Positions 1 through 64,000 of a stretch of DNA of 64,000 nt are shown piece after piece. Source of the stretch: an uncultured Bacteroidota bacterium (GTDB lineage Bacteria; Bacteroidota; Bacteroidia; Flavobacteriales; Flavobacteriaceae); assembly GCA_903913315.1 (NCBI GenBank), contig CAIWKX010000121.1, forward strand, positions 11,001-75,000, in the 5' to 3' direction. Made by a program: the position numbers and the translations under genes. The notes under the pieces are model-generated. The model was not told the DNA's origin and did no database searches. It worked only from the letters and a program-made list of their open reading frames with translations. Position 1 is the first letter of the stretch, and the number at the start of each line of letters is the position of its first letter.

Positions 1-1092
1 CGCCGGACTATATGTAGTTGTCGATTCAGTAATAGATGTAACTTTTACAGCATTTTTAACTCCATAAAAAGTAGGACCAACTACATACGGATAAACCGAA
101 TTATAATTAGCATCTACAGTACAAAAATAGGCATACGTTCCTGATGGATATTCTGGAGTGACACAAAAGCGTCCGTTATGAATATCCAAATACGTAGAAT
201 CACCTGTATGATCTATAAACTCATAATCTTCTTTAAAATAGCCCAAAGGATAAGTAGTACTAACAGCGGGACCAGCTGTTACCGTTGCCCCAGTATACAA
301 TGTTGTTCTAGTAGTAATAGATCGCAATTGAAAACTAGATTTCATTCGAACAACCCCACCTGTTCCATCTACATTAGCATAACCAAAAGCGCCATAAATA
401 GGATATCCGTCATAAGCAAATCCGATTAAGGGAGAATGTTGACTTGGATTAATAGTATATAATCCGTCGGAAGGATACAAGGAACAAATAGTAGAAAGCA
501 CATTCAAATCGGTATTAAAAGCGCTTGGATTTTGATGATGATGGTAATTTCCCATGGCTGGATGTGCTTTGGAACAATCAAATCCAACACGTTCCGCAAG
601 AACAGCATCCCTATTCCATACACCGTCTCCTGTACAAGGAGGATTAATAGGGCCACCACATAACGAACTTGTTGAATTTTTCCAAGAAACACCATCACGG
701 TAATCAAACAAAGCAACTCCATTAATAAAATTTCCAATATCTCCCCCTGTGGTCGCCGTTAATGTACCTGAATTCGCAGTAGGTGTCAATGGAAATTTAA
801 AAATAGCTCCCGCTTGAGAAGTAGCCAACGATGGATTTCCGTCTAAAAAAGGCCCCGTAATATAGGCCGGAATCCCATTAGTAGTAACATAAACCCAATT
901 AGTGGAATATTGCACAGTTTGCACATTGGCCAATGGTGTATCCACAATTGGAGTCGAATTTCCAGAGACAAAATGTCTTCCAGTGATACCTGTCGTATTT
1001 CTCAACCAACCAGTAATAGCTGGATTAGTTTGAGAAATCAGTAACATACAACTTGACATTGTAAAAAATAAGGTTAAAATGGACTTTTTCAT
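1..1092 (-). CDS. YHYH-domain secreted protein; C-terminus cut by window edge (N-terminal 364 codons visible)
   Basis: Absent from the ORF track because it runs off the edge. My translation from ATG 1092..1090 gives MKKSILTLFFTMSSCMLLISQTNPAITGW... and stays open to base 1. It contains GNYHHHQNP and FAYDGYPIYG, resembling the YHYH protein at 45217..46824. It starts 11 bp after the peroxidase gene. Confidence 0.7.
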   Translation of the reverse strand, partial: MKKSILTLFFTMSSCMLLISQTNPAITGWLRNTTGITGRHFVSGNSTPIVDTPLANVQTVQYSTNWVYVTTNGIPAYITGPFLDGNPSLATSQAGAIFKFPLTPTANSGTLTATTGGDIGNFINGVALFDYRDGVSWKNSTSSLCGGPINPPCTGDGVWNRDAVLAERVGFDCSKAHPAMGNYHHHQNPSAFNTDLNVLSTICSLYPSDGLYTINPSQHSPLIGFAYDGYPIYGAFGYANVDGTGGVVRMKSSFQLRSITTRTTLYTGATVTAGPAVSTTYPLGYFKEDYEFIDHTGDSTYLDIHNGRFCVTPEYPSGTYAYFCTVDANYNSVYPYVVGPTFYGVKNAVKVTSITESTTTYSPA

Positions 1093-1103
1093 AAATGTAT
1101 TGG

Positions 1104-2153
1104 TTAGTGATTTATATTCGATTTTGGATAACTATACTTCGGATTAAATAAAAACTCTTTATCAGTCAATGTAAAAAGAAAGGCTATCAAATCTTTCTTT
1201 TCATTTTCATTTAAGCGAATTGGTTTTTGTAACTCTTTGGCCAAGGTTTTCCTCTTTACTGTTCCATCGGTGTAAAAATTGATGACTTCACGTAATTTCT
1301 TAAATCTCCCATCATGCATGTAAGGATACGTAAACTCAATATTCCTTAAGGTAGGTACTCTAAAATTAAAACTGTCTTTTGGATTTTGAGTAATTGTAAC
1401 CCTTCCATAATCTTTATAATCAGCATCTAATGGTAATCCATTATCAGCAAAGCTATCATTAGTAAATAAAGGATCTCTATGACAACTAATACAGTTTTTT
1501 CGAAATAACTCATATCCGTTTTCTTCTTGTTCAGTATAGAAAATGTCTTTTTCATGACGCATTACTTTATCAAATTTAGAATTATATGTTTCTAATGACA
1601 CTGTGTATTGCGCAATTGATTTTAGTAAAGATTTAGTAGTTATAACACTATCGTTAAAAGCATTGTAAAATAATTCTTTGTATTTTTTAGAGTGATTTAA
1701 TTTATCTAAAACGTTAACTAAAGAATTATCCATCTCTAAGGGATTCGTAATTGGATTGATAGGTTGAACTTCTAAATTTATTACACCTCCATCCCAATGA
1801 AACAATTTAGTCCAAGCTAAATTCATAATTGGCATAGCGTTTCGTGTTCCAATTCGTCCCTCTATTCCATGACTTAAGGCATGATCTGTATGAGCAAAAC
1901 CAGTATATTGCAAATGACAACTTGCACAAGAAATCGTACTATCTCTTGAAATAATGGGGTCGTAAAATAATGTTCTGCCCAATTCAAATCCCTTCTCCGT
2001 TAATTCATTCTTTTTGAAATCGTAAACGGGTTTAGGCCATCCTTTAGGAACAAAAAAGGCTCCATAATAAATGCGACGGTCAGCTTTTGTCAATGAAAAC
2101 AACAAAAAGCTTACTAGCAATAAAGTCAATATAGTGAGTGCTCTTTTTTTCAA
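1104..2153 (-). CDS. Di-haem cytochrome c peroxidase, MauG/MbnH-like
   Basis: Signal peptide. Two CxxCH haem motifs (CASCH, CISCH). Length and spacing are typical of the CCP/MauG family. Same operon as an MbnP-like gene. Confidence 0.85.
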   Translation of the reverse strand: MKKRALTILTLLLVSFLLFSLTKADRRIYYGAFFVPKGWPKPVYDFKKNELTEKGFELGRTLFYDPIISRDSTISCASCHLQYTGFAHTDHALSHGIEGRIGTRNAMPIMNLAWTKLFHWDGGVINLEVQPINPITNPLEMDNSLVNVLDKLNHSKKYKELFYNAFNDSVITTKSLLKSIAQYTVSLETYNSKFDKVMRHEKDIFYTEQEENGYELFRKNCISCHRDPLFTNDSFADNGLPLDADYKDYGRVTITQNPKDSFNFRVPTLRNIEFTYPYMHDGRFKKLREVINFYTDGTVKRKTLAKELQKPIRLNENEKKDLIAFLFTLTDKEFLFNPKYSYPKSNINH

Positions 2154-2167
2154 ATTACTATTTACTT

Positions 2168-2782
2168 TTAATCCATGATTTGAAGTTGTCCTCTAAAAAA
2201 TATTCTACAACCAAATGATTCTGATTTAGGTGTTGAAACTTCTTTATTTTGCAACAACTCATCTACTGCATCTGTCAAAAAATGATGTTTTGCTTTTTCG
2301 GGCTCACCTGCATTATCATCAATGGCTCCTTGATATTTTATAACAAACTTTCCCGATTTATTTTTCCAAATAACAAAGGCTTGTGGGGTATGAGTAGCTT
2401 TAAATTCTTTAGCAATATTTTGCTTCTTGTCTTGCAAATAAGGGAAAGTCAATTGTTCTTTTTTTACTTTCTTCTGCATTAGTTTGAACGATTCTTCTGC
2501 GTAAGCTAAAGTATCCATTGAATTCACTGCTAATAGCCGTACTCCCATTTTTTTATACTTGGCATCCATATGATTCAATCTTTGAGAATAAAACTTTGCC
2601 ATCGGACATTTGTTACAAGTGAAAACCACAATAAATCCTTTCGCTTCTTTATAATCTGAAAGCGAAACCCATTGATTAGTAGTAGCACTTTTTAATTTAA
2701 AATTGAAAACTATAGTACTTCTATCAATAAAAGTAGAACTGCATAGAATCAAAGCAAATATAACAAGCAGTAGCTTTTTCAT
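2168..2782 (-). CDS. Thioredoxin-fold (TlpA/redoxin-like) periplasmic protein
   Basis: Signal peptide. CNKCP (CxxC) motif after a beta-strand (FIVVFTCNKCP). About 200 aa. Confidence 0.7.
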   Translation of the reverse strand: MKKLLLVIFALILCSSTFIDRSTIVFNFKLKSATTNQWVSLSDYKEAKGFIVVFTCNKCPMAKFYSQRLNHMDAKYKKMGVRLLAVNSMDTLAYAEESFKLMQKKVKKEQLTFPYLQDKKQNIAKEFKATHTPQAFVIWKNKSGKFVIKYQGAIDDNAGEPEKAKHHFLTDAVDELLQNKEVSTPKSESFGCRIFFRGQLQIMD

Positions 2783-2785
2783 AGT

Positions 2786-4510
2786 TTATTTTTTTATAAA
2801 CTTTTTGGTGGTCACACTTTTAGTTTGCTTATCCATCATTTGAAAGGTATAAACACCTGTTTCTAAAGAAGAAATATCTATTCCATTTTTCCATTCAGGT
2901 TGCGGCAGCATAATAACAACCCTACCTTCTATCGTTGAAATTGTAACATAATATATCTCTACTGAAGTATCTTTTAAAGTAACAAACAATGTATTATTTG
3001 CTGGATTTGGATACAAACTAAATGCAGTATTTGGTGCATTTTCGTTAATTGACAAAGGAGCAGAAACAATAAATTGTCCCATCATGCCGCCATCTTCATG
3101 ACCTCCAAAATGACAATGGTACATATAGGGATGGTTAACATCCGAATCTGCAAAGTCATCAAATTTTGCAACAAAAGTCACTGATTCATTTATAGGTAAA
3201 TAAAAAGTATCCTTCCAGCCTGACTCATAACTTCCTACATTAGCTGCGGAGCCATTTCTTGCTACAATTTTAAACTCTATATCATGAATGTGAAAGGAAT
3301 GCCCGAAAACATTGCTATTAGTTACAGTCCATTTTTCTATGTCATTAAGATTAACCGTTTTATTAATCGTTAACAAATCAAAGGAAGTGTTATCAAAATT
3401 AAATGGAACACTTGAAGGACCTGGATTCCCATTAGTGACCGCTACTGATCGAGTTACAGTAGCATCCGAAGCTGCCCAGTAGGTATTACTAGCTAATGTT
3501 GACGGTACTGCTGTAATTGGAGTAGTTGAAGTAGTCGTGGCAGCCACATTAATATGTAATACTGAAAAGTCTACATTATTTAACAAACTACCAAAATTTC
3601 CAGAACTATTAGGCTCACCTCCAGGAAATCCGAAAGCCTGGCCCGAGTTATAAGCTTTCAAGTCAATGCTTGAACCAACAGTATCACTTCCTAAATCCAC
3701 CATAATTTCGACACGTTCTCCTACAAGCAATTTAACTCTTGTTACTGCAACAGGAGCATTTAATAGCCCTCCATCATTCCCTATTATGTAAAAGGTTCTG
3801 TTATCACTAAAACCTAAATTATACCCTCTTTCAATCTCTGCATTTAAAATTCGCATTCTAACAAATTGTTTGGGCAAACTATATTGGGCACTTGGAGTTC
3901 CATTTGTCAGCATATAATCTCCATAAACACGAGTGGATGTTGGTGGTGTAACAAAGGTATTAGTAGTCGCATTATAACTTCTACTGGTCAAGGCTAAAAC
4001 AATATCATCAACTCCATAGGTTCTTGGTAAAGCTAAAGCCGATTCTTGCGGATCTTTTACAATGATAAAGCCGCCAACTCCTTTAGTCATTTGCTCTTGT
4101 GTAGATTGATGCAAATGCGGATGATACCATAACGTAGTAGCTTGATTCATCACGGTCCAGTAGGGTTGCCAAAGTGTTCCTGAAGGAATGACTTGGTGTG
4201 GGCCTCCATCCATTACAGCAGGTAAATGCATACCATGCCAATGCAATGTAGTGGATTCATTCAAATTATTAGTCACATTAACATGTATTAAATCACCTTT
4301 ATTGACAAATAGCGTTGGCCCCCAAAAAGTTTCATTATTAATTGATCCTGTGACCGTTTGATTTCCTGAAACTAATTGTTTAGTACTTTCGTGAATATTC
4401 AAATCAAAAGTGGTCCCATAAAGAGCTTCGGGCATTGACATATTGTTGTACTGTGCCTTAATACAGTTGGAAAGCAGACTAATAAAAATTAAAGACAATA
4501 CTTTTTTCAT
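2786..4510 (-). CDS. Multicopper oxidase (laccase/CueO-like) with T9SS C-terminal sorting domain
   Basis: Copper-site motifs HWHGMHLP, WYHPH, HSFHIHD and HCHFGGHEDGGMMG. The C-terminal ~80 aa (FSLYPNPANNTLFV...GVYTFQM) looks like a Por secretion tail. Confidence 0.85.
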   Translation of the reverse strand: MKKVLSLIFISLLSNCIKAQYNNMSMPEALYGTTFDLNIHESTKQLVSGNQTVTGSINNETFWGPTLFVNKGDLIHVNVTNNLNESTTLHWHGMHLPAVMDGGPHQVIPSGTLWQPYWTVMNQATTLWYHPHLHQSTQEQMTKGVGGFIIVKDPQESALALPRTYGVDDIVLALTSRSYNATTNTFVTPPTSTRVYGDYMLTNGTPSAQYSLPKQFVRMRILNAEIERGYNLGFSDNRTFYIIGNDGGLLNAPVAVTRVKLLVGERVEIMVDLGSDTVGSSIDLKAYNSGQAFGFPGGEPNSSGNFGSLLNNVDFSVLHINVAATTTSTTPITAVPSTLASNTYWAASDATVTRSVAVTNGNPGPSSVPFNFDNTSFDLLTINKTVNLNDIEKWTVTNSNVFGHSFHIHDIEFKIVARNGSAANVGSYESGWKDTFYLPINESVTFVAKFDDFADSDVNHPYMYHCHFGGHEDGGMMGQFIVSAPLSINENAPNTAFSLYPNPANNTLFVTLKDTSVEIYYVTISTIEGRVVIMLPQPEWKNGIDISSLETGVYTFQMMDKQTKSVTTKKFIKK

Positions 4511-4522
4511 GTTTTTTAATGT

Positions 4523-5227
4523 TTAATTTACGGTGAACATATTTTTATACAACTGAGACATCGCAATTGCTTTAGCCCCCGGTATCATAATAGCAGTAGT
4601 TTCATGCAAAGAAACTTCATTTAACCACGTACTTAAATCCATTTTAATATGTAGTGTTGTTGACTGGTCAGGGACCATCAAACTCACTTCTTGCAACGCA
4701 CTTTGACTAGGTAAATAACCACCAATGTGAAATTGAAAGTCATTTTTTACTGTTTTACAACTCGAACTCCTGCCCTCTAATTTCATATTAATATAACCCG
4801 AATTCCAAGCCCAATACATTCCTAATGAAGGGTCTAAATCACCTGTTAAGTCACCGGAAACATTTGTCAAACTATCAATTCCTATTTGGAATCGAATTTT
4901 TTTAATCTTCAAATCGGGAGCATTCTTAATTTGAAATTGCAAGGTGTTTATTTCGTCTAAATTAATTAAGTGAACACTATTAAGCTCTTTATATTCAGTT
5001 CCATCATCATAATATAATACCACATTGGAAATATAAAACTTTAAGGTGGTGATAGAAAGTGTATCGTTTTTTGCAGTGATGTATTTTGCAGTATTCAAAA
5101 CTAAAGCTTCCTTATCAAAGCTTGGTTCAATAGAAAATAGAATGTCTTTCCTTTCTACTTTAATTTGAAAAGAAAGACAGATCAATGCAATAATCGCAGC
5201 AAAAAAAATAACTAACTTTCTATACAT
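4523..5227 (-). CDS. MbnP-family (copper-binding partner of MbnH) protein
   Basis: N-terminal signal/anchor. LKFYISNVVLYYDDGTEY, GMYWAWNSGYINMKLEG and FHIGG segments match my recollection of MbnP-family proteins. Co-operonic with a MauG/MbnH-like peroxidase. Confidence 0.6.
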   Translation of the reverse strand: MYRKLVIFFAAIIALICLSFQIKVERKDILFSIEPSFDKEALVLNTAKYITAKNDTLSITTLKFYISNVVLYYDDGTEYKELNSVHLINLDEINTLQFQIKNAPDLKIKKIRFQIGIDSLTNVSGDLTGDLDPSLGMYWAWNSGYINMKLEGRSSSCKTVKNDFQFHIGGYLPSQSALQEVSLMVPDQSTTLHIKMDLSTWLNEVSLHETTAIMIPGAKAIAMSQLYKNMFTVN

Positions 5228-5230
5228 ATA

Positions 5231-5734
5231 TTAAGGTCTTGGCGGAGGCGGAGGTCCATCGCCCCCTCCCATTCTAGATGGCGGACCTTGACCTTCTCGT
5301 TGTTTTGACCCCATCATTCTAGCGGCCTCTTTGATGATTTTATCAAATAGTTGCTTTTGTTTTTCATCACATATAGCTCTCACTTTTTTAAAATGATAAA
5401 ACATAGCGAGCTCTTCTTTCTCTTTGATTTTCAAAATTTCAGCAGCCGCATTTCTAACGGTTACTGAATCGACACTTGGGTTTTTCAATAATTCCAAGTA
5501 AGCATCGTGCTTTTCTTTATCCATTTCTTGTAAAGCTTCTTTGGCTTCATGATGCTCTCTCTTTAAAGCTTCAAATTGTTCTCTTTGTTTTGCTGTAAAC
5601 TGTAATTCTTTTGAAAAAAAATCTCCAACAGCATCTTTTTTAGGTGGTCTATGCAACCACATGAATGAAATCGTACTTAAATTGATCAGCAATAAAAGTA
5701 CAATTACAATTTTTAAAAATTTAGAATTGTTCAT
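5231..5734 (-). CDS. Membrane-anchored Spy/CpxP/CnrX-like periplasmic sensor (periplasmic heavy metal sensor family)
   Basis: One N-terminal TM segment, then a charged helical region with an LTxxQ-like FTAKQREQFEALKREHHEAK. Gly/Pro-rich tail GGGDGPPPPPRP. Sits directly after the sigma/anti-sigma pair. Confidence 0.55.
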   Translation of the reverse strand: MNNSKFLKIVIVLLLLINLSTISFMWLHRPPKKDAVGDFFSKELQFTAKQREQFEALKREHHEAKEALQEMDKEKHDAYLELLKNPSVDSVTVRNAAAEILKIKEKEELAMFYHFKKVRAICDEKQKQLFDKIIKEAARMMGSKQREGQGPPSRMGGGDGPPPPPRP

Positions 5735-5745
5735 ACTAGTTTGTT

Positions 5746-6030
5746 TTAATAATCACTTGAAAAATATTCTTTATACACTACATTCTTTTCATTGCTTACC
5801 GAACTGGTCGTTTTAGTATTCTTAGAATATTGTGTAATCGAAACCAAATTAATACCCAACAAAACTAGTACACTAGCTGCAATAGTCCATTTTTGAATAG
5901 CGCTCAATCTGATTTCTTTTTGTTTTGAATAGTTCACTAAAGAAGAACTCAAAGTCAAAGGAACTTCTATCCTTTGAAGTGTATCCAAGGAGTGTAAAGT
6001 TTCTTCTATCCAATTTTCTTTTGTGTTCAT
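5746..6030 (-). CDS. Putative small single-TM anti-sigma factor
   Basis: 94 aa with a single hydrophobic segment (WTIAASVLVLLGINLVSI). Starts 36 bp after the ECF sigma gene. Called from position and architecture only. Confidence 0.4.
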   Translation of the reverse strand: MNTKENWIEETLHSLDTLQRIEVPLTLSSSLVNYSKQKEIRLSAIQKWTIAASVLVLLGINLVSITQYSKNTKTTSSVSNEKNVVYKEYFSSDY

Positions 6031-6066
6031 AATACTATAGATGTTATTTGTTTAAAAAACTTGTGG

Positions 6067-6654
6067 TTACTTTTCATTTTCTTCATAATAAATGGACAAA
6101 TGCTTCTTCAAATTCTGTTTCCCTCTGAAAAGCAACGACTCTACTGCCGATAAAGATAATTGCATAATGTCCGCTATTTCATTATAACTAACTTGCTCCA
6201 TCTTATGCAGAATATAAGCAGTCCGCTGCTGTTCTGGCAGTAAATCAATTGCCTTAAATAATATTTTGGCACGCTCCTGATTTTCTAATTGAATTCCAGG
6301 ATGAATAAAATCGGAATGGTTTTCGATAGCTCGTTCTCCATCAGAAGAGAAAATTGATTTAAAAATTCCAAAACGTTTCTTCCTGCTTTTCTTTCTTATA
6401 AACTCCAAACATTTATTAACTGTTATTCGGTAAATCCAAGTGGAAAGAGAAGATTCTTCTTTGAATTCTTTACTATTTAAATGAATGGCTATAAAGATAT
6501 CTTGCGTCACATCTTCAGCATCTTCTCTATTCTGAAGCATTCCAATACAGGTATTGTACACCTTTTTGGAAAACAAATCCACAAGTAATTGAAACGCCTT
6601 TTCGTCGTTCTTCTTCAGTAGTAGGATGAGTTCTTTTTCTTCCAAAGAGTTCAA
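6067..6654 (-). CDS. ECF-type RNA polymerase sigma-70 factor
   Basis: Region 2 (EDAEDVTQDIFIAI...LSTWIYRITVNKCLEFIRK) and region 4 (LPEQQRTAYILHKMEQVSYNEIADIM) are recognisable. The only available start is TTG at 6654, with an in-frame TAA 8 codons upstream and no ATG between. Confidence 0.85.
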   Translation of the reverse strand: MNSLEEKELILLLKKNDEKAFQLLVDLFSKKVYNTCIGMLQNREDAEDVTQDIFIAIHLNSKEFKEESSLSTWIYRITVNKCLEFIRKKSRKKRFGIFKSIFSSDGERAIENHSDFIHPGIQLENQERAKILFKAIDLLPEQQRTAYILHKMEQVSYNEIADIMQLSLSAVESLLFRGKQNLKKHLSIYYEENEK

Positions 6655-6840
6655 TTTAAATTTTAGATGCTCCTTTTAATAAAAACTTGTGTTGCTTTTT
6701 GAACCATTAATAAATTAAGCCGCATTAAAAACAAATCCTTAATTTTCTTACTGGTTTATACTTATTACCAAATGTAGAATAAAATAATCACTAATCAAAT
6801 TTGTGAATTGTTCAATACTAATTGTCATTCGAGAAATGAT

Positions 6841-6848
6841 TACATTTG
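6841..6848 (+). promoter_or_regulatory. Candidate Bacteroidota -7 promoter box (TACATTTG) for uvrA
   Basis: Matches the TAnnTTTG consensus. Lies 20 nt upstream of ATG 6868. Confidence 0.4.
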
Positions 6849-6867
6849 CAAAAATTCGTTTTTTGCT

Positions 6868-9657
6868 ATGATTACAAAAGATATTTCGACATTAGAACCC
6901 AAGAAAAACATATTAATAAAAGGGGCTGCTATTCACAATTTAAAAAATTTGGATGTCGCCATTCCTCGAAACAAACTTGTAGTGATTACTGGACTTTCAG
7001 GCTCTGGAAAATCATCTTTAGCATTTGATACGTTATATGCAGAAGGACAACGTCGGTATGTAGAAAGTCTATCATCGTATGCACGTCAATTCTTGGGCAG
7101 ATTGGACAAACCTAAAGTGGAATACATCAAAGGAATCGCGCCAGCGATAGCCATAGAGCAAAAAGTAAACACCACCAATGCCCGTTCAACAGTTGGAACA
7201 TCAACTGAAATATACGATTACTTAAAATTACTTTTCGCTCGAATTGGGAAAACCATTTCGCCCGTATCGGGCAACGAAGTGCGAAAAGATACCGTTTCAG
7301 ATGTTATTAATAAAGTAAAAACTTTCGAATTGGACAGCCGTTGGCTGCTCCTCGCTCCTATTCATCTAGAACAAGGTAGAAAACTAGAAGACAAACTAAA
7401 AGTACTCTTGCAACAAGGTTTTGCTCGGATATTAGTCAATAACGAAATGGTACGTTTGGATGACATCGACCAACATTCTTTTGATAACAAAGACATTCTA
7501 TTAATTATCGATAGAATCATCGTTAAAGACGAAGAAGAATTCTTTAATCGTCTATCCGATGCCATTCAAACAGCGTTCTTTGAAGGAAAAGGAATTTGTT
7601 TTTTGCAAGATCTAAAAGACAACTCTCGTCTGGAATTCAGTGCTAATTTTGAATTGGATGGCATGATGTTTTTAGAACCTAATGTACACTTGTTCAGCTT
7701 TAACAATCCGTATGGGGCATGCCCTACCTGTGAAGGTTACGGAAACATTATTGGTATTGACGAAGATTTGGTCATTCCCAATGCTGCCTTATCCCTATTT
7801 GAAAATGCAATCTATCCTTGGCGTGGTGAAAGCATGGGTTGGTATCGTGACGAATTGGTCAATAAAGCCTACAAGTTTGATTTCCCTATTCACAAACCGT
7901 ATTTCGAGTTATCACAAGAGCAAAAAGAACTGGTTTGGAACGGAAACCAATACTTTCAAGGTTTGAATGATTTCTTTAAAGAACTAGAAGAAAAGAATTA
8001 TAAAATACAAAACCGTGTGATGTTATCGCGTTACCGTGGTAAAACCAAATGTACAACCTGTAAAGGCAAACGACTTCGTGCAGAAGCCAATTACATAAAA
8101 GTGGGTGGCAAGACTATTTCTGATTTAGTGGATTTACCCATCAAACGTTTGATTCCCTTTTTTGCTGAATTACAATTATCCGAATACGACACTACAGTTT
8201 CCAAACGTTTATTAATAGAAATCAACAGCAGATTGGCTTTTTTAAGCAATGTTGGATTGAATTATCTAACCTTGAATAGAAATTCAGCAACTCTTTCGGG
8301 AGGAGAATCACAACGAATCAACTTGGCAACTTCATTAGGAAGTAGCTTGGTGGGTTCGATGTATATCTTGGACGAACCAAGTATCGGTTTGCATCCCAAA
8401 GACACTGAATTATTGATTGAAGTACTAAAAAACCTTCGCGATTTAGGCAATACTGTTATTGTGGTCGAACACGATGAAGACATCATGAAACAAGCCGATA
8501 TGATTATCGATATTGGTCCTGAAGCCGGAACACATGGGGGCGAATTAGTCGCGCAAGGTACGTTTGACGAAATTCTACAAGCGGATTCACTAACCGCAAA
8601 ATACTTGAATGGCTCTTTAGAAATAAAAGTACCAAGGACCCGCAGAAAATGGAATACCTATATTGATATTTTAGGAGCACGTGAAAACAATTTACAAAAC
8701 CTAGACGTTCGATTTCCATTGGAATGTTTAACGGTCATTACAGGGGTTTCAGGTAGTGGTAAAAGTACTTTGGTAAAGAAAATACTTTTTCCTGCTATTC
8801 AAAAGAAATTGGAAGGTGTGAGTGAAAAAGCAGGACAATATTCCGACATGCAGGGGCATTACCACCGCATTCATCATATTGAATATGTGGATCAAAATCC
8901 AATCGGACGAAGTTCGCGTTCCAACCCAGTGACGTATATCAAAGCTTATGACGATATTCGTGATTTGTTTGCCAAATCGAAACTGTCTAAAATTCGAGGC
9001 TACTTACCAAAACACTTTTCATTTAATGTCGATGGCGGTCGTTGTGAAACCTGCAAAGGTGACGGTTCCATCAATGTAGAAATGGTGTTTATGGCCGACG
9101 TAGAATTGCCTTGCGAAACCTGTGGCGGCAAACGTTTCAAGAAAGAAATATTGGAAGTAACGGTAGAGGGCAAAAATATTGACGATATTCTAACCATGAC
9201 CATAGACGATGCTATTTCGTTTTTCAGCGAACACAACCAGACTAAAATCATGCAGAAATTACAACCCTTGCAAGATGTTGGTTTAGGATATGTGCAATTA
9301 GGTCAATCGTCTTCTACCCTTTCAGGTGGTGAAGCACAACGTATCAAACTCGCGTCGTTTTTGGTAAAAGGCAACACCAAAGACAAAGCTTTGTTTGTGT
9401 TTGATGAACCTACTACAGGATTGCATTTTCACGATATCAAAAAACTCTTGGCTTCTTTTGATGCCTTGATTGACAAAGGCCACTCGATATTGGTGGTAGA
9501 ACACAACCTCGACTTAATTAAATGTGCTGATTGGATTATTGACCTCGGACCCGAAGGTGGCGAAAACGGAGGTCAACTCTTAGCCGAAGGCACTCCAGAA
9601 GAGGTAGCTAAAAATAAGAAATCGATTACTGGGAAGTATTTGAAGGAGAAGTTGTAA
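6868..9657 (+). CDS. uvrA: Excinuclease ABC subunit A
   Basis: Two Walker A motifs ([18 protein letters not shown]), LSGGE signatures and four CxxC zinc modules. Start moved from the track TTG 6808 to ATG 6868 ([20 protein letters not shown]). Confidence 0.95.
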
Positions 9658-9725
9658 AATCAAGTAAAAAAAATTCGCAAAGTCATTTTTTTTGAAAACT
9701 TTATTCGGAGTGCACCGTGTTGAAA

Positions 9726-10538
9726 TTATCTTGTTTTTGGAGGTTCTTCTATTATAATATTATTAATAGTTGTCGTCTTTTCTGCATCCAATTTAACTAA
9801 TCCATTGATAATCGTATCGCCATTTCTAACTTTGATATTGATGGAATGATGAGATGTATCACTAATAATTTGGTTTTCTGCAATATTAAATTTTATAATT
9901 CCACTTCCTTCACCGCTTGCACTAATCAGTAAGTTTTCATTATTCAATACTATCTTTTCTGTGATTGTAAATAGAGCTATATTATTTTTTACGCTATTCA
10001 AGGTGATTTTTTTTGTGATTAAAGTTTTTATCTGATCATTATTAAAAGGCACTGTCAATGGTGCTTTATTTTCAAAACTTTCTCCAATTTTTAAAAGTTT
10101 TTTTGGAAAATCGATGTCGGGTTTTAAATCATTGAAAGCATATTTCAAGGCTGTTCTTGTTTTTTGATTGATCTCATTATTGTATATCGTATCAATTTTA
10201 AATTTATTGTCAACTGAAAGCTGCCCAACTAGTACCGAATTTGATATTGGATTTAAAGATTCTTTTCCTTCGCCAGAAACCGATAAGTTTCCAATTCGCA
10301 TAGACGCAGGCATTACTCCCTCTTTATTTAATTTTTCAGTCGTTGTAGTTCTTGTAACGCTAGTTTTACTTTCGCTTTTAGTTACTTTTTTATCGATAGT
10401 AGTTTCAGTAATGGATGAAATATTCATTTGAAGAGTATACTCTTTTTCAGGATGAATTTTACTTTCAAAACTATACCCCTCTTGACAATAGGTGTAGGAG
10501 GAAAACAAAATAAAAATAAGCAAGCAATATTTTTTCAT
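9726..10538 (-). CDS. Secreted hypothetical protein
   Basis: Signal peptide MKKYCLLIFILFSSYTYCQ when started at ATG 10538 (the track uses TTG 10547). Thr/Ser/Asn-rich with no recognisable motif. Confidence 0.5.
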   Translation of the reverse strand: MKKYCLLIFILFSSYTYCQEGYSFESKIHPEKEYTLQMNISSITETTIDKKVTKSESKTSVTRTTTTEKLNKEGVMPASMRIGNLSVSGEGKESLNPISNSVLVGQLSVDNKFKIDTIYNNEINQKTRTALKYAFNDLKPDIDFPKKLLKIGESFENKAPLTVPFNNDQIKTLITKKITLNSVKNNIALFTITEKIVLNNENLLISASGEGSGIIKFNIAENQIISDTSHHSINIKVRNGDTIINGLVKLDAEKTTTINNIIIEEPPKTR

Positions 10539-10934
10539 TTTTGGCAATTAACTTAGTTTAGTATAAAGTTAAATTTCTCACTTTGAGAAGATTTATATTT
10601 TTCAAATATACAAAACGCATTTAAGGATAATCTTAAAAAAATGTTGTATTCTAAAGTGAAATTTAGTAGCACTATTTTAGTCTAGCGGTAACTATATTAA
10701 AGAGTAATATAAACCTCATAAAATAAATAATGAAGTTAAATTACTGTACTATTTTGATTCAGTAATTCTTATTGTAGTATCAAAAATAAATTCTTCATTC
10801 TCATCCAATTTCAAATCATTATTTAAAAAATAATACCCAATTTCCTTAAAGTAGCATTTGTAGTCCTAAATGAGAAAAACACATAAAAAAGAACGCTAGA
10901 AGTACTCAGAAGACAAAAAAATACCTTCAAACGG

Positions 10935-11144
10935 TCTTCGGACAGCCACAAATTGTCTTCGGACAACTACAAATTGTCTTCGGACATCCACAACTTATCT
11001 TCGGACAACCAAAAACCGTCTTCGGACAACCACATACATTCTTCTGAAAACCTTTTTCTTACTTCTGAAAGGAAAATATTTATTTCTGACAAATAATTGC
11101 TTTCTACTGAAAAGCTAAAATGGTTTACTGATAAAGAATTGAAG
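10935..11144. repeat. Ten-unit tandem array with exact 21-bp register
   Basis: The core TCTTCGGACA starts at 10935, 10956, 10977, 10998 and 11019. Decayed cores follow at 11040 (TCTTCTGAAA), 11061, 11082, 11103 and 11124. There are no indels anywhere in the array. Confidence 0.9.
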
Positions 11145-11212
11145 TTTTTTTTACGTATAAGTTTACCCTAGTAGAGTTATATCTCCAAAAAAAGAAATCA
11201 AAAATAAATAAC

Positions 11213-11243
11213 ATAAAAAAGACCTTCCGCTATGGAAGGTCTT
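11213..11243 (-). terminator. Rho-independent terminator of the SHOCT-domain gene
   Basis: Stem AAGACCTTCC / GGAAGGTCTT with a 5-nt loop, followed on the minus strand by TTTTTT. Confidence 0.7.
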
Positions 11244-11299
11244 CTATGTATATTACGATAAACGATACTTTATTCTAAAATAAAAAAACAACAGAGTGA

Positions 11300-11710
11300 T
11301 TAATGTCCTAAAAGATTTTTCTTTTGCTGCTCAAACTCTGAAGCTGTAATTACACCAGCATCAGCAAGTTCTTTTAATTTTTTTAATTCATCAGCAATAC
11401 TCACCGAACTACCATGAGTATCTTTTTTTGAATTTAATTTTCTTTCTTCTATAGCTTTCTTAATTTGTTTCACTTCGTCTTTAGTAAAACCTGTAGCAGT
11501 CATTTGGGTGCCACCTGCAAAGATAGAAATGGTAGAAAAACCAATCATTGGAGTATCAATTTCTACTGAAGCGATATGATCAAAATCAAATTGTTTAGAT
11601 TCTCCTTTAAATAATCCTGGAATTTTTATGGTTAATCCAGTAGGTTCTAAATAAATTTCTGTTGGAAACATTTTATTTCCTGATGAAAGACGGGATGCAG
11701 TAAATTTCAT
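11300..11710 (-). CDS. Small protein with C-terminal SHOCT domain
   Basis: The C-terminus SIADELKKLKELADAGVITASEFEQQKKNLLG fits the SHOCT short C-terminal motif. The N-terminal ~95 aa looks PH-like/beta-rich. Confidence 0.6.
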   Translation of the reverse strand: MKFTASRLSSGNKMFPTEIYLEPTGLTIKIPGLFKGESKQFDFDHIASVEIDTPMIGFSTISIFAGGTQMTATGFTKDEVKQIKKAIEERKLNSKKDTHGSSVSIADELKKLKELADAGVITASEFEQQKKNLLGH

Positions 11711-11901
11711 TACTATATAAGTTAAATTTTAGTATTTGCTTTAAGACATGCCAAAGGTACAAAAATCTCTAAATAATAGTATCACAATATAAAACATAGC
11801 GGAATAACTTTTTTCTTTAATATTAAAAGTGTTTTCAAATTAAAATATTTATTTTTAAGCTACAATTAAGTTGTATTATTCGTTTGACAAGGATAAATAA
11901 A

Positions 11902-11909
11902 TACTTTTG
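11902..11909 (+). promoter_or_regulatory. Candidate -7 box (TACTTTTG) for the His-rich protein gene
   Basis: Matches TAnnTTTG 31 nt upstream of ATG 11940. A TTTG at 11883..11886 could serve as the -33 element. Confidence 0.4.
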
Positions 11910-11939
11910 AAATTATTAACTAATTAAAAAAATCAAATT

Positions 11940-12209
11940 ATGAAAAAAAAAATTGCAACAATGTCTTTAATGGCATTCCTTTTAGCCGGTACTGTAAATG
12001 CTCAAGAACAAAGACCTCAAGAAAAAGATAAAAAAGAGCACCACGACCACGATAAGGATAAAAAAGAAGGACGAGAAAAAGAGCATCATAAAAAAGGAGA
12101 ACACGAAGGTGATTACAAAAGAGATCACAAAGTAGAGCATAAGGGTGATCATAAAGGAGAATACAAAGATGACCACAAAAAAGAAGGAAACGAAAATGAA
12201 AAAAGATAA
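11940..12209 (+). CDS. Secreted histidine-rich, highly charged mini-protein
   Basis: Signal peptide MKKKIATMSLMAFLLAGTVNA. The mature ~67 aa are almost entirely K/E/D/H/G, with 10 His and xDHK/xEHK quasi-repeats. It has its own promoter box and terminator. Confidence 0.6.
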   Translation: MKKKIATMSLMAFLLAGTVNAQEQRPQEKDKKEHHDHDKDKKEGREKEHHKKGEHEGDYKRDHKVEHKGDHKGEYKDDHKKEGNENEKR

Positions 12210-12240
12210 GTTGTCTTTTTAAAATAGCATACAAAAGAAA

Positions 12241-12268
12241 GTGCTTGAAAATTTCAAGCACTTTTTTT
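12241..12268. terminator. Bidirectional terminator hairpin between the His-rich gene and acr3
   Basis: GTGCTTGAAA / TTTCAAGCAC arms with TTTTTTT downstream and an A-rich stretch upstream. Confidence 0.7.
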
Positions 12269-12301
12269 ATTGTACAAAAGTAATTGCTATCTGATAATTT
12301 C

Positions 12302-13333
12302 TTATTTGTAATATTTTTTGCGTAACCAAAAAGCGACATTGACTAAGATAATTAAAGCAGGAACTTCTACCAACGGACCAATAACACCAGCAAAAGCTTG
12401 ACCACTATTAATACCAAAAACACCAATAGAAACGGCTATCGCCAATTCAAAATTATTGCCAGAAGCGGTAAAGGAAATAGCGGCATTGTCACGATAATCG
12501 GCACCCACTTTTTTACCTACAAAAAACATGAGTAAAAACATAATGGCAAAGAAAATCATCAAAGGAATAGCTATTCTTATAACATCAAAAGGCAATTGCA
12601 CAATCATCTGCCCTTTTAAACTGAACATCACTACAATAGTAAAAAGCAAAGCAATCAATGTAATGGGAGAAACAAACGGAAGAAACTTTTGGTTAAACCA
12701 TACATCTCCAGAAAATTTCTTTATCAAAAATCGACTGGTTACCGCTAAAGTAAATGGTATTCCGAGGTAAATCCCAACCGTTGAAGCGATTTGTGAAATG
12801 GTAATATTCAATGCTAATCCTTTAATCCCAAATAAGGGCAACATAATTTCCAAATAAAAATAAGCATACAAACTAAAAAACAAAACTTGCAATAAACTAT
12901 TAATCCCAACTAAACCTGCCGTTAATTCACGATTACCTTCCGCTAATTCGTTCCATACAATAACCATAGCAATACAGGGAGCAAGTCCAATAATAATTAA
13001 TCCCGTCATGTATTCTGGATAGTCTTTAAGGAAGAAAATAGACAGCAAGAACATCAAAAAAGGACCAACAATCCACGTGATTATGAAGGACGCCAGTACT
13101 ATTTTGGGTTTCTTAAACATCAGGGGGATCTTGCTAAAATCCACTTTAGTTAATGGCGGATACATCATTAATATCAAGCCAATTGCCAAAGGAACATTAG
13201 TTGTTCCAGAAGAAAATGAATTGATAAAATTAGCCGAATTTGGAATAAAATATCCTATACCAACCCCCATAAGCATGGCCAAAAAGATCCAAAGCGTTAA
13301 AAATCGATCTAAAAAATTAAGCCTTTTTTTCAT
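12302..13333 (-). CDS. acr3: ACR3-family arsenite efflux transporter
   Basis: Polytopic membrane protein of 343 aa with the conserved GLAPCIAMV segment. It is the last gene of an ars operon. Confidence 0.9.
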   Translation of the reverse strand: MKKRLNFLDRFLTLWIFLAMLMGVGIGYFIPNSANFINSFSSGTTNVPLAIGLILMMYPPLTKVDFSKIPLMFKKPKIVLASFIITWIVGPFLMFLLSIFFLKDYPEYMTGLIIIGLAPCIAMVIVWNELAEGNRELTAGLVGINSLLQVLFFSLYAYFYLEIMLPLFGIKGLALNITISQIASTVGIYLGIPFTLAVTSRFLIKKFSGDVWFNQKFLPFVSPITLIALLFTIVVMFSLKGQMIVQLPFDVIRIAIPLMIFFAIMFLLMFFVGKKVGADYRDNAAISFTASGNNFELAIAVSIGVFGINSGQAFAGVIGPLVEVPALIILVNVAFWLRKKYYK

Positions 13334-13342
13334 TTCTTTTAT

Positions 13343-13945
13343 TTAGTTTATTTGAGAAAATACAAAATACATTTCTGCAGCTATTTCCCTACTGCGTTCA
13401 GCATATTTTTCGTCCATTACATCAGTTCCATCATATATTTTGGGGTCATCGTATCGTATAGGTAAGCGTTGTTCTGCTCCTGCAATAAAAGGACAACCCT
13501 CATCGGCAGACGAACAGGTCATAATAGCTGCAAATTGAGAATCGGGATTAAAAGCATCATCAAAGGTTTTTGAAAAACAAATGACAGGATGTTCATTTAA
13601 AGCATATTTAATGGCATAAACAGGATTGGCAGTAGCACTTAATTGCTGAACGTCAAATCCTTGTTTTTGCAAAGTCTCTCCTACTTTGGGAAACATTGCC
13701 GTAGCCTCAGTTCCTCCCGAATAGCAAACTACATTTTTAATTCCAAAATGAAAAGCCATAGTTTGTGCCCATAGTTGCGACAAATGACTTCTGCGAGAAT
13801 TGTGCGTGCAAATAAAATTCAAACGAATATCTTGATGGTCTGCTACTTTCATTTGAATATAATCAATCAAAGGTTGTAACACTTCCTTTCGTTCGTTTGA
13901 AATTGTAATTTTAGCAATGGAGGCAATTGTTTCAGATAGATTCAT
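13343..13945 (-). CDS. arsC: Arsenate reductase of the low-molecular-weight phosphotyrosine phosphatase type
   Basis: CX5R P-loop CTHNSRRS plus downstream Cys residues (VVCYSGG, MTCSSADEGCP). Lies in an ars operon. Confidence 0.75.
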   Translation of the reverse strand: MNLSETIASIAKITISNERKEVLQPLIDYIQMKVADHQDIRLNFICTHNSRRSHLSQLWAQTMAFHFGIKNVVCYSGGTEATAMFPKVGETLQKQGFDVQQLSATANPVYAIKYALNEHPVICFSKTFDDAFNPDSQFAAIMTCSSADEGCPFIAGAEQRLPIRYDDPKIYDGTDVMDEKYAERSREIAAEMYFVFSQIN

Positions 13946-13987
13946 GGATGATTTTTGAATTAGGATACTTTTTAATTAGAATAGCAA

Positions 13988-14464
13988 TTAACAACAACCT
14001 GAATTTGGGGTGCAACATGAAGTTTCTTTTTGCTTCCACTCGCCTATTTTAACCTTCATTTTCTCTGGCGGAATTCCACAATGGTCTTTTGCCAAACAAT
14101 CGGTGATTTTTGATTGCAGTCGAAAGTTAGTGCCATCAAAATCAAGACTGAATTTACCAATAGTATCTTTCATTTGATATTCCACTTCAATCTCTAAATC
14201 TGGAATTTGCAAGGTAGCTTCCGACAATTCAATAATATGAAGTAATTTTTCAGGATGCAATCGATGATCATAATCATTTGCTTCCCAAAGTTGAAAATTA
14301 ACTACTTCTTCAGTTCGCACAACACCACCGCAATCAATAAAATGTTTGGTTATTTTGCCAATTTCAGTCACGTGAAAATGATTGGGAACTAGGTCACCAT
14401 TCGGCAATTGAAACGCAATGGTAGTAAGCTTTTGCAATTCGTTCTTAATTTCTGATAATTTCAT
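13988..14464 (-). CDS. DUF6428-like ars-operon protein with Cys-rich C-terminal tail
   Basis: FQLPNGDLVPNHFHVTEIGKITKHFIDCGG...LEIEVEYQ matches my memory of DUF6428. The tail is ETSCCTPNSGCC. Confidence 0.65.
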   Translation of the reverse strand: MKLSEIKNELQKLTTIAFQLPNGDLVPNHFHVTEIGKITKHFIDCGGVVRTEEVVNFQLWEANDYDHRLHPEKLLHIIELSEATLQIPDLEIEVEYQMKDTIGKFSLDFDGTNFRLQSKITDCLAKDHCGIPPEKMKVKIGEWKQKETSCCTPNSGCC

Positions 14465-14496
14465 TATTTAGAATATTTTAGATTGTTTAACGTACA

Positions 14497-14820
14497 TCAA
14501 CAACATTTATCTTTTAATTGTTTGGTAATAGAACTGAAATGACGTTCAATTTTATGAATGATTTCTGGATTAATACAATAACAAATAGCCGTACCATCAA
14601 TATTTCCTTTGATGATATTCGCGTTTTTCAACTCTTTCAAATGTTGTGAAACTGTCGGTTGCGCCAATGGTAATTCGTTTACAATATCCCCACAAATACA
14701 ACTATCAACAGACAATAAATAATCTACAATAGCCACTCTAGCAGGATGTGACAAAGCTTTAAATAAAGTTGCAATTTCATTGTGTTCTACTGAAAATGAT
14801 TCTGATTTTGATGCTCCCAT
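14497..14820 (-). CDS. arsR: ArsR/SmtB-family metalloregulator
   Basis: Winged-helix segment ALSHPARVAIVDYL, a CICGDI metal-site motif and a C-terminal CC. It is the first gene of the ars operon. Confidence 0.85.
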   Translation of the reverse strand: MGASKSESFSVEHNEIATLFKALSHPARVAIVDYLLSVDSCICGDIVNELPLAQPTVSQHLKELKNANIIKGNIDGTAICYCINPEIIHKIERHFSSITKQLKDKCC

Positions 14821-14841
14821 ACGGTTTTACTTATTTTTATA

Positions 14842-14855
14842 TTGCAATATTACAA
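14842..14855. promoter_or_regulatory. Imperfect palindrome TTGCAATATTACAA, candidate ArsR operator
   Basis: 12 of 14 positions are self-complementary. It lies 22 nt upstream of the arsR start in the arsR/tpx divergent region. Confidence 0.3.
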
Positions 14856-14953
14856 TAAAAGAATAATACAAAGCAACTAGTAGAACAAAAATCGTCTTTA
14901 TACCCATTTCGAAAATTCCCAATTCCTAATTCTTAATTCCTAAATATTTTCAC

Positions 14954-14961
14954 TACTTTTG
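14954..14961 (+). promoter_or_regulatory. Candidate -7 box (TACTTTTG) for tpx
   Basis: Matches TAnnTTTG 24 nt upstream of ATG 14985. Confidence 0.4.
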
Positions 14962-14984
14962 AAATCTTAAAAAAACAAAGAAAA

Positions 14985-15482
14985 ATGGCAACAATTACAT
15001 TAGGCGGAAACCCAATAAACACGAGTGGTTCGTTACCAGTAGTGGGCTCAAAAGCACCTGATTTTAATTTAGTAAAAAATGATTTATCAACAACAACACT
15101 AGCAGATTTTGCAGGTAGTAAGTTGGTTTTAAATATATTTCCAAGTATCGATACAGGAACTTGTGCTACATCGGTAAGAACTTTTAATACCAAAGCGAGC
15201 ACTTTAGAAAACACTAAAGTACTATGCATTTCTAGAGATTTGCCCTTTGCTCAAAAACGTTTTTGTGGTGCGGAAGGTTTAGAGAATGTAATCAACCTTT
15301 CCGATTTTAAAGACGGAAGCTTTGGAAAAAACTATGGTTTAACAATCGTTGATGGTCCACTGGAAGGCTTACATTCAAGAGTGGTACTTATTGTGGATGA
15401 AAATGGTATTGTTAAATATGCTGAACAAGTTTCAGAAATTGCAAACGAACCTAATTACGATGCTGCCTTAGGCGCTTTATAA
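14985..15482 (+). CDS. tpx: Thiol peroxidase
   Basis: 165 aa with the peroxidatic Cys context FPSIDTGTCATS and a resolving Cys in KRFCGAEG. Confidence 0.9.
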   Translation: MATITLGGNPINTSGSLPVVGSKAPDFNLVKNDLSTTTLADFAGSKLVLNIFPSIDTGTCATSVRTFNTKASTLENTKVLCISRDLPFAQKRFCGAEGLENVINLSDFKDGSFGKNYGLTIVDGPLEGLHSRVVLIVDENGIVKYAEQVSEIANEPNYDAALGAL

Positions 15483-15491
15483 TAGAATTGT

Positions 15492-15863
15492 ATGGAATTT
15501 GAAAGAGATAAATCTTTTTTAGCAGGACGATTCAAAAGTATGGGATTTGCCTTGAAAGGCGCCTTCAAACTGATTACCACCGAACACAGCGTTATGGTTC
15601 AAAGTTCCATTGGTGTGTTAATGATTATTGCAGGTTTCTATTTTCATATTTCACATGAAGAATGGTTAATACAAACCTTAGCTATAGGTTTAGTTTTAGG
15701 AATAGAAGGTTTGAATACAGCAGTTGAAAAAGTAGCTGATTTTATTCACCCAGAATACCACGAACGAATTGGATTTATTAAAGACATTGCCGCTGGTTCT
15801 GTTTTTTTTGCTGCAATGACGGCAATTGCAATTGGTTGTATTATTTACATCCCAAAAATTTAA
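15492..15863 (+). CDS. dgkA: Diacylglycerol kinase family protein
   Basis: 123 aa, three TM segments, and the conserved IEGLNTAVEKVAD segment. Confidence 0.8.
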   Translation: MEFERDKSFLAGRFKSMGFALKGAFKLITTEHSVMVQSSIGVLMIIAGFYFHISHEEWLIQTLAIGLVLGIEGLNTAVEKVADFIHPEYHERIGFIKDIAAGSVFFAAMTAIAIGCIIYIPKI

Positions 15864-15894
15864 TCTATATTAGAGTCGGAAAATTCAGTAAATA

Positions 15895-18366
15895 ATGGCT
15901 AAAACAGTAAAAAAAGAAAATACAAAAGCAACAGAGTTGGGAGAAAAGCTTCCATGGAAAATGAAAAGACAATACAAAGTGATTTTTGGTTGCCTTTTGG
16001 TCCTGCTATCTGTTGGTTTATTAGTAGCTTTTATTTCATTTTTCATGTACGGTCAGCAAGATCAAAGTATCGTAACTGATTTAACCAATCGAAATGAAAC
16101 AGCCAGCAATTGGTTGGGTAAGTTAGGGGCTTATCTATCTGATTTATTTATTTACAAAGGATTCGGTGCCGCATCCTTCCTATTTGTCAAGCTATTCTTT
16201 TTAACAGGTGCTTTTATGGTGCTTGATTTACCTTTAAAAAAATTAAAAACCACTTGGTTTTGGGACCTATTTGCCATAATCATCCTTTCCATCTTATTAG
16301 GTTTCTTTGCAAATTCTATTCCTGAACTAGGTGGAACCATTGGTTATGAAATGAATTTATTCTTCCAAGATTATATAGGAAAAACGGGGACTTTACTAGT
16401 CTTAATCTTTGGAGTACTCATATATTTGATATTCAAAATCAAATTATCTCCAGATACCATCAAAACATTCTTTGAAAGAAAACACCACGAAATAAACGAA
16501 GATTTAGCAGACATGAAAACTACAACTTCAGACGTGGATACTGCTGCTTATAACCTCGAAGAATATGCAATTGAAGATCTTCAGGATGATTTAGAAGACA
16601 GCATTGAAGAACCTTATATAAAACCTAGTTCTCAATTTGAAGTAAATAAAGAAGCTTTAAAACCAACCATTTCCAGTTATTCTGAAATTGAATTAGAGCC
16701 CACTTTAAAAAATGAACCAGCTACTTCTCCAAAACTGCAAATAACAGAACCTGAAATAATCAAAACGAACGATGAGGCTTTTGTAATTGAAAAATCACAA
16801 GATGAAGACATTGTAGAAGAGAATTTGGCAGCAAGACTAGTAGCAGATTTTGGTTTATTTGATCCAACTTTAGAATTATCAAATTATAAATTCCCAACTA
16901 TCGACTTGTTAAAAGAATACAGTTCAGTGGGAATTACAATCAATCAAGAAGAATTAGAAGAAAATAAAAACAAAATTGTAGAAACGCTTCGCAACTACAA
17001 AATTGATATCGCACAAATTAAAGCTACCGTAGGTCCATCAGTGACTTTATACGAAATTGTGCCCGAAGCTGGAATTAGAATTTCAAAAATAAAAAGTTTA
17101 GAAGACGATATTGCATTATCGCTGTCCGCTTTAGGAATCCGTATCATTGCTCCTATCCCAGGAAAAGGAACGATTGGAATTGAAGTTCCAAATAAGAATC
17201 CTACTATGGTTCCCATGAAAACAGTCATCGCATCGGCTAAATTTCAGGAAGCCGAAATGGAACTTCCAATTGCTTTAGGTAAAACTATTGCTAACGAAAC
17301 CTTTGTATTTGATTTAGCTAAAATGCCTCACCTATTGATGGCTGGAGCAACAGGACAGGGAAAATCAGTAGGTTTAAATGCGGTACTAACTTCTCTTTTA
17401 TACAAAAAACATCCCGCCGAAGTAAAATTTGTTTTGGTAGATCCTAAGAAAGTTGAATTAACGCTTTTCAATAAAATAGAAAGACATTATTTAGCCAAAC
17501 TTCCCGATTCTGAAGACGCAATCATAACAGACAATAGCAAAGTAATTAATACGTTAAATTCGCTTTGTATCGAAATGGACAACCGATATTCATTGTTAAA
17601 GGATGCGATGGTTCGTAACATAAAAGAATACAATGAGAAATTCAAAGCACGTAAATTAAATCCGGAACACGGACACCAATTCTTACCTTACATAGTATTG
17701 GTAGTGGATGAATTCGCCGATTTAATCATGACAGCTGGTAAAGAAGTAGAAATCCCAATAGCCCGTTTGGCTCAATTAGCTCGTGCCATCGGAATTCACT
17801 TAATCATTGCCACACAAAGACCCTCAGTAAATGTTATTACAGGTATGATTAAAGCCAACTTTCCTGCTCGAATAGCTTTTAGAGTAACTTCTAAAATTGA
17901 TTCAAGAACAATCTTAGATTCAGGTGGAGCTGACCAACTAATAGGACGTGGTGATTTATTGTTTTCTAATGGAAATGACTTAGTTCGCGTACAATGCGCT
18001 TTTGTTGATACTCCAGAAGTTGAAAAAATTGTTGATTATATTGGTGCACAAAAAGCATATCCTACTGCTTTTATGCTTCCTGAATATGTTGGAGAAGACG
18101 GTGGCAATGTGAAATTAGACATCGATATTTCTGAAAGAGATGTGATGTTTAGGGAAGCGGCAGAAATAATAGTAACTGCCCAACAGGGTTCGGCATCATT
18201 ATTGCAAAGAAAATTGAAATTGGGTTACAATCGTGCTGGAAGATTGATTGATCAATTAGAAGCGGCTGGAATTGTGGGTCCTTTTGAAGGTAGTAAAGCC
18301 AGAAATGTAAACATTCCTGACTTAAGCTCTTTGGAACAATTTTTAAATAATGAACAAAATAATTAG
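15895..18366 (+). CDS. ftsK: DNA translocase FtsK/SpoIIIE
   Basis: N-terminal TM domain, acidic linker, Walker A GATGQGKS, and a gamma winged-helix domain (SASLLQRKLKLGYNRAGRLIDQLE). Confidence 0.9.
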   Translation: MAKTVKKENTKATELGEKLPWKMKRQYKVIFGCLLVLLSVGLLVAFISFFMYGQQDQSIVTDLTNRNETASNWLGKLGAYLSDLFIYKGFGAASFLFVKLFFLTGAFMVLDLPLKKLKTTWFWDLFAIIILSILLGFFANSIPELGGTIGYEMNLFFQDYIGKTGTLLVLIFGVLIYLIFKIKLSPDTIKTFFERKHHEINEDLADMKTTTSDVDTAAYNLEEYAIEDLQDDLEDSIEEPYIKPSSQFEVNKEALKPTISSYSEIELEPTLKNEPATSPKLQITEPEIIKTNDEAFVIEKSQDEDIVEENLAARLVADFGLFDPTLELSNYKFPTIDLLKEYSSVGITINQEELEENKNKIVETLRNYKIDIAQIKATVGPSVTLYEIVPEAGIRISKIKSLEDDIALSLSALGIRIIAPIPGKGTIGIEVPNKNPTMVPMKTVIASAKFQEAEMELPIALGKTIANETFVFDLAKMPHLLMAGATGQGKSVGLNAVLTSLLYKKHPAEVKFVLVDPKKVELTLFNKIERHYLAKLPDSEDAIITDNSKVINTLNSLCIEMDNRYSLLKDAMVRNIKEYNEKFKARKLNPEHGHQFLPYIVLVVDEFADLIMTAGKEVEIPIARLAQLARAIGIHLIIATQRPSVNVITGMIKANFPARIAFRVTSKIDSRTILDSGGADQLIGRGDLLFSNGNDLVRVQCAFVDTPEVEKIVDYIGAQKAYPTAFMLPEYVGEDGGNVKLDIDISERDVMFREAAEIIVTAQQGSASLLQRKLKLGYNRAGRLIDQLEAAGIVGPFEGSKARNVNIPDLSSLEQFLNNEQNN

Positions 18367-18370
18367 TAAA

Positions 18371-19012
18371 ATGAATAAATTTCTCTCAATTGCTTTACTA
18401 GCATGCATTAGTTTAACCACTAGCGCGCAAGACAAAAAAGCAAAAACCCTTTTAGACGAAGTAACCACAAAAATTAAAAGTTATAATAATATCATAATTG
18501 ACTTTAAATACACATTAAATAATTCCAAAGAAAATATTAATCAAGACAGCAAAGGAAACGTAACACTCCAAGGAAATAAATACGTCTTGAATTTTATGGG
18601 GGTTACTAAAATATTTGATGGCAAAAAAACATATTCCATAGTGCCTGAAGATGAAGAAGTAACCATTTCAAACTTGAATGACAATGATGAAAAGGCCATT
18701 ACGCCTTCTAAAATGTTAACTTTTTTTAATACAGGTTATAAATTCACTTGGGACATTCTTCAAGATGTTAAAGGACGTAAAATTCAGTACATAAAATTAA
18801 GCCCAAATAGCACAAAAGATCAACGTAAAGAAATACTTTTAGGAATAGATATTCAAACTAAAACAATATATAACCTAATAGAGATTGGTAAAAACGGAAC
18901 AAAAACTACTTTGACTGTTAATTCTTTTAAAACCAATCAACCTTTATCAAATAATCAATTTACATTTGTAGCCAGTAAATATCCAAAATACTACATCAAT
19001 AAATTAGATTAA
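18371..19012 (+). CDS. lolA: LolA-like outer-membrane lipoprotein carrier protein
   Basis: Signal peptide starting at ATG 18371. About 210 aa and beta-rich. The position after ftsK is conserved in Flavobacteriia. Confidence 0.65.
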   Translation: MNKFLSIALLACISLTTSAQDKKAKTLLDEVTTKIKSYNNIIIDFKYTLNNSKENINQDSKGNVTLQGNKYVLNFMGVTKIFDGKKTYSIVPEDEEVTISNLNDNDEKAITPSKMLTFFNTGYKFTWDILQDVKGRKIQYIKLSPNSTKDQRKEILLGIDIQTKTIYNLIEIGKNGTKTTLTVNSFKTNQPLSNNQFTFVASKYPKYYINKLD

Positions 19013-19017
19013 TCTTT

Positions 19018-20856
19018 GTGAAAATATTAGATAAGTATTTATTAAAAACATTCTTGATTACATTTACAACTGTATTTGTAATCTTGTTTTTTATATTTAT
19101 ACTTCAAACGGTTTGGTTATTTATTTCAGAACTAGCTGGTAAAGATTTAGATTTTATCTTAGTAGTAAAGTTTCTTTTATTTTCAATGCCTAGGATAATA
19201 CCACTTGTATTACCTCTTTCAATTTTATTAGCTTCCATAATGACTTTTGGAAGCCTTGCTGAAAACTATGAATTTGCAGCAATGAAATCTTCTGGAATTT
19301 CTTTTCAAAGCACCCTCAGAAGTATAACCATTTTTATTTTACTATTGAGTATCGTTTCTTTCTTTTTTGCCAATAATGTAATTCCTTATGCTGAATATAA
19401 ATTTATTAACTTTAGGAGAAATATAGCACAAGTAAAACCAGCTATGGCAATTGCAGAAGGTCAATTTAGCAAAGTTGGAAATTATACGATAAAAGTAGAA
19501 AAAAAATCGGGCGAAAAAGGGAATTTCTTAAGAGGAGTTACGATCCATAGAAAATTAGATAACGGAGAAGGTAGTACCACTGTTATCAAAGCAGAAAAAG
19601 GAGTGTTGGTAAGTAGTGAGTCCTCCAATATCTTAAAATTAGTACTTTATAATGGGAATTATTACGAAGATATTATTCCCAAAGCATACAACCAAAGAAA
19701 CAAAATTCCTTTTGCCAAAGGAACGTTCAAGAAAGATGTCATCAACATAGATTTGTCAAAAATAAATCAAACAAGTATGGAAAGCGTAAATCTTTCCAAT
19801 ACGACAACAATGCTCAACATCAATGAATTGCGATTTACGCTCGATTCTCTAAATAAGAATTACAAGAAAGAATTACATTCTAACATAGAAAATTTATACT
19901 TACGTACTGGTGTTGGAAATGCGTACTACACACCACCCTATGCTGCTTTACATTTAAAAAAAATCATCGGAAATGATTTTTTAAGCTACCTTACTGATAT
20001 TCAAAAAAGAGAAGCTATTCGAATTGCCATTAATAATATTGAAAATACTGGCTTTTCTATTGATAGTTCTGTTATTGAAATGGAAGCTAAAGATAAAAAT
20101 ATTAACAGTCATTGGATTGCAATCTATGACAAGTTTATGATTCCATTTTCTTGTGTCCTAATGTTTTTTATTGGAGCACCCCTTGGAGCCATTATTCGAA
20201 AAGGAGGCTTAGGGTTACCGATTGTTTTTGCTGTTTCTATTTTTATAACCTTTCACTTCATTAACACTTTTGGACAAAGAGTAGCACAAGAAAACGGAAT
20301 GCCTGCTTTTATGGGAGTATGGTTGTCGTCAATGATTCTTACTCCATTAGCCATACTGCTCACCTATAGAGCCATAAATGATATTGGAGGAATGATTACT
20401 TTCGATAGAGTAATAGTCCCATTTCAAAAATTTGTGGAGTACACTAAATTGAATACTATTTTTTCTAAAGAAGAAAGCAATGCAAATAAGCAACAATTTT
20501 CAGATGAAAAACTGACAAAAGAACTACTGGAAAGTATTAAGATAGATACTAATAAGTATTCAAAAATGACAAATATAACTTTGGGATTATATGCCACCTC
20601 ATTACTTTGTTTAACAGCATACTTAAAATACAATACTCTCATTTTAAATATATTAACCATTATAATCGTTGTTATATTTTTATATTTTGCATTCAAATCA
20701 CAACAATGCGTCGAGAATATCGAAACTAAAACAAATACAATTATTGAGCCTGGAACTACTATTGCACTTTTAGTGGCATTCCCATTTTATTTCATAATAT
20801 ACTATTTAAATAAAATGGCTATTAAAAAAATTACTGCACCAGATAACAAACACTAA
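19018..20856 (+). CDS. LptF/LptG-family permease with an extended C-terminal membrane region
   Basis: N-terminus MKILDKYLLKTFL... (GTG start), with the YjgP/YjgQ-type TM pattern and a periplasmic insert. There are ~150 extra C-terminal residues carrying additional TM segments. Confidence 0.8.
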   Translation: MKILDKYLLKTFLITFTTVFVILFFIFILQTVWLFISELAGKDLDFILVVKFLLFSMPRIIPLVLPLSILLASIMTFGSLAENYEFAAMKSSGISFQSTLRSITIFILLLSIVSFFFANNVIPYAEYKFINFRRNIAQVKPAMAIAEGQFSKVGNYTIKVEKKSGEKGNFLRGVTIHRKLDNGEGSTTVIKAEKGVLVSSESSNILKLVLYNGNYYEDIIPKAYNQRNKIPFAKGTFKKDVINIDLSKINQTSMESVNLSNTTTMLNINELRFTLDSLNKNYKKELHSNIENLYLRTGVGNAYYTPPYAALHLKKIIGNDFLSYLTDIQKREAIRIAINNIENTGFSIDSSVIEMEAKDKNINSHWIAIYDKFMIPFSCVLMFFIGAPLGAIIRKGGLGLPIVFAVSIFITFHFINTFGQRVAQENGMPAFMGVWLSSMILTPLAILLTYRAINDIGGMITFDRVIVPFQKFVEYTKLNTIFSKEESNANKQQFSDEKLTKELLESIKIDTNKYSKMTNITLGLYATSLLCLTAYLKYNTLILNILTIIIVVIFLYFAFKSQQCVENIETKTNTIIEPGTTIALLVAFPFYFIIYYLNKMAIKKITAPDNKH

Positions 20857-20876
20857 CACACATAACAAAAGATACA

Positions 20877-22007
20877 ATGTCAAACAACATTCAACTCAAT
20901 TCTATTGAAGAAGCTATTGAAGACATCCGCCAAGGTAAAATAATTATTGTAGTAGATGATGAAGATCGTGAAAACGAAGGCGATTTTCTGGCTGCTGCCG
21001 AAAAAGTAACACCTGAAATGATTAATTTCATGGCAACCCATGGAAGAGGACTAATATGTGTGCCTCTTACAGAAAGTCGTTGTAAAGAATTGGAATTAAA
21101 TACTATGGTCAATAATAATACAGATATTATGCAAACTGCATTTACTGTATCTGTAGATTTACGTGGAAATGGGGTGACAACCGGAATATCTGCCTCAGAT
21201 CGAGCAAAAACAGTACAAGCTTTGGTTGATGCTAATACGAAACCTCACGATTTAGGTCGTCCTGGTCATATTTTCCCTTTAATTGCTAAGCAAGGTGGCG
21301 TTTTAAGAAGAACTGGACATACAGAAGCTGCCATTGATTTTGCAAGGCTAGCCGGTTTTAAATCAGCAGGCGTTATAGTTGAAATTATGAATGATGACGG
21401 AACTATGGCCCGATTACCACAATTGGTAAAAGTGGCTAAAAAGTTTGATTTAAAATTAGTTTCTATAGAAGCTTTAGTGGCTTATAGAATGCAACATGAT
21501 AGTTTGATTGTGAAAAAAGAAGACTTTGAAATTCAAACCCGTTTTGGTGATTTTAGATTACGAGCTTACCTTCAAACAACCAATAAACAAGTTCATATTG
21601 CCTTAACAAAAGGAAGTTGGAGCAATGGTGAAGCAATTCTTACACGCATCAATTCTACACAAATCAATAATGACATTCTAGAAACATTAACAAACAACGC
21701 CGACAAGAAATTAGATGATATGTTCAAGTTAATCAATGAAGAAGGTAAAGGGGCTGTACTTTTTATCAATCAAGAAGTCCAATCTTTGGATCTGTTAAAC
21801 CGATTGAAAGAACTGAAAATTTTACAAGAACAAGGAATACTAAATGCACCACAAATAAAAATGGATGCCAAAGACTTTGGAATTGGAGCACAAATATTAC
21901 ACGATATTGATATTTCTAAAATAAAACTAATTACAAACACTCACCAAACAAAACGGGTAGGGATGATTGGTTACGGATTAGAAATTACCGATTATGTGAC
22001 CTATTAA
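20877..22007 (+). CDS. ribBA: Bifunctional 3,4-dihydroxy-2-butanone-4-phosphate synthase / GTP cyclohydrolase II-like protein
   Basis: VVDDEDRENEGD and HTEAAIDFARLAG DHBP-synthase motifs, plus a C-terminal GCH-II-like domain. Confidence 0.9.
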   Translation: MSNNIQLNSIEEAIEDIRQGKIIIVVDDEDRENEGDFLAAAEKVTPEMINFMATHGRGLICVPLTESRCKELELNTMVNNNTDIMQTAFTVSVDLRGNGVTTGISASDRAKTVQALVDANTKPHDLGRPGHIFPLIAKQGGVLRRTGHTEAAIDFARLAGFKSAGVIVEIMNDDGTMARLPQLVKVAKKFDLKLVSIEALVAYRMQHDSLIVKKEDFEIQTRFGDFRLRAYLQTTNKQVHIALTKGSWSNGEAILTRINSTQINNDILETLTNNADKKLDDMFKLINEEGKGAVLFINQEVQSLDLLNRLKELKILQEQGILNAPQIKMDAKDFGIGAQILHDIDISKIKLITNTHQTKRVGMIGYGLEITDYVTY

Positions 22008-22088
22008 GAGTCTAAAATTCATTTCTCATTGTCAAAAAAACGTTTAAAACTAATAGAAAACACTTTTTGGTACTTCTTTTTTTTAAAC

Positions 22089-22096
22089 TAAATTTG
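22089..22096 (+). promoter_or_regulatory. Candidate -7 box (TAAATTTG) for purL
   Basis: Matches TAnnTTTG 58 nt upstream of ATG 22154. Confidence 0.4.
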
Positions 22097-22153
22097 CACA
22101 ACAACAATGTAAAGACAAGTCCATGATTTGTCTCTACACAACAACACAACACA

Positions 22154-25100
22154 ATGATTCACTTTTTCGGAAACGAAACTAACACTGTATTTGCTGTTCA
22201 ATCGCAAAGCGAGTTATCGACAGCAACCATCTCAAAATTAAATTGGCTTTTTGGTAATGCTCATAAAATAGATAAATCCGTTCTTACGGATTTTTTTGTT
22301 GGTCCTCGTGCCGCTATGATTACACCTTGGAGTACTAACGCTGTTGAAATTACCCAAAATATGGGGATCGATGGAATAATTAGAATCGAAGAATTTGAAA
22401 AAGTGACAATTGATTTCTCTGATTTCGATCCGATGTTATCCCAAAAATATGCAGAATTACATCAAGATATTTTCACCATAAACATCCTACCCGAAGCTAT
22501 TCTTGACATTGAAAACATAGCAATTTATAACAAACAAGAAGGCTTGGCATTGAGCCAAGACGAAGTAGAGTACTTAGAAAACTTATCTGTAAAACTAAAC
22601 AGAAAACTAACCGACTCAGAAGTATTTGGGTTCTCCCAAGTGAATTCAGAACACTGTCGTCATAAAATTTTCAATGGTACATTTGTGATTGACGGAGAAG
22701 AAAAACCTTCTTCCTTATTCAAACTAATTAAGAAAACAGCAGCCGAAAATCCAAATGATATTGTATCTGCCTACAAAGATAATGTAGCGTTTATTAAAGG
22801 TCCTACAGTGGAACAATTCGCTCCCAATAGCGCCGACAAACCTGATTTCTATTCTAAAAAAGAATTTGAGGCTGTTATTTCATTAAAAGCAGAAACACAT
22901 AATTTCCCAACGACCGTAGAACCTTTTAATGGTGCAGCCACTGGTTCAGGTGGTGAAATACGAGATAGATTAGCAGGAGGACAAGGTTCGTTACCATTAG
23001 CTGGTACTGCCGTTTACATGACAGCCTACTCTCGTCTGGAAAAAAATCACTCTTGGGAAAAAGGCATGACGGAAAGAAAATGGTTGTACCAAACACCAAT
23101 GGATATTTTAATCAAAGCATCAAATGGTGCTTCTGACTTTGGAAATAAATTTGGTCAACCTCTAATTACGGGTTCTATTTTAACTTTTGAACATGACGAA
23201 TCTTCTAGAACCTCAGGGTCAACTTCGAAAAATTCAGGGTACGATAATAGAAAATTAGGATACGATAAAGTAATTATGCAAGCAGGCGGCATTGGTTACG
23301 GAAAAGCTTCTCAAGCCCAAAAGCAAGAACCGCAAACTGGAGACAAAATTGTAATTCTAGGGGGTGAAAATTATAGAATTGGAATGGGTGGCGCTGCTGT
23401 TTCATCAGCAGACACAGGTGCGTTAGGCTCTGGAATTGAATTGAACGCTATACAACGTTCGAATCCTGAAATGCAAAAACGTGCTGCTAATGCCATCCGT
23501 GGATTGGTAGAAAGCAATGAAAACCCAATAGTATCCATCCACGATCACGGCGCTGGCGGCCATCTAAATTGTCTTTCAGAACTTGTAGAAGCAACGGGTG
23601 GATTAATCGATTTAGACAAATTACCTGTGGGAGATCCAACACTTTCTGCTAAAGAAATTATAGGTAACGAAAGCCAAGAACGCATGGGATTGGTAATTGG
23701 TCAAAAAGATATAGATACCTTACAAAGAATTGCCGACAGAGAACGTTCGCCAATGTATCAGGTGGGTGAAGTTACCGGTGACCATCGTTTTACCTTTAAA
23801 AGCAAGACTACTGGAGCCAAACCCATGGATTTTGCTTTGGAAGATATGTTCGGAAGTTCTCCAAAAACAATAATGGCTGACAAAACCATTAATAGAAAAT
23901 ATGCCGAATTAGAGTACTCACAAGATAACATTCCAAACTATTTAGAAAACGTACTTCAATTAGAAGCTGTGGCTTGTAAAGATTGGTTAACCAATAAAGT
24001 GGATCGTTGTGTGGGAGGTAAAGTAGCCAAACAACAATGTGCAGGACCATTACAATTACCATTAAACAATGTTGGTGTAATGGCTTTGGATTATAAAGGG
24101 AAAGAAGGAATTGCCACTTCCATTGGACATGCTCCAATCTCAGCCTTGATTGACTCAAAAGCCGGTAGTAGAAATGCCATTGGTGAAGCTTTATCCAATA
24201 TCGTTTTTGCGCCTTTAAAAGACAATTTGAAAAGTGTTTCACTTTCTGCCAATTGGATGTGGGCGTGTAAAAATGAAGGGGAAGATGCTCGTTTGTACGA
24301 AGCGGTTGAAGCCTGCTCTGATTTTGCTATTGAATTAGGAATCAATATTCCAACAGGAAAAGATTCGCTTTCCATGAAACAAAAATACCCTAATGACGAA
24401 GTAATTGCACCCGGAACGGTTATTATTTCGGCAGCTGGAAATTGTTCTAATATTACTAAAGTAGTGGAACCTATTTTACAACGCAGTGGAGGTTCCATTT
24501 ACTATATTAATTTATCTCAAGATGATTTCAAATTGGGAGGAAGTTCATTCGCTCAAACCTTGAATAAGATTGGAACTGAGACACCAACCATTAAAGATTC
24601 AGCCTTTTTCAAAAAAGCTTTTAACACCATTCAAGATTTAATAAAAGAAAGACAAATCGTTGCTGGACATGACATTGGAAGTGGTGGATTAATTACCACA
24701 CTATTAGAAATGTGTTTCGCCGATGTGAATTTAGGCGCTACAATAGCATTTGATGCCTTCAAAGAAAAAGATTTAGTAAAAATCCTATTTGCTGAAAATA
24801 TCGGAATTGTGCTTCAAGCGAAAGAGGATGAAACATTTGAAAAAGCTTTTGAAGGATTGGAAATTTTCAAAATTGGTACCGTTGAAAACTCAGATATCTT
24901 AAAAGTGAATGAATTCACGTTCCAAATTTCAAGTGTAAGAGATACTTGGTTTAAAACCTCTTTCCTACTCGACCAAAAACAAAACAAAAACAACAAAGCA
25001 AAAGAACGATTTGATAACTACAAAAATCAAAAGTTAAATTATACTTTTCCAAACCATTTTACAGGATTACAACCTATAATCGATGCGTCAAAACCTCGTC

Positions 25101-25843
25101 CGAAAGCCGCCATTATTCGTGAAAAAGGAAGTAATTCCGAGCGTGAAATGGCCAATGCAATGTACGTAGCCGGATTCGATGTCAAAGACGTACACATGAC
25201 CGATTTAATCTCAGGTAGGGAAACACTTGAAGACATCCAATTTATTGGTGCTGTTGGCGGATTCTCTAATTCGGATGTTTTAGGCTCGGCTAAAGGTTGG
25301 GCAGGTGCTTTCTTATACAATGAAAAAGCAAAAAAGGCCCTTCGAAATTTCTATAAAAGAGGAGATACACTTTCAGTTGGAATTTGCAATGGCTGTCAAT
25401 TATTTATGGAATTGGAATTAATCAATCCAGAACATGAAATTCATGGCAAAATGCATCATAATGATTCACACAAACATGAAAGCATCTTTACATCAGTAAA
25501 AGTGAAAGAAAATAATTCAGTGATGTTATCGACTTTGGCAGGAACAACACTAGGAGTTTGGGTTTCTCATGGGGAAGGAAAATTCAAATTACCTTATGAA
25601 GAAAATCAATACAATATCGTAGCAAAATATGCTTACGAAGGTTATCCAGCCAATCCAAATGGTTCCGATTACAATACCGCTATGATGTGCGATGCTACTG
25701 GAAGACACTTGGTAATGATGCCACATATTGAACGTTCAACATACCCATGGAATTGGGCCTATTATCCTACCGATAAAAAAGATGAAGTTTCACCATGGAT
25801 AGAAGCGTTTGTCAATGCTCGATTGTGGATTGAAAAGCAATAA
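22154..25843 (+). CDS. purL: Phosphoribosylformylglycinamidine synthase (single-chain large form)
   Basis: 1229 aa with an N-terminal PurS-like region, AIR-synthase-like repeats and a C-terminal glutaminase domain (GICNGCQ). Confidence 0.95.
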   Translation: MIHFFGNETNTVFAVQSQSELSTATISKLNWLFGNAHKIDKSVLTDFFVGPRAAMITPWSTNAVEITQNMGIDGIIRIEEFEKVTIDFSDFDPMLSQKYAELHQDIFTINILPEAILDIENIAIYNKQEGLALSQDEVEYLENLSVKLNRKLTDSEVFGFSQVNSEHCRHKIFNGTFVIDGEEKPSSLFKLIKKTAAENPNDIVSAYKDNVAFIKGPTVEQFAPNSADKPDFYSKKEFEAVISLKAETHNFPTTVEPFNGAATGSGGEIRDRLAGGQGSLPLAGTAVYMTAYSRLEKNHSWEKGMTERKWLYQTPMDILIKASNGASDFGNKFGQPLITGSILTFEHDESSRTSGSTSKNSGYDNRKLGYDKVIMQAGGIGYGKASQAQKQEPQTGDKIVILGGENYRIGMGGAAVSSADTGALGSGIELNAIQRSNPEMQKRAANAIRGLVESNENPIVSIHDHGAGGHLNCLSELVEATGGLIDLDKLPVGDPTLSAKEIIGNESQERMGLVIGQKDIDTLQRIADRERSPMYQVGEVTGDHRFTFKSKTTGAKPMDFALEDMFGSSPKTIMADKTINRKYAELEYSQDNIPNYLENVLQLEAVACKDWLTNKVDRCVGGKVAKQQCAGPLQLPLNNVGVMALDYKGKEGIATSIGHAPISALIDSKAGSRNAIGEALSNIVFAPLKDNLKSVSLSANWMWACKNEGEDARLYEAVEACSDFAIELGINIPTGKDSLSMKQKYPNDEVIAPGTVIISAAGNCSNITKVVEPILQRSGGSIYYINLSQDDFKLGGSSFAQTLNKIGTETPTIKDSAFFKKAFNTIQDLIKERQIVAGHDIGSGGLITTLLEMCFADVNLGATIAFDAFKEKDLVKILFAENIGIVLQAKEDETFEKAFEGLEIFKIGTVENSDILKVNEFTFQISSVRDTWFKTSFLLDQKQNKNNKAKERFDNYKNQKLNYTFPNHFTGLQPIIDASKPRPKAAIIREKGSNSEREMANAMYVAGFDVKDVHMTDLISGRETLEDIQFIGAVGGFSNSDVLGSAKGWAGAFLYNEKAKKALRNFYKRGDTLSVGICNGCQLFMELELINPEHEIHGKMHHNDSHKHESIFTSVKVKENNSVMLSTLAGTTLGVWVSHGEGKFKLPYEENQYNIVAKYAYEGYPANPNGSDYNTAMMCDATGRHLVMMPHIERSTYPWNWAYYPTDKKDEVSPWIEAFVNARLWIEKQ

Positions 25844-25855
25844 TGTAAAATAAAA

Positions 25856-25884
25856 AAACGTTTGAAATATCAAACGTTTTTTTT
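25856..25884 (+). terminator. Rho-independent terminator of purL
   Basis: AAACGTTTG / CAAACGTTT stem followed by a T-run. Confidence 0.75.
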
Positions 25885-25942
25885 ATATCTAAAATAGGAA
25901 AACGACTTATAATTTGCGTTGTCTTATATGAAATTCTATTTA

Positions 25943-26356
25943 TTAATTGCTCGAAACAATAGCTGTTAATTCGGAAAGATGTTCATTAGTCAATGGTTTA
26001 ATAATAAAATCTTTAATTAGTATGTTTTGTTTTGATTTTTCAATATCAGCAGGATTAATAGAAGAACTTAACACATAAATTTCAAAACTAAAATTAAGCG
26101 CATATCTGATTTTATTAAATTCGCTTAAAAACCCCCAACCATCTAAAACAGGCATATTAAGATCCAAAAATATAACCACTAAATCTTTTTTACTTAAAGT
26201 ATTGTTCAGAGTAATAATTTCTCTTATAGCTTCAGCTCCGTTATACAATTGCACTATAGAAGCACCTAATTCAGCCTTTAATAATAATCTTTTATTATAA
26301 AAATTTACTGCATCGTCGTCATCTACTAGTAGGATGGTATTGATTTTTTTAAGCAT
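25943..26356 (-). CDS. Stand-alone response regulator receiver protein
   Basis: LVDDDD acidic pocket, phospho-acceptor context IFLDLNMP and a conserved Lys (IIKP). No output domain. Confidence 0.8.
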   Translation of the reverse strand: MLKKINTILLVDDDDAVNFYNKRLLLKAELGASIVQLYNGAEAIREIITLNNTLSKKDLVVIFLDLNMPVLDGWGFLSEFNKIRYALNFSFEIYVLSSSINPADIEKSKQNILIKDFIIKPLTNEHLSELTAIVSSN

Positions 26357-26404
26357 GTTAATTATTTAGGGGATTAATAACTTTTTCAAATTTAATCATT
26401 TTGA

Positions 26405-26428
26405 TTGAAATATTGAAATATTGAAATA
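26405..26428. repeat. Three perfect tandem copies of TTGAAATA upstream of the response-regulator gene
   Basis: The copies sit at 26405, 26413 and 26421. They lie just upstream (gene sense) of a TAAATTTG -7 box at 26394..26387 on the minus strand. Confidence 0.8.
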
Positions 26429-26723
26429 ATAATTCAAAAAAAAACAAAAACATTTAGATAAAATACAAAATAAAGACAAAAAACAAAAGTTAAAAATAAC
26501 TTATAAAATACGGATAAACTGACCAATCCGCCAAAATTTGAAGTTGAAGAAGTGTCTCCCCTTTTCTAAATTAAATTGTTCAGTCTCAAAAACAAACCTC
26601 TTCATTTTATTAAACACTTTACGCTTGCTAAAAAAATCATATAGTATTTAGTACATCCAAACTATAGCAAAAAAAAGACTAAAGGAATCACATTAGCCTT
26701 TTTTATCGAGTGAATACAATTCA

Positions 26724-28112
26724 TTAGATTCCTGCCACTGCCTTAATCTCATCGATAATTCGCAGCGCTAAGGTGTCAGCAGCGACTTGTGTTGGGGCCT
26801 CTGTATAAATTCTAATAATTGGTTCCGTATTTGATTTTCTTAAATGCACCCACTCTGTTGCAAAATCAATCTTCACACCATCAATAGTAGTAATATCCTC
26901 GTTCTTATACCTTTCTGTCATGGCCATCAAAATCGCATCGACGTCAATCTGTGGTGTTAACTCAATTTTGTTTTTACTCATATAATACTGTGGATAACTA
27001 GCTCTTAATTCAGCTACCGTCATTTCCAAATTGGCCAAATGAGTCAAAAACAAAGCTACTCCTACCAAACTATCACGCCCATAATGTGATGCTGGATAAA
27101 TGATACCTCCATTACCTTCTCCACCAATAATAGCATTCGTCGACTTCATCACAGCAACCACATTCACTTCTCCCACTGCACTAGCTTCATAAGTCCCATT
27201 GTGTTTGTTGGTAATATCACGCAACGCTCGTGATGAACTCATATTAGAAACGGTATTTCCCGGTGTTTTCCCCAAGACATAATCCGCACAGGCTACCAAA
27301 GTATATTCTTCACCAAACATTTCGCCATCATTAGATATAAAAGCCAATCGATCGACATCAGGATCAACTACAATTCCAAAATCAGCTTGTTCTTCTACTA
27401 CCAATTTACAAATATCTCCCAAATGTTCTTTCAAAGGCTCTGGATTATGGGGAAAATGACCATTAGGCTCGCAGTATAATTTTACACACTCTACTCCCAT
27501 TTGTTCCAGTAATTTAGGAATGATAATCCCTCCTGAAGAATTTACACCGTCTACCACTACTTTAAACTTTCTTTTTGCAACGGCTTCAGCATCCACTAAT
27601 GGCAAATTCAATACTTCATCAATATGAATATCCATATAAGCATCATTCACCGTTAATTCTCCCAAAGAATCGACATCCGAAAAATCAAAGGCTTCCGATT
27701 CTGCAATTTCTAAAATCAATTCGCCTTCTTTACCACTTAAAAATTCGCCTTTAGCATTCAATAACTTCAAGGCATTCCACTCTTTTGGATTGTGGGAAGC
27801 GGTAAGAATAATTCCACCATCGGCTTGTTCCAAAGGTACCGCAATTTCTACAGTAGGCGTAGTAGATAGCCCTAAATCTATTACATTGATTCCTAATCCA
27901 AGTAACGTATTCATCACTAAATTATGAATCATCGGACCCGAAATGCGGGCATCACGACCGATAACAACAGTTAATTTATCTTTAGATGTATTTTGTTTTA
28001 AAAAGGTACCGTAAGCCGAAGCAAATTTGACGGCATCAACCGGTGTAAGGTTATCCCCTACTTTTCCGCCAATAGTACCACGAATTCCAGAAATTGATTT
28101 TATTAAGGTCAT
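26724..28112 (-). CDS. glmM: Phosphoglucosamine mutase
   Basis: 462 aa, active-site TASHNP, and alpha-D-phosphohexomutase domain order. Confidence 0.9.
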   Translation of the reverse strand: MTLIKSISGIRGTIGGKVGDNLTPVDAVKFASAYGTFLKQNTSKDKLTVVIGRDARISGPMIHNLVMNTLLGLGINVIDLGLSTTPTVEIAVPLEQADGGIILTASHNPKEWNALKLLNAKGEFLSGKEGELILEIAESEAFDFSDVDSLGELTVNDAYMDIHIDEVLNLPLVDAEAVAKRKFKVVVDGVNSSGGIIIPKLLEQMGVECVKLYCEPNGHFPHNPEPLKEHLGDICKLVVEEQADFGIVVDPDVDRLAFISNDGEMFGEEYTLVACADYVLGKTPGNTVSNMSSSRALRDITNKHNGTYEASAVGEVNVVAVMKSTNAIIGGEGNGGIIYPASHYGRDSLVGVALFLTHLANLEMTVAELRASYPQYYMSKNKIELTPQIDVDAILMAMTERYKNEDITTIDGVKIDFATEWVHLRKSNTEPIIRIYTEAPTQVAADTLALRIIDEIKAVAGI

Positions 28113-28118
28113 ATTTAT

Positions 28119-28258
28119 TTGGGTATTAGGTCTTAGTTTTTTGGGTATTAGGATTTAGTGAAGACAAAGATAACAACTTGAAACCAATAAAAAAATTTGA
28201 ATAAAATTTATATATTTACATCGTTTCAAATTCTTAAGTCCCAAGACCTAATACCCAA
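28119..28258. repeat. Three copies of TTGGGTATTAGG(T/A)(C/T)TT in the glmM/acpH divergent region (two direct, one inverted)
   Basis: Copies at 28119..28136, 28141..28158 and, inverted, 28243..28258. 16 nt are identical between the first and third copies. Confidence 0.85.
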
Positions 28259-28266
28259 TACCTTTA

Positions 28267-28851
28267 ATGAACTTCCTTGCGCACATCTATCTCTCCGGTG
28301 ATAACGATTTACTAAAAATAGGTAACTTCATGGCCGATAGTGTTCGTGGGCATCATTATTTGGATTATCCCGATGACTTGCGAAAAGGGATTTTATTGCA
28401 CCGCTATATAGACACATTTACCGATGCGCATCCTATTTATAGAAAAAGTAAACACCGATTGCATGCAAAATACGGACACTATTCGGGAGTGATTATGGAT
28501 ATTGTGTACGACCATTACCTGGCAAAAAATTGGGCAACCTATTCGAAGGTTCTTTTAGAGGACTATGCTGCTACCTTCTATCAGCTATTACAACACAATC
28601 ATGCTATTCTTACCGAAAAAACACAAAAGATGATTCCCTATATGATAGGTAGAAACTGGTTGGTGAGTTATGCTAGCTTAGAAGGACTCGAAATGATCTT
28701 ATTTCAAATGGATTATAAAACCAAACATAGAGTCAATATGCAAGAAGCGATAGTAGAGGTCAAACAATTTTATAAGGAATTTGAAGAGGAATTTACTTTG
28801 TACTTTGAAGAACTACAAAAACATTGTGAAGAAAAATTAATGGAATTATGA
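28267..28851 (+). CDS. acpH: Acyl carrier protein phosphodiesterase
   Basis: N-terminal MNFLAHIYLSGDNDLLKIGNFMADSVRG is typical of AcpH. Confidence 0.8.
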   Translation: MNFLAHIYLSGDNDLLKIGNFMADSVRGHHYLDYPDDLRKGILLHRYIDTFTDAHPIYRKSKHRLHAKYGHYSGVIMDIVYDHYLAKNWATYSKVLLEDYAATFYQLLQHNHAILTEKTQKMIPYMIGRNWLVSYASLEGLEMILFQMDYKTKHRVNMQEAIVEVKQFYKEFEEEFTLYFEELQKHCEEKLMEL

Positions 28852-30518
28852 AAAAACTAGGGTTCCTAATTGTATTCATTTCCACTGTAACTTACAGCCA
28901 AACAAAAGGAGTCATATCCAATAACGCAATGGTCGTATCGGCACGAGAAGAAGCCTCACAAATAGGAAGTGATATCTTAAAAAAAGGAGGTAATGCCTTT
29001 GATGCCATGATCGCAACTGAATTGGCCTTAGCCGTTTCCTATCCTTATGCTGGAAATATAGCTGGCGGCGGGTTTATGGTCTATCGATTGCATGATGGAA
29101 CAACAGGATCCTTAGATTATAGAGAAAAAGCCCCCCTAAAAGCTACAAAAGACATGTTCTTATACCCCAATGGAAAGGTAATTCCCAATTTATCCGTCAA
29201 TGGTGCTTTGGCTGTGGGTGTTCCAGGTACCATTGCTGGAATCTATGCCGTACACGAAAAATTCGGCACACTATCCATGGAGGAAATTATGAAACCCATC
29301 ATTGCTTTGGCAAATAAAGGCGTTGTAGTTACTGAAAAACAATTGCGTCAAATTACTAAAAATCAAGAAGACATAATTAAAGTGAGTGGCGCCCAGACCC
29401 TATATGCTAAAAATTACAAAGTCGGAGACACCATAAAATATCCTGCTTTAGCCCAAACACTGACCCACATCATGAAAAAAGGCAAAACAGAATTTTACCA
29501 AGGGGAAACCGCCAAAAAAATAGTAGCGTTCCTTAACTCGAAAGGCGGTATTTTTACTATAGAAGATTTATCAAACTATGAAGCCAAATGGCGAACTCCC
29601 ATTTCATTCAAATACAAAGATTTAAAGATCATTTCAATGGCACCACCTTCAAGCGGTGGCATTACGTTAGCCCAAATAATGACAATGATTGCTCCCTATC
29701 CTATTTCAAAATACAAACCCAATTCCGAGAAATACATGCAACTTTTGGTAGAAGCAGAACGCAGAGCCTATGCCGATAGAAACTATTTTCTTGGTGATCC
29801 TGATTTTGTGAAAATTCCCCAAAAAAAATTGCTGGATACAGATTACCTAAATAATAGAATGAAAAGTTTCAATTGGGAGAAAGCGACTAAATCATCGGAA
29901 GTAAGCCCCAGTGAAATTGCAATTTTCGAAAGCAATGAAACTACCCACTATTCTATTGTAGATGCCGAAGGCAATGCCGTTTCTGTGACTACAACTTTAA
30001 ATGGAGCCTATGGCTCTAAATTATACGACGATGAATTGGGGTTCTTTTTTAACAATCAAATGGACGATTTTAGCGTAAAAACAGGCGTACCCAATTCCTA
30101 TGGTCTGGTCGGAGCTGAAGCCAATAGTATTGCGCCTCAAAAAAGAATGTTGAGCTCAATGACACCTGCTATTGTAGAAAAAAATGGCGTGCTATATATG
30201 GTGTTAGGTTCGCCTGGAGGTTCCACCATTATTACTTCAGTATTGCAAACTATTCTGAATGTTTATGAATTCAATATGGGCATGCAGGAAGCTGTTAATG
30301 CACCGCGTTTCCATCACCAATGGTTGCCCGATGAAGTGTTGATTGAACCAAAACGTTTTTCACAAACCATCCTAGATAATCTCAAAAATAAAGGCTATAT
30401 CATAAATGAAAAAACAGCGCCCGTTATTGGAAAAGTGGATGCCATTTTCGTGTTACCCAATAAAAAACTGGAAGCAGGAGCCGATTATCGAGGTGATGAT
30501 AAAGCCGTCGGATTTTAA
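28848..30518 (+). CDS. ggt: Gamma-glutamyltransferase
   Basis: Signal peptide, autoprocessing/catalytic Thr context NETTHYSIVD, and a GSPGGSTII segment. 4-bp overlap with acpH. Confidence 0.9.
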   Translation: MKKLGFLIVFISTVTYSQTKGVISNNAMVVSAREEASQIGSDILKKGGNAFDAMIATELALAVSYPYAGNIAGGGFMVYRLHDGTTGSLDYREKAPLKATKDMFLYPNGKVIPNLSVNGALAVGVPGTIAGIYAVHEKFGTLSMEEIMKPIIALANKGVVVTEKQLRQITKNQEDIIKVSGAQTLYAKNYKVGDTIKYPALAQTLTHIMKKGKTEFYQGETAKKIVAFLNSKGGIFTIEDLSNYEAKWRTPISFKYKDLKIISMAPPSSGGITLAQIMTMIAPYPISKYKPNSEKYMQLLVEAERRAYADRNYFLGDPDFVKIPQKKLLDTDYLNNRMKSFNWEKATKSSEVSPSEIAIFESNETTHYSIVDAEGNAVSVTTTLNGAYGSKLYDDELGFFFNNQMDDFSVKTGVPNSYGLVGAEANSIAPQKRMLSSMTPAIVEKNGVLYMVLGSPGGSTIITSVLQTILNVYEFNMGMQEAVNAPRFHHQWLPDEVLIEPKRFSQTILDNLKNKGYIINEKTAPVIGKVDAIFVLPNKKLEAGADYRGDDKAVGF

Positions 30519-30528
30519 TACTATACTT

Positions 30529-31197
30529 ATGAATTTCATAACCAACTTAGAACACGATTTCCATCAAAATACCAACAGTACATTAGCCCTTCCTATGGAG
30601 AAGTACATGAAAAACAACTTCTCTTTCCTCGGCATTAAAACGGACAAACGAAGAGCCATTTTTAAATTTAATTGCGAAAAATACAAAGTGGAAATCAAGC
30701 AGAATTACCGCACCATTGCCTGGGAACTATACCAGAAAAACGAACGCGAATTCCATTATTGTGGAATTGAAATTCTGATGAAAGAAATCAACAAGAACTA
30801 CGTTCTAGAAGACATACAACTCATAGAAAAACTCTTGATTACCCACTCGTGGTGGGATTCTGTAGATACAATCGCCAAATATCTGGTGGGTGGGTATTTA
30901 CAGCAATTCCCTCATGAAACTTTTAAAGTCATTGAAAGTTTTTCCAACGCTGACAACAGGTGGCTCAATCGAACCGCTATTATTTTTCAGTTGAGTTACA
31001 AAGAAAAAACCAATTTCGAATTGCTGAAATTTGAATGTGAAAAACACAAAGAATCAAAAGAATTCTTTATTCAAAAAGCGATCGGTTGGGCACTACGAGA
31101 GTATAGCAAATTCAACCAAAGTGACGTATTAGAATACGTAAAGTTAACCCAACTAAAACCATTAAGCCAACGAGAAGCAATAAGAAATATAAAATAA
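30529..31197 (+). CDS. DNA alkylation repair protein (AlkD-like HEAT-repeat)
   Basis: Start moved to ATG 30529 (MNFITNLEHDF...). The track ORF from 30406 overlaps the end of ggt. HSWWDSVD and GWALREYSK segments are typical. Confidence 0.8.
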   Translation: MNFITNLEHDFHQNTNSTLALPMEKYMKNNFSFLGIKTDKRRAIFKFNCEKYKVEIKQNYRTIAWELYQKNEREFHYCGIEILMKEINKNYVLEDIQLIEKLLITHSWWDSVDTIAKYLVGGYLQQFPHETFKVIESFSNADNRWLNRTAIIFQLSYKEKTNFELLKFECEKHKESKEFFIQKAIGWALREYSKFNQSDVLEYVKLTQLKPLSQREAIRNIK

Positions 31198-31230
31198 CCC
31201 TATATTTGTTTCCGTTTTAATTTATTAATA

Positions 31231-33051
31231 ATGTCAATTCGTACCTCTATTGCTGTTCAATTGTTTTTCAGAAGAATTGCTCGTCGATTTGAATCGGTAT
31301 TCTTTTTGGCTAAAACTATTTTATCCGAACGCAATTTTATTTATCTATCCAGTGTTGCTGTAGCCATCTCATGCGCTTTGGCGGTAATTATACTAAAGAG
31401 TTTTGCCCACAATGTGTTCAAATTTGCAAACTATGCTAATGGCTACCTACACCTCCCATATGCCAATAGTACCTTCCCAATCATTGGAATTCTATTAACA
31501 GTATTTGTTATTCGACGTTTTCTGGATGGCAATATTGAAAAAGGTAGTGCTAAAGTCTTATATTCCGTAGCTAAAAAAGGAGGTATCATGCCTAAAAAAC
31601 AAATGTATGCCCAGATAATTACGAGTTCACTTACGGTAGGCTTGGGTGGTTCGGCTGGATTGGAAAGCCCCATTGTAGTAACAGGAGCTGCATTTGGGTC
31701 TAATTATGCCATAAAATATAAATTATCACAAAAAGACAGAATATTATTGTTGGCTTGTGGCGTAGCGGCGGGAATTAGTGCTGCGTTCAATGCTCCAATT
31801 GCAGGTGTTTTATTTGCCATTGAAGTGGTATTGACCGATGTCAGTATCTCAGCTTTTATTCCGATTATGATTTCTGCGGCTACTGGTGCTTTAGTTTCTG
31901 AAATGTTGTTGAACCAAGAGGTTTTGTTGAGTTTCAAACAAAATCTTACTTTTAATTTCCACAATACGCCCTACTATATTCTGTTAGGTATTTTAGCGGG
32001 ATTGGTTTCAGTTTATCACGCCCGTAATTTTAGAAAGGTAGAGCATTTTTTCAACCGATTTAAAAACAACTCCTACAATAAAGCTTTATTTGGTGCTAGC
32101 ATTTTAGCTGTAATGATTTTCTTTTTCCCTACCTTGTTTGGAGAAGGGTATGAGAGTATCAAAACCCTATCAACTAATAATCCTGAAGTGTTATTGGACA
32201 ATACCTTAATTGAAAATTATGAAGGTAAACAATGGGTTTTATTGGCTTTTGTGGGAATGGTTGTTCTGCTTAAATCATTTGCTACGGGTTTGACTTTAGG
32301 GTCTGGTGGTAACGGAGGTAACTTTGCTCCTTCCCTATTTGTCGGTTCCTATTTAGGCTTCTTTGTGGCCAAATCCATAACACTTTTAGGATTATCAAAT
32401 ACAATTCCGATTGCCAATTTCACTATTGTAGGAATGGCAGGCATATTGAGTGGATTGTTTCACGCGCCTTTAACAGCAATCTTCTTGATTGGTGAGATTA
32501 CCGGTGGTTATGACTTAATGGTCCCACTAATGATTGTGTCTTCTATTAGTTATGCGGTTTCTAAAAGGTTTGAAAACCATTCTATGGATGTCAAGGCACT
32601 TGCGGATAAAGGTGAAGTATTTACTAGTGATAAAGATAAAAATATTCTACATAGCATTGACTTTTTACCACTAGTAAATACCAACGTAAAGACCATTACG
32701 CTCGAGAAAACATTAGAACAATTGATAGACTATTTGGCTACCTCTAGTCATGTAATGATTCCCGTGTTGGATGAACGACAAAGATTGTTGGGTATTATTG
32801 ACTTTGAAGTCATACGCCCAATTGTTTTTAATCCATATCGTATCAAGTTTACGGAAGTCAAAGAGATTCTGACGGAACCTAAAGAAATCATCAACCATGA
32901 TGATGGTATGGAAACAATAATGGATAAGTTTGAAACTTCTAATCAAACTATCTTACCCGTTATTAAAAACGGAAAGTTCTTTGGCTTAATTGCAAAAGTC
33001 GACCTTCTGGAAGCCTATAGAGATAAATTGAAGGAGATGATTATTGAGTAA
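31231..33051 (+). CDS. ClC-family chloride channel/antiporter with two C-terminal CBS domains
   Basis: GLGGSAGLESP and GVLFAIEVV selectivity-region motifs, a polytopic core and a C-terminal CBS pair. Confidence 0.85.
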   Translation: MSIRTSIAVQLFFRRIARRFESVFFLAKTILSERNFIYLSSVAVAISCALAVIILKSFAHNVFKFANYANGYLHLPYANSTFPIIGILLTVFVIRRFLDGNIEKGSAKVLYSVAKKGGIMPKKQMYAQIITSSLTVGLGGSAGLESPIVVTGAAFGSNYAIKYKLSQKDRILLLACGVAAGISAAFNAPIAGVLFAIEVVLTDVSISAFIPIMISAATGALVSEMLLNQEVLLSFKQNLTFNFHNTPYYILLGILAGLVSVYHARNFRKVEHFFNRFKNNSYNKALFGASILAVMIFFFPTLFGEGYESIKTLSTNNPEVLLDNTLIENYEGKQWVLLAFVGMVVLLKSFATGLTLGSGGNGGNFAPSLFVGSYLGFFVAKSITLLGLSNTIPIANFTIVGMAGILSGLFHAPLTAIFLIGEITGGYDLMVPLMIVSSISYAVSKRFENHSMDVKALADKGEVFTSDKDKNILHSIDFLPLVNTNVKTITLEKTLEQLIDYLATSSHVMIPVLDERQRLLGIIDFEVIRPIVFNPYRIKFTEVKEILTEPKEIINHDDGMETIMDKFETSNQTILPVIKNGKFFGLIAKVDLLEAYRDKLKEMIIE

Positions 33052-33259
33052 AGGCTGGAATTAAGCTCGTAATAAAACAAAAAAAAGTCTTAATAACTCA
33101 AAATATTATCTAAGATAACCAAAAAGAAAAATTTGTAATCTATTCAAAGTATCCTATCCAAGATATCGCAATCGATAATTAAATTTCAAAGCGCTTCCTT
33201 AACCATCTATTTTTTTAGCTTTGCTATTCAAGTCGTTTACACTTTTAATATTAATCCTT

Positions 33260-33829
33260 ATGAACAGAGAAGAATTAATAAAGCATGTCATGTACATGAC
33301 TGTTGAATGTGGTTCAAAAATGGAGCATCAAGTTTTTGAAGAAGAATGTGAGACCGATTTAGATCTCAATCAAAGAAAATACATTACTGCTACTTTTGAG
33401 GATTTAGTAAAAGCTTTTAATGAACAATTTTTAGATCTTAGTAAGTAGGAAGTAGTTTCTGAAGACAATGATTATGATGTGCAAATTATAGGTTTATTGT
33501 TTTATGCTTATGTCTATTGCATTGATAAAGCGATGGAAACAACATATAATCTTCGCAGGAAGATAAATGATCCCATTCATTTTAATGCAATTAGTTAGCT
33601 GAATAAACTTTTGGTTTGAATCTTACTGATACAGTTATTAAGCAAGTAGCAGACATATTAAACATTTTGCGTTGATCCTGAGGTTGTTTATTACACCCTA
33701 AAATAGGATGAGGAACTTATTTCTGCCGATACACTTCCTTATTTTTTTGAAGCTATGTTTTTGGGAGCAGTATTTTTCGGGATGGAATTTTGTTTGCGTC
33801 TAAAATTAGTGGATGAAAATTTAGAATAA
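33260..33829 (+). pseudogene. Decayed ORF of unknown function (three in-frame TAG stops plus two frameshifts)
   Basis: Coding-looking segments run from ATG 33260 to TAG 33446 and continue in frame to TAG 33596. The frame then shifts near 33610 and again near 33674. There is an in-frame TAG at 33704 and a final TAA at 33827. Confidence 0.35.
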
Positions 33830-33841
33830 ACCTTGATAAGG

Positions 33842-33880
33842 AAATAGAAAAAGTCTAATTACTCAAGACTTTTTCTATTT
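33842..33880. terminator. Bidirectional terminator hairpin (15-bp perfect arms)
   Basis: AAATAGAAAAAGTCT / AGACTTTTTCTATTT arms with a 9-nt loop. It lies between the decayed ORF and the convergent GH13 gene. Confidence 0.7.
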
Positions 33881-33893
33881 CCATTAGATTGTA

Positions 33894-35762
33894 TTACAAC
33901 TTATAAATAAAACTCTCGCTTCCTTTAATCGTTACTTTCAAGGTACCTACACCATGCGTAACGTGCAATGTGGCAGCACTTCCATAAAGTTGGTCTTTAA
34001 CAGCATAAACGCCATCGTGCAAATGCCAAGCCGTTACCACATCAGCAGGGAGTTTTAAATCAAAAGTACTGGTGTGGTCGGGTGAAAAATTAGTAACTAC
34101 AATCAGTTTTTCATTAATAGACCAACGCACATAAGAATAGATTTTTTCATCATAGTTGGCAGTATCATGACGATTGACTGTTTGTATCTCTTGGAATTTA
34201 CCCATCAAAGCATCACTAGTAATCGTAAAGTTCAATAAGCGTTTGTAAAAATCACGCAAGTCTTTTTCACTTGATGTTAATTGACCGCCATCAAACTTAC
34301 CTTCGTTCATCCAACGTTGGTGATTGGGAACGCCCACATAATCAAAGATAGAAGTTCTAGAATGAGTACCAAAACCACCATTCTCATTACCCGCCTCTCC
34401 AACTTCTTGTCCAAAATAAATCATAGTAGGCGAAGTACCAATCGTGGCCGAAACCACCATTAATGGTTTTCCTTTTTCACCACTACCGGCAAACTCTGGA
34501 CTCGCCAAACGCTGTTCGTCGTGATTGTCTAAAAAGTGTAGCATATGGTGCTCAATATCCGCCGTACGGCGTTGAATATCCGAAAGGCCATCAGGTGTAG
34601 TCTTGTTTTGAATCACCGCTTTTAAATGGTCGTAGGTTTCTACTTTATCATACAAATAATCCATCTTACCTAGATTGATGTAGTTTCTATATTCGTTAGG
34701 ATTATACACTTCAGCCAATAAAAAAGCATCCGGATTTTTCATTTTGATAGCAGAATTCATATAGCTCCAAAATTCATAGGGCACCATTTCTGCCATATCA
34801 TAGCGAAAACCATCCACCCCTTTAGCGGTCCAATACAAAGCAATGTCTCTAAATTTAGTCCATGAACTGGGAACAGACTTGTCTTTCCAAAACTCATAAT
34901 GTTCCTTATATGATTTCTTGTCAAATCCCTCTGGTAATTCAGGAAAATCTTTGGAACCATCAGGACGGATTCCATAGTTTACTTTAACCGTTTCATACCA
35001 ATCATTGATGTCCGGTTTTGCCATACGTGAACCATTACCCGTCCATTTAGCTGGGTTTTCATCAAAAGCGCCATCAATCATTGGATTTTTTTCACCATTC
35101 AAGGGTTTATAAGTATCCGAAGTTGGCACTTGGAAATGTTGCCCAGGTATATAGTAGAAGTTATTGTTTCTACCGTATTCTATTTGGGTATTATCATCAG
35201 CGCCAAAGTCGCGAACACCTGGAGGATTCGATAAACTCACATATTTACGAGCAATATGATTAGGAACAATATCAATGATAACTTTAAGTCCGTTTTTGTG
35301 CGTACGAGCAATCAAAGCTTCAAACTCTTCCAAGCGTTTGGCAGGATCAATAGCCAAATCCGGATTGACATTATAGTAATCTTTCACCGCATAAGGAGAA
35401 CCAGCACGCCCTTTTACGACTTCAGGATCATCATTGGAGATGCCGTATTTAGTATAATCTCTAACCAAAGCATGGTGAGGAACTCCCGTATACCAAATAT
35501 AATTCACCCCTAGTTTTTTGATTTCTTGAAGAGCTTTGTCAGTAAAATCGTTGAACTTCCCTACCCCATTCTCTTCAATGGTGCCCCACGACTTATTGGT
35601 GGTATTTTTATTTCCAAATAATCGAGTAAAAACTTGATAAACTACTTTCTTCTTTTCCACAACGGTCACTTTTTTTGTATTGGCATTAGACTTTGTTTTT
35701 TTGATTTGTGCATTAGCAGACAGCGAAAGCCCAATTAGGGCAAGCAATAGAACCTTTTTCAT
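33894..35762 (-). CDS. Secreted alpha-amylase-family glycoside hydrolase (GH13)
   Basis: Signal peptide. GH13 regions DIVPNH, GFRYDMAEM and LDNHD. Confidence 0.85.
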   Translation of the reverse strand: MKKVLLLALIGLSLSANAQIKKTKSNANTKKVTVVEKKKVVYQVFTRLFGNKNTTNKSWGTIEENGVGKFNDFTDKALQEIKKLGVNYIWYTGVPHHALVRDYTKYGISNDDPEVVKGRAGSPYAVKDYYNVNPDLAIDPAKRLEEFEALIARTHKNGLKVIIDIVPNHIARKYVSLSNPPGVRDFGADDNTQIEYGRNNNFYYIPGQHFQVPTSDTYKPLNGEKNPMIDGAFDENPAKWTGNGSRMAKPDINDWYETVKVNYGIRPDGSKDFPELPEGFDKKSYKEHYEFWKDKSVPSSWTKFRDIALYWTAKGVDGFRYDMAEMVPYEFWSYMNSAIKMKNPDAFLLAEVYNPNEYRNYINLGKMDYLYDKVETYDHLKAVIQNKTTPDGLSDIQRRTADIEHHMLHFLDNHDEQRLASPEFAGSGEKGKPLMVVSATIGTSPTMIYFGQEVGEAGNENGGFGTHSRTSIFDYVGVPNHQRWMNEGKFDGGQLTSSEKDLRDFYKRLLNFTITSDALMGKFQEIQTVNRHDTANYDEKIYSYVRWSINEKLIVVTNFSPDHTSTFDLKLPADVVTAWHLHDGVYAVKDQLYGSAATLHVTHGVGTLKVTIKGSESFIYKL

Positions 35763-35976
35763 GAGGATGTTGTTTTAAACATGATGCAACAAATATAAAT
35801 ATTTGAAACGCATTTCTATCATGGAATAAAAAAATCTTAATTACGATTTGAGTTGGGGGTATTTTCATAAATTTGCGATGAGAATTCAAGTACTAAAATA
35901 ACTAGCTTTATACCGAAGTAAAAACAAATTTTAGCTTTATAAATACAGCATCCGCTCTTGCATTTGAGCCCAAACT

Positions 35977-37173
35977 ATGAATAACGATTTTTTAAAATAC
36001 CAAGCTCAAACCTCTCCCTATCCTTTAGGAATGGAGGTGTCGCATGCTATAGGGTCGTACATATACGATACCAACAACAAATCCTACCTAGACTTTGTAG
36101 CAGGGGTTTCAGCCTGTTCACTGGGACACCAACACCCAAGAGTAAAACAAGCCATCAAAGACCAATTGGACAAATATTCCCACGTAATGGTATATGGCGA
36201 ATATTCACAAAGTCCTGCCGTACAGTACTGCAAATTATTGGTCGAACACTTACCACCCACGTTAAATAAAGTCTATTTAGTGAACTCTGGGACAGAAGCT
36301 TGTGAAGGCGCCCTAAAGTTAGTACGAAGAGTCACTGGAAGAAGCCAATTAATCTCATGTCACAATGCCTACCATGGCAATACGATGGGCTCGATGAGTG
36401 TGATGGGATTTGAAGAACGCAAGCAAATCTTTCGCCCCTTAATTCCAGATGTCGATTTTATCACCTTCAACAACGAAGAAGACATTCAAAAAATCACAAC
36501 CAAAACAGCAGGAATAATCGTGGAAAGCATTCAAGGTGGGGCCGGATTTATCCAACCCGAAAATGACTTCTTGGCCAAAGTCAAAAAACGTTGTGAAGAA
36601 GTAGGCGCCCTACTCATAGTAGACGAAATCCAACCAGGTTTTGGGCGAACAGGTAAGCTATTCGGATTTGAAAACTATAATGTCGTTCCTGATGTCGTAA
36701 TTATCGGAAAAGGAATGGCGGGTGGAATGCCCGTTGGCGGATTCATTGCCAATGAAAAATACATGGATTTATTAAGCCATGATCCAAAATTAGGGCATAT
36801 TACCACTTTTGGCGGACATCCTGTCATAGCGGCAGCATGCTTAGCCACACTACAAGAAGTACTGGAAAAAGACTACGCAGCGCAATCTTTAAGCAAAGAA
36901 AAACTATTCCGTGAGCTTTTGGTACATCCTTTGATACAAGAAGTAAGAGGAAAAGGATTAATGCTAGCAGCAATGACTGCAGATGCCGAAATAACAAATC
37001 AGATTATTTTGCGTTGTCAAGACAAAGGGTTAATTCTATTTTGGTTACTGTTTGAAGGGAAAGCCATCAGAATAACACCGCCCCTAACAATTTCAGAAGA
37101 GGAAATTAGAGAAGGATGCACGATTATGTTGGATGTAATGGAGGAAATACAATCTTCAATTCCTAATTCGTAA
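35977..37173 (+). CDS. Class-III (aspartate aminotransferase family) PLP-dependent aminotransferase
   Basis: DEIQPGFGRTG and IIGKGMAGG (PLP Lys) motifs. 398 aa. Confidence 0.85.
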   Translation: MNNDFLKYQAQTSPYPLGMEVSHAIGSYIYDTNNKSYLDFVAGVSACSLGHQHPRVKQAIKDQLDKYSHVMVYGEYSQSPAVQYCKLLVEHLPPTLNKVYLVNSGTEACEGALKLVRRVTGRSQLISCHNAYHGNTMGSMSVMGFEERKQIFRPLIPDVDFITFNNEEDIQKITTKTAGIIVESIQGGAGFIQPENDFLAKVKKRCEEVGALLIVDEIQPGFGRTGKLFGFENYNVVPDVVIIGKGMAGGMPVGGFIANEKYMDLLSHDPKLGHITTFGGHPVIAAACLATLQEVLEKDYAAQSLSKEKLFRELLVHPLIQEVRGKGLMLAAMTADAEITNQIILRCQDKGLILFWLLFEGKAIRITPPLTISEEEIREGCTIMLDVMEEIQSSIPNS

Positions 37174-37277
37174 TTAATTTTCTGTTAATTAAATTGTTCA
37201 AAACAAAAACCGAACTTCCTCGTTTATAGAATAAGAGTTAACTACTTTTATTATGGATTATTTTAAATAAAAAAGCT

Positions 37278-38672
37278 ATGCATTTGGATCACGACGAAGA
37301 AGACTACAATTTATCCTTATCAAAGTTTGAGTCGATGTTGAAAACCAATAAAGTTTTCTTTTTTGATTCAGAAGAATTTGAAGAAATTATTCTTCATTAT
37401 TTGGATATGGGAAAAGCTAATTTAGCAAAAAAGGCTTTGAAATTAGGTTTAGAACAACATCCTAAATCGACTGGCTTAAAGCTAGTTCAAATTGAAATGT
37501 TAGTCTATGAAGACAAGTTGGACATTGCTGAGAAAATGTTGAATGAATTGTATGCCATTGAACCTACTAATGAAGAAATATTTATCCAAAAAGCCAATAT
37601 TTATTCCAAAAGAGACAACCACGAAAAAGCGGTGGAGTTGTTACAAGAAGCCTTAAAATTTACAGAGGACTACGGTGATGTTTATAACTTAATTGGAATG
37701 GAATATCTTTTTATGGACAACTTAGAAAAAGCCAAAGAAAACTTTACTAAATGTTTGGAAGAAGAAATTGAAGACCAATCAGCGCTTTATAATGTAGTGT
37801 ATTGTTATGAGTTTTTAGACCAAAATAGAGAAGCCATAGAATTTCTTAAAAAATACATCAACAAAAACCCCTATAGTGAAATTGCTTGGCATCAAAAAGG
37901 AAGATTATACTACGGATTAAAAGACTATGAAAATGCAATTCGTTCCTTTGAATTAGCTACCTATATTGACGACGAATTCGTGGGCGCTTATATGGAAAAT
38001 GGTAAAGCGTTAGAACGTTTAAAACGCTATGATGAAGCGATAGAAAACTATAAAAGGACTTTAGAGCTAGACGACCCCACCTCCTATGCCTTATTGCGTA
38101 TTGGAAAATGTTTCGAAAAATTAGGCAACAAAGCCGAAGCGATAAAATATTTTGATAAAACCGTTCATGAAGATCCACTTTTAGACAAAGGTTGGATTGC
38201 CATAACTGATTTTTATCTACGCCAAAAAAACTACCAAAAAGCATTGTACTATGTAAACAAAGCGATAGCCATAGACGGTCAAAATCGGGACTATTGGAAA
38301 CGCTATGCCAGCATCAACAAAGCAATGAAGTTTTATGAAGAAGCAGAAATGGGGTATAGAAAAGCCGTAGAATTTGGAGACTGTGAATTGGATACTTGGC
38401 TATTCTGGGTAGACCTATTGCAATTTTTAGGAGAATTTGAAACAGCTATTCAAACCTTACTATTAGCGACTGAATATTTTCCAGAAGCCTACGAAATTGA
38501 ATACCGTTTAGCAGGTTTATATTTCATGGCAGCAGATGATAAAAAAGGAACGTTCCATTTAAGTAATGCCTTGAGATTAAATTTTAAAAAACATACTATT
38601 TTAGAAAAATCATTTCCTGCCGTTTGGGCGAGAAAAAAAGTGCAGAATTGGATTGAAAAACACAATAAATAA
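37278..38672 (+). CDS. Tetratricopeptide-repeat protein
   Basis: Multiple 34-aa TPR-like units (A..Y...L..DP pattern) throughout. Confidence 0.8.
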   Translation: MHLDHDEEDYNLSLSKFESMLKTNKVFFFDSEEFEEIILHYLDMGKANLAKKALKLGLEQHPKSTGLKLVQIEMLVYEDKLDIAEKMLNELYAIEPTNEEIFIQKANIYSKRDNHEKAVELLQEALKFTEDYGDVYNLIGMEYLFMDNLEKAKENFTKCLEEEIEDQSALYNVVYCYEFLDQNREAIEFLKKYINKNPYSEIAWHQKGRLYYGLKDYENAIRSFELATYIDDEFVGAYMENGKALERLKRYDEAIENYKRTLELDDPTSYALLRIGKCFEKLGNKAEAIKYFDKTVHEDPLLDKGWIAITDFYLRQKNYQKALYYVNKAIAIDGQNRDYWKRYASINKAMKFYEEAEMGYRKAVEFGDCELDTWLFWVDLLQFLGEFETAIQTLLLATEYFPEAYEIEYRLAGLYFMAADDKKGTFHLSNALRLNFKKHTILEKSFPAVWARKKVQNWIEKHNK

Positions 38673-38703
38673 TCAAAGAATAGCATTTATTATAGAATAA
38701 AGT

Positions 38704-38751
38704 AAACCATTAAGTCATTAAGGATTTTCTTAATCGCCTAATGGTTTTTTT
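38704..38751 (+). terminator. Terminator-like hairpin after the TPR gene
   Basis: AAACCATTA / TAATGGTTT outer arms with inner ATTAAG/CTTAAT pairing, followed by a T-run. The hairpin contains the ATG 38741 used by the ORF track for aroE. Confidence 0.5.
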
Positions 38752-39514
38752 AATTGCAAAGAATAACACCTTGGAAACTCAAAAAAAATTCGGATTACTA
38801 GGCAAAGACATTTCATATTCCTTTTCCAAAAAACACTTTACTGAAAAATTCTCACACGAGCTTTTCGAGGACTGTAGCTATGAGAATTTTGATATTCCTA
38901 CCATAGAAGAATTTCCAACTATTCTAAAAAACAACCCTGACTTAAAAGGACTAAATGTGACGATTCCCTACAAAGAAGCAATCCTACCCTATTTAGATAC
39001 CTTATCCCAAAAAGCGTTTAAAATAGGTGCCGTCAATGTAATACGATTTACTAAAAAAGGAAACTTAAAAGGCTACAACTCCGACTGGTATGGCTTTAAA
39101 AAAGCATTGGAACCTCTAGTACAACCGCACCACAAAAAAGCATTAATTCTAGGCACTGGAGGCGCAGCCAAAGCCGTTGCTTTTGCCTTAGAACAAATGG
39201 GAATATTCTATACCTATGTATCTCGAGAAGCCTCAGAAAATGCGATCGATTACAACCGAATCAATACCACTACATTTGACAATTACCACATTATTATCAA
39301 CTGTACACCTATAGGCACAAGCCCAAACATAAATGAATTTCCTCCTATTCCCTACCAGTTTTTCACAGAAAAACATATTGCTTTTGATTTAATCTACAAC
39401 CCAGATGAAACACAGTTCCTGAGAAAAGCAAAGAAAAAAGGAGCCATCATTAAAAACGGCTATGAAATGTTAGTTTTTCAAGCCGAAAAAGCGTGGAAAA
39501 TTTGGAATAAATAA
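38741..39514 (+). CDS. aroE: Shikimate dehydrogenase
   Basis: FGLLGKDISYSFS substrate motif and GTGGAAKAV NADP motif. The true start may be TTG 38771, because ATG 38741 lies inside the upstream terminator stem. Confidence 0.8.
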   Translation: MVFLIAKNNTLETQKKFGLLGKDISYSFSKKHFTEKFSHELFEDCSYENFDIPTIEEFPTILKNNPDLKGLNVTIPYKEAILPYLDTLSQKAFKIGAVNVIRFTKKGNLKGYNSDWYGFKKALEPLVQPHHKKALILGTGGAAKAVAFALEQMGIFYTYVSREASENAIDYNRINTTTFDNYHIIINCTPIGTSPNINEFPPIPYQFFTEKHIAFDLIYNPDETQFLRKAKKKGAIIKNGYEMLVFQAEKAWKIWNK

Positions 39515-39645
39515 AAATAATCTATTCCTCCTTTTCACTTTATCAAAAATTATATTTTTACAGAAGCAATTGAATTTCTTGGTTTTTTGACTACACTTTA
39601 GTACCTTTCGCCCTCAAAATTGTATAACCTTACACATTTAAAAAA

Positions 39646-41874
39646 ATGTCAGAAGAAATGAATGATAACCTACCAGTTAACGAAAACGCGGTAGACGGAA
39701 ACGTAAAAATGGATTCTAAAGAGATGCTTCATGCTGAAAATCAAGAAGTTGAAGCAAATACTAAAACAGTTAAACCTGTGGTAGAATTAGTGCCAGACAC
39801 TGAAGTGGAAGCACCATTAGTAGCGGAATTGGAACAAGAAAAAGTGCTAGAAGTTGAAGATTTAGTAGGAGAAGAAATTGAAGAATCTCATATTGAAACA
39901 ACCCCAGAAGAAATTGCTGAAACTAAAGAGCTTGTTGTGGAAGAAGTTCCAGAAACAGTGGAAGAAGAAATTATAGATGTACCAGTCGCAACTTCGAAAC
40001 TTGATAACAGCAACGAACACAAGAAAAAAGAAGAAAATATATCAATTGCAGAAGAAGAAAGCAACATCGCTGTCAATGCGATTGCCGATGCCAATGCGGA
40101 AGAAAGTGAAGACGAAACCATCAAAGGGCGTCATGATATCCCTTTACAAGATTATGAAGCCTTACCAATGGATAAATTGGTAGAGGAACTGGAAACACTT
40201 GTAGCTGTGGAACAAGTAATGTCGGTAAGAGAACATGTAGAAGAAATTAAAAAAGCATTTTTATCTAAATATTATCACTTTATTGATGAGAAAAAAGATG
40301 AATTTCATGCTGAAAACCCAGATACTACAGAAGACTTTCATTATAGTTTTCCTTTAAAAACTAAATTCGATACACTATACAACCAATATAGAGATAAAAA
40401 AAATACGCACTTTAAGTCGATACAAAACAACCTAAAAGCGAATTTAGAAAACAGAATGGCCATTGTCGAAGAATTGAAAAATTTGGTACACAATCCAGGT
40501 GCTAATATTGCTAATTCTTTAAAGCAACTAAATGACATTAGAGAACGTTGGAAAGTAGCAGGTCCTATTCCAAAAGACAAATACAACCACGTTTGGAATA
40601 ACTTCCATTTTCATATTGAAAACTTCTATGACTTTTTACATTTAGACAGAGAAGCACGAGATATTGAATTTAAAAACAACCTAGAGCATAAACAACGCAT
40701 TATTGCACGCGTTTCTGAATTGGTGAACGAAGCAGATATCAATAAAGCATTCCGTGAATTACAAGATTTACATAAAATCTGGAAAGAAGATATCGGTCCC
40801 GTTTCAAGAGAACACCGTGAGGAACTTTGGAAACAATTCAGTGAATTGACCAAACAAATGCACGACAAACGCGAAGCTTTTTATGAAGGTTTTAGAGCAA
40901 AGGAAACCGATAATCTTGAAAAGAAAAATGGAATTATTGCACAACTCCAAGTGTTAGCAAAAGAGAAAGTAGATTCGCACCAAGCTTGGCTAAACCAAAT
41001 TGTAAAGGTAGAAGCCTTACGCAATGAATTCTTTGCTACTGGAAAAGTGCCGAGTGAAGTAAATGAATCGACTTGGGCAACTTTTAAAGAAGCGGTTAGA
41101 AACTTTAACGTATTAAAAAACTCTTTCTATAAAGAAATTAAGAAAGATCAAAACGATAATTTAAGTAAAAAACAAGCCTTAGTTGACAAAGCAAATGAGT
41201 TAAAAGACAGCGAAGATTTTGCAGCAACAACGCAATTGATGAAACAAATTCAAGAAGAGTGGAAAGCAGTAGGTCACGTACCTAGAAAATTTTCTGACGC
41301 TCTTTGGAAAGAATTTAAAGCAGCTTGCAATCATTATTTTGAAAGACTAAAAGAAAGTAAATCAGAAGAAAATGCTGACGAAGTAGCAGCCTTTGAAAAG
41401 AAAAAAGAATACTTAGAAACATTGCGCTCTTTTGAATTAGTTGGCGATCACAAAACCGATTTAGACGCCATCAAAGTGCATATCGAAGCATGGAAATCTA
41501 TCGGTAAAGTACCTTTCAATAGAAGGCATATTGAAGGAAAATTCAATAAAATTTTGGATGCCTTATTTGAAAAATTAAGCTCCAGCAAAAAAGAAAACGA
41601 ACAATTGCGCTTCGCTAACCGACTGGACAATATCGCTGGATCAGAAGACAGTAGAAAATTAGACAACGAGAAAATTTTCATCATGCGTAAAATCGATGAA
41701 GTGCAAAATGAAATTTTCCAATTAGAAAATAATATCCAATTCTTCCAAAATACTAAAAACGCTAAAAAGGAAAATTCAATTGTAACAGAAGTCAGAAAAA
41801 CGATTGAAAGACATAAAGAAGATTTAGTGAGCTGGAAAGACAAATTAAAACAGATCCGAAATCTGAACAAATAA
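39646..41874 (+). CDS. DUF349 domain-containing protein
   Basis: Acidic N-terminal third, then repeated ~75-aa units with W..G.(V/I)P....W..F signatures (RERWKVAGPIPKDKYNHVWNNF, EEWKAVGHVPRKFSDALWKEF, and others). Confidence 0.8.
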   Translation: MSEEMNDNLPVNENAVDGNVKMDSKEMLHAENQEVEANTKTVKPVVELVPDTEVEAPLVAELEQEKVLEVEDLVGEEIEESHIETTPEEIAETKELVVEEVPETVEEEIIDVPVATSKLDNSNEHKKKEENISIAEEESNIAVNAIADANAEESEDETIKGRHDIPLQDYEALPMDKLVEELETLVAVEQVMSVREHVEEIKKAFLSKYYHFIDEKKDEFHAENPDTTEDFHYSFPLKTKFDTLYNQYRDKKNTHFKSIQNNLKANLENRMAIVEELKNLVHNPGANIANSLKQLNDIRERWKVAGPIPKDKYNHVWNNFHFHIENFYDFLHLDREARDIEFKNNLEHKQRIIARVSELVNEADINKAFRELQDLHKIWKEDIGPVSREHREELWKQFSELTKQMHDKREAFYEGFRAKETDNLEKKNGIIAQLQVLAKEKVDSHQAWLNQIVKVEALRNEFFATGKVPSEVNESTWATFKEAVRNFNVLKNSFYKEIKKDQNDNLSKKQALVDKANELKDSEDFAATTQLMKQIQEEWKAVGHVPRKFSDALWKEFKAACNHYFERLKESKSEENADEVAAFEKKKEYLETLRSFELVGDHKTDLDAIKVHIEAWKSIGKVPFNRRHIEGKFNKILDALFEKLSSSKKENEQLRFANRLDNIAGSEDSRKLDNEKIFIMRKIDEVQNEIFQLENNIQFFQNTKNAKKENSIVTEVRKTIERHKEDLVSWKDKLKQIRNLNK

Positions 41875-41881
41875 AAAGATA

Positions 41882-41911
41882 AAAAGCTCACTGTGAAAAG
41901 TGAGCTTTTTT
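41882..41911 (+). terminator. Rho-independent terminator
   Basis: AAAAGCTCAC / GTGAGCTTTT stem followed by a T-run. Confidence 0.75.
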
Positions 41912-41980
41912 CTTGCATGATATTTATCATTTTTTATTTATCCGACTCACCTTACTTTTGGAACTTAAAGCAAATACACA

Positions 41981-43345
41981 ATGTCTGTTTCATTAATTCA
42001 AAAATATAATGTTCCTGGTCCTAGATATACCAGCTACCCTACAGTTCCTTATTGGGAAGAAGATTTGTTTTCAGTTGAAAAATGGAAACAGACTTTCCTG
42101 AAATCATTTGAAGAAAGCAATTTCACGGAAGGAATTAGCTTATACATTCACTTGCCTTTTTGCGAAAGCATGTGTACTTTTTGTGGTTGTAACAAAAGAA
42201 TTACTAAAAATCATGAGGTGGAACACCCTTACATCGCAGCTGTTTTAAAAGAATGGAATATGTATTGCGATTTGTTTCCAAACAAACCTATCATCAAAGA
42301 AATTCATTTAGGTGGAGGAACACCTACCTTTTTCTCTCCCACAAATTTAGAAACGCTTATTAATGGACTATTAGAACGAGCAGTAAAAGCCAAAGAATAT
42401 GAATTTAGTTTTGAAGGACATCCAAACAATACCACTAGAGCGCATTTACAAAAATTGTATGATATAGGGTTCAGACGCGTCAGCTTTGGAGTGCAAGACT
42501 ATTCTGAAAAAGTACAAACAGCCATTCATAGAATCCAACCTTTCCATAATGTCGCCAAAGTGACCTTCTGGGCCAAAGAAATTGGATATACTTCGATCGG
42601 GCACGACTTAATATTCGGATTGCCATTCCAAAGCTTAGACGATGTAATTGACACTATCGACAAAACAAAATCACTACTTCCTGATCGCTTAGCTTTTTAT
42701 AGCTACGCACACGTGCCTTGGATAAAAGGTAACGGACAACGCGGATTTAAAGGAGAAGACGTACCAAAAGATGATGCCAAAAGAAAACTATACGAAGAAG
42801 GTAAAAAACGATTAGCCGCCAACAATTACCACGAAATCGGAATGGACCATTTTGCACTTGAAACCGATTCCATGTTTGAATCATTCCAAGAAGGAAAATT
42901 ACACCGTAACTTTATGGGTTACACCTCTTCTAAAACACAATTGATGATTGGCTTAGGCGTTTCCTCCATAAGCGATAGCTGGTATAGTTTTGCACAAAAT
43001 GAAAAAACAATAGAAGACTATTATAAAAAATTAGAGCAAAACGAATTGCCAGTCTTTAGAGGACATATTTTAACAGAAGAAGATTTAATCATCCGCAAAC
43101 ACATTCTAAATTTAATGTGCCAATTTGAAACCTCATGGGGCGAGGATAATCAATTCTTTACAGAATTACCCGATATTATCCACCAATTACACGAAATGGA
43201 AGTGGATGGTCTGATCACAATAACAGATAAATCCATAAAAGTGACTGAAAAAGGAAAACCTTTCGTAAGAAACCTATGCATGGCTTTCGACCTGCGTTTA
43301 AAACGAAATGCACCACAAACAGAACTGTTTTCAATGACAGTATAA
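41981..43345 (+). CDS. hemN: Oxygen-independent coproporphyrinogen III oxidase (radical SAM)
   Basis: CESMCTFCGC radical-SAM cluster motif. 454 aa with HemN-type N- and C-terminal regions. Confidence 0.9.
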   Translation: MSVSLIQKYNVPGPRYTSYPTVPYWEEDLFSVEKWKQTFLKSFEESNFTEGISLYIHLPFCESMCTFCGCNKRITKNHEVEHPYIAAVLKEWNMYCDLFPNKPIIKEIHLGGGTPTFFSPTNLETLINGLLERAVKAKEYEFSFEGHPNNTTRAHLQKLYDIGFRRVSFGVQDYSEKVQTAIHRIQPFHNVAKVTFWAKEIGYTSIGHDLIFGLPFQSLDDVIDTIDKTKSLLPDRLAFYSYAHVPWIKGNGQRGFKGEDVPKDDAKRKLYEEGKKRLAANNYHEIGMDHFALETDSMFESFQEGKLHRNFMGYTSSKTQLMIGLGVSSISDSWYSFAQNEKTIEDYYKKLEQNELPVFRGHILTEEDLIIRKHILNLMCQFETSWGEDNQFFTELPDIIHQLHEMEVDGLITITDKSIKVTEKGKPFVRNLCMAFDLRLKRNAPQTELFSMTV

Positions 43346-43374
43346 ACAACTCAATCAACCTAACCCCTTTTTTG

Positions 43375-43408
43375 AATTCCAACTATTTTCATAGTTGGAA
43401 TTTTTTTT
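43375..43408 (+). terminator. Rho-independent terminator of hemN
   Basis: AATTCCAACTAT / ATAGTTGGAATT 12-bp arms, a 4-nt loop and a T-run. Confidence 0.8.
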
Positions 43409-43456
43409 GAATAGGTAAAAGTGGTATTTGTCGTGAGGAATTTAACATAGAATAAA

Positions 43457-44026
43457 TTACAACAAAATTCTTTCTATTAGCCAATACAAAGCGACACATC
43501 CGATAAGGGAGGATATTGGATAAACAACACGCTCTTTGTACCAGCTTTTAGCTGCAAACCATTTGCTTACTAAATAGTAGGCAAAAAAAACAACCATGAT
43601 CTGCCCTAGTTCGACGCCAATATTAAAAGAAAACAAACAGCTAAAGAATAGTTTTTTAGGAATTCCTATTTCTTGTAAAGCTGAGGCGAAACCCATCCCA
43701 TGAATCAAACCAAAGACAAAAATGATTATTAAACGAAAAGGATTAACACTATTTCGCACTATGTTTTCAATAGCAGTATAAAGGATAGAAATAGCAATTA
43801 GTGGCTCGATGTAATTAGAATTTGGCAAAATCAAGCTCGATGCAGCTAATCCTAAGGATAAACTGTGTGCTATTGTAAAAACAGAGCATTGAATAATAAC
43901 TGATTTTAGTTCTGAATTTATAAAGAATAAAGTCAATATAAACAAAATATGATCAAATCCAAGTGGAATGACATGGGTAAACCCTAATTGAATATAGTGA
44001 CCAATGTTTTCTAAATAACCCATCAA
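43457..44026 (-). CDS. HupE/UreJ-family membrane protein (putative Ni/Co permease)
   Basis: 189 aa with six hydrophobic segments and the N-terminal motif GFTHVIPLGFDHILFIL. Its ATG directly abuts the stop of the upstream gene. Confidence 0.75.
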   Translation of the reverse strand: MMGYLENIGHYIQLGFTHVIPLGFDHILFILTLFFINSELKSVIIQCSVFTIAHSLSLGLAASSLILPNSNYIEPLIAISILYTAIENIVRNSVNPFRLIIIFVFGLIHGMGFASALQEIGIPKKLFFSCLFSFNIGVELGQIMVVFFAYYLVSKWFAAKSWYKERVVYPISSLIGCVALYWLIERILL

Positions 44027-45208
44027 TTATTGTTTGACAAACTTAAAAACTGTTGATGTCCCTGAAATTTTTAAGAAATAAACTCCGTTTGGTAATGCTG
44101 AAAAATCTTGTTTATCCAAATATCTACCTATATAGATTTGTTTTCCTTCTTCATCATAAAATTCATATACTTCAGAGCCTTTTGAATTTGCAATATTTAA
44201 TTTTGATTGAAACGGATTGGGAGATACTTTTATTCTATTCGTTTCATTGACCACCTCTTGATTTGCAAGGCTATTGGGAATGCCTCGGACACAAATAACA
44301 TAGTTAGTATTCGTTTTGATGTCATAAGTTGTAATTCCAAATTGGGTATTCCAATACCAAGCACTAGTTAGATTGCTGGGATTGGGTAATAAAGTTGTAG
44401 AGGACCAATAATTTTTGACTCCAATAGCACTCAAGTATGCTGTGTTAACAGACGGATTTACAACGCTTTCATCATTTAAAGATTGTAATTCTTTAATATT
44501 AGGTAAACGCCAATCTGACACTCCTGCTAAGGTCAACCCTTCAGCATAACTAAGAGCTTGTTCCCATGTAAGCGGTGTAAGAGTGGGTACTTTTTGCCAG
44601 ACTAATTGGGTGAGATTGTCAGAAATAGTTCCATCACCATTATCGGTATAATGATTAGCTAAAATAATTGGAACATTGACATCCCTAACCGCTCTCACAT
44701 GATAACTTTTATTCCCGCCAGCACTAAGGGTTTCCGATTTTGGTTTGTTACCTATACCGCCACCTGCATTAGTGCACCATACTTTTGTATTATCATTAAC
44801 TTGAAAAGTATTCGTCCACCAATAATCCGCTCCGCTCGAAGGAAAATAAGTAGTATTCAGAGCCGGATTGTTTCGTTGTAAGTTTAAAATACTAAAAGAT
44901 TCCAATGGAGTTGGCAATCGCCAATCAGAATAACCTCCAAGCGTCAATGTACTACAATAAGTAGAAGCATTTTCAATAGTCATTTCGCCACCATCAACTT
45001 GTTGCCACATTAACCCAGTGACCATATCCGTAATGGTGCCATTTCCATTATCAGTAAAGGAGGGTATATTGATCGAATAATCATTATCTTCTCCAACAGT
45101 TGCAGTATAACTCGTCGTTTGCCCCGTATCAGGTAACAATCGGATAGATTTAGTGACACTTTGCCCAAATGCAATGGATGTAATAAATAGTAATAAAAAA
45201 TTTCTCAT
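44027..45208 (-). CDS. Secreted protein with two DUF1566 (Lcl C-terminal-like) domains and a T9SS sorting domain
   Basis: Repeated GYSDWRLPT / GVSDWRLPNIKEL signatures. C-terminal VSPNPFQSKLNI...GVYFLKI tail. Confidence 0.7.
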   Translation of the reverse strand: MRNFLLLFITSIAFGQSVTKSIRLLPDTGQTTSYTATVGEDNDYSINIPSFTDNGNGTITDMVTGLMWQQVDGGEMTIENASTYCSTLTLGGYSDWRLPTPLESFSILNLQRNNPALNTTYFPSSGADYWWTNTFQVNDNTKVWCTNAGGGIGNKPKSETLSAGGNKSYHVRAVRDVNVPIILANHYTDNGDGTISDNLTQLVWQKVPTLTPLTWEQALSYAEGLTLAGVSDWRLPNIKELQSLNDESVVNPSVNTAYLSAIGVKNYWSSTTLLPNPSNLTSAWYWNTQFGITTYDIKTNTNYVICVRGIPNSLANQEVVNETNRIKVSPNPFQSKLNIANSKGSEVYEFYDEEGKQIYIGRYLDKQDFSALPNGVYFLKISGTSTVFKFVKQ

Positions 45209-45216
45209 ACAATTAG

Positions 45217-46824
45217 TTATTCAACCATTAGTTTTTTGGTCACCTCCACGTTATTTGTAAATTGAATTTTTACAAAATAGGTCCCTGAAGCAAGATTTTT
45301 AATATCAATTGGAGATTTAAAAGATTCTGTTTTAGAAATTAAAATCCCTTTAATACTGAAGAGGCTAATATCTTGCACATCATTTTCCAATAGGTCTTTT
45401 CCTAAATGAATTTGCAACGAATCTTTTGCAGGATTTGGATAGACTTGCACCTCGGAATCCAACAAAAAAACAGCAGTAGACAAAGGCACAGTACATTGCG
45501 AAAAACCATTATAATTAGTAGTTGTTGTGCCACTTGGGGTAACATAATTGAAAGTATATGTGGTACCACTCCAACTAAAATTAGTAGCATAACCAGGGGT
45601 CCCATTTAATGAATAAGATACATTATAACCATTAGCATTGGAATTTGGCACACATGAAGTTATCAAAGCACCACTCAAAGGGGTCCAATTTTCAGTGCGT
45701 ACCGGATGGGCAGAAGCTTGAGGAATCAATTGATAAGTAGCATCTTCAGTAACTTGTCCAACAAAATTTCCAATCATATAAGGGGCGATAGCAGTACCAT
45801 GATAGTGATAAACACCATTCGTTCCATAATGACCATGATTAGCATCCAAAGCAAGCATTGGACTTCCATCAGGTTCAACACTTCCATAAACAGCATACCC
45901 ATCCAATCCAAAAGCACAAGGTAAATCGGTGGTAGTCTGACCTAAAGTATACAAATGCAGTGGAGCAATATGATAATGATAATCGTCTCCTCGTCCACAA
46001 TGACCTCCATAATTATCCAATTGCCCATCTAAATACGAGTCAACACCTGTATTCGTGTGATAATTAAAAATAGGCACTCCATTAGCAGCAATAGCGATTG
46101 CGCCACGTGTGAAGTGTACATTATCAATCACTATTGGAGTGGCTGCAACCACAGGATTCAATGGAATACTCCAATGATTTGTTCCTATATAACATTGCGG
46201 ATTTGGCACTTGTTGCTGCCAACCATGATTGGAAATACCAACCATCATCGTGTGATTAGGAATTCCTTTACTTTCTACATAAAAATAAGTAGCATCCCAA
46301 GAGGTATGTACATTAGGTACAAATGGAGTGAAAGCCGAATTAACAAAAGTAGGATCGGTTATTGTCACTATTTTTTTTCCAAAACTAAAAAGCGTTACCG
46401 AAAGACCTACAATTACAATTGGAATAACATATTTTCTTTTTCTTTTATCTGTTGCTTTGAATAAAAAATAAGCAAAACCAATTAGAAATAGTACAATCAT
46501 TATGATTTTCCCATAAAATTTATTTGGAATTTCATTTGAAGTTTTCGCTATACTATTGGTATTAATAGCTTTAATTTTTATTTCTTTTTGTGCTACATAA
46601 TCTTGATCTGCTTTTGAAAGTGCGTCCCAAGGGTAGCTTTTCAATACATTTTGTCCATCTTCAATATATACTTTACCCTCTTTAACCATAGAGAATGAAC
46701 CATCTACAAACAGATGTTCTTTTTGAATATTCCAATGTCTTAAAACCTGATTTTGATAGTTTATAGTATGTGCTGAAGCAGCTAAACTAATCATGTAAAA
46801 AATGACTACAATTGCTTTTTTCAT
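45217..46824 (-). CDS. YHYH-domain protein with N-terminal SHD1-like module, two internal hydrophobic helices and a T9SS sorting domain
   Basis: GGHCGRGDDYHYHIAP, GLDGYAVYG and GVYHYHG motifs. C-terminal VYPNPAKDSLQI...GTYFVKI tail. Confidence 0.7.
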   Translation of the reverse strand: MKKAIVVIFYMISLAASAHTINYQNQVLRHWNIQKEHLFVDGSFSMVKEGKVYIEDGQNVLKSYPWDALSKADQDYVAQKEIKIKAINTNSIAKTSNEIPNKFYGKIIMIVLFLIGFAYFLFKATDKRKRKYVIPIVIVGLSVTLFSFGKKIVTITDPTFVNSAFTPFVPNVHTSWDATYFYVESKGIPNHTMMVGISNHGWQQQVPNPQCYIGTNHWSIPLNPVVAATPIVIDNVHFTRGAIAIAANGVPIFNYHTNTGVDSYLDGQLDNYGGHCGRGDDYHYHIAPLHLYTLGQTTTDLPCAFGLDGYAVYGSVEPDGSPMLALDANHGHYGTNGVYHYHGTAIAPYMIGNFVGQVTEDATYQLIPQASAHPVRTENWTPLSGALITSCVPNSNANGYNVSYSLNGTPGYATNFSWSGTTYTFNYVTPSGTTTTNYNGFSQCTVPLSTAVFLLDSEVQVYPNPAKDSLQIHLGKDLLENDVQDISLFSIKGILISKTESFKSPIDIKNLASGTYFVKIQFTNNVEVTKKLMVE

Positions 46825-46842
46825 GATTTTTAATGTATTAAG

Positions 46843-48579
46843 TTATTTTTTTACTACTATTTTCCCAGTACCAATAGCCCCATTTTCTCCAATTATTTTG
46901 TAAATATAAGTACCATTTGATACATCCTCTCCTGAATTACCCTTTCCATCCCAAATTACTTGAAATTTTCCTTCATTAACATAAGTATCAGTAACTAATT
47001 TTTTGACTAACTGACCTAATTCATTATAAATAAAAATAGAAATAGAAGCTCCAGTAAGCAAAGAAAATTCAATTTTTGAAGCAGTAGTGAGTGGATTAGG
47101 ATATACTATTTCATCCGCATAATTGGCATTCCAAATCACAGGTGAATTGGCACTTAAAGTATAACAATTAGATAAACCTATAGTATAAGTAGCCGATACA
47201 TCTTTGTTATGACGAGTTCCATTCTCATTAGCAGGAAGATAGGCTCTTACGTAATCAACTTGTATTTGCGTCGCACTAACGGTTACCCTTAAATGTCCTG
47301 AATTAGCAAGAATTTGCCCTGCTAAATAGCCATAAGTGGCAGCTTGTGATGGATAATTAAAGTTAGGCAAACTTGGTTGTGGAGTTTCTTGATACACTAA
47401 ACAATCTTTGTCTTGTTTGTCAAAGAAATGATCATGACCATGAAAGAAAATAGTGACCTGATTTTCAGTTAATAAATCCTTTATTGGTTTATACCATCCA
47501 GGTCTATTGGTTGCAAATCCAGAAGTAGTTCCATCAGAATTCATACCGCCCCATTCATATTTATCGGCATATTCGATACCTCCTCTACCTTCTGCATCGC
47601 CTCCTATTATTTGATGGGAAAAAATAAACTTGAACTTTGCAGAACTACTCTCCAATGTAGTTCTTAGCCAATTGTATTGAGTTAAGCCCAGTGACCAATT
47701 CCAACCTGTATTTGCATTTGGTTTAGGATTGGTATACCAAAAGGGGTCAATGACAACAAATAAAGCATCTCCCCATGTCCAAGAATAGTAAGCTTTTCGC
47801 TGTCCAGAAGTATTATTCGTACCAATAAAGTTTTGAATTGTTGAATCTCCAGAATAAAAATTATCCGGTCCAGGGTTTAAAAAATATTTTTGCCTTTCTT
47901 GTGTATCCCATACAGCAACATTATTGGCAGTACCATCCAAATACCAACCTGCTTCACCTTCATGATTCCCTAAAGCGATATACAAAGGAACAGAATGACA
48001 AACAGTTTCATAATAAGAACGTAATAAATTACAGCGATAGGGAATAGTATCGTGCGGAACGGTATTGGAAGTTAAATTAATCAATTTATCTGTCATTAAA
48101 AAATCGCCTAAATCAATCATAAAATCGGGATTGTCTTCTAACTGATTTTGCAAACAACGTTGATATAAGGCAGTATCCGATGAAGCATCAAGATGAGGAT
48201 CCGCTTGAACAACAAAAGTATATCCACTCCCAATTTGTCGTTGCGTATGAAAAGTATGCTCCGTACGTGTTGTAAAATTAGTATCTCCAGGATTTCTATA
48301 CAAGACAACATAATAATATTTAGTATCGGGTTGCAATCCACTAATTACAATTTCTGCAGGGTCATTGGCAGCAAAAGATTGCCAACTCGTTTGTCCTATA
48401 TAATTAGCGCTTGCCGTTCCAAATTGAACAGCAACCTCTGCTGGAGTAGAAAAAAACATTTTAAGCGTAATGCTCGTATCTGTTGGTTTTCCTAAAATTT
48501 CTTGACGACTTATAGTTTGTGAATGAATACTACAATTAACTATTAGTAGAAATACTACGGTACATAAATATTTTCTCAT
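46843..48579 (-). CDS. Secreted calcineurin-like metallophosphoesterase (purple-acid-phosphatase-like N-terminal domain) with T9SS sorting domain
   Basis: Motifs VQADPHLD, DLGDF, LGNHEGE, FSHQ and FHGHDH. C-terminal VYPNPLTTASKI...GTYIYKI tail. Confidence 0.75.
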   Translation of the reverse strand: MRKYLCTVVFLLIVNCSIHSQTISRQEILGKPTDTSITLKMFFSTPAEVAVQFGTASANYIGQTSWQSFAANDPAEIVISGLQPDTKYYYVVLYRNPGDTNFTTRTEHTFHTQRQIGSGYTFVVQADPHLDASSDTALYQRCLQNQLEDNPDFMIDLGDFLMTDKLINLTSNTVPHDTIPYRCNLLRSYYETVCHSVPLYIALGNHEGEAGWYLDGTANNVAVWDTQERQKYFLNPGPDNFYSGDSTIQNFIGTNNTSGQRKAYYSWTWGDALFVVIDPFWYTNPKPNANTGWNWSLGLTQYNWLRTTLESSSAKFKFIFSHQIIGGDAEGRGGIEYADKYEWGGMNSDGTTSGFATNRPGWYKPIKDLLTENQVTIFFHGHDHFFDKQDKDCLVYQETPQPSLPNFNYPSQAATYGYLAGQILANSGHLRVTVSATQIQVDYVRAYLPANENGTRHNKDVSATYTIGLSNCYTLSANSPVIWNANYADEIVYPNPLTTASKIEFSLLTGASISIFIYNELGQLVKKLVTDTYVNEGKFQVIWDGKGNSGEDVSNGTYIYKIIGENGAIGTGKIVVKK

Positions 48580-48585
48580 TTTCTA

Positions 48586-50283
48586 TCAATGTTTTATAAT
48601 AATTTTTTTAGTTAAATCTTTAATTCCATCAATTTTTAAAAAATAAATACCATTAGGAATTGAATGGGTATCTAATTCATTTGTTTCAAATGTAGTAATA
48701 GTTTGTCCTAGAACATTGATCAATTGATACTGATGACTTAAAGAATTATCATCAAAAGAAATATAAAGTTTATCACTTGAAGGATTAGGATATAGTAATA
48801 CTTTATGGTTAGGACTAACTATCTCATTAGTAGTTAAAGAACAAGAACCAACAGAATATGTATATCCAATTTCACCATTGGTATGACCAGTAGAACCAGT
48901 TGTTCCTGGAATATATGACTTGACGTAACTCACTGTCACACAATTATTAGACACATCCACTTTGAGGTGACCCGTTCCATCCAAAATAACATCTGTGTAA
49001 GCACTTGCATTTGCTGTATATCCTTTAACATAAGTAAGATCAGCGGCCATAGGCACTTCTTGATACACGATATTATTCAATACTTCTTTCGCAAATAAAT
49101 GATCGTGTCCTTGAAAAAAGATATCTACTCCAGTATCTATAAATACTTGATGAATAGGTTTTCCCCACCCCGGTCTATATTGATCAAATTTATATTGTGT
49201 CCCATCGATACCACCCCATTCAAAACCTGTGGCAACGGCTGAACCACCGCGACCTTGACCTCTATTGTGATGAGCAAAAACAAATTTATGTGTCGCTGTA
49301 CTATTCTCTAATACACTACGCATCCATAAATATTGTGATTGACCCAAAGTCCAATCCCAGTTAGTGGGCTTAGAACCGTCGGCTGGAGTGGCACCTGGAA
49401 ATATCTCAGTCCTATAAACATCCAATACTACAAATAAGGCATCCCCCCAGGTCCAAGCATAGTAATTTTCAGGAGTATCAATTCCGAAATTTTCAACAGT
49501 AGTATTACCACTGTAAAAACTATTAGGAAAAGGATTAGGATAATAATATTTTCTCCATTGTGTACCCCATACACCAATGCCATTCGGAGCAGCTGGTAAA
49601 TTATTAGTTGTGGTAGTATAAACCCCATTAACATTCAAATAATAATCATTTTCACCTTCATGATTACCTAAACAAATATAAAAAGGAATCGAATTGGTTA
49701 CAGCACCTAGAAACTGCCGATAATATTTATGTTTAGCATCCATATCGGCACTTGTCGTCGTCGTCGGAGTGTGGTCATCACCAAAAATATCTCCAAGTGA
49801 TAGCATAAAATCAGGGTTTTCAGCGGCTTCATTGGCTAAAGTTACTTGGTACATTCCAGGATTTCCATAATCATACAAATGTTCATCAGATTCGACAGTA
49901 AAAGTAAAAGGATTTCCTGCTGCCCGCTGTGTGTGAAATTTATATTCTGTTGTTGCAGTATAGCTTACAGCACCAACTAACTTATATTGCAATCGGTAAT
50001 AGTATTGTGTGTTTAATGTTAAACCAGTCAAATCAATTTCATCTGGAACATTTATAACATTAGTATAAACAATTGAGGTACTAGTATAAACACCACTTTG
50101 AGTACCATATTCCAAATAATATTGCATATTTTGATCAAATAAGATACTAGCGGTTATTGAAGTAGCTGTAGGTCTACCCAAAACGATAGATTGTTGTTGC
50201 GCAACACCCTTTATTCCTGAACATAAAAACAGCAAAAAAAGCAGGTAATTTTTTATTGTTACAATTAAATTTTTCTTTTTCAT
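48586..50283 (-). CDS. Secreted calcineurin-like metallophosphoesterase, tandem paralog, with T9SS sorting domain
   Basis: Motifs VESDEHLYD, SLGDIF, LGNHEGE, FAHH and FQGHDH. Shares YY(A/S)WTWGDALFVV with the downstream paralog. C-terminal LYPNPSSDKLYI...GIYFLKI tail. Confidence 0.75.
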   Translation of the reverse strand: MKKKNLIVTIKNYLLFLLFLCSGIKGVAQQQSIVLGRPTATSITASILFDQNMQYYLEYGTQSGVYTSTSIVYTNVINVPDEIDLTGLTLNTQYYYRLQYKLVGAVSYTATTEYKFHTQRAAGNPFTFTVESDEHLYDYGNPGMYQVTLANEAAENPDFMLSLGDIFGDDHTPTTTTSADMDAKHKYYRQFLGAVTNSIPFYICLGNHEGENDYYLNVNGVYTTTTNNLPAAPNGIGVWGTQWRKYYYPNPFPNSFYSGNTTVENFGIDTPENYYAWTWGDALFVVLDVYRTEIFPGATPADGSKPTNWDWTLGQSQYLWMRSVLENSTATHKFVFAHHNRGQGRGGSAVATGFEWGGIDGTQYKFDQYRPGWGKPIHQVFIDTGVDIFFQGHDHLFAKEVLNNIVYQEVPMAADLTYVKGYTANASAYTDVILDGTGHLKVDVSNNCVTVSYVKSYIPGTTGSTGHTNGEIGYTYSVGSCSLTTNEIVSPNHKVLLYPNPSSDKLYISFDDNSLSHQYQLINVLGQTITTFETNELDTHSIPNGIYFLKIDGIKDLTKKIIIKH

Positions 50284-50299
50284 AGTTATTTAGAGTTGG

Positions 50300-50797
50300 T
50301 TATCTTCTGGTGGGCTGATTGTCGGGTCTAAAATAATCCCTAATCTCTTTGACCAAAACTTCAAATTTTTCCTGTTGTTCTGGGGTACAAACCAATTTCA
50401 ATTCTTTGGCTTGACGATAACGAAGCAGTTCCATTTCATATTCAAAATTGGCAGTTTGTCTTGCAAGACCGATTATTTTATGTTCATCAGTGTCTTTATT
50501 AAACATGGCCGCATTCATCGCATCTTTATTATCCTTAATCTTTTGTTTCAGTACAATTTCTTTACGGTAATAATCTTCTCTGATAGTACTGAATTGTTGT
50601 GCTTGCTTTTCATCCAATTGCAATTCGCGCTTTAAAATACCCGATAGATCTTTATAGGCTTCATTTTTTGGAAATAATAACGGTTTATGATGAGGTCTTA
50701 ATTCTTTCCAAACAAAAAAACTAATCAATCCTATATTGAGAAGAACTAAAACAATAACGGCACGTGCTAAATATTTTTGCTGTCTGAAAATATCCAT
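50300..50797 (-). CDS. Membrane-anchored Spy/CpxP/CnrX-like periplasmic sensor
   Basis: One N-terminal TM segment (AVIVLVLLNIGLISFFVW) followed by a charged helical region with an LxxxQ motif (LQLDEKQAQQF). Same position as the 5231..5734 protein. Confidence 0.5.
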   Translation of the reverse strand: MDIFRQQKYLARAVIVLVLLNIGLISFFVWKELRPHHKPLLFPKNEAYKDLSGILKRELQLDEKQAQQFSTIREDYYRKEIVLKQKIKDNKDAMNAAMFNKDTDEHKIIGLARQTANFEYEMELLRYRQAKELKLVCTPEQQEKFEVLVKEIRDYFRPDNQPTRR

Positions 50798-50804
50798 TGG
50801 TACA

Positions 50805-51095
50805 TTAGATTGAAGAAATTAATAATTCATTAGAAATAACTTCTAAATTAGTGGTTCTAGTGGTCGTTGGTTTTGACTCATTCAATAATGAAAAAACTAT
50901 CAATCCGCAATTTATCAACACAATACAAACTAAAATAAAATTGTATTTACTAATAAAAGTAGTCTTTATTGAGGCATGCATTTGCAATTTCATTTGCAAC
51001 TCATAATCCCAATCCGAAGAGGGATAAATGTTTTCTAATGACTCAAATTCTTGAAGCTTTTCTATAACTTTTTCGTTTAGTGTATTTGGTTTCAT
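50805..51095 (-). CDS. Putative small single-TM anti-sigma factor
   Basis: 96 aa with one hydrophobic segment (FILVCIVLINCGLIVFSLL). Starts 49 bp after the ECF sigma gene. Confidence 0.4.
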   Translation of the reverse strand: MKPNTLNEKVIEKLQEFESLENIYPSSDWDYELQMKLQMHASIKTTFISKYNFILVCIVLINCGLIVFSLLNESKPTTTRTTNLEVISNELLISSI

Positions 51096-51144
51096 AAACG
51101 TGATTTTTCTATTAGACGATAATAATGTTGTGGTCTGGCACTAT

Positions 51145-51714
51145 CTAGTCATTATTTTTTAAAAGAATTACTAATTCTTGTGTTGTTTTCTTTTTAGCGC
51201 GGTAAATTAAACTTTCGACAGCTACAGTAGTAATATTCATGATTTCCGCAATTTCAGTAGTACTAAATCCATCAATTTTACTTAATGTAAAAGCTATTCT
51301 TTGATTCTCAGGTAATGTATTTAAAACGATTTCCACTTCGCGCAAGCGCTCATTTTCATGTAGTGCTGTATCTGGCATCGTTCCTCCCGAAATCCAATCA
51401 GAAAAAATATCAATATGTAATAGTTTTCCAAGGGAAGAGATTCTTTTTTTTCGATTACGATTTTTAATTTCATCAAGACATTTAGAAACCGTAATACGAT
51501 AAATCCAAGTAGATAATTTAGCATCGCCACGAAAAGAGGAAAGAGATTGATAAACGGCTACAAATACGTCTTGCGAGACGTCTTCAGCGTCTTGTTGGTG
51601 CAACAAAAAGCGATAGCAAGTAGTAATGACACTACTCCTATAGTGATGCACCAGTTGATTAAATGCGGTTTTGTCACCCAATTGAAACCTCTCCAACCAC
51701 GCTATATCTTCCAA
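51145..51714 (-). CDS. ECF-type RNA polymerase sigma-70 factor (paralog of 6067..6654)
   Basis: QDAEDVSQDVFVAV...LSTWIYRITVSKCLDEIK and LPENQRIAFTLSKIDGFSTTEIAEIM. The only possible start is TTG 51714, with a TGA two codons upstream. Confidence 0.85.
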   Translation of the reverse strand: MEDIAWLERFQLGDKTAFNQLVHHYRSSVITTCYRFLLHQQDAEDVSQDVFVAVYQSLSSFRGDAKLSTWIYRITVSKCLDEIKNRNRKKRISSLGKLLHIDIFSDWISGGTMPDTALHENERLREVEIVLNTLPENQRIAFTLSKIDGFSTTEIAEIMNITTVAVESLIYRAKKKTTQELVILLKNND

Positions 51715-51792
51715 ATTTCAAACACTACATTACAGAATTAAACATTTACCTTTATACCTTAGACGACTTTTACTTTTGTTTCTGGCGAAGCA

Positions 51793-51824
51793 TTAGATTT
51801 TATTTTCCAAATAATAAAATCTAA
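51793..51824. promoter_or_regulatory. Perfect 12-bp inverted repeat TTAGATTTTATT / AATAAAATCTAA upstream of the ECF sigma gene
   Basis: Arms at 51793..51804 and 51813..51824 with an 8-nt spacer, about 80-110 nt upstream of the TTG start. Confidence 0.3.
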
Positions 51825-52072
51825 TAATAACGTGAATATAGCAAAATGTAAACAGTAAATTTCATTTACTTAAAGTTTATTATTTAAAATCCTTCTAGGC
51901 CTTTTTTAGAAAATTAAGCATATTTTTTGATACATATACTATTTACTTCTACAAGTCAAATTAAATAAACCATAGATTTAGAAAAATCCGAATTTTTATG
52001 CCCCTTATGTAACAATTGATACTCTTATTTTTAAAGAGTAGCTGTAACTTTATACTGTTAAATTAATTCAAA

Positions 52073-53275
52073 ATGAAAACAACGGTTGTAATTGGAGGAA
52101 GCTTTGCTGGAATGACAGCGGCTCTTGAAATCAAAAGAAAAGGGAAAGAAAATCACAAAGTAATTTTAATTGATAAATCACCTTTGTTTCTATTCATACC
52201 TTCATTAATATGGATACCTTTTGGCAGAAGAGAGATGAAAGATATTTCGTTTAGAAAAGATGCTATTTTAGCTAAAAAAGGGGTTGATTTTATAAATGCT
52301 GAAGCAATAACGGTAGATACTCAAACGCAAGTTGTAAAAACAGACAAAGGCAATTTTAACTATGACAATCTAGTTATTGCTACTGGTCCAAAAGTGAAAT
52401 ATGATATCGCTCCAGGTATAGAAGAACATGCATACTATATAGGAACTCCTAATGGGGCCATGAAAATTAGAAAAGCTTTAGAAGAATTCAAAAAAAATCC
52501 TGGACCTATTGTAATAGGAGCCACTCAAAATGCAGGTTGCATGGGTGCTGCCTATGAATTTTTATTCAATGTAGAAAAATGGTTACGGGAACAAAATATT
52601 CGTAAAAAAGTAGAATTGTATTGGATAACCCCCGAAGATTATTTAGGTCACTTCGGAATAGATGGAATGCCTTTAGGAGAAAGCATGTTCAAAGTATTTA
52701 TGAAAATGTTTCACATTCATTACCGAACTCAAGTAGGTGTAAAAGAAGTGACAGCCGATAGCGTAATTCTATCTACTGACGAGGTTTTATCTAGTAAGTT
52801 TACTATGCTGATGCCTCCATTCATTGGAGTTGATTTTGTTACAAACTCACCTTCACTTCAAGCTACAGCCAATGGTTATATTCCTGTTGGTGATGATTAC
52901 CGTCATCAAACGATTCCAAATGTTTGGGCTGCTGGTATTGCCGTGGATGTGAAATTACCATTCGTTTCAAAAAAAATTCCCTTTGCATCACCAAAAACAG
53001 GCTACCCATCCGATGAAACTGGAAAAATTGTGGCAGAAAATATAATAAGAGTTGCTAATGGTAGAACTGATTTAAAGAAAAAAGCGTGGGGGAAAATACC
53101 TGGAGTTTGTATTATGGATTGTGGCAAAAAAGAGGTTATTATTTTTTCAAATCATTTATTCAAACCTAGAATTATTGCGGTGATGATTCCGAATTTAATT
53201 TATGATTTTAGTAAAGTTTTATTAGAAAAATACTTCCTTTGGAAAACCAAACACGGATATGCTTATCTACCGTAA
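52073..53275 (+). CDS. FAD-dependent pyridine-nucleotide-disulfide oxidoreductase, sulfide:quinone oxidoreductase-like
   Basis: N-terminal Rossmann VVIGGSFAGMTAA and a second dinucleotide region IVIGATQNAGCMGAAYEF. 400 aa. Neighbours are sulfur/thiol genes. Confidence 0.65.
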   Translation: MKTTVVIGGSFAGMTAALEIKRKGKENHKVILIDKSPLFLFIPSLIWIPFGRREMKDISFRKDAILAKKGVDFINAEAITVDTQTQVVKTDKGNFNYDNLVIATGPKVKYDIAPGIEEHAYYIGTPNGAMKIRKALEEFKKNPGPIVIGATQNAGCMGAAYEFLFNVEKWLREQNIRKKVELYWITPEDYLGHFGIDGMPLGESMFKVFMKMFHIHYRTQVGVKEVTADSVILSTDEVLSSKFTMLMPPFIGVDFVTNSPSLQATANGYIPVGDDYRHQTIPNVWAAGIAVDVKLPFVSKKIPFASPKTGYPSDETGKIVAENIIRVANGRTDLKKKAWGKIPGVCIMDCGKKEVIIFSNHLFKPRIIAVMIPNLIYDFSKVLLEKYFLWKTKHGYAYLP

Positions 53276-53284
53276 AAAAGTAAA

Positions 53285-53307
53285 CCCTTTCAACGAAAGG
53301 GTTTTTT
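53285..53307. terminator. Bidirectional terminator between the SQR-like gene and trx
   Basis: CCCTTTC / GAAAGGG stem, with a T-run downstream and an A-run upstream. Confidence 0.7.
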
Positions 53308-53331
53308 AATATTTTAATATTTTTTATTGTG

Positions 53332-53634
53332 TTATTCCGATTTTTCAATAATGACGCTAATTATTTCTTCTTTAGACAAAACACCTGATTGGCGCCATAA
53401 CTGCTTGCCCTTTTGAAATAACATCATTGTAGGCACTCCTCTCACTTGATAAACAGTAGCAATTTCTTGATTTTTATCAACGTCAATTTTGATAATTGAG
53501 ATACGTTCACCCAAACTGTCTTTGACTTGTTTTAAAACAGGACCCAGCATTTGACAAGGCCCACACCAAGTTGCATAAAAATCAATTAGAACTGGTGTTT
53601 CAGAATGAATTAATTTATCAAAACTAGTATTCAT
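53332..53634 (-). CDS. trxA: Thioredoxin
   Basis: 100 aa with the WCGPC active site. Confidence 0.9.
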   Translation of the reverse strand: MNTSFDKLIHSETPVLIDFYATWCGPCQMLGPVLKQVKDSLGERISIIKIDVDKNQEIATVYQVRGVPTMMLFQKGKQLWRQSGVLSKEEIISVIIEKSE

Positions 53635-53725
53635 GATGCGTTGTTTAAATAATTAGACGAACAAATTTACACTATTAAATTTTAAAAAAAAGTGATATTT
53701 GTTACATAAATCCTACCCATTATAA

Positions 53726-53911
53726 CTACTCTTTTACTCCTAATTTAGTCAAGATGTCGTCCATTAAACACCATTTGGTGATAGAAGATTGTAATAAATT
53801 AGTACCTACAAAAGCAGTGAACCAAAGCCAATTCTGACTTACATAAATAGAAAGTACTAAACTGATTAGTATAAAACTTCCGGCAATAGCATGAATAATT
53901 CTTGTTTTCAT
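53726..53911 (-). CDS. DUF2892 (YgaP-like) small membrane protein
   Basis: 61 aa with two hydrophobic helices and the conserved FVGTNLLQSSITKWC segment. Confidence 0.65.
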   Translation of the reverse strand: MKTRIIHAIAGSFILISLVLSIYVSQNWLWFTAFVGTNLLQSSITKWCLMDDILTKLGVKE

Positions 53912-53923
53912 ATTTAGGTTATA

Positions 53924-54229
53924 TTAATTTGATTTCTCAATATTTAAAACGGCAACGTGAATGTGTGATAAGGTTTCTTGCTTAGTGTTAAAAGAGCTTA
54001 CATCTGCACAAACCTTATCTACATTTTCTTTTTGAACAAAGGCATAAAATAGTATGGATTCGTTTTCATTCATTTCTGTTCCAAACCAATTTGTTCCTAA
54101 TGCATCTTCAGAGGCATTTCTGTAACCAACTACTTCTCTATAAGAATAAGTTTTTACATTAGCTTTTTTAAGAATTTGTTTCACTTCTTTTCCAAATTCC
54201 GCAATTGCAGTGATTAATAAAAGTTTCAT
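53924..54229 (-). CDS. Small cytoplasmic hypothetical protein, possibly P-II/DUF3240-like
   Basis: 101 aa with a beta-alpha-beta-like N-terminus (MKLLLITAIAEFGKEVKQILKK). It sits immediately downstream of the RND permease. The fold assignment is a guess. Confidence 0.25.
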   Translation of the reverse strand: MKLLLITAIAEFGKEVKQILKKANVKTYSYREVVGYRNASEDALGTNWFGTEMNENESILFYAFVQKENVDKVCADVSSFNTKQETLSHIHVAVLNIEKSN

Positions 54230-54260
54230 TTTTATATTTTTTTAAAAGGTTCTCGATACA

Positions 54261-54280
54261 ATCCCGATTGTCATCGGGAT
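54261..54280 (-). other. GC-rich intercistronic hairpin between the RND permease and the small downstream gene
   Basis: Perfect arms ATCCCGAT / ATCGGGAT with loop TGTC. No T-run on either strand. Confidence 0.6.
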
Positions 54281-54295
54281 CGAACTGACGTTAAG

Positions 54296-57200
54296 TTATT
54301 CTATTTTGTCCTCCTCAATTACTTCTGTTGGTTTTTCCCATTTTTTTCTTTCGGTTACATAATAGATTATGGGTACTACTAACAAAGTAAGTATTGTGGA
54401 GACAATAGCTCCAAATACTAATGATATGGCTAATCCTTGAAAGATGGGATCAAATAATATTATGGATGCCCCAATTACAACAGCTCCGGTGGTTAACAAA
54501 ATTGGTGTCGTTCTAACTGCTCCTGCTTCAATAATAGCTTGTTTTAAAGGAATTCCTTCGTTCAAACGGATTTCAATAAAGTCGATAAGTAAAACGGAGT
54601 TCCTGACCATTACTCCTGCCAAAGCAATCATTCCAATAAAAGAAGTCGCTGTAAAAAAGGCACCCAACAACCAGTGTCCAAATACAATTCCTATTAATGA
54701 TAACGGAATTGCCATCATCATCACCATTGGCGTTTTGAAGTTTTGGAACCAACCTACAATCAACATATAAATGATCACGATGACCACCATAAAAGCTACT
54801 CCTAAATCACGGAACACTTCTAATGTAATTTGCCATTCCCCATCCCATTTGACTGTAAAATTACTTTCGTCGTTTGGTTGTTCCATGTATAACTCATTCA
54901 CTTTATATCCTTTTGGTAATTGCATTTTCTGCAATTTTTCATTCATACCTAAAATAGCATATACAGGGCTTTCCAACGCTCCAGCCATATCAGCTGTTAC
55001 ATAAACTACTCTTTTTTGGTCTTTACGATAAATAGTTTTCTGTAAAGTATCTTGTACCACTTTTACCAAATCACTTACAGGAACTACATTACCTCGACTT
55101 CCTTTTATTTTTAAATTTTCAATATCTTGTAAAGTTGTTTTGTCTTTATCGTCCAACGAAAGAACAATACTCACGTTATCATTGGAATGCTCATCATATA
55201 AATTTGAAACAGGGTATTCTTTTAATAAATACGTCAAATTTCCAACTACTTGTTGTGGAGCAATTCCGTTAAGCATTGCTTTTTCCTTATCCACCACTAA
55301 TTTATATTCCGTTTGGTTATCTTCCGTCATCCAATCGACATCTACAATATCAGAAGTAGATTGCAAAATGCCTTTTACTTGATTGGCAACTTTGATTTGG
55401 TCTTTATAATTCGGACCGTAAATCTCCGCTACCAAAGTGGATAAAACTGGTGGTCCTGGTGGAACTTCAATAATTTTTACATTCGCTCCATATTTTTTAG
55501 CAATCTTTTGCACTTCTGGACGTACTTCCTTGGCAATACTGTGACTTTGCATAGCACGATCTTCTTTATGCAATAAATTCACTTGAATATCAGCCATATT
55601 ACTTCCTCCACGTAAATCATAATGTCTTACCAATCCGTTGAAGGTTATGGGTGCTGATGTACCAATATAGTTTTGATAATTTACTACTTCTGGAACAGTA
55701 GAAAGATATTGTGCTATTTCTTGAGTTACGGCTGCTGTTCGTTCTAAAGTAGTACCTTCGGGCATATCAACTACTACTTGGAATTCATTTTTGTTATCAA
55801 AAGGCAACATTTTTACTATAACTGATTTGGTAAAAAACATCATCACCGAACCAATTAATAAAAGTACCGTGATACCAACTAATACCCTCCTTTTTTTACT
55901 ACTTTCTAATAAAGGTCTTTCTAGTTTGTTGTATATTTTATATACCCAATTAGTTTCTAATCCTTGTTCTTCTTTATGTTTTTGCTCGTCTTTTTCTTGT
56001 AACAAATGATATCCCAAATAAGGTGTAACGGTCAATGCTACGAATAATGAAAGTAACATGGCTATAGAAGCACCAATAGGCATCGGACTCATATAAGGCC
56101 CCATCATTCCCGATACAAATGCCATAGGAAGTATAGCAGCAATAACGGTAAACGTGGCTAAAATTGTTGGATTTCCAACTTCGTTAATGGCATAGATTGC
56201 AGCTTGCTTGAAAGGCAGTCGTTTCATCTTGAAATGCCTATGCATATTTTCGGCAATGATTATACTATCATCAACCACAATTCCTACCACAAAAACTAAA
56301 GCAAAAAGGGTGATTCTATTTAAGGTATATCCTAATAAATAATACGCAAATAAAGTCAAGGCAAAGGTCAATGGAACAGAGAAGAATACGACTAATCCAC
56401 CACGCCATCCCATAGCTAATATTACTAAAAATGTAACAGCAATAATAGCTATGCCTAAATGCATTAATAATTCACCTACTTTATCAGAAGCTGTTTCTCC
56501 ATAATTACGAGTTACTTCAACATGAACATCATTAGTTATAATAGTTTTCTTAAGTTGCTCTATACGTTCTAATATCTTTTCAGAAATTTTCATTGCATCG
56601 GCGCCTTTGACTTTTCCGATGGAAATAGTTACAGCTGGATATTCTGATTTTGCTGTTTTAAATTTCTCATTTGCTTTGCCATATCCAAAAGACACATAAC
56701 TACTTGGTGTAGAAGGTCCGTCAGCTACTTTTGCCACTTGTTTTAAGTACACAGGCAAATTTGCATTGACACCGACAACTAAATTCTCTACATCTTCTGA
56801 CGATTTTAGAAATTGCCCCGTGGTAACTAGATATTCTTTATCATTGTTAACAAAACTACCTGATTGCGAGCTACCATTATTGGCTTGAATCATTTGCATG
56901 ATACCCAAGGCATCAACACCATTTTCAGCCATTTTATCTTTGTCTAAAACTACTTTTACTTGACGATTTCTACCACCAATCTCTCTCGTTATAGCAACAT
57001 CTTTTACTTTTTCAACTTCTGAGGTTACTTCTTCGGCTATCTGACGAATTTCAAAGTCATTCAATGTAGAACTCCATAATGTTAATCCCAACATGGGAAC
57101 ATCATCAATGGAACGGGTTTTGACCATTGGTTTATATACCCCTTGTGGAAACATATTTTCGTGTTTCGCAAGCTCATCATATAATTTTACATACGAGCGT

Positions 57201-57520
57201 TCCACATCTTGTCCTACATAAAACTGAACAATTAACATGGCTTGGCCATTCATAGCCATGCTGTGAACATGCTCTACTCCTTTAATATTAGAAATTATTT
57301 TTTCTAAGGGTTTTACCACTCGGCTTTCCACTTCTGTTGGATTAGCACCTGGATATCCCACCATAACGTCAGCCATAGGAACATTGATTTGTGGTTCTTC
57401 TTCTCTTGGAATTAAGAACGAACTGTATACACCAATTATCATCAAACCAACCATCAATAAAATGGTTAATTTAGAGTTGATGAAAAAATGGGCAATTTTA
57501 CCTGATATACCTTCTTGCAT
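54296..57520 (-). CDS. Efflux RND transporter permease (AcrB/HAE-type)
   Basis: 1074 aa with 12-TM / two-large-loop architecture and the TM4 motif VVDDSIIIAEN. Confidence 0.9.
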   Translation of the reverse strand: MQEGISGKIAHFFINSKLTILLMVGLMIIGVYSSFLIPREEEPQINVPMADVMVGYPGANPTEVESRVVKPLEKIISNIKGVEHVHSMAMNGQAMLIVQFYVGQDVERSYVKLYDELAKHENMFPQGVYKPMVKTRSIDDVPMLGLTLWSSTLNDFEIRQIAEEVTSEVEKVKDVAITREIGGRNRQVKVVLDKDKMAENGVDALGIMQMIQANNGSSQSGSFVNNDKEYLVTTGQFLKSSEDVENLVVGVNANLPVYLKQVAKVADGPSTPSSYVSFGYGKANEKFKTAKSEYPAVTISIGKVKGADAMKISEKILERIEQLKKTIITNDVHVEVTRNYGETASDKVGELLMHLGIAIIAVTFLVILAMGWRGGLVVFFSVPLTFALTLFAYYLLGYTLNRITLFALVFVVGIVVDDSIIIAENMHRHFKMKRLPFKQAAIYAINEVGNPTILATFTVIAAILPMAFVSGMMGPYMSPMPIGASIAMLLSLFVALTVTPYLGYHLLQEKDEQKHKEEQGLETNWVYKIYNKLERPLLESSKKRRVLVGITVLLLIGSVMMFFTKSVIVKMLPFDNKNEFQVVVDMPEGTTLERTAAVTQEIAQYLSTVPEVVNYQNYIGTSAPITFNGLVRHYDLRGGSNMADIQVNLLHKEDRAMQSHSIAKEVRPEVQKIAKKYGANVKIIEVPPGPPVLSTLVAEIYGPNYKDQIKVANQVKGILQSTSDIVDVDWMTEDNQTEYKLVVDKEKAMLNGIAPQQVVGNLTYLLKEYPVSNLYDEHSNDNVSIVLSLDDKDKTTLQDIENLKIKGSRGNVVPVSDLVKVVQDTLQKTIYRKDQKRVVYVTADMAGALESPVYAILGMNEKLQKMQLPKGYKVNELYMEQPNDESNFTVKWDGEWQITLEVFRDLGVAFMVVIVIIYMLIVGWFQNFKTPMVMMMAIPLSLIGIVFGHWLLGAFFTATSFIGMIALAGVMVRNSVLLIDFIEIRLNEGIPLKQAIIEAGAVRTTPILLTTGAVVIGASIILFDPIFQGLAISLVFGAIVSTILTLLVVPIIYYVTERKKWEKPTEVIEEDKIE

Positions 57521-57592
57521 AATTTTTTGTTTAAAGTTTGAGGTTTAAAAGTTTAAAGTTGTTTTACAACCTAGCCTGAAATCTGCGCCTAT

Positions 57593-58678
57593 TTACTGAA
57601 TACTAATTTTAGCTCCGTTATACAATTTACCATCTGCGGAAACTATGTATTGTTCGTTTGCCGATAATCCTGATAAAACTTCTACTTGATTGCCGAAAGT
57701 TTTTCCAATACGCAACCACCTTAAAATAGCTATATTTTTATTTCCTATAGTGTAAATACCTGTAAGTTGTCCTTGTTGTACTAAAGCACTTTGTGGTACT
57801 ACTACTTTGCCCATTTGTGATTTTTTTATTTGTGGTTTGTTGGCAGCTGGAAATTGAACATTCACAAACATTCCTGATAGTACTTTGCTTCCTGTGTTAT
57901 TCAAATTGACTTTTACTAAATATTGTCCGCCAGTGTTTTTAGCCGAACCACTAACTTCTACTACTTTCCCTGCTAACTGTTGATTGGTTGATTTCACTAG
58001 CACCTTCACATTGATTCCATTTTTGATTGAAGTTATGTCACTTTCAGACACCATTGTGGTTACTTGCATATGACTCGCACCTTCAATACTAACTAAAGGC
58101 ATTCCTGGGTTTGCCATATCTCCTTCTTTTACAAAAGTGTTAGTCACTTCTCCCGAGAATGGTGCGGTAATATTAGAATACGAAAACTGGGCCATCACTT
58201 CGTTACGCATTTGTTTAGCCCCTTCCAAACCTGCTTTAGCCATTTCGTAACGTGAAGTCATATCATCTAATTCTTTTTGAGAAGCACTTTGTTGTGCAAA
58301 CAAAGCAACAAAACGATCATAATCTTTTTTTGCATTATTATAACCGGCGGTTGCTTGCAAAATAGACGCTTCTACTTGTGCTTTTTTTGCTTGCAAATCA
58401 GTACTGTTGACACTGACTAATAATTGTCCTGCACTTACTTTTTGTCCTACTTTTACGTGAACTTTGGTCACATATCCCATCATTCGAGTGGAGACATTCG
58501 CACTGTTTTCTGCTTCTATTTTTCCGCTCGCTGTTATAGTAGAATTATTAGTATCACCTGTAATACCACTTACTTTTACAGGAATTGCAGGTTCATTATT
58601 TATTACTTCTTTTTTGTTTTTTCCACAGGAAATGAATAATACTGCTGAAAGCATTAGGATTGCTATTGTTTTTTTCAT
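57593..58678 (-). CDS. Efflux RND periplasmic adaptor (membrane fusion protein)
   Basis: Lipoprotein-type signal (LFISCG), a coiled-coil hairpin region and beta-barrel/lipoyl-like segments. Confidence 0.85.
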   Translation of the reverse strand: MKKTIAILMLSAVLFISCGKNKKEVINNEPAIPVKVSGITGDTNNSTITASGKIEAENSANVSTRMMGYVTKVHVKVGQKVSAGQLLVSVNSTDLQAKKAQVEASILQATAGYNNAKKDYDRFVALFAQQSASQKELDDMTSRYEMAKAGLEGAKQMRNEVMAQFSYSNITAPFSGEVTNTFVKEGDMANPGMPLVSIEGASHMQVTTMVSESDITSIKNGINVKVLVKSTNQQLAGKVVEVSGSAKNTGGQYLVKVNLNNTGSKVLSGMFVNVQFPAANKPQIKKSQMGKVVVPQSALVQQGQLTGIYTIGNKNIAILRWLRIGKTFGNQVEVLSGLSANEQYIVSADGKLYNGAKISIQ

Positions 58679-58694
58679 GATTTATTTATTTTTT

Positions 58695-58759
58695 GGAACA
58701 CAGATGAAAGAAATTATAATAATTTTAAAAATCTCTCTTATTTCTTAAGTCTGTGTTCC
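58695..58759 (-). other. 10-bp perfect inverted repeat GGAACACAGA / TCTGTGTTCC between tolC and the adaptor gene
   Basis: Arms at 58695..58704 and 58750..58759 with a 45-nt AT-rich spacer. The element ends 16 nt upstream of the adaptor ATG. Confidence 0.6.
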
Positions 58760-58792
58760 CTTTTTGATGTTTTAATATGTATTGTTAAATGA

Positions 58793-60106
58793 TTATTTAG
58801 TTAAAAACTGTAAATACTGTTTAGTGAAATTATATTCAAAAACTGATTGTAAATGCTCTAGTTCTTTTTGAATCATTTGGGTCTCCGATTGCAATAAGTC
58901 TGTGGTTTTTTCCAATCCTTGTGTGAAACGGTTTTGACGGATTCTATACGCTTCTTGCGATTGTTCGAAAGCTAATTTGGATAAACTAACTTTGTTTTCG
59001 GCGTCTTTTAATTGTCGATTTATTTTGTTCAACTCTAATTGACTTTGTTTTTTGTATTGGTCAGTTTCTGCTTCAGCTTTCTGAAAATCGGCTTTTGATT
59101 TGTTATATTTCCCAATGGATTTGTAACCATCAAAAACATTCCAAGATAATTGGGCTCCTACTAAATAGCCTTTGGCTGAAGTACCCATGAAGTTCTTATC
59201 ATACATTTCATAACTTCCAAATGCATTTAATCGTGGTAAGAAATTCATTTTACTTGAAAGCATCATCTTCTGATAGGCATTAGTCGATTTAGTCATCGCC
59301 TGAATGTCTTTTCTGTTCTCTGATACTGTTGTATTGATAGCTTCTACTGCAATGGTGCTTTCTAAAGCTTCTGCAGGTTTATAGATTTTACCTTTGGTAT
59401 CTTCATTCAATAGAAAAGCTAAATAATCAGATGCATTTTGAATATTACTTTTAGCAAATTGCAATTGATTGGTGATTTCATTTATCCGAACCTGAACGTT
59501 TAGAAAATCGGTTTTTTGCAATAAACCTTGTTTGAAGTAATTTTCGACTAACTTAAAATTTGCTTTTCCTGTCATATCTGCTTTTTCTAAAACAGTTACA
59601 GCACGATATGCCAATTGCAATTGCATATAGGCTTTAGAAACCTCTAATTCTAAATACTCTTTAGTACGATCTGTTTGCAATTGGTATGCATCCATTTTAG
59701 CTCTTGCCGCTTGTCTGCCATAAATGCCATCGACATTGATTAATGGTTGCTGGATTTCTACTTTAGTAGCAAAATTTTGCGTTCGCACAGGGTTGTTCAA
59801 TAAATCGGGGTTGAAATCCATTGCGGTTAAAATGGCCTGATTTAATTTAGAACCAAAAGCCATCAACGGATTAGTGGTAACCATCCCGGTATGTGACACA
59901 TTGATGTTGGGCAAAAAAAGGGAGTTGGATTGTTCATAATCAGCTTGAGCTGATGCATAGGTTTTCTCGGCAATTTTAAGTTGTAGATTTTTATCTGCTA
60001 CTTTTTGCAGTAAGTCCTTTTTAGAAATAGACAAGGTATCTTGACTAAAACCAAAAACGGAACTTAAAACTGTTCCTGTAAAAATGAGATATTTTATTTT
60101 CTTCAT
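58793..60106 (-). CDS. TolC-family outer-membrane efflux protein
   Basis: Signal peptide, two-fold repeat of long helical segments, 437 aa. First gene of the pump operon. Confidence 0.85.
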   Translation of the reverse strand: MKKIKYLIFTGTVLSSVFGFSQDTLSISKKDLLQKVADKNLQLKIAEKTYASAQADYEQSNSLFLPNINVSHTGMVTTNPLMAFGSKLNQAILTAMDFNPDLLNNPVRTQNFATKVEIQQPLINVDGIYGRQAARAKMDAYQLQTDRTKEYLELEVSKAYMQLQLAYRAVTVLEKADMTGKANFKLVENYFKQGLLQKTDFLNVQVRINEITNQLQFAKSNIQNASDYLAFLLNEDTKGKIYKPAEALESTIAVEAINTTVSENRKDIQAMTKSTNAYQKMMLSSKMNFLPRLNAFGSYEMYDKNFMGTSAKGYLVGAQLSWNVFDGYKSIGKYNKSKADFQKAEAETDQYKKQSQLELNKINRQLKDAENKVSLSKLAFEQSQEAYRIRQNRFTQGLEKTTDLLQSETQMIQKELEHLQSVFEYNFTKQYLQFLTK

Positions 60107-60129
60107 AATTTTTTATCTGAATTATGAAG

Positions 60130-60137
60130 CAAAAATA
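60130..60137 (-). promoter_or_regulatory. Candidate -7 box (TATTTTTG on the minus strand) for the tolC-MFP-RND operon
   Basis: Matches TAnnTTTG 24 nt upstream of ATG 60106. Confidence 0.4.
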
Positions 60138-60319
60138 GAAGGGTAAAAATGGCTCTACAGTCACAAATGTTACAGAGGTCTATTTTTAATACTTTTAGTT
60201 ACTAAAATCAAAAAATCATCAGTAAGTAGTTTTGATTTACTTGTTAGACTAGATGTACTAAAATGATAATTAGTCTTATACCAAAACCAAGTAGCTACGG
60301 TTTTGATTTACGAAGTCTT

Positions 60320-60772
60320 TTATAATAAGTAAGGAAAAAATTTATTCGTTTTTGATTTGTAGGATTGGTATTCTGGAAATTTATTTTGCAATTGTTTCTC
60401 TTCGTATTGCGTTTTGAAATGAAATAAAATAAAAAGGAGTGTTGCAATTATTATTTTATACCCTGAATCTTTAGATACACCATATCCAAAAAAGATTAAT
60501 ATCAATCCAGAATATATAGGATGGCGTATTACTTTATATAATCCATTTTGTAATAAAACAGAATGTGTTTTAGGGGTCGGAAATGGTGAAAGATTTTTAT
60601 TTAATTGCAAAATGGCGATTATGACAATCAATAAACCTATAGTAGCAATCATTAAACTAACCATTTTTAATATATGAGAAACTCCTAAAGACCAATCTAA
60701 ATCTATTGTATATAGAATAAACAATAGAAATTGAGTACTAACCAATAACACATCTTTAGGATGAATTCTCAT
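60320..60772 (-). CDS. Membrane methyltransferase of the isoprenylcysteine carboxyl methyltransferase (ICMT/PEMT) family
   Basis: Four or five TM segments and the RHPIYSGLIL motif. 4-bp overlap with the upstream methyltransferase gene. Confidence 0.7.
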   Translation of the reverse strand: MRIHPKDVLLVSTQFLLFILYTIDLDWSLGVSHILKMVSLMIATIGLLIVIIAILQLNKNLSPFPTPKTHSVLLQNGLYKVIRHPIYSGLILIFFGYGVSKDSGYKIIIATLLFILFHFKTQYEEKQLQNKFPEYQSYKSKTNKFFPYLL

Positions 60773-61368
60773 ATTTTTTTTGTTCCTATAAATCGAACAA
60801 CAGAGCCTTTTCCTTGATGGTAAGGACCTTCATCTAAATCAACAATAGTGGTAGTAATAAATTTAAAGTCAATGGTTGGAAATTCATTTCGAATATCTTC
60901 CTCTGAAAATAACATTTCTAATTGTTTTGGTCCTCCAGAGTTGAATCCCAATTGCTTCTTACTAAAAGCTTCAAAAATAATTACACCATTTGGCTTTAAT
61001 AAAGTTGCTAGTATAGCATGAAATTCTTTTCTCAAAGTATAAGGCACATGAGCAAAAATTAAAACCAAACCCTCAAAACTATTTTTATCATAGTGCAATG
61101 TTTCTACTGTACCCACTTGATAATCAATAATAGTATTATTTTTTATTGCTAATTTTTGGGCTTTTATTTTTCCTTCTTCGCTACTATCAAAAGCTGCAAC
61201 TTCATATCCTAATTGTGCTAAAAAAACTGAATTTCGACCTTCTCCATCAGCAGGAAAAAGCACTTTTCCTTTTGGTATTTTGGTATAATTTTCTTTTAAA
61301 AAATCGTTGGGTTTTTGCCTATAAGCATATTCTATTTCCGAATATATTTGGTTCCAGAATTCCTTCAT
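60769..61368 (-). CDS. Class I SAM-dependent methyltransferase (TehB/TPMT-like)
   Basis: Motif I VLFPADGEGRNSVFLA, an acidic loop AAFDSS, and post-I/II motifs. 199 aa. Confidence 0.75.
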   Translation of the reverse strand: MKEFWNQIYSEIEYAYRQKPNDFLKENYTKIPKGKVLFPADGEGRNSVFLAQLGYEVAAFDSSEEGKIKAQKLAIKNNTIIDYQVGTVETLHYDKNSFEGLVLIFAHVPYTLRKEFHAILATLLKPNGVIIFEAFSKKQLGFNSGGPKQLEMLFSEEDIRNEFPTIDFKFITTTIVDLDEGPYHQGKGSVVRFIGTKKI

Positions 61369-61435
61369 ATATAATGCTAATTTAATTTAGCAAATTTGAG
61401 CTATTTTAATAAATAGTTTTGCTACAAAAGTTACA

Positions 61436-62065
61436 TTAAATTACTATTTCAACTGAAGCTCTATGTAATTTAATTCGCCCTTGTCTTTCCAGTGCTTTTA
61501 ATAATCTAGAAATAACTACTCTTGAAGTATTAAGATCGTATGCTATTTCTTGGTGGGTATTAAAAATTTCTCTTGAATTATTGATTTTAGATTTATCAAA
61601 AAGGTAGTTTAGTACTCGTTCTTCCATATTCATAAACGCTAAACTATCAATAGCCGAAAGCATTTCTTTTAGTCTGTTGTTATAACTATTAAATACATAA
61701 TTCCTCCAACTTTTGTATTTACCTAACCATTCTTCCATTTTGAAAACAGGAATCATTATAACCTGTCCATCTGTTTCCGCTACAGCTCGTATTTCGCTTT
61801 TGGTTTCTCCCATGCAACATGCCATTGTCATCGCACAAGTATCTCCTTTTTCAATAAAATATAATAAAAGTTCTCCTTCATCAAAATCTTCTCTTAATAT
61901 TTTTATAGCGCCTTCAATAAGTAAAGGCATTTTTTTTATGTAGTCACCAAAGTCAATTAAAATATCATCTTCTTTAAAATCACGTAGTAGTGATACATTG
62001 GCAATCTCCTCAATTAAAGGTTCTTCAAAAATATGACTATAAGCTTGTATAATAATTTCTTTCAT
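61436..62065 (-). CDS. Crp/Fnr-family transcriptional regulator
   Basis: Effector (cNMP-like) beta-roll and a C-terminal HTH (SRVVISRLLKALERQGRI). Start moved to ATG 62065 (MKEIIIQAY...). Cys cluster CAMTMACCMG. Confidence 0.8.
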   Translation of the reverse strand: MKEIIIQAYSHIFEEPLIEEIANVSLLRDFKEDDILIDFGDYIKKMPLLIEGAIKILREDFDEGELLLYFIEKGDTCAMTMACCMGETKSEIRAVAETDGQVIMIPVFKMEEWLGKYKSWRNYVFNSYNNRLKEMLSAIDSLAFMNMEERVLNYLFDKSKINNSREIFNTHQEIAYDLNTSRVVISRLLKALERQGRIKLHRASVEIVI

Positions 62066-62277
62066 TTTTTGTTGTTGTTGGTGGATATATAATACATCAG
62101 TAACTGAAGTCAATTGATTGAAATAATCTATTATAGCAAATATAATTATTATTATTTCAGAAATCAGAGAAAGTCAAAATTACGATAAAAGTGTACATCA
62201 ACTTACCTTGAAAAGGCATTTGTATTGAAAATGATAAATTGCCTTATTTTTGTAAAATTAAAAGACAAAATTGATAA

Positions 62278-62310
62278 ATAAAAAACCGTCTCTATTTTTT
62301 GAGACGGTTT
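62278..62310 (-). terminator. Rho-independent terminator of the DUF465 gene
   Basis: AAACCGTCTC / GAGACGGTTT arms, followed by a T-run on the minus strand. Confidence 0.75.
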
Positions 62311-62327
62311 CTTCCTTACTATAAAAA

Positions 62328-62558
62328 CTACCTATTCAAATAAGCATAAATCTCATCTTTTAAATGCAGTAATTTAGTTTTTAATTCATGAGCGAATTCA
62401 TCTATAACAACTTCTTCACCCGAATTTATTCGGTACACTTGATTTTCAACGCTATGGTATTCATCAAATAATGCACTAAAATGGGTGTCATCAATTTTAA
62501 GTTGATGTATTTTTTCCTGATATTGAGGAAACTCGTGGAGTAAATCGTGTCTTTCCAT
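62328..62558 (-). CDS. DUF465 (YdcH-like) small protein
   Basis: 76 aa. HDLLHEFPQYQEKIHQLKIDDTHFSALFDEYH fits the DUF465 pattern. Confidence 0.7.
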   Translation of the reverse strand: MERHDLLHEFPQYQEKIHQLKIDDTHFSALFDEYHSVENQVYRINSGEEVVIDEFAHELKTKLLHLKDEIYAYLNR

Positions 62559-62588
62559 GATAAAATAAGTATTTGGTTAATTAATATA

Positions 62589-63290
62589 TTAATGACAGCT
62601 GGCAGTAGCTTTTACAACTAAACTCATTGTACTAGGGGACAAATAAGGGATGCTTAACCCTAGTCCTCGAATAATAAAAAGTGCGCCAATAAAAATTGTG
62701 ACAACTGGAATTATTTTTTGCAATTGGCTTCGCAAGGGAAGCGATAAAAAATGGGAAACATAAACAACGGCAGTCATCATCGGAATCGTACCCAATCCGT
62801 AGAGTAACATATACGTCACACTCATCGTTACGTTTTGCATCGCGATGGCGCCAAACAAGGCGGCATACACTAAACCACAAGGCAAAAATCCGTTAAGTAG
62901 CCCTATCGCAAATAAAGCATCTGGAGATTTACGTTTGAATTGCTGCCCTAAACTGCTTTTCACTTTGGAAACAATTCTGTAAACAGGTTTCGAAAAATTA
63001 TATTTCATAAACACTTTATCGGGAACAAGCGCGATAGTAATCATTAGAATTCCAACCGTGATAGAAAGTTGCTGCTGAATGCCTGCCATAAAAAAGCCTT
63101 TTCCTAAAATGCCAAAAAGAAACCCTAAAGTAGCATAAGCAAACAATCTTCCAAAATGATAAATCAGAATCTGTAGCACTTTTTTGGCAGGATGATGATG
63201 ATCTACCGGTAACATCACGGCAATGGGTCCACACATACCAATACAGTGTAAACTACTAATTAAGCCAAAAAGTAAAGCAGAATAAAGCAT
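62589..63290 (-). CDS. TauE/SafE- or DsbD_2-like membrane protein of the cbb3 oxidase maturation cluster
   Basis: N-terminal SLHCIGMCGPIA motif and six or seven TM segments. It follows fixH. Confidence 0.65.
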   Translation of the reverse strand: MLYSALLFGLISSLHCIGMCGPIAVMLPVDHHHPAKKVLQILIYHFGRLFAYATLGFLFGILGKGFFMAGIQQQLSITVGILMITIALVPDKVFMKYNFSKPVYRIVSKVKSSLGQQFKRKSPDALFAIGLLNGFLPCGLVYAALFGAIAMQNVTMSVTYMLLYGLGTIPMMTAVVYVSHFLSLPLRSQLQKIIPVVTIFIGALFIIRGLGLSIPYLSPSTMSLVVKATASCH

Positions 63291-63355
63291 GATTTAGTTG
63301 CTATTTAGGAAAGCTATTCTAATATTTTAACTTCAATTAAAAAGTGCTATCAAAA

Positions 63356-63811
63356 TCATTGTTTAATATAAAGTTCCTCTTTGTTAAGGTATTTTTTGTC
63401 TCGATATGTCCAATCAATGTTAATGTCCCAACGACCGCCAACCAGATTACTATTAGGTATGAGCAAATGTGGACTAGTTAATGAAATAGGAATTTCAAAA
63501 TCTAGCTTCTGGTTGGACGGTCTGTATAAGGACACTTTTCCTTGTATGGTTTTATAATCAAAATCAGCAGGGAAATCAATACTGATTCCCTCAGCTACCA
63601 ATTTTACAATAACTTTATCATTCTTTAAATCGTAAGCATTTTGCTCTTTATCCAAATCTTGTTGTGCCAGCAATTCCTTTTTATAATATTCGTTTAAGAC
63701 CAGTTCATTATCAAACTTATGATCCGTAACAATACGGAATACAAAGAATAAAATAAAACTCAAAAAAAGAGCAAATGCAATCACTATTCCTGTTCCCCAA
63801 TTAATTTTCAT
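63356..63811 (-). CDS. FixH-family protein
   Basis: 151 aa. N-terminal MKINWGTGIVIAFALF TM anchor followed by a beta-rich periplasmic domain. Position fits a ccoG-fixH cluster. Confidence 0.7.
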   Translation of the reverse strand: MKINWGTGIVIAFALFLSFILFFVFRIVTDHKFDNELVLNEYYKKELLAQQDLDKEQNAYDLKNDKVIVKLVAEGISIDFPADFDYKTIQGKVSLYRPSNQKLDFEIPISLTSPHLLIPNSNLVGGRWDINIDWTYRDKKYLNKEELYIKQ

Positions 63812-63822
63812 AGTATTTTTTT

Positions 63823-64000
63823 TTAATTAAAACTTCTAGGTCCAATAAAGTTCGTGGTTTCTGTATCAAGTAAATCGTTACCATTATAAGCCTCAATCTT
63901 CAAATTAGTTTTATCTCCTTCCAAATAAGAAGGATTGATTTCTATAAATAATGTCCCTTCGGTCAACTCTTGTTTTTTAACTACAAAATGATCATTACCC
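63823..64000 (-). CDS. ccoG: C-terminal end of a probable CcoG/FixG cytochrome oxidase accessory protein (partial)
   Basis: My translation gives ...GNDHFVVKKQELTEGTLFIEINPSYLEGDKTNLKIEAYNGNDLLDTETTNFIGPRSFN with a stop at 63825..63823. It stays open to the window edge. Assigned by synteny with fixH. Confidence 0.45.
   Translation of the reverse strand, partial: GNDHFVVKKQELTEGTLFIEINPSYLEGDKTNLKIEAYNGNDLLDTETTNFIGPRSFN

Follow-up and report, generated by a model that had tools for sequence, protein, structure and literature searches.

A candidate copper-handling envelope operon of Bacteroidota that combines an MbnP/MbnH-type pair with an ECF sigma factor cassette

The window analyzed here, a stretch of 64,000 nucleotides from an uncultured member of the Flavobacteriaceae, opens with eight minus-strand genes. 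Their products, in gene order, are an ECF sigma factor, a single-pass protein of 94 aa, a sensor, an MbnP-family protein, a multicopper oxidase (MCO), a redoxin, a MauG/MbnH-type di-haem enzyme, and a YHYH-family protein. The open reading frame coordinates bear out the tight packing described in an earlier note on this DNA, with intergenic gaps of 36, 11, 3, 12, 3, 14, and 11 bp. No terminator or sigma-70 promoter signals above chance level were found inside the operon. The same note had the operon running on past the window edge, which proved mistaken: on contigs carrying an identical MbnP protein, the sequence beyond base 1 adds just 87 further codons to the YHYH gene and is followed by a convergent ABC-transporter gene, making YHYH the last gene. 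This Flavobacterium operon would bring a predicted copper-binding protein, its putative maturing haem enzyme, and two T9SS-tailed proteins under a candidate metal-sensing sigma switch.

The ECF sigma factor (6067..6654, minus strand) is 195 aa long from the first TTG, or 192 aa from the TTG at 6645, a start that is conserved in relatives. It matches Sigma70_r2 and Sigma70_r4_2 in Pfam, and TIGR02937 with 98 bits against a cut-off of 42.9; among solved structures, SigW, RpoE, and AlgU-type sigma factors come closest to it. An ECF-type promoter candidate, CAAGTT-N16-TCTAA (6663..6689, minus strand), has a -10 element that ends approximately 17 nt upstream of the conserved TTG. This motif occurs as a single copy in the window, which is no more than chance expectation. 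Of 15 close Flavobacterium loci, however, 14 carry a looser form, AAGTT-N16-TC[T/C]AA, placed 34-44 nt upstream of the ECF match in intergenic DNA that is otherwise divergent among them.

The 94-aa single-pass membrane protein (5746..6030, minus strand) follows the ECF gene at position +1 and is a candidate anti-sigma factor. It has no Pfam or NCBIfam match and no detectable similarity to any anti-sigma factor or known family; by reading the sequence, a hydrophobic segment can be placed at about residues 48-65. Its C-terminal VYKEYF tail is kept in 16 close loci, and in distant loci its slot is filled by small unannotated ORFs. The adjacent gene (5231..5734, minus strand) encodes an N-terminally anchored, predicted periplasmic sensor of the Spy/CnrX/NccX superfamily, which matches PF13801 (Metal_resist, 31.1 bits, cut-off 29.2) and PF07813 (LTXXQ, 28.2 bits, cut-off 24.3). 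Its family profile matches Spy (E 6.7e-5), NccX over the full length (E 4e-3), and CnrX, consistent with the ECF/small TM/Spy-CnrX-like cassette recognized earlier. His114 is invariant and aligns with the ligand His119 of NccX/CnrX, while His61 and Cys122 are present in 39/48 and 45/48 sequences, respectively. The metal-ligand His is absent from a paralogous sensor in the same window.

A layout in which the ECF gene has an anti-sigma factor as its +1 neighbor and a PF13801 protein as its +2 neighbor has already been catalogued for other ECF groups, which have been linked to heavy-metal stress (PMC7826278). ECF281 and ECF290 share this layout, including a PF13801 heavy-metal-resistance protein at +2 (Casas-Pastor et al., PMC7826278), but their anti-sigma factors are zinc-finger or RskA-like, whereas the 94-aa protein has neither a cysteine nor a Pfam match, and the likeness is one of layout. 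A second parallel is offered by the nickel-cobalt systems CnrYXH and NccYXH of Cupriavidus metallidurans, which likewise combine an ECF sigma factor, an anti-sigma factor with one membrane pass and some 95 aa, and a periplasmic sensor anchored by its N-terminus. The sensor described here aligns full-length with NccX and retains the His119 ligand of CnrX, but the CnrX ligands His42, His46, Glu63, and Met123 are not kept, and His61 and Cys122 are conserved instead. The gene order also differs (sigma, anti-sigma, sensor rather than Y-X-H), the sigma factor resembles SigW/RpoE, with no CnrH structure among its PDB matches, and the output consists of binding and oxidizing proteins rather than an RND efflux pump. 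The 94-aa protein is likened to CnrY by size, single pass, and predicted role.

The MbnP-family protein (4523..5227, minus strand, 234 aa) matches PF20243 with 167.6 bits (cut-off 27), and the di-haem enzyme (1104..2153, minus strand, 349 aa) matches CCP_MauG with 168.7 bits. The family calls made earlier thus hold at the Pfam level, but fail at the NCBIfam equivalog cut-offs: MbnP scores 39.5 against 140 for TIGR04052, and the best model for the di-haem enzyme, MbnH TIGR04039, gives 211.6 against 362.85. Orthology to the methanotroph proteins was rejected on these grounds, and judging from these scores the two proteins are a divergent Bacteroidota subfamily. Met137, Trp139, Trp141, and His167 are invariant in 140 MbnP representatives with 29-55% identity to the window protein; the family-wide invariants comprise exactly one Met, one His, and the WxW, arranged as a Met-x-Trp-x-Trp motif (here Met-Tyr-Trp-Ala-Trp). 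In the published MbnP copper site, the components are His, Met, kynurenine, and water (PMC11951088). Met137, His167, and a kynurenine are accordingly a predicted, kynurenine-dependent candidate Cu(I) site that would match the published one in composition. An AF2 model of MbnP (pLDDT 78, with the WxW loop poorly modelled) has MbnP 7L6G as its sole significant PDB match (E 5e-7, TM 0.55, approximately 12% identity). The protein carries no export tail. The di-haem enzyme aligns full-length with MbnH 6E1C (130 bits), and neither CxxCH motif is missing from any sequence that spans it. Trp120, the inter-haem Trp, is kept in 73/76 sequences and Tyr294, the MauG-type haem Tyr at the MbnH Tyr position, in 70/70; such His-Tyr ligation distinguishes MauG-type enzymes from canonical peroxidases (PMC11892367).

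Between these two genes lie the MCO (2786..4510, minus strand) and the redoxin (2168..2782, minus strand). The MCO is a three-domain, CueO-clade enzyme that carries a type-A T9SS sorting domain at its C-terminus, matching Cu-oxidase_3 (100 bits), Cu-oxidase_2 (72.5), and Por_Secre_tail (41.3) in Pfam, and TIGR04183 (41.9, cut-off 23) in NCBIfam. Like the Escherichia coli periplasmic cuprous oxidase CueO, it has three domains and all four copper-binding motifs, and CueO-type proteins are its best solved structures (8r4h, 246 bits). It differs from CueO in scoring 315.7 against the equivalog cut-off of 525, in its sorting domain, in having the CxxC redoxin as an obligate neighbor, and, by reading the sequence, in a Sec-type signal without a twin-arginine motif and the absence of the Met-rich insert. 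Lacking this insert, the MCO could be a laccase. The exported redoxin/peroxiredoxin-like protein matches AhpC-TSA (60.9 bits), Redoxin, and Thioredoxin_8, has an invariant CNKCP motif, and finds its best solved relatives in the uncharacterized 3u5r, 2ywi, and 2cvb.

Nearly all of the redoxin's closest metagenome relatives (45-53% identity) sit directly after a T9SS MCO, with MbnP/MbnH not nearby, and the MCO occurs in just 13/80 MbnP loci. By this distribution, the MCO and redoxin are an autonomous two-gene accessory module, standing alone in other genomes too, and their position between MbnP and MbnH is a lineage-specific insertion, found in only one Flavobacterium lineage. The earlier note correctly had the pair split by these two genes, but the split as a designed feature was rejected: in some close relatives that lack the module, MbnP abuts MbnH.

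The YHYH-family protein (<1..1092, minus strand; first 364 of 451 codons) matches PF14240 with 185.9 bits. Full-length versions on the contigs with the identical MbnP have 451 aa and a C-terminal T9SS Por_Secre_tail, an architecture shared by virtually all of the 120 best homologues, and show many invariant His as well as invariant Trp and Cys residues. Rather than capping the operon, as had been proposed, YHYH is a conserved third partner that itself bears the export tail. In a paralogous operon, a YHYH protein is encoded together with secreted metalloenzymes and a metal permease of the HupE/UreJ type. A paralogous cassette of the same type in the window controls phosphatases, and this type of cassette is therefore not tied to copper.

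Among 80 Bacteroidota MbnP loci, MbnH is found in 70, ECF and sensor in 54 each, and YHYH in 43, and the core order ECF-TM-sensor-MbnP-MbnH-YHYH recurs in several families. On this evidence the core that is conserved runs from ECF through small TM, sensor, MbnP, and MbnH to YHYH, with MbnP and MbnH abutting. It shares with MbnP-MbnH of Methylosinus trichosporium OB3b (7L6G, 6E1C) and with MbnPH-like pairs of proteobacterial copper operons the combination of a partner protein and a MauG-type di-haem enzyme, the MbnP fold, the WxW together with a single invariant His and a single invariant Met, and the position of the haem Tyr. In most relatives the two genes are likewise adjacent; in the window the two inserted genes separate them. 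Unlike the known systems, the operon lacks methanobactin genes, an MbnT transporter, and MbnI/R regulators; control is by the ECF/anti-sigma/PF13801 cassette, and the T9SS YHYH is a conserved third partner. MopE/CorA of Methylococcus and Methylomicrobium also have a MauG-like peroxidase gene adjoining that of a copper protein with a Trp-derived kynurenine (predicted here) and one surface-exposed or secreted component (likewise predicted here), but their copper protein has a different fold, and the surface component here is YHYH or the oxidase. The earlier remark that the arrangement had not been seen described stands for the Bacteroidota version but not for the cassette layout (PMC7826278). 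This version of a known copper-handling pair, though undescribed, is widespread, and it does not amount to a novel type of system.

The suggestion of an envelope copper-handling module is a reasonable one, and a copper-responsive envelope module is the most likely reading of the gene content. The operon would be a single transcription unit whose ECF promoter is autoregulated. The sensor may bind metal in the periplasm, copper being the most likely one, through His114, together with His61 and Cys122, relieving the 94-aa anti-sigma factor and freeing the sigma factor to act on its own promoter and the seven downstream genes. The di-haem enzyme would react with peroxide to reach a bis-Fe(IV) state and oxidize MbnP Trp139 to kynurenine; because this would create the Met137/His167/kynurenine site, MbnP is proposed to sequester periplasmic Cu(I). 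YHYH and, in this lineage, the oxidase would reach the cell surface via T9SS, where the oxidase may convert Cu(I) to less permeant Cu(II), and the redoxin could act in the periplasm ahead of export, either in maturing the oxidase or in redox upkeep. In its full form, as a Bacteroidota-specific, ECF-autoregulated copper-handling envelope operon that is induced by copper excess and protective, this reading is tentative and falls a little short of an even chance. Counted in its favor are the short gaps, the position-conserved promoter, the adjacency of MbnP and MbnH (counted in 70/80 loci), the MbnP/MbnH residues, the sensor His, and the CueO-like oxidase; counted against it are the missed equivalog cut-offs, the lack of the Met-rich insert and of anti-sigma similarity, and the paralogous cassette on phosphatases. 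Its preferred direction, copper-excess induction with a protective role, is its weakest step, and the experimentally studied MbnPH, MopE, and CorA contexts, all copper acquisition and copper-repressed, count against it (PMC3621798, PMC9426467).

It is possible, though doubtful, that the module instead serves copper acquisition and delivery and is switched on when copper is scarce, with secreted YHYH capturing copper outside the cell in a MopE/CorA-like manner and MbnP acting as a periplasmic Cu(I) chaperone. MbnP would then supply cuproenzymes, among them the co-encoded oxidase, which would have to receive its copper no later than T9SS export, and the redoxin would reduce Cu(II) or keep ligand cysteines reduced in a TlpA/Sco-like fashion. 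TlpA and Sco play such a reducing role for CuA centres. Proteobacterial MbnPH-like genes do lie in copper-repressed acquisition operons with TonB-dependent transporters, often with AhpC_TSA genes (PMC9426467, PMC3621798), and MopE/CorA, which are copper-repressed and have a di-haem partner, are kynurenine-copper proteins that are secreted or sit at the surface (PMC3621798); the His-rich invariants and export tail of YHYH, its pairing with a permease and metalloenzymes in the paralogous operon, and the fixed oxidase-redoxin unit agree with this. No importer or other transporter gene recurs beside the module in the 80 loci, however, and sequestration and oxidation therefore fit better than uptake. 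The core operon usually has no obvious client cuproenzyme, and the sensor superfamily and catalogued ECF/PF13801 groups point to metal excess or stress (PMC7826278).

A protein-cofactor or extracellular oxidation system that is not specific to copper homeostasis is unlikely. The MauG-type enzyme would here install a Trp-derived cofactor with a catalytic role in MbnP or YHYH, the oxidase would be a laccase at the cell surface with phenolics, Mn(II), or Fe(II) as substrates, and the cassette would respond to envelope or oxidative stress in general. The protein-derived cofactors made by MauG-type enzymes are varied (PMC11951088), the redoxin is peroxiredoxin-like, YHYH has its invariant Trp, His, and Cys, the same cassette type controls non-copper genes in the window, and the oxidase, by reading, lacks the Met-rich cuprous-oxidase insert and scores below the CueO cut-off. 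Yet the MbnP invariants have the composition of a copper site with no sign of a catalytic pocket, the sensor keeps the metal-ligand His that its paralog is missing, and the MCO is accessory and therefore cannot define the core function. That the genes are mere neighbors without shared regulation or function, with MbnP and YHYH being over-interpreted domain matches, is very improbable: taken by itself, the promoter motif does not reach significance in the window, and the sensor Pfam scores barely exceed threshold, but the motif is position-conserved, the same order recurs in several Bacteroidota families with short gaps or overlapping ORFs, and the Pfam scores of MbnP, MbnH, and YHYH are strong.

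The operon at 1-6654 consists of eight close-packed minus-strand ORFs with gaps of 3-36 bp, as the earlier note had described it, and the coordinates agree (36, 11, 3, 12, 3, 14 and 11 bp in order of transcription). It opens with an ECF sigma factor (6067-6654; Pfam Sigma70_r2 and Sigma70_r4_2), followed by a 94-aa transmembrane (TM) protein (5746-6030; one hydrophobic segment on reading the sequence, and no Pfam match), a 167-aa sensor (5231-5734; Metal_resist 31.1 bits, cut-off 29.2; LTXXQ 28.2 bits, cut-off 24.3), a 234-aa MbnP (4523-5227), a 574-aa multicopper oxidase (2786-4510; Cu-oxidase_3, Cu-oxidase_2 and Por_Secre_tail), a 204-aa redoxin (2168-2782; AhpC-TSA/Redoxin), a 349-aa di-haem enzyme (1104-2153; CCP_MauG, 168.7 bits) and a YHYH ORF that starts at 1092 and leaves the window at base 1 (YHYH, 185.9 bits). 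Pfam thus backs each of the domain calls first made from the bare sequence. The operon had also been thought to run on past the window edge, and this idea has to be given up: on contigs that carry an identical MbnP protein, the YHYH protein is 451 aa long, its final ~87 residues form a T9SS sorting domain, and a convergent ABC-transporter accessory gene comes after it, so that no further operon genes are to be expected beyond base 1. The combination of YHYH with a T9SS tail is also found in one relative. Counts of internal sigma-70 promoters and terminators in the operon were not above those in shuffled sequence.

To our knowledge, no system other than MbnP-MbnH is known to have an enzyme that builds a kynurenine copper site. 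The reading of 4523-5227 as MbnP holds for the Pfam family (PF20243, 167.6 bits, cut-off 27, profile positions 4-188 of 189) but not for the equivalog model TIGR04052 (MbnP_like_WxW), whose partial match over residues 51-178 (39.5 bits, E 3.9e-10) falls below the cut-off of 140. The WxW motif is Trp139-Ala-Trp141. Across 140 representatives (29-55% identity) both tryptophans are invariant, and, Gly, Asp and Leu aside, the only other side chains without variation are Met137 and His167, the sole invariant Met and His. The published MbnP copper site is made up of His, Met, a solvent ligand and the kynurenine into which the leading Trp of the WxW motif is converted (PMC11951088). The match between this site and the invariant residues is one of composition, and is suggestive. 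Sequence searches of MbnP toward the MbnP structure 7L6G gave no match with the single protein, a 28-sequence profile or a 141-sequence profile, so that the link to 7L6G rests on Pfam, the sub-threshold NCBIfam match and Foldseek. The AF2 model has a mean pLDDT of 78 and a pTM of 0.75, with a poorly defined WxW loop (pLDDT <50). Its Foldseek matches at E <= 0.001 are six 7L6G chains and nothing else (best match E 5e-7, probability 1.0, TM 0.55, 12% identity), the next other hit having E 0.03. As modelled, the protein has the MbnP fold. A lipoprotein reading of MbnP was dropped, an N-terminal Cys being absent from the conserved positions of its homologues.

The di-haem enzyme had likewise been assigned to MbnH. 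The MbnH family TIGR04039 is indeed its best NCBIfam model (211.6 bits; MauG, the next named, 179.3), consistent with the CCP_MauG match, but the score lies below the cut-off of 362.85. The protein aligns with MbnH (6E1C) from end to end, the C-terminal extension included; by phmmer, canonical peroxidases score slightly above MbnH (139 against 130 bits). Both CxxCH haem motifs (CASCH at residue 76, CISCH at residue 221) are kept in every covering sequence, and the inter-haem Trp120 in 73 of 76. The ligand of the electron-transfer haem is Met in canonical peroxidases and Tyr in MauG-type enzymes (PMC11892367). Tyr294 of the window enzyme is present in 70/70 sequences and aligns with the Tyr of MbnH 6E1C (IDIYSEGG), from which we infer that the electron-transfer haem is probably His-Tyr ligated. 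As judged from its sequence, the enzyme is of the MauG type and most like MbnH.

Scanning one genome per species with MbnP-derived patterns yielded 409 relatives, and gene counts were obtained for the best 80 of these by mapping the window proteins and clustering all neighbouring ORFs. All of these 80 come from Bacteroidota, among them Flavobacteriaceae, Crocinitomicaceae, Sphingobacteriaceae, Chitinophagaceae, Saprospiraceae and Lewinellaceae. MbnP adjoins a MauG-type di-haem partner (MbnH) in 70 of the 80 loci; the sensor and the ECF sigma factor are each present in 54/80, YHYH in 43/80, and the oxidase and the redoxin in 13/80 each. Truncated contigs are frequent among the loci, which makes all of these counts lower bounds. 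From them the conserved unit emerges as ECF – small TM – sensor – MbnP – MbnH – YHYH. No recurrent TonB-dependent transporter, efflux pump, CopCD or Sco was found beside it among the 80 loci, where whatever else recurs is a housekeeping gene or encodes a generic T9SS protein. In three Flavobacterium relatives (L013, L018 and L019), MbnP-MbnH-YHYH stands without an adjoining ECF cassette and without a copy of the promoter motif described below; this trio must be under different regulation. A profile search with MbnP returned 4,100 clusters at 50% identity (E <= 0.001), and when a bridge to proteobacterial MbnPs was sought among representatives, the best 150 hits all belonged to the same Bacteroidota subfamily. 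The MbnP and the di-haem enzyme of the operon are members of the broad MbnP and MauG-type families and not orthologues of the methanotroph proteins. Bacteroidota thus hold a very large, divergent MbnP branch, which has a regulatory switch of its own, is joined by YHYH as an exported partner and has no recurrent transporter beside it; this makes it a tractable setting in which to learn what MbnP-MbnH does.

The separation of MbnP from MbnH by the oxidase and the redoxin, to which the earlier note had drawn attention, is real in the window but is not an inherent feature of the pair. In relatives without the oxidase the two ORFs abut or overlap, and it is the oxidase-redoxin insertion that places them 2.3 kb apart within one operon here. 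Oxidase-bearing and oxidase-less loci are interleaved in a neighbour-joining tree of MbnP and MbnH, inside a Flavobacterium clade that shares a uvrA neighbour, indicating that the oxidase was either gained once and lost three times or more, or gained repeatedly. The oxidase-redoxin pair sits after MbnH in one Sphingobacteriaceae locus and before YHYH-MbnP in another locus. In a metagenome scan, the closest relatives of the redoxin (45-53% identity) lay nearly all directly 3' of a T9SS-tailed oxidase, with no MbnP, MbnH or ECF gene near these stand-alone pairs, and in three such loci opposite-strand genes flank the pair. The varied placement and the stand-alone pairs thus identify oxidase-redoxin as an autonomous module that joined MbnPH operons more than once. 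The pair is accessory to these operons, and its repeated joining argues for a functional affinity.

The oxidase resembles CueO in its three domains and its intact copper motifs (HWHG, HPH, HSFHIH and HCHFGGHEDGGMM, all four found on reading the sequence), and its closest solved structures are CueO-type. It differs from CueO in scoring below the cut-off of the equivalog model (315.7 bits against 525), in lacking, again on reading the sequence, a Met-rich insert (residues 280-350 are without Met) and the twin arginine of a Tat signal in its signal peptide, and in carrying a type-A T9SS sorting domain (TIGR04183, 41.9 bits, cut-off 23), which makes it a predicted T9SS type-A cargo. The redoxin, whose CNKCP motif is invariant, is similar to uncharacterised proteins of a peroxiredoxin-like kind; the suggestion that it is a lipoprotein was abandoned, since its homologues do not conserve the N-terminal Cys. 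An AhpC_TSA gene beside MbnPH-like genes is known from proteobacterial copper-acquisition operons (PMC9426467). Since a T9SS oxidase and a redoxin recur as a pair, one may ask how the cargo enzymes of the T9SS come by their copper. YHYH is associated with the oxidase module a second time, independently, in a further locus (L093, 7694-11955), where a T9SS oxidase-redoxin pair that stands alone has a T9SS arylsulfotransferase-like protein and then a YHYH protein of 704 aa encoded after it.

The full-length YHYH protein of the operon matches the T9SS tail model PF18962 and, like the oxidase, is a predicted type-A cargo of this system. Its AF2 model has a pLDDT of 42, and a profile search of the PDB matched the T9SS tail alone. 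In the MbnP-MbnH-linked YHYH clade the motifs that give the family its name are degenerate, the first being an invariant NYHHHQNP and the second Y-x-Y-F without His, and several further His, Cys and Trp residues are invariant. A literature search on YHYH function and on copper transcriptomics in Flavobacteria returned nothing. The best available hint is that YHYH recurs beside secreted metalloenzymes and a metal permease, indicating that it may handle metals outside the cell; the operon offers a first functional lead for the family.

The regulatory cassette is reminiscent of CnrYXH, in that its periplasmic sensor is anchored and falls within the CnrX/NccX fold family, and the operon's switch would work similarly, but the cassette does not belong to the CnrYXH family. 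Its sigma factor is an ECF of the generic RpoE/SigW-like sort whose best solved relatives are SigW, RpoE and AlgU-type, with no CnrH structure among its PDB matches at E <= 1e-5. The 94-aa protein fits a CnrY-like short anti-sigma factor in size, single hydrophobic segment and position, and has no similarity to Pfam or NCBIfam models or to its 96-aa paralogue in the window. The sensor scores just above the PF13801 cut-off. A single-sequence PDB search with it gave only coiled-coil noise, the superfamily matches coming with the family profile: a profile of 46 MbnP-linked sensors matches Spy (E 6.7e-5), NccX (E 4e-3, full length including the N-terminal anchor) and CnrX. The invariant His114 aligns exactly with His119 of NccX/CnrX, a known metal ligand, the CnrX set being His42, His46, Glu63, His119 and Met123. 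At the other positions an alignment reading gives non-conserved Lys/Ile/Lys/Val, so that of the CnrX ligand set only the His119 equivalent is kept. In place of the others, His61 is conserved in 39/48 sequences and Cys122 in 45/48, and such a His/His/Cys set would suit Cu(I), making the sensor a candidate copper-sensing variant of CnrX. A layout in which the anti-sigma factor takes position +1 and PF13801 position +2 is on record for the groups ECF281 and ECF290, with a probable link to heavy-metal stress (PMC7826278).

A candidate ECF promoter, CAAGTT-N16-TCTAA (6663-6689), precedes the ECF gene and has no second copy in the window. A looser form of the motif keeps its position in 14/15 close loci despite differing intergenic DNA, the signature expected of an autoregulated ECF promoter. 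The ECF ORF opens with two in-frame TTG codons (6645-6654), the second of which (6645, 192 aa) is the likelier start because relatives conserve TTGGAAGAAAAAGAA; with a start at 6645, the leader that follows the candidate promoter is very short.

A paralogous cassette at 50300-51714 (minus strand) is made up of an ECF and a PF13801 sensor, which share 38% and 26% identity, respectively, with their counterparts in the MbnP operon, and of a 96-aa TM protein. It heads an operon at 43457-51714 (minus strand) that further encodes a pair of T9SS metallophosphoesterases, a T9SS-tailed YHYH protein with canonical YHYH motifs, an Lcl_C protein with a T9SS tail and a HupE/UreJ_2 permease. The paralogous sensor has Gln at the His114 position and keeps the Cys, so the cassette is a reusable switch, and the metal-ligand His belongs to its MbnP-linked version alone. 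By eye, GAAAC-N14-CGTCTAA is found upstream of the paralogous ECF (~51745-51775, minus strand); it and the 6663-6689 motif have the -10-like TCTAA in common but differ in the -35, which would fit separate regulons.

As to function, the components are consistent with an envelope module for handling copper, in which the sensor, anti-sigma factor and ECF sigma factor would turn the operon on, MbnH would mature MbnP to a Cu(I) binder, and YHYH and the oxidase would work on the cell surface. A protective role, with induction by copper excess, is tentatively favoured on three grounds: the family to which the sensor belongs, the likeness of the oxidase to CueO, and the lack of an importer. Acquisition or delivery of copper is a serious rival, if on balance an unlikely one, because every studied context of MbnPH, MopE and CorA is acquisition-related and copper-repressed (PMC3621798, PMC9426467). 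A more specific and rather improbable proposal is that the conserved core, comprising the ECF switch, MbnP, MbnH and the T9SS-exported YHYH, is a Bacteroidota-specific, protein-based system of copper capture and delivery. In it the His-rich YHYH would be an extracellular copper-binding or copper-dependent partner, and MbnP would carry Cu(I) in the periplasm and metallate T9SS cargo, for instance the co-encoded oxidase, ahead of export; the MauG-type enzyme might even have YHYH as a second substrate. If true, this would provide a first function for YHYH and show the metal source of T9SS-secreted cuproenzymes. No description of the operon architecture was found in the accessible literature, a scope outside which the neighbourhood analysis of PNAS 2021 falls.

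The window holds other clusters on the minus strand. An arsenic-resistance-type cluster at 11938-14464 comprises an SBF/Acr3-like permease (12302-13333), an LMWPc (ArsC-like) protein (13343-13945) and DUF6428 (13988-14464), and on contigs with the identical MbnP protein an ArsR-type HTH gene is called beside it. An RND efflux set at 54296-60106 consists of ACR_tran (54296-57520), an HlyD_D23-type membrane-fusion protein (57593-58678) and an OEP outer-membrane factor (58793-60106). At the right edge (62589-63811) are FixH and a DsbD_2 membrane protein, of the kind met in cbb3 oxidase assembly clusters, and a plus-strand ORF at 41981-43345 resembles HemN on reading its sequence; a copper-requiring respiratory oxidase pathway may therefore be nearby.

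Follow-up and report, generated by a model that had tools for sequence, protein, structure and literature searches.

The ten-unit tandem array of the window (the whole 64,000-nt stretch analysed here, from an uncultured member of the Flavobacteriaceae) is one odd repeat that leads to a rule found across the phylum Bacteroidota: the genes of an unannotated protein family are preceded by tandem arrays whose period corresponds to two turns of the DNA helix. The array is non-coding, and it is tentatively explained as a series of predicted protein-binding sites, helically phased on double-stranded DNA. No description of this module was found in the literature.

The window array and its surroundings

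The core TCTTCGGACA can be read exactly in the window sequence at positions 10935, 10956, 10977, 10998 and 11019, and variant cores follow at 11040, 11061, 11082, 11103 and 11124, in one 21-bp phase with the exact cores (Table 1). The initial annotation had listed ten cores in this register, five of them as invariant, and all ten were confirmed in the sequence, including the exactness of the five. The absence of indels, also claimed there, agrees with the result of Tandem Repeats Finder (period 21, 4.8-6 copies, 0% indels, score 146), which detected no other array of this period in the window. Its surroundings are free of genes over 750 bp, from one minus-strand gene (9726-10538) to the next (11300-11710). 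Chance is excluded as an explanation of the window array because homologous heads and arrays recur elsewhere. Another repeat of the window, at 12093-12179, has a 12-nt period (7.2 copies, 66% match) and lies within ORF 11940-12209, which encodes a small, histidine-rich, secreted protein and adjoins the ars operon.

Table 1 Features of the array locus in window coordinates. Promoter and terminator assignments are consensus matches.
Feature	Position	Strand	Remarks
Cargo gene, 270 aa, signal-peptide-like N-terminus, no family match	9726..10538	-	
Left edge of the family homology	10547..10554	-	AAGTTAAT on the minus strand; AAGTTAGC in most copies
Bacteroidota-type -7 box TATATTTG (TAnnTTTG) toward the cargo gene	10603..10610	-	ATTTTATATATTTG in most copies
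Conserved platform spacer	10611..10888	.	homology among copies from about head-315 to the array end
Head, AAGAACGCTAGAAGTACTCAGAAGAC-A7-TACCTTCAAAC	10889..10932	+	20-nt block nearly invariant across copies
Ten-unit array	10933-11142 (unit coordinates)	+	strict 21-bp register
Strong units 1-5 (GGTCTTCGGACAnCnACAAAT)	10933..11037	+	homogenised part with variable copy number (1-8 units in relatives)
Tail units 6-10 (cores TTCTGA or TACTGA)	11038..11142	+	positionally conserved types, common to related arrays
T8 run	11145..11152	+	in most copies conserved, about 20-25 nt past the last unit
Probable remnant: promoter (CTAGTAGAGTTATATC vs CTAGTTTTGATATTA) and first codons of the lost 231-aa gene	11168..11222	+	weak similarity
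Intrinsic terminator of the SHOCT-domain gene (11300-11710, minus strand)	11217..11245	-	right edge of the remnant

Copies in the same genome and in relatives

Head and array recur in the genome of the window and in related genomes, where a check for the repeat had been proposed by the initial annotation, and also in metagenomes. The genome of the window has two further paralogous copies (contigs C31 and C169), and its three arrays share one common core; another copy is present in a second species of its genus, Flavobacterium. When the own assembly and 400 other Flavobacterium genomes were searched with the head motif, the element was found in only four (3, 1, 2 and 4 copies), three of them among the 400. 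About ten further copies came from scans of genomes and metagenomes; one of them is a metagenome orthologue of the window locus that is 99.15% identical and also has ten units. The head (AAGAACGCTAGARGTNCTCAGAAG-A-rich-TGCCCTGAAAC) hardly varies among the copies, and in all of them 7-12 units come after it with a constant 21-nt register; the number of units shifts between near relatives (7 vs 8, 8 vs 9, 8 vs 10).

The copy on contig C169 (G000:C169:7190-7470; loci L016 and L026) is a degenerate head and array situated between a gene for a DMT-type transporter and genes for peptidase M16; the same chromosomal site is occupied in a metagenome contig (L071) by an intact module with the 231-aa gene described below. 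At another locus (L031, copy G271d) the same invariant head is followed, from head+50 to +215, by 21-bp units of another sequence (CTTCCGTCAGCTnnTTTTAnn), which show a super-period of 42 bp, and this array adjoins a second 231-aa gene paralogue of that genome.

Strong and tail units

The initial annotation had interpreted the weaker units as a gradient of decay. The comparison of copies contradicts this: units 6-10 are conserved unit types whose positions are the same in related arrays. Among the last four or five units, separate types can be told apart (e.g. TTACTTCTGA, TTTCTGACA, GGTnnnCTAA) which match by position among arrays, and the last two are closer to the unit at the same position of other arrays than to their own neighbour. 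Identity between positionally matched tail units is 68-95% per position in the core (positions 4-10) and 30-64% elsewhere, with values of 0.77 over core positions 3-10 and 0.46 elsewhere; by this conservation of the tail cores, with the rest diverged, the core is under selection and the spacer nearly free. The head-proximal strong units, which are the only ones that vary in number (Table 1), resemble their neighbours, indicating concerted evolution.

The information content of the units is highest at positions 3-10, 16, 18 and 19. The core is held in phase in 135 of the 152 units of 17 arrays, the autocorrelation reaches 0.64 at lag 21 compared to 0.26-0.27 at lags 20 and 22, and the register is preserved even where the spacers are fully diverged. 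A 10.5-bp half-site sub-periodicity is weak (0.27-0.28 at lags 10-11, against a background of 0.24), and so are the autocorrelation peaks at lags 7 and 14.

The array is part of a conserved platform

Instead of standing alone, the array forms a module within a conserved platform of about 600 bp, which includes a promoter for variable accessory genes, the invariant head, the array and the T-run. The order, from left to right, is: minus-strand cargo genes; -7 box and 5' leader; a spacer of about 250 bp; head; array; T-run. The box at 10603..10610 was assigned by means of TAnnTTTG, which we take to be the Bacteroidota -7 promoter consensus, and the left homology edge (10547..10554) sits just upstream of the cargo start codon. 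The cargo slot of other copies harbours AbiGi, AAA_15+DUF4435, FRG, GNAT, PIN toxin-antitoxin, SHOCT or small secreted proteins. Positions 10897-10914 of the window, within the head, correspond to an array unit in inverted orientation; the inverted match between head and unit amounts to 10-13 of 17 bases, and the core of the head co-varies with that of the unit in three copies (L069, L070, L076).

Two other readings of these parts were considered and discarded. A sigma-54 or ECF promoter does not fit the head on inspection by eye, and transposon ends with arrays of the Tn7 or Mu kind do not fit either, as there is no inverted partner array within 2.5 kb of any copy.

Several observations were made on the cargo side of the platform. 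At L045 (G271:C1:1000130-1000285), L028 and L031 the cargo genes are separated by imperfect palindromes about 130 bp long; read in the cargo direction they start with GTTCAAC and end with GTTAGC, like the R''/R' boxes of integron attC sites. The platform homology ends in TTGTAGCG...AAGTTAGC just before the first cargo ATG, and this end resembles an attI site. At L044-L045 (G271:C1:996000-1017000) there are six tandem units, each made up of a tyrosine-recombinase ORF, a 387-aa ORF (presumably, from reading its sequence, an IS91-like Y2 transposase) and a conserved hairpin-plus-terminator end, with a different minus-strand cargo gene between each unit and the next. These transposase units are placed at the GTTC of the palindromes, and the hairpin-plus-terminator end occurs about 25 times in the G271 genome, where it also flanks array islands. 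SHOCT-domain proteins adjoin two of the three arrays of the window's genome, as the right-hand neighbour in the window and as the cargo gene on C31. The cargo slot may be called integron-like, by resemblance only; integrons are rare in Bacteroidota (PMC9024848).

The linked 231-aa protein family

At least eight copies have, on the plus strand downstream of the array, a conserved gene for a 231-aa protein. In 10 of 16 loci this gene is equipped with a TAnnTTTG box of its own at a distance of 36-37 nt from the ATG, and in one more at 41 nt; since this promoter is downstream of the array, the array lies outside the mRNA of the gene. The distance between the array and this promoter is about 90-350 bp in intact modules. 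The protein has 291 close relatives, and the family comprises 1,240 clusters at 50% identity; its occurrence is sporadic, with members in 7 of 101 genomes of Flavobacterium and, for the phylum, in 8 of 301 genomes, from 7 of 143 genera; one genome can have as many as nine paralogues. The protein had no match in Pfam, PHROGs, NCBIfam or PADLOC and no sequence match in PDB, and no homologue was found in 72,556 plasmids or 50,697 phages. Its AlphaFold model is all-helical (pLDDT 88.5), and Foldseek searches of the model against PDB and BFVD returned nothing below E = 0.1. The family is acidic (median pI 5.0). A ribbon-helix-helix N-terminus was considered for the protein and could not be supported. 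Longer family members (300-415 aa; L080:2925-4148, P0143, P0157, P0162 and others) carry one or two C-terminal FN3 domains; they have no signal peptide, and their N-terminal helical domain has no structural relative.

About 37 of the 41 family members examined are preceded by a tandem array with a period of 21, 42, 63 or 84 and 2-18 copies; the background rate is about one period-21 hit per 30-70 kb. The link between array and gene spans protein identities from about 70% to less than 30%, including other families and classes of the phylum. Unit sequences differ among lineages and among the paralogues of one genome (G488, G490, and copies b vs d of G271), some family genes have three or four different arrays in series, and a closely similar unit type, CGGACnGCTTCAAA, recurs in a genome from a different family of the phylum. 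Since the sequence of the unit varies and the period is constant, the invariant is the period, and the array is a hallmark of the 231-aa gene family. In one genome (G009) no linked gene was detected and the array persists, and in copy G271b the gene is truncated.

The window copy is an orphan, probably decaying

The window locus lacks the 231-aa gene, a probable remnant of which is given in Table 1. This genome has one intact copy of the gene, on contig C31, next to an array with the same core as that of the window (GGTCTTCGGACAG). Compared to its 99.15%-identical metagenome orthologue, the window array differs at 5 of 210 positions (about 1.8 expected), one of the five affecting the best-conserved core base; the window copy shows no sign of constraint in this comparison. 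It is an orphan and probably decaying; its array may still be occupied in trans by a factor encoded on C31.

Proposed phased binding sites as the best explanation

The initial annotation had hesitated between a repeat-peptide gene and same-face binding sites at the DNA level, and the second reading fits the data better than the first. We infer that the array acts as DNA, that something binds it, and which protein the binder would be. Each 21-bp unit covers two helical turns. It has a conserved core of 7-8 bp (ACTTCKGA), which a weaker patch follows at a distance of about 11 bp, so that all the conserved patches are on one face of the helix. The invariant head, as an inverted unit, caps the array, and the array would provide two divergent promoters, those of the 231-aa gene and of the accessory genes, with a common upstream region for control or architecture. 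The unit sequence differs by lineage and paralogue at a fixed period, so the binder would have to be module-specific, and the 231-aa protein, being the only constant neighbour, is the only candidate. The orphan array of the window would at most be bound in trans by the C31 product.

Same-face sites are favoured by the period, the patches about 11 bp apart, the register kept despite the divergence of the spacers and the position of the array upstream of the promoter of the gene. The evidence against them comes first from the candidate binder, which is acidic and has no recognisable DNA-binding fold or family, and whose longer relatives have two C-terminal FN3 domains, as would be more usual for a protein with a structural or surface role. 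A single specific binder is difficult to reconcile with genes that have three or four different arrays in series, some arrays are retained without an intact linked gene (G009, G271b), and the window array evolves without sign of constraint. Because the candidate is so unlike a DNA-binding protein, we put the same-face reading at slightly less than an even chance.

A broader proposal, possible but doubtful, is that of a phylum-wide Bacteroidota module in which a helical protein of orphan fold, with or without two FN3 domains, would be coupled to its own 21-bp array; the protein, or a partner recruited by it, would read the array in a paralogue-specific manner and assemble a phased nucleoprotein filament. 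In Flavobacterium this filament would head an integron-like accessory and defence slot and control its expression, and the window would hold a stranded array.

Other explanations of the array

The array could instead act as a plus-strand non-coding RNA that binds, titrates or is processed by the linked protein, in the manner of a type III antitoxin or a sponge. The layout agrees with this, as the repeats are directly upstream of a co-evolving protein gene in the same orientation, with a T-run between them, in a neighbourhood rich in abortive-infection and toxin-antitoxin genes; a TTTG-containing promoter-like box is also present about 45 nt before the head in many copies, but it is absent or inverted in three (G256a, G256b, L068). 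The T-run is not preceded by a consistent hairpin across copies, and the minimum free energies of 18 copies, compared to dinucleotide shuffles, gave z-scores of about 0 on both strands. Mismatches of the G.U type in the head and units show no strand bias (18 vs 21 between strands). A permissive scan with Rfam 15 returned only sub-threshold chance matches in the window region, and nine related loci gave no match at the Rfam gathering threshold. Transcription of the linked gene would start from a separate promoter, situated past the array, its all-helical product does not match a known RNase such as ToxN, and RNA motifs arranged like beads on a string would not need the exact 21-nt register of the diverged tail units. 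An RNA of this kind is, in our opinion, unlikely. Antisense pairing or self-targeting of the linked gene by the units was also considered and rejected, the complementarity being no better than in shuffled controls.

According to a second alternative, the units have no binder of their own and work as a phase-neutral spacer or expression rheostat: head and downstream promoter must share a helical face, only duplications of two turns (21 bp) are tolerated and accumulate, and the copy number tunes the linked gene. This would account for the universal period with widely varying sequence, the super-periods of 42, 63 and 84, the series of several arrays, the differences in copy number between near relatives and the fact that head and promoter are the best-conserved parts. 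Nevertheless, the core is far better conserved than the spacer even in old, diverged tail units, and the recurrence of the closely similar CGGACnGCTTCAAA unit type in a different family of the phylum is unexpected for neutral filler; we regard this alternative as quite improbable.

A neutral minisatellite, functionless in every copy, would be compatible with the variation in copy number among relatives and with the window copy, which evolves at least as fast as its flanks. This is very unlikely, as the association with the gene family, the fixed period and the higher conservation of core over spacer hold across the phylum, and all ten units are kept in the nearest orthologue.

The last alternative is a cryptic gene for a heptad-repeat peptide (plus-strand SSDSLKR or minus-strand LSEDRFR). 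The ORF check confirmed that no ORF of at least 60 aa covers the window array, and the two minus-strand readings quoted in the initial annotation are as it described them. In one of these (CGCPKTV) most differences between units had been attributed to third codon positions; across the copies, however, these positions fall on the best-conserved columns. Two frames are stop-poor (2.4 stops per 100 codons in +f0 and 2.3 in -m0, against 5.8-8.7 in the others), which is due to the fixed TCnTCkGA core. A coding frame would also find support in copy G271c, which has an ATG-initiated frame of 99 aa, in a metagenome protein called over such a frame, and in the serine at heptad position 4, encoded by AGC, TCT, TCG, TCC or TCA depending on the lineage. 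On the other hand, most of the 17 copies are interrupted by 1-4 stops at differing places when read in the best plus-strand frame, and 12 lack an in-frame ATG upstream; the frame is lost in units of the L082 type. Substitutions between close pairs are spread over codon positions 1, 2 and 3 (41, 52 and 49) without third-position bias, and synonymous changes are few compared to non-synonymous ones (17 vs 122 in +f0, 13 vs 129 in -m0). None of the three codon positions varies in the 20-nt head block, at a divergence of 30-45% between the linked proteins, and a search of 5.8 billion proteins returned only one called homologue, which requires TAG to be read as Q. The substitution pattern, the stops, the missing starts and the near-absence of protein homologues make a repeat-peptide gene barely conceivable.

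Comparison with known systems

The iterons of plasmids such as pSC101, R6K (gamma), P1 and F (ori2) share several characteristics with the array: direct repeats of about 20 bp at two turns, directly upstream of a co-evolving protein gene, with an inverted copy nearby and an AT-rich stretch beside them. In contrast to iterons, the linked family has no Rep_3 or winged-helix fold, the window array has no adjacent Rep gene, the DnaA box TTATCCACA (up to 1 mismatch) is absent between 10500 and 11300, the 231-aa gene is chromosomal without plasmid or phage homologues, and the arrays are longer (up to 18 units, several in series). The centromere arrays of the ParR/omega type (R1 parC, 10 x 11 bp; pSK41, 4 x 20 bp) may be likened to the present ones as cooperative, helically phased sites with family-specific sequences upstream of the gene of their own binder. 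Here, however, there is no adjacent gene for a ParM, ParA or TubZ NTPase, the neighbours being cargo and housekeeping genes, and a ribbon-helix-helix N-terminus, as noted above, could not be shown.

Type III toxin-antitoxin systems (ToxIN, CptIN, TenpIN) also combine a repeat array, a T-rich stop signal (here a T-run without a consistent hairpin) and a protein gene on one strand, are situated in defence-gene neighbourhoods and show co-variation of repeat and protein. They differ from this module in the length of the unit (34-45 nt, against 21 nt here), in their ToxN/AbiQ-like domain, to which the 231-aa protein has no Pfam, PADLOC or structural match, and in that the protein here is all-helical, with a -7 box of its own for its gene and no evidence of RNA structure. 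LytTR sites (9-bp direct repeats with a 12-bp spacer, period 21 bp) resemble the array in that a short conserved core is repeated directly at intervals of 21 bp ahead of a promoter; known sites are paired, whereas the arrays described here run to 7-18 units, their cores differ between paralogous loci of one genome, which a single host regulator would not explain, and no linked LytTR gene was seen. The match is limited to the 21-bp spacing. Pneumococcal BOX elements (boxA-boxB(n)-boxC) have a comparable build, with tandem units in varying number between a head and a tail, and likewise occur as several copies per genome, dispersed in differing gene contexts. Unlike BOX, the present element has only 1-4 copies per genome, goes with a single gene family, keeps to a period of 21 bp and has no stable RNA fold.

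Significance

The combination of a constant period with a varying sequence points to a specific, co-evolving and previously undescribed system of protein-nucleic acid recognition, and the array makes an uncharacterised protein family directly testable. In genome annotation, arrays of this type should neither be called peptide genes nor be dismissed as VNTRs. In Flavobacterium the module sits beside an exchange slot for abortive-infection, toxin-antitoxin and other genes, and it may help to explain how genes of this kind are placed and expressed.

Follow-up and report, generated by a model that had tools for sequence, protein, structure and literature searches.

The operon described here occupies positions 43457-51714 on the minus strand of the window, i.e. 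the whole 64-kb stretch of DNA analysed, and its host is a freshwater Flavobacterium. It is composed of eight open reading frames, all verified where an earlier sequence-only reading had placed them, and every domain assignment made in that reading was matched by Pfam and NCBIfam. From the sigma factor gene to the HupE gene the intergenic gaps, calculated from the ORF coordinates, are 49, 7, 16, 6, 18, 8 and 0 bp. The operon status is supported by cross-species conservation and by a common promoter motif. In the region where the HupE and hemN genes converge, a terminator scan detected a hairpin with a 13-bp stem (43374..43403), which likely represents the end of the operon's transcription unit. 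As its T tail is on the plus strand, and on the minus strand, that of the operon, the stem is followed by TTCAAAAAA and lacks such a tail, we can only infer this role.

The first gene (51145..51714; this and all following features are on the minus strand) encodes an ECF sigma factor of 189 aa, with Pfam matches to Sigma70_r2 (60.4 bits) and r4_2 (57.7 bits) and the NCBIfam match TIGR02937 (95.8 bits, cutoff 42.9); orthologs with 45-68% identity are present in 13 related loci. Exactly two sites of the 64-kb window match the ECF-type promoter consensus TGCCAG-N16-CGTC(T/A)AA: P1 (51754..51790, core CAGA-N15-CGTC at 51762-51784) and P2 (51107..51143). A matrix trained only on the loci of other species, when applied to 127,928 window positions, scored 29.9 for P2, the best of the window, 28.4 for P1 and 8.1 for the third-best position. 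The sigma gene starts with a TTG about 47 nt from P1, which has counterparts upstream of the sigma gene in loci L007 and L009; the position of P1 upstream of the sigma factor's own gene implies positive autoregulation. P2 lies in the 49-bp gap behind the sigma gene, where its core precedes the ATG of the second gene by 19 nt, and is the predicted promoter of the seven genes that follow. A site in this position recurs in about 14 loci of different orders and in four out of four out-of-sample loci. In rearranged loci the motif precedes MPE1 (L047, L090), YHYH (L064, L066, L087, L088), Lcl_C-type genes (L056, L066) or a multicopper oxidase gene (L009, L090).

The second gene (50805..51095) encodes a 96 aa protein (ASF) with a cytoplasmic N-terminal domain of about 50 aa, one transmembrane helix and a short periplasmic tail. 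No Pfam family matched it. In alignment A5, W29 is invariant, as is N62 inside the transmembrane helix, and an IS.ELLIN motif is conserved at the C-terminus. ASF, whose gene is placed between the sigma and Metal_resist genes in every one of the related loci and Metal_resist-homolog contexts, is a putative minimal anti-sigma factor. The third gene (50300..50797) encodes MRES, an anchored periplasmic protein of 165 aa matching Metal_resist (34.6 bits, GA 29.2) and LTXXQ (25.3 bits, GA 24.3), which belongs to a compact subfamily of 383 proteins. Like Spy, CpxP and ZraP, which are chaperones that also feed back on envelope signalling systems, it carries two LTXXQ-like motifs (LQLDEKQ and CTPEQQ), and a profile search of solved structures gave weak full-length matches to Spy (E=0.011) and ZraP (E=0.015). 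It differs from these soluble proteins in being held by an N-terminal transmembrane helix, in having an ECF/anti-sigma pair as partner instead of a two-component system and in the conserved motifs of its own family (RDSMN, NEYxMELLR and EIRDYFRPDN). The general logic proposed earlier, of a sigma factor, a small single-pass protein and an anchored periplasmic helical protein, is upheld.

The same three components are found in CnrYXH of Cupriavidus metallidurans (ECF291) and in groups ECF281 and ECF290, where an ECF sigma factor, a very small single-pass partner and an anchored Metal_resist protein are combined and, as in CnrYXH, the window's partner genes adjoin the sigma gene. In the window, however, the sigma gene comes first and a sigma-dependent promoter separates it from the anti-sigma gene, neither a CnrY nor a zinc-finger or RskA signature was seen in the small protein, and the target genes encode T9SS cargo, whereas Cnr controls an RND efflux pump. 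Similarity of the sensor to CnrX, which had been suggested together with that to Spy, was not confirmed: CnrX was not retrieved by the solved-structure search, and hhalign of the MRES family against CnrX gave a probability of 0.65%.

The fourth and fifth genes encode the metallophosphoesterases MPE1 (48586..50283, 565 aa) and MPE2 (46843..48579, 578 aa), which match Metallophos with 31.8 and 36.7 bits (GA 21.5) and are paralogs with 35% identity (E=4e-106). All five metal-site motifs (D133/H135, D165, N207/H208, H338 and H393/H395) fall in invariant columns of an alignment of 48 sequences including both enzymes. The superfamily is functionally broad. MPE1 consists of an N-terminal beta-sandwich, the Metallophos domain and a Por_Secre_tail/T9SS type-A tail; its AF2 model (pLDDT 82.3) has as best Foldseek matches PhoD of B. 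subtilis (2yeq, 1.7e-19) and wheat purple acid phytase (2.7e-17). PhoD and the plant purple acid phosphatases share with MPE1 the beta-sandwich followed by a metallophosphoesterase domain, and they are secreted phosphate-scavenging enzymes, as is predicted for the MPEs. Sequence identity to them is about 15%, and the PhoD and Pur_ac_phosph_N Pfam matches of the window enzymes are below cutoff. Motif I is the classical DxH; motif II is GDxxGDDH, and the Tyr ligand of purple acid phosphatases is not present in the MPE motifs. Export differs too, being predicted through a T9SS C-terminal tail instead of Tat (PhoD) or the eukaryotic secretory pathway. A T9SS-secreted metallophosphoesterase of Riemerella has documented phosphatase activity (PMC10202324).

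The YHYH protein (45217..46824, 535 aa) matches YHYH with 39.3 bits (GA 25) and a Por tail with 53 bits, and the next gene (44027..45208) encodes a C-type-lectin-like protein of 393 aa with a double Lcl_C domain (formerly DUF1566; 174 bits in two stretches). Both domains had been taken as uncharacterised, which is in part outdated, since YHYH is a predicted Zn-dependent or metal-dependent hydrolase (PMC7824862) and the C-type-lectin-like Lcl_C domain binds sulphated glycans in the Legionella protein Lcl (PMC11162425). In relatives Lcl_C is fused to an FGE-sulfatase domain or to YHYH (P0367), and natural fusions of YHYH with Lcl_C and of YHYH with PEBP and MPE imply functional coupling. All four structural proteins (MPE1, MPE2, YHYH and Lcl_C) carry the T9SS type-A tail TIGR04183 above cutoff (31.4 bits in Lcl_C), from which export of the four products by T9SS, already proposed, is predicted; MPE2 passes with this model (30.5, cutoff 23) but not with the Pfam one (23.3, cutoff 27).

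The last gene (43457..44026) encodes a predicted inner-membrane metal permease of the HupE_UreJ_2 family (PF13795, 148.6 bits) of 188/189 aa. Seventeen orthologs have invariant residues H17, D24, H25, C46, H53, E73, N87, H108, E138 and Q141. Its start does abut the preceding TAA (44026/44027), but the abutting codon is TTG and not ATG; the ATG comes next and is chosen by gene callers, giving 188 aa.

Relatives of the MPEs are encoded in at least 580 species representatives. Among 38 well-flanked loci the MPE pair is adjacent in 33, YHYH is present in 25, Lcl_C in 26, HupE in 12 (never without YHYH) and the sigma gene with Metal_resist in eight; no other family of comparable recurrence was found among the neighbours of the cluster. 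The MPE pair with YHYH, Lcl_C and, optionally, HupE recurs as a unit in Bacteroidota, Ignavibacteriota/Kapaibacteria and Chlorobiota, and as the gene set is found in dozens of species its arrangement is not due to chance. In all four contexts retrieved via Metal_resist homologs the trio of sigma factor, protein of about 100 aa and Metal_resist protein adjoins subsets of the cargo genes, so that the trio looks dedicated to this cargo. Thirty of the 38 MPE clusters have no adjacent sigma trio, and sigma control is thus not universal.

We consider it moderately probable that the operon forms a self-contained regulon, with a dedicated ECF sigma factor in control of T9SS-exported metallo-hydrolases for phosphoester hydrolysis. 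Going by the behaviour of the families concerned, the single-pass anti-sigma factor would keep the sigma factor at the membrane, its Spy/CpxP/ZraP-like periplasmic neighbour would modulate it and a periplasmic cue would free the sigma factor; our preferred guess for this cue is the status of nutrients or cofactors, or else the load that folding and metallating the cargo imposes, rather than Ni/Co at a CnrX-type site. By comparative sequence evidence the sigma factor reads the two promoters, P1 serving its own gene and P2 a predicted single transcript for anti-sigma factor, sensor, MPE1, MPE2, YHYH, Lcl_C and HupE. The PhoD/purple-acid-phosphatase-like MPEs would cross the inner membrane via Sec, fold and be loaded with metal in the periplasm, leave through T9SS and cleave phosphate esters outside the cell, where YHYH, as a predicted hydrolase, and Lcl_C, as a lectin-like protein, may bind or act on the same anionic substrates. 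HupE, as a permease, may move a divalent metal tied to the enzyme set, although import into the cytoplasm would not obviously help periplasmic metallation. Physiologically, the system most likely serves to scavenge phosphorus from organic esters outside the cell and, in sulfatase-bearing relatives, most likely sulphur as well. ECF sigma factors are likewise grouped with PF00149 phosphodiesterases and T9SS-tailed proteins in Flavobacterium loci induced by Pi depletion, the PUS/PHO loci of F. johnsoniae (Lidbury et al., PMC8115612), and the Pi-induced pair Fjoh_2477/2478 is mirrored in L065 and L081, where a PhoX with a T9SS tail, next to a MauG-like gene, adjoins the MPE pair. The PUS loci have FecR-like anti-sigma factors and SusCD-like transporters, unlike the window operon, and none has the small transmembrane and Spy-like pair, YHYH, Lcl_C or HupE.

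Families related to copper and iron also recur near the cluster (multicopper oxidase, MbnP/MauG, FGE-like domain, FeoB) and point to a metal theme outside the phosphoester model. The cluster could be an arm of a network for extracytoplasmic metal acquisition and metalloenzyme maturation, in which the sigma factor would respond to Cu/Fe status, the metal would be handled by HupE and the His-rich YHYH protein, and Fe(III)-type phosphatases would be downstream clients; we regard this as unlikely. A multicopper oxidase with a T9SS tail, TlpA-like thioredoxins and a fusion of Lcl_C with FGE-sulfatase are among the recurring neighbours of the cluster; in L090 MbnP, a MauG-like gene, multicopper oxidase, sulfatase and YHYH follow a paralogous sigma trio, in L010 and L017 FeoB lies immediately upstream of the MPE pair, and Kapaibacteria loci have MauG-like genes with TonB receptors. 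The mature N-terminus of the YHYH protein is predicted at an invariant His (His19), and PhoD, PhoX and purple acid phosphatases require Fe(III). However, these accessory genes are all absent from the window and the associations concern a minority of loci (multicopper oxidase 4/38), no metal-binding motif of the sensor is demonstrated, and the core of the YHYH protein resisted AF2 modelling, with low confidence. The pairing of PhoX with a MauG-like gene is, moreover, a feature of phosphate stress (PMC8115612).

Improbable in our view is a toolkit for antagonism or surface remodelling, in which the secreted hydrolases would target foreign envelopes or the cell's own matrix, the MPEs cutting teichoic-acid-like or nucleic-acid phosphodiesters, YHYH acting as cell-wall hydrolase and Lcl_C as adhesin. 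YHYH domains do occur in fusion with phage tail and baseplate proteins and have been predicted to act as envelope-breaching hydrolases (PMC7824862), Lcl_C is an adhesin domain (PMC11162425) with NCBIfam matches to Lsa25 and FimD, and the cluster adjoins integrase or conjugative-element genes in L087 and L088; but no immunity-like gene is among the recurrent neighbours, no toxin domain was found, and the accessory PhoX, sulfatase and PEBP suit nutrient scavenging better.

Very improbable is the specific CnrH-CnrY-CnrX analogy of the sequence-only reading, with the helical protein binding Ni/Co to free the sigma factor and HupE importing these metals for the hydrolases: topology and protein sizes fit (CnrY has 95 aa), characterised HupE/UreJ proteins are Ni/Co permeases and MRES is above cutoff in the Pfam family that includes CnrX, yet CnrX is a strong member (91 bits) and MRES a marginal one, opposite the CnrX ligands His42, His46 and Glu63 the MRES family has Ser, Lys and an invariant Arg, and its alignment has no invariant His, no NiCo or B12 riboswitch was found, and urease or hydrogenase genes are not among the recurrent neighbours. 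CnrH-related ECF groups, ECF281 and ECF290 among them, have a PF13801 gene at +2 (PMC7826278). A linked heavy-metal efflux target was not found, the neighbouring RND pump scoring as multidrug type and not CzcA and having no sigma-type promoter in the matrix scan of the window. The tests specific to the Ni/Co reading went against it, with the CnrX ligands, a CnrY match, an efflux target and a riboswitch all missing, and the operon looks like nutrient scavenging rather than nickel/cobalt sensing.

A separate observation concerns the N-terminal module of the YHYH protein, which had been missed. The order is signal peptide, beta domain of about 70 aa, transmembrane hairpin, double GH..YHYH domain, beta domain and T9SS tail. 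It is difficult to see how a protein with this internal hairpin would be exported by T9SS; AF2 predicts helices at 101-124 and 127-151, and the architecture is kept in 40 homologs.

[quoted passage not shown] An ORF scan recovered all eight genes where the sequence-only reading had placed them: SIG (51145-51714, 189 aa), an ECF sigma factor by Pfam and NCBIfam; ASF (50805-51095), the 96 aa single-pass protein; MRES (50300-50797, 165 aa), the sensor-like protein, above cutoff for Metal_resist and LTXXQ; the metallophosphoesterases MPE1 (48586-50283, 565 aa) and MPE2 (46843-48579, 578 aa), both above the Metallophos cutoff; the YHYH protein (45217-46824, 535 aa), above cutoff for PF14240; LCL (44027-45208, 393 aa), with two Lcl_C (formerly DUF1566) domains (174 bits); and the permease HUPE (43457-44026, 188/189 aa), identified as HupE_UreJ_2 (PF13795, 148.6 bits; PF04955, 32 bits; Pfam). 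The intergenic gaps from SIG to HUPE are 49, 7, 16, 6, 18, 8 and 0 bp. Profile searches (Pfam, NCBIfam) upheld each of the domain assignments made beforehand; a small correction is that the codon abutting the preceding TAA at 44026/44027 is TTG instead of ATG.

Four structural proteins, already credited with a Por/T9SS tail, all exceed the cutoff of the T9SS type-A model TIGR04183 (38.6, 30.5, 40.3 and 31.4 bits; cutoff 23; NCBIfam), the tail of MPE2 being under the Pfam cutoff but over that of the TIGR model. Hydrophobic N-termini were read from the sequences of the tailed proteins. With a C-terminal sorting domain and an N-terminal signal peptide, the four proteins are predicted to be T9SS type-A cargo.

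MPE1 and MPE2 are 35% identical (E=4e-106) and score 31.8 and 36.7 bits, respectively, against PF00149 (cutoff 21.5; Pfam). In agreement with their description as paralogous calcineurin-type enzymes, all residues of the five metal-site motifs (DxH, GD, GNH[DE], H, GHxH) are invariant in a 48-sequence alignment including both paralogs. The structural model of MPE1 (mean pLDDT 82.3) is matched best by PhoD of B. subtilis (E=1.7e-19) and wheat purple acid phytase (E=2.7e-17) and next, over the catalytic domain alone, by Rv0805 and GpdQ; its predicted combination of a beta-sandwich with a metallophosphoesterase domain is that of secreted phosphate-scavenging phosphatases. Membership in the PhoD family or among the purple acid phosphatases was rejected, since the respective HMMs stay under cutoff (PhoD 15.4 and 19.4 bits, cutoff 27; Pur_ac_phosph_N 16.9 and 22.3 bits, cutoff 30; Pfam) and the purple-acid Tyr ligand (GDxxY) is absent from motif II of both enzymes (GDIFGDDH in MPE1, GDFLMTDK in MPE2), although the fold is still closest to both. 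Enzymes of the MPE1/MPE2 type form a distinct subfamily. Searched by sequence against solved structures, MPE1, the YHYH protein and the sensor matched T9SS tails or nothing.

The YHYH protein scores 39.3 bits against PF14240 (cutoff 25), matching positions 1-110 of the 193 in the profile, and short YHYH paralogs in related loci give a full-length match (192 bits). Across 40 homologs neither of its two GH...YHYH motifs varies; a published prediction describes YHYH as a hydrolase that depends on Zn and has three His and one Asp (PMC7824862). The core could not be modelled, AF2 pLDDT being <50 across the whole of it. Residues 1-160 (46345-46824, minus strand) form a conserved N-terminal module, which had passed unmentioned before, composed of a signal peptide, a beta domain of ~70 aa (pLDDT 81-90) with a weak SHD1 match, and two hydrophobic helices around a DRKKxKY loop. 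The predicted mature N-terminus is an invariant His, and both the YHYH domain and the T9SS tail are located C-terminal to the TM hairpin. An inner-membrane hairpin is hard to reconcile with a T9SS cargo; a possible signal-peptidase-like site follows the second helix, between LFSFG and KK. An exhaustive search for the module returned only 77 cluster representatives, in which every long match also has YHYH; seemingly stand-alone copies were discarded, as their ends are junk sequence and they probably represent pieces left by truncation or a frameshift.

Lcl_C is a C-type-lectin-like domain, and in Legionella Lcl binds sulphated glycosaminoglycans (PMC11162425). In the HUPE orthologs a membrane-embedded set of His, Asp and Glu residues is invariant; no urease or hydrogenase genes occur among the recurrent neighbours in the clustered ORFs of 80 fetched loci.

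A scan with an alignment of MPE homologs, one genome per species, found a relative encoded in at least 580 species representatives from Flavobacteriales, Saprospiraceae, Chitinophagales, Cytophagales, Kapaibacteria/Ignavibacteria and Chlorobiota. The eight proteins of the window were mapped onto the 80 loci and all ORFs of these loci were clustered; the families recurring near the MPEs are essentially the window's own genes, and the gene neighbourhood, whose conservation had been proposed as a check, recurs widely across Bacteroidota orders, Kapaibacteria/Ignavibacteria and Chlorobiota. Counts cover the 38 loci whose flanks extend at least 4 kb upstream and at least 6 kb downstream of the MPE block. 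The MPE pair is found in 33 of these, Lcl_C in 26, YHYH in 25 (21 loci having both), HupE in 12, none of them without YHYH, and SIG plus MRES in eight. The position of the trio varies, being at the operon head in L007 and L009, between MPE2 and YHYH in L064 and L066, and divergent from the MPE pair in L047. Genes outside the cluster differ even between close relatives (the window and L007), so the cluster behaves as a discrete module. In L087 (17779-20492) it adjoins integrase and AAA_25 genes, and in L088 (12649-20510) RteC and TraG-type conjugative-element genes and a large restriction-modification/helicase gene, neighbours which hint that the module is able to move on mobile elements.

Genes that are separate in the window are fused elsewhere: the homologous protein P0367 (844 aa) joins YHYH to two Lcl_C domains, and P0417 (1443 aa) joins YHYH, PEBP, a PhoD/purple-acid-like MPE and a T9SS tail. 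Accessory genes recurring in other species encode a T9SS-tailed sulfatase, a T9SS-tailed multicopper oxidase, two thioredoxin-like proteins, PEBP, an Lcl_C-FGE-sulfatase fusion with two ASST-like proteins, a PhoX/MauG-like pair and FeoB. The fusion belongs to a three-gene block recurring with the MPE genes (L070:13548-19296, also L037, L051, L061, L066 and L089), made up of two Lcl_C domains fused to FGE-sulfatase and a pair of arylsulfotransferase-like T9SS proteins; L089 has its Lcl_C and FGE-sulfatase parts in separate neighbouring genes. T9SS-tailed PhoX and a MauG-like di-haem peroxidase adjoin the MPE pair in Kapaibacteria-type loci (L065:1977-3842 and L081), and in two flavobacterial loci (L017:7381-9483 and L010) the gene next upstream of the pair is FeoB. 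An ORF family of about 15 loci (c5; L030:1563-2804), missing from the window, encodes a T9SS-tailed protein of ~410 aa, in many loci between YHYH and Lcl_C, whose N-terminal 340 residues have no Pfam domain.

Two themes emerge from the accessory genes, cleavage of phosphate and sulphate esters on anionic substrates, and copper and iron handling. The first has experimental precedent: phosphate depletion in F. johnsoniae induces loci combining ECF sigma factors, PF00149 phosphodiesterases and T9SS-tailed proteins, as well as a PhoX/MauG-like pair (PMC8115612). A T9SS-secreted metallophosphoesterase with phosphatase activity is also known from Riemerella (PMC10202324). The second theme would be the central one if the system were built around copper or iron, which we regard as unlikely.

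The compact MRES subfamily numbers 383 proteins (E<=1e-5) and the MPE family 4,911; four MRES members on long contigs (L087-L090) were inspected for context. In 4/4 a sigma gene, a gene for a protein of ~100 aa and MRES are followed by a partial set of window-type cargo: YHYH, Lcl_C and HupE, with an MPE on the opposite strand, in L087; only YHYH and PEBP in L088; MPE, Lcl_C, an FGE-sulfatase domain protein and two ASST-like proteins in L089; and MPE, MPE, YHYH, c5 and Lcl_C in L090. As all four trios stand beside differing subsets, the regulator is linked to the entire cargo set and to no single enzyme.

L090 also carries a paralogous trio (109-8975; sigma, 91 aa and 152 aa proteins; sigma 41% identical; hhalign 96% for the third protein), which leads a series of MbnP, MauG-like, multicopper oxidase, sulfatase and short YHYH genes plus two thioredoxin-like genes. 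The related promoter-like sites found there have the TCGTCAAA -10 element in common with the motif of the cluster and a different -35 element (GAAGGA). Three flavobacterial loci without sigma and anti-sigma genes encode small Spy-like proteins of 132-149 aa after the Lcl_C gene (L013:16207-16656, L015:16183-16620, L016:16116-16514), which suggests a chaperone role independent of signalling; such sigma-less genes (L013-L016) are sub-threshold for Metal_resist and LTXXQ (Pfam) and were therefore given no weight in the interpretation.

The upstream regions of the sigma genes of three Flavobacterium loci have CAGAA-N14-CGTCT(A/T)A in common. Matches to the strict form CAGA-N15-CGTC are near chance in raw count (28 found vs 23.2 in shuffles); the signal resides only in their positions, as 18-19 of the 28 lie between genes, in the right orientation and 10-140 nt ahead of a cluster gene. 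The extended consensus, TGCCAG-N16-CGTC(T/A)AA, has the canonical geometry of ECF promoters and recurs in over 20 loci, four of them out-of-sample, where its positions are conserved. A matrix trained solely on sites from other species was run on the window (127,928 positions) and gave exactly two sites, P1 upstream of SIG (51754-51790, score 28.4) and P2 within the SIG-ASF gap (51107-51143, score 29.9); the third-ranked position scores 8.1, and the scan found no sigma-type promoter site outside the cluster in the 64-kb window. The presence of P2 explains the single large gap (49 bp) in the operon.

Across loci, the placement of the site is most constant directly ahead of the anti-sigma gene. 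Other copies stand before MPE1 (L047, L075, L090), YHYH (L064, L066, L011, L027), Lcl_C-type genes (L056, L066) and the multicopper oxidase (L009). In the out-of-sample loci, fetched via MRES, the top-scoring positions are upstream of ASF in 4/4 and also precede YHYH (L087, L088) and MPE1 (L090) and, in L087, lie on either side of a divergent intergenic region. The motif is confined to the anti-sigma, sensor and cargo genes in most lineages and extends to the sigma gene in Flavobacterium. The sigma control proposed for the operon genes is supported comparatively, by the motif at P1 and P2 and before cargo genes in rearranged loci, and there is strong comparative evidence that the structural genes are the regulon of SIG, which itself appears autoregulated through a CGTC-type bipartite -35/-10 motif upstream of its own operon. 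No convincing internal terminator was found in the operon, and a hairpin with a 13-bp stem lies between HUPE and the convergent hemN. A sigma-70 consensus scan was at chance level (38 found vs 41.6 expected), this consensus being inapplicable to Bacteroidota promoters.

MRES scores 34.6 bits against PF13801 (Metal_resist, cutoff 29.2; Pfam), a marginal membership given that CnrX reaches 91.2 bits, and 25.3 bits against LTXXQ (cutoff 24.3; Pfam). Almost from end to end, its profile matches solved structures of Spy (E=0.011), ZraP (E=0.015) and CpxP (E=1.7), CnrX being absent from the matches. Weak yet consistent, these matches place MRES, as judged from its sequence, probably with the Spy/CpxP/ZraP (LTXXQ) family, closest to Spy/ZraP, and the Spy/CpxP/CnrX-type character first noticed holds in the HMM searches. 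With the CnrX sequence, checked against the PDB, hhalign gives the MRES family profile 0.65% probability over 43 columns. The CnrX metal site was taken as His42, His46, Glu63, His119 and Met123; the first three align to Ser, Lys and an invariant Arg, and no His is invariant in a 13-sequence MRES-family alignment. Together, the PF13801 and LTXXQ matches and the unconserved ligands make MRES an anchored member of the Spy/CpxP/ZraP/CnrX clan without the Ni/Co site of CnrX.

ASF gave sub-threshold DUF4271 alone in Pfam at E<=0.1 and nothing in NCBIfam, with no CnrY-type match; in size and topology it resembles CnrY. It has a conserved cytoplasmic N-domain with invariant W29, an invariant Asn in the TM helix and a conserved periplasmic IS.ELLIN tail, and from position, size and topology we infer an anti-sigma factor. 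Of the likeness to CnrH-CnrY-CnrX first proposed for the trio, the marginal Metal_resist membership of the sensor stands, whereas the metal site, the CnrY match and the efflux target do not, no heavy-metal RND target being linked within the window.

In the phosphorus-scavenging reading, ASF would sequester the sigma factor and MRES would modulate ASF from the periplasmic side; a periplasmic cue would then let sigma fire P1 and P2, and the T9SS would deliver the two PhoD/purple-acid-like phosphoesterases, the predicted YHYH hydrolase and the lectin-like protein to the surface or medium, the operon additionally yielding HUPE as a putative inner-membrane metal permease. In this picture the gene content, its conservation, the linkage of trio and cargo, the promoter motif and the fold of the enzyme are directly evidenced, while the anti-sigma function, the signal, the substrates and the metal are deductions. 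A rather unlikely variant is that the minimal anti-sigma factor and the anchored Spy-like chaperone couple sigma to the folding and metallation state, or the export load, of the T9SS metalloenzymes, with the His-first YHYH module and HUPE as a metal relay; if true, this phylum-wide, undescribed design would give type IX secretion its first cargo-sensing ECF circuit. It is improbable that the exported proteins, the lectin-like one included, form a system for antagonism or adhesion. Most improbable is Ni/Co sensing of the CnrYXH type, as hypothesised in the sequence-only reading, which failed its specific tests (metal site, CnrY match, efflux target) and for which Rfam found no NiCo/B12 riboswitch in the window.

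Organic phosphorus and polymers in lakes, soils and oceans are recycled to a major extent by Bacteroidota, whose main export route is the T9SS; to our knowledge, little is known about the regulation of individual T9SS cargo sets. The module is directly testable, offering a sigma factor with its TGCCAG-N16-CGTC(T/A)AA motif, a two-protein membrane switch and a conserved cargo set centred on a widespread, uncharacterised PhoD/purple-acid-phosphatase-like family (at least 580 species representatives). If phosphatases, the MPEs would be a missing item in environmental phosphorus-cycling gene inventories, and the module gives gene context, natural fusions and a regulator to two poorly understood domains, YHYH and DUF1566/Lcl_C. 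All component families are already known, as are sigma-linked phosphatase loci in Flavobacterium and the general layout of sigma plus PF13801, the latter because the CnrH-related groups ECF281 and ECF290 were catalogued with a PF13801 gene at +2 in the ECF re-classification (PMC7826278). The conserved cargo set, the trio devoted to it, the promoter motif, the location of this motif between the genes for sigma and anti-sigma, the fusions and the size of the MPE subfamily appear to be undescribed; a literature search by Pfam accession and 'YHYH' found no paper describing the gene combination.

Upstream of the cluster, an RND efflux operon (53332-60106, minus strand) encodes an outer-membrane factor, an adaptor and a 1074 aa pump, followed by a 101 aa P-II-like protein, a 61 aa YgaP-like TM protein and a thioredoxin. 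The pump was considered as an efflux target of the Cnr kind and rejected, since it scores as multidrug type and not as CzcA (multidrug RND model 456 bits vs CusA/CzcA 237) and has no sigma-type site; the motif is absent from the RND-operon genes, the thioredoxin group and the divergent type III sulfide:quinone-reductase-like flavoprotein (52073-53275, plus strand). Upstream of hemN, a 742 aa protein (39646-41874, plus strand) has an N-terminal third that is highly acidic and rich in Glu, the rest being helical and repetitive. The DNA of the window is matched by a freshwater metagenome-assembled genome (GCA_903950385.1).
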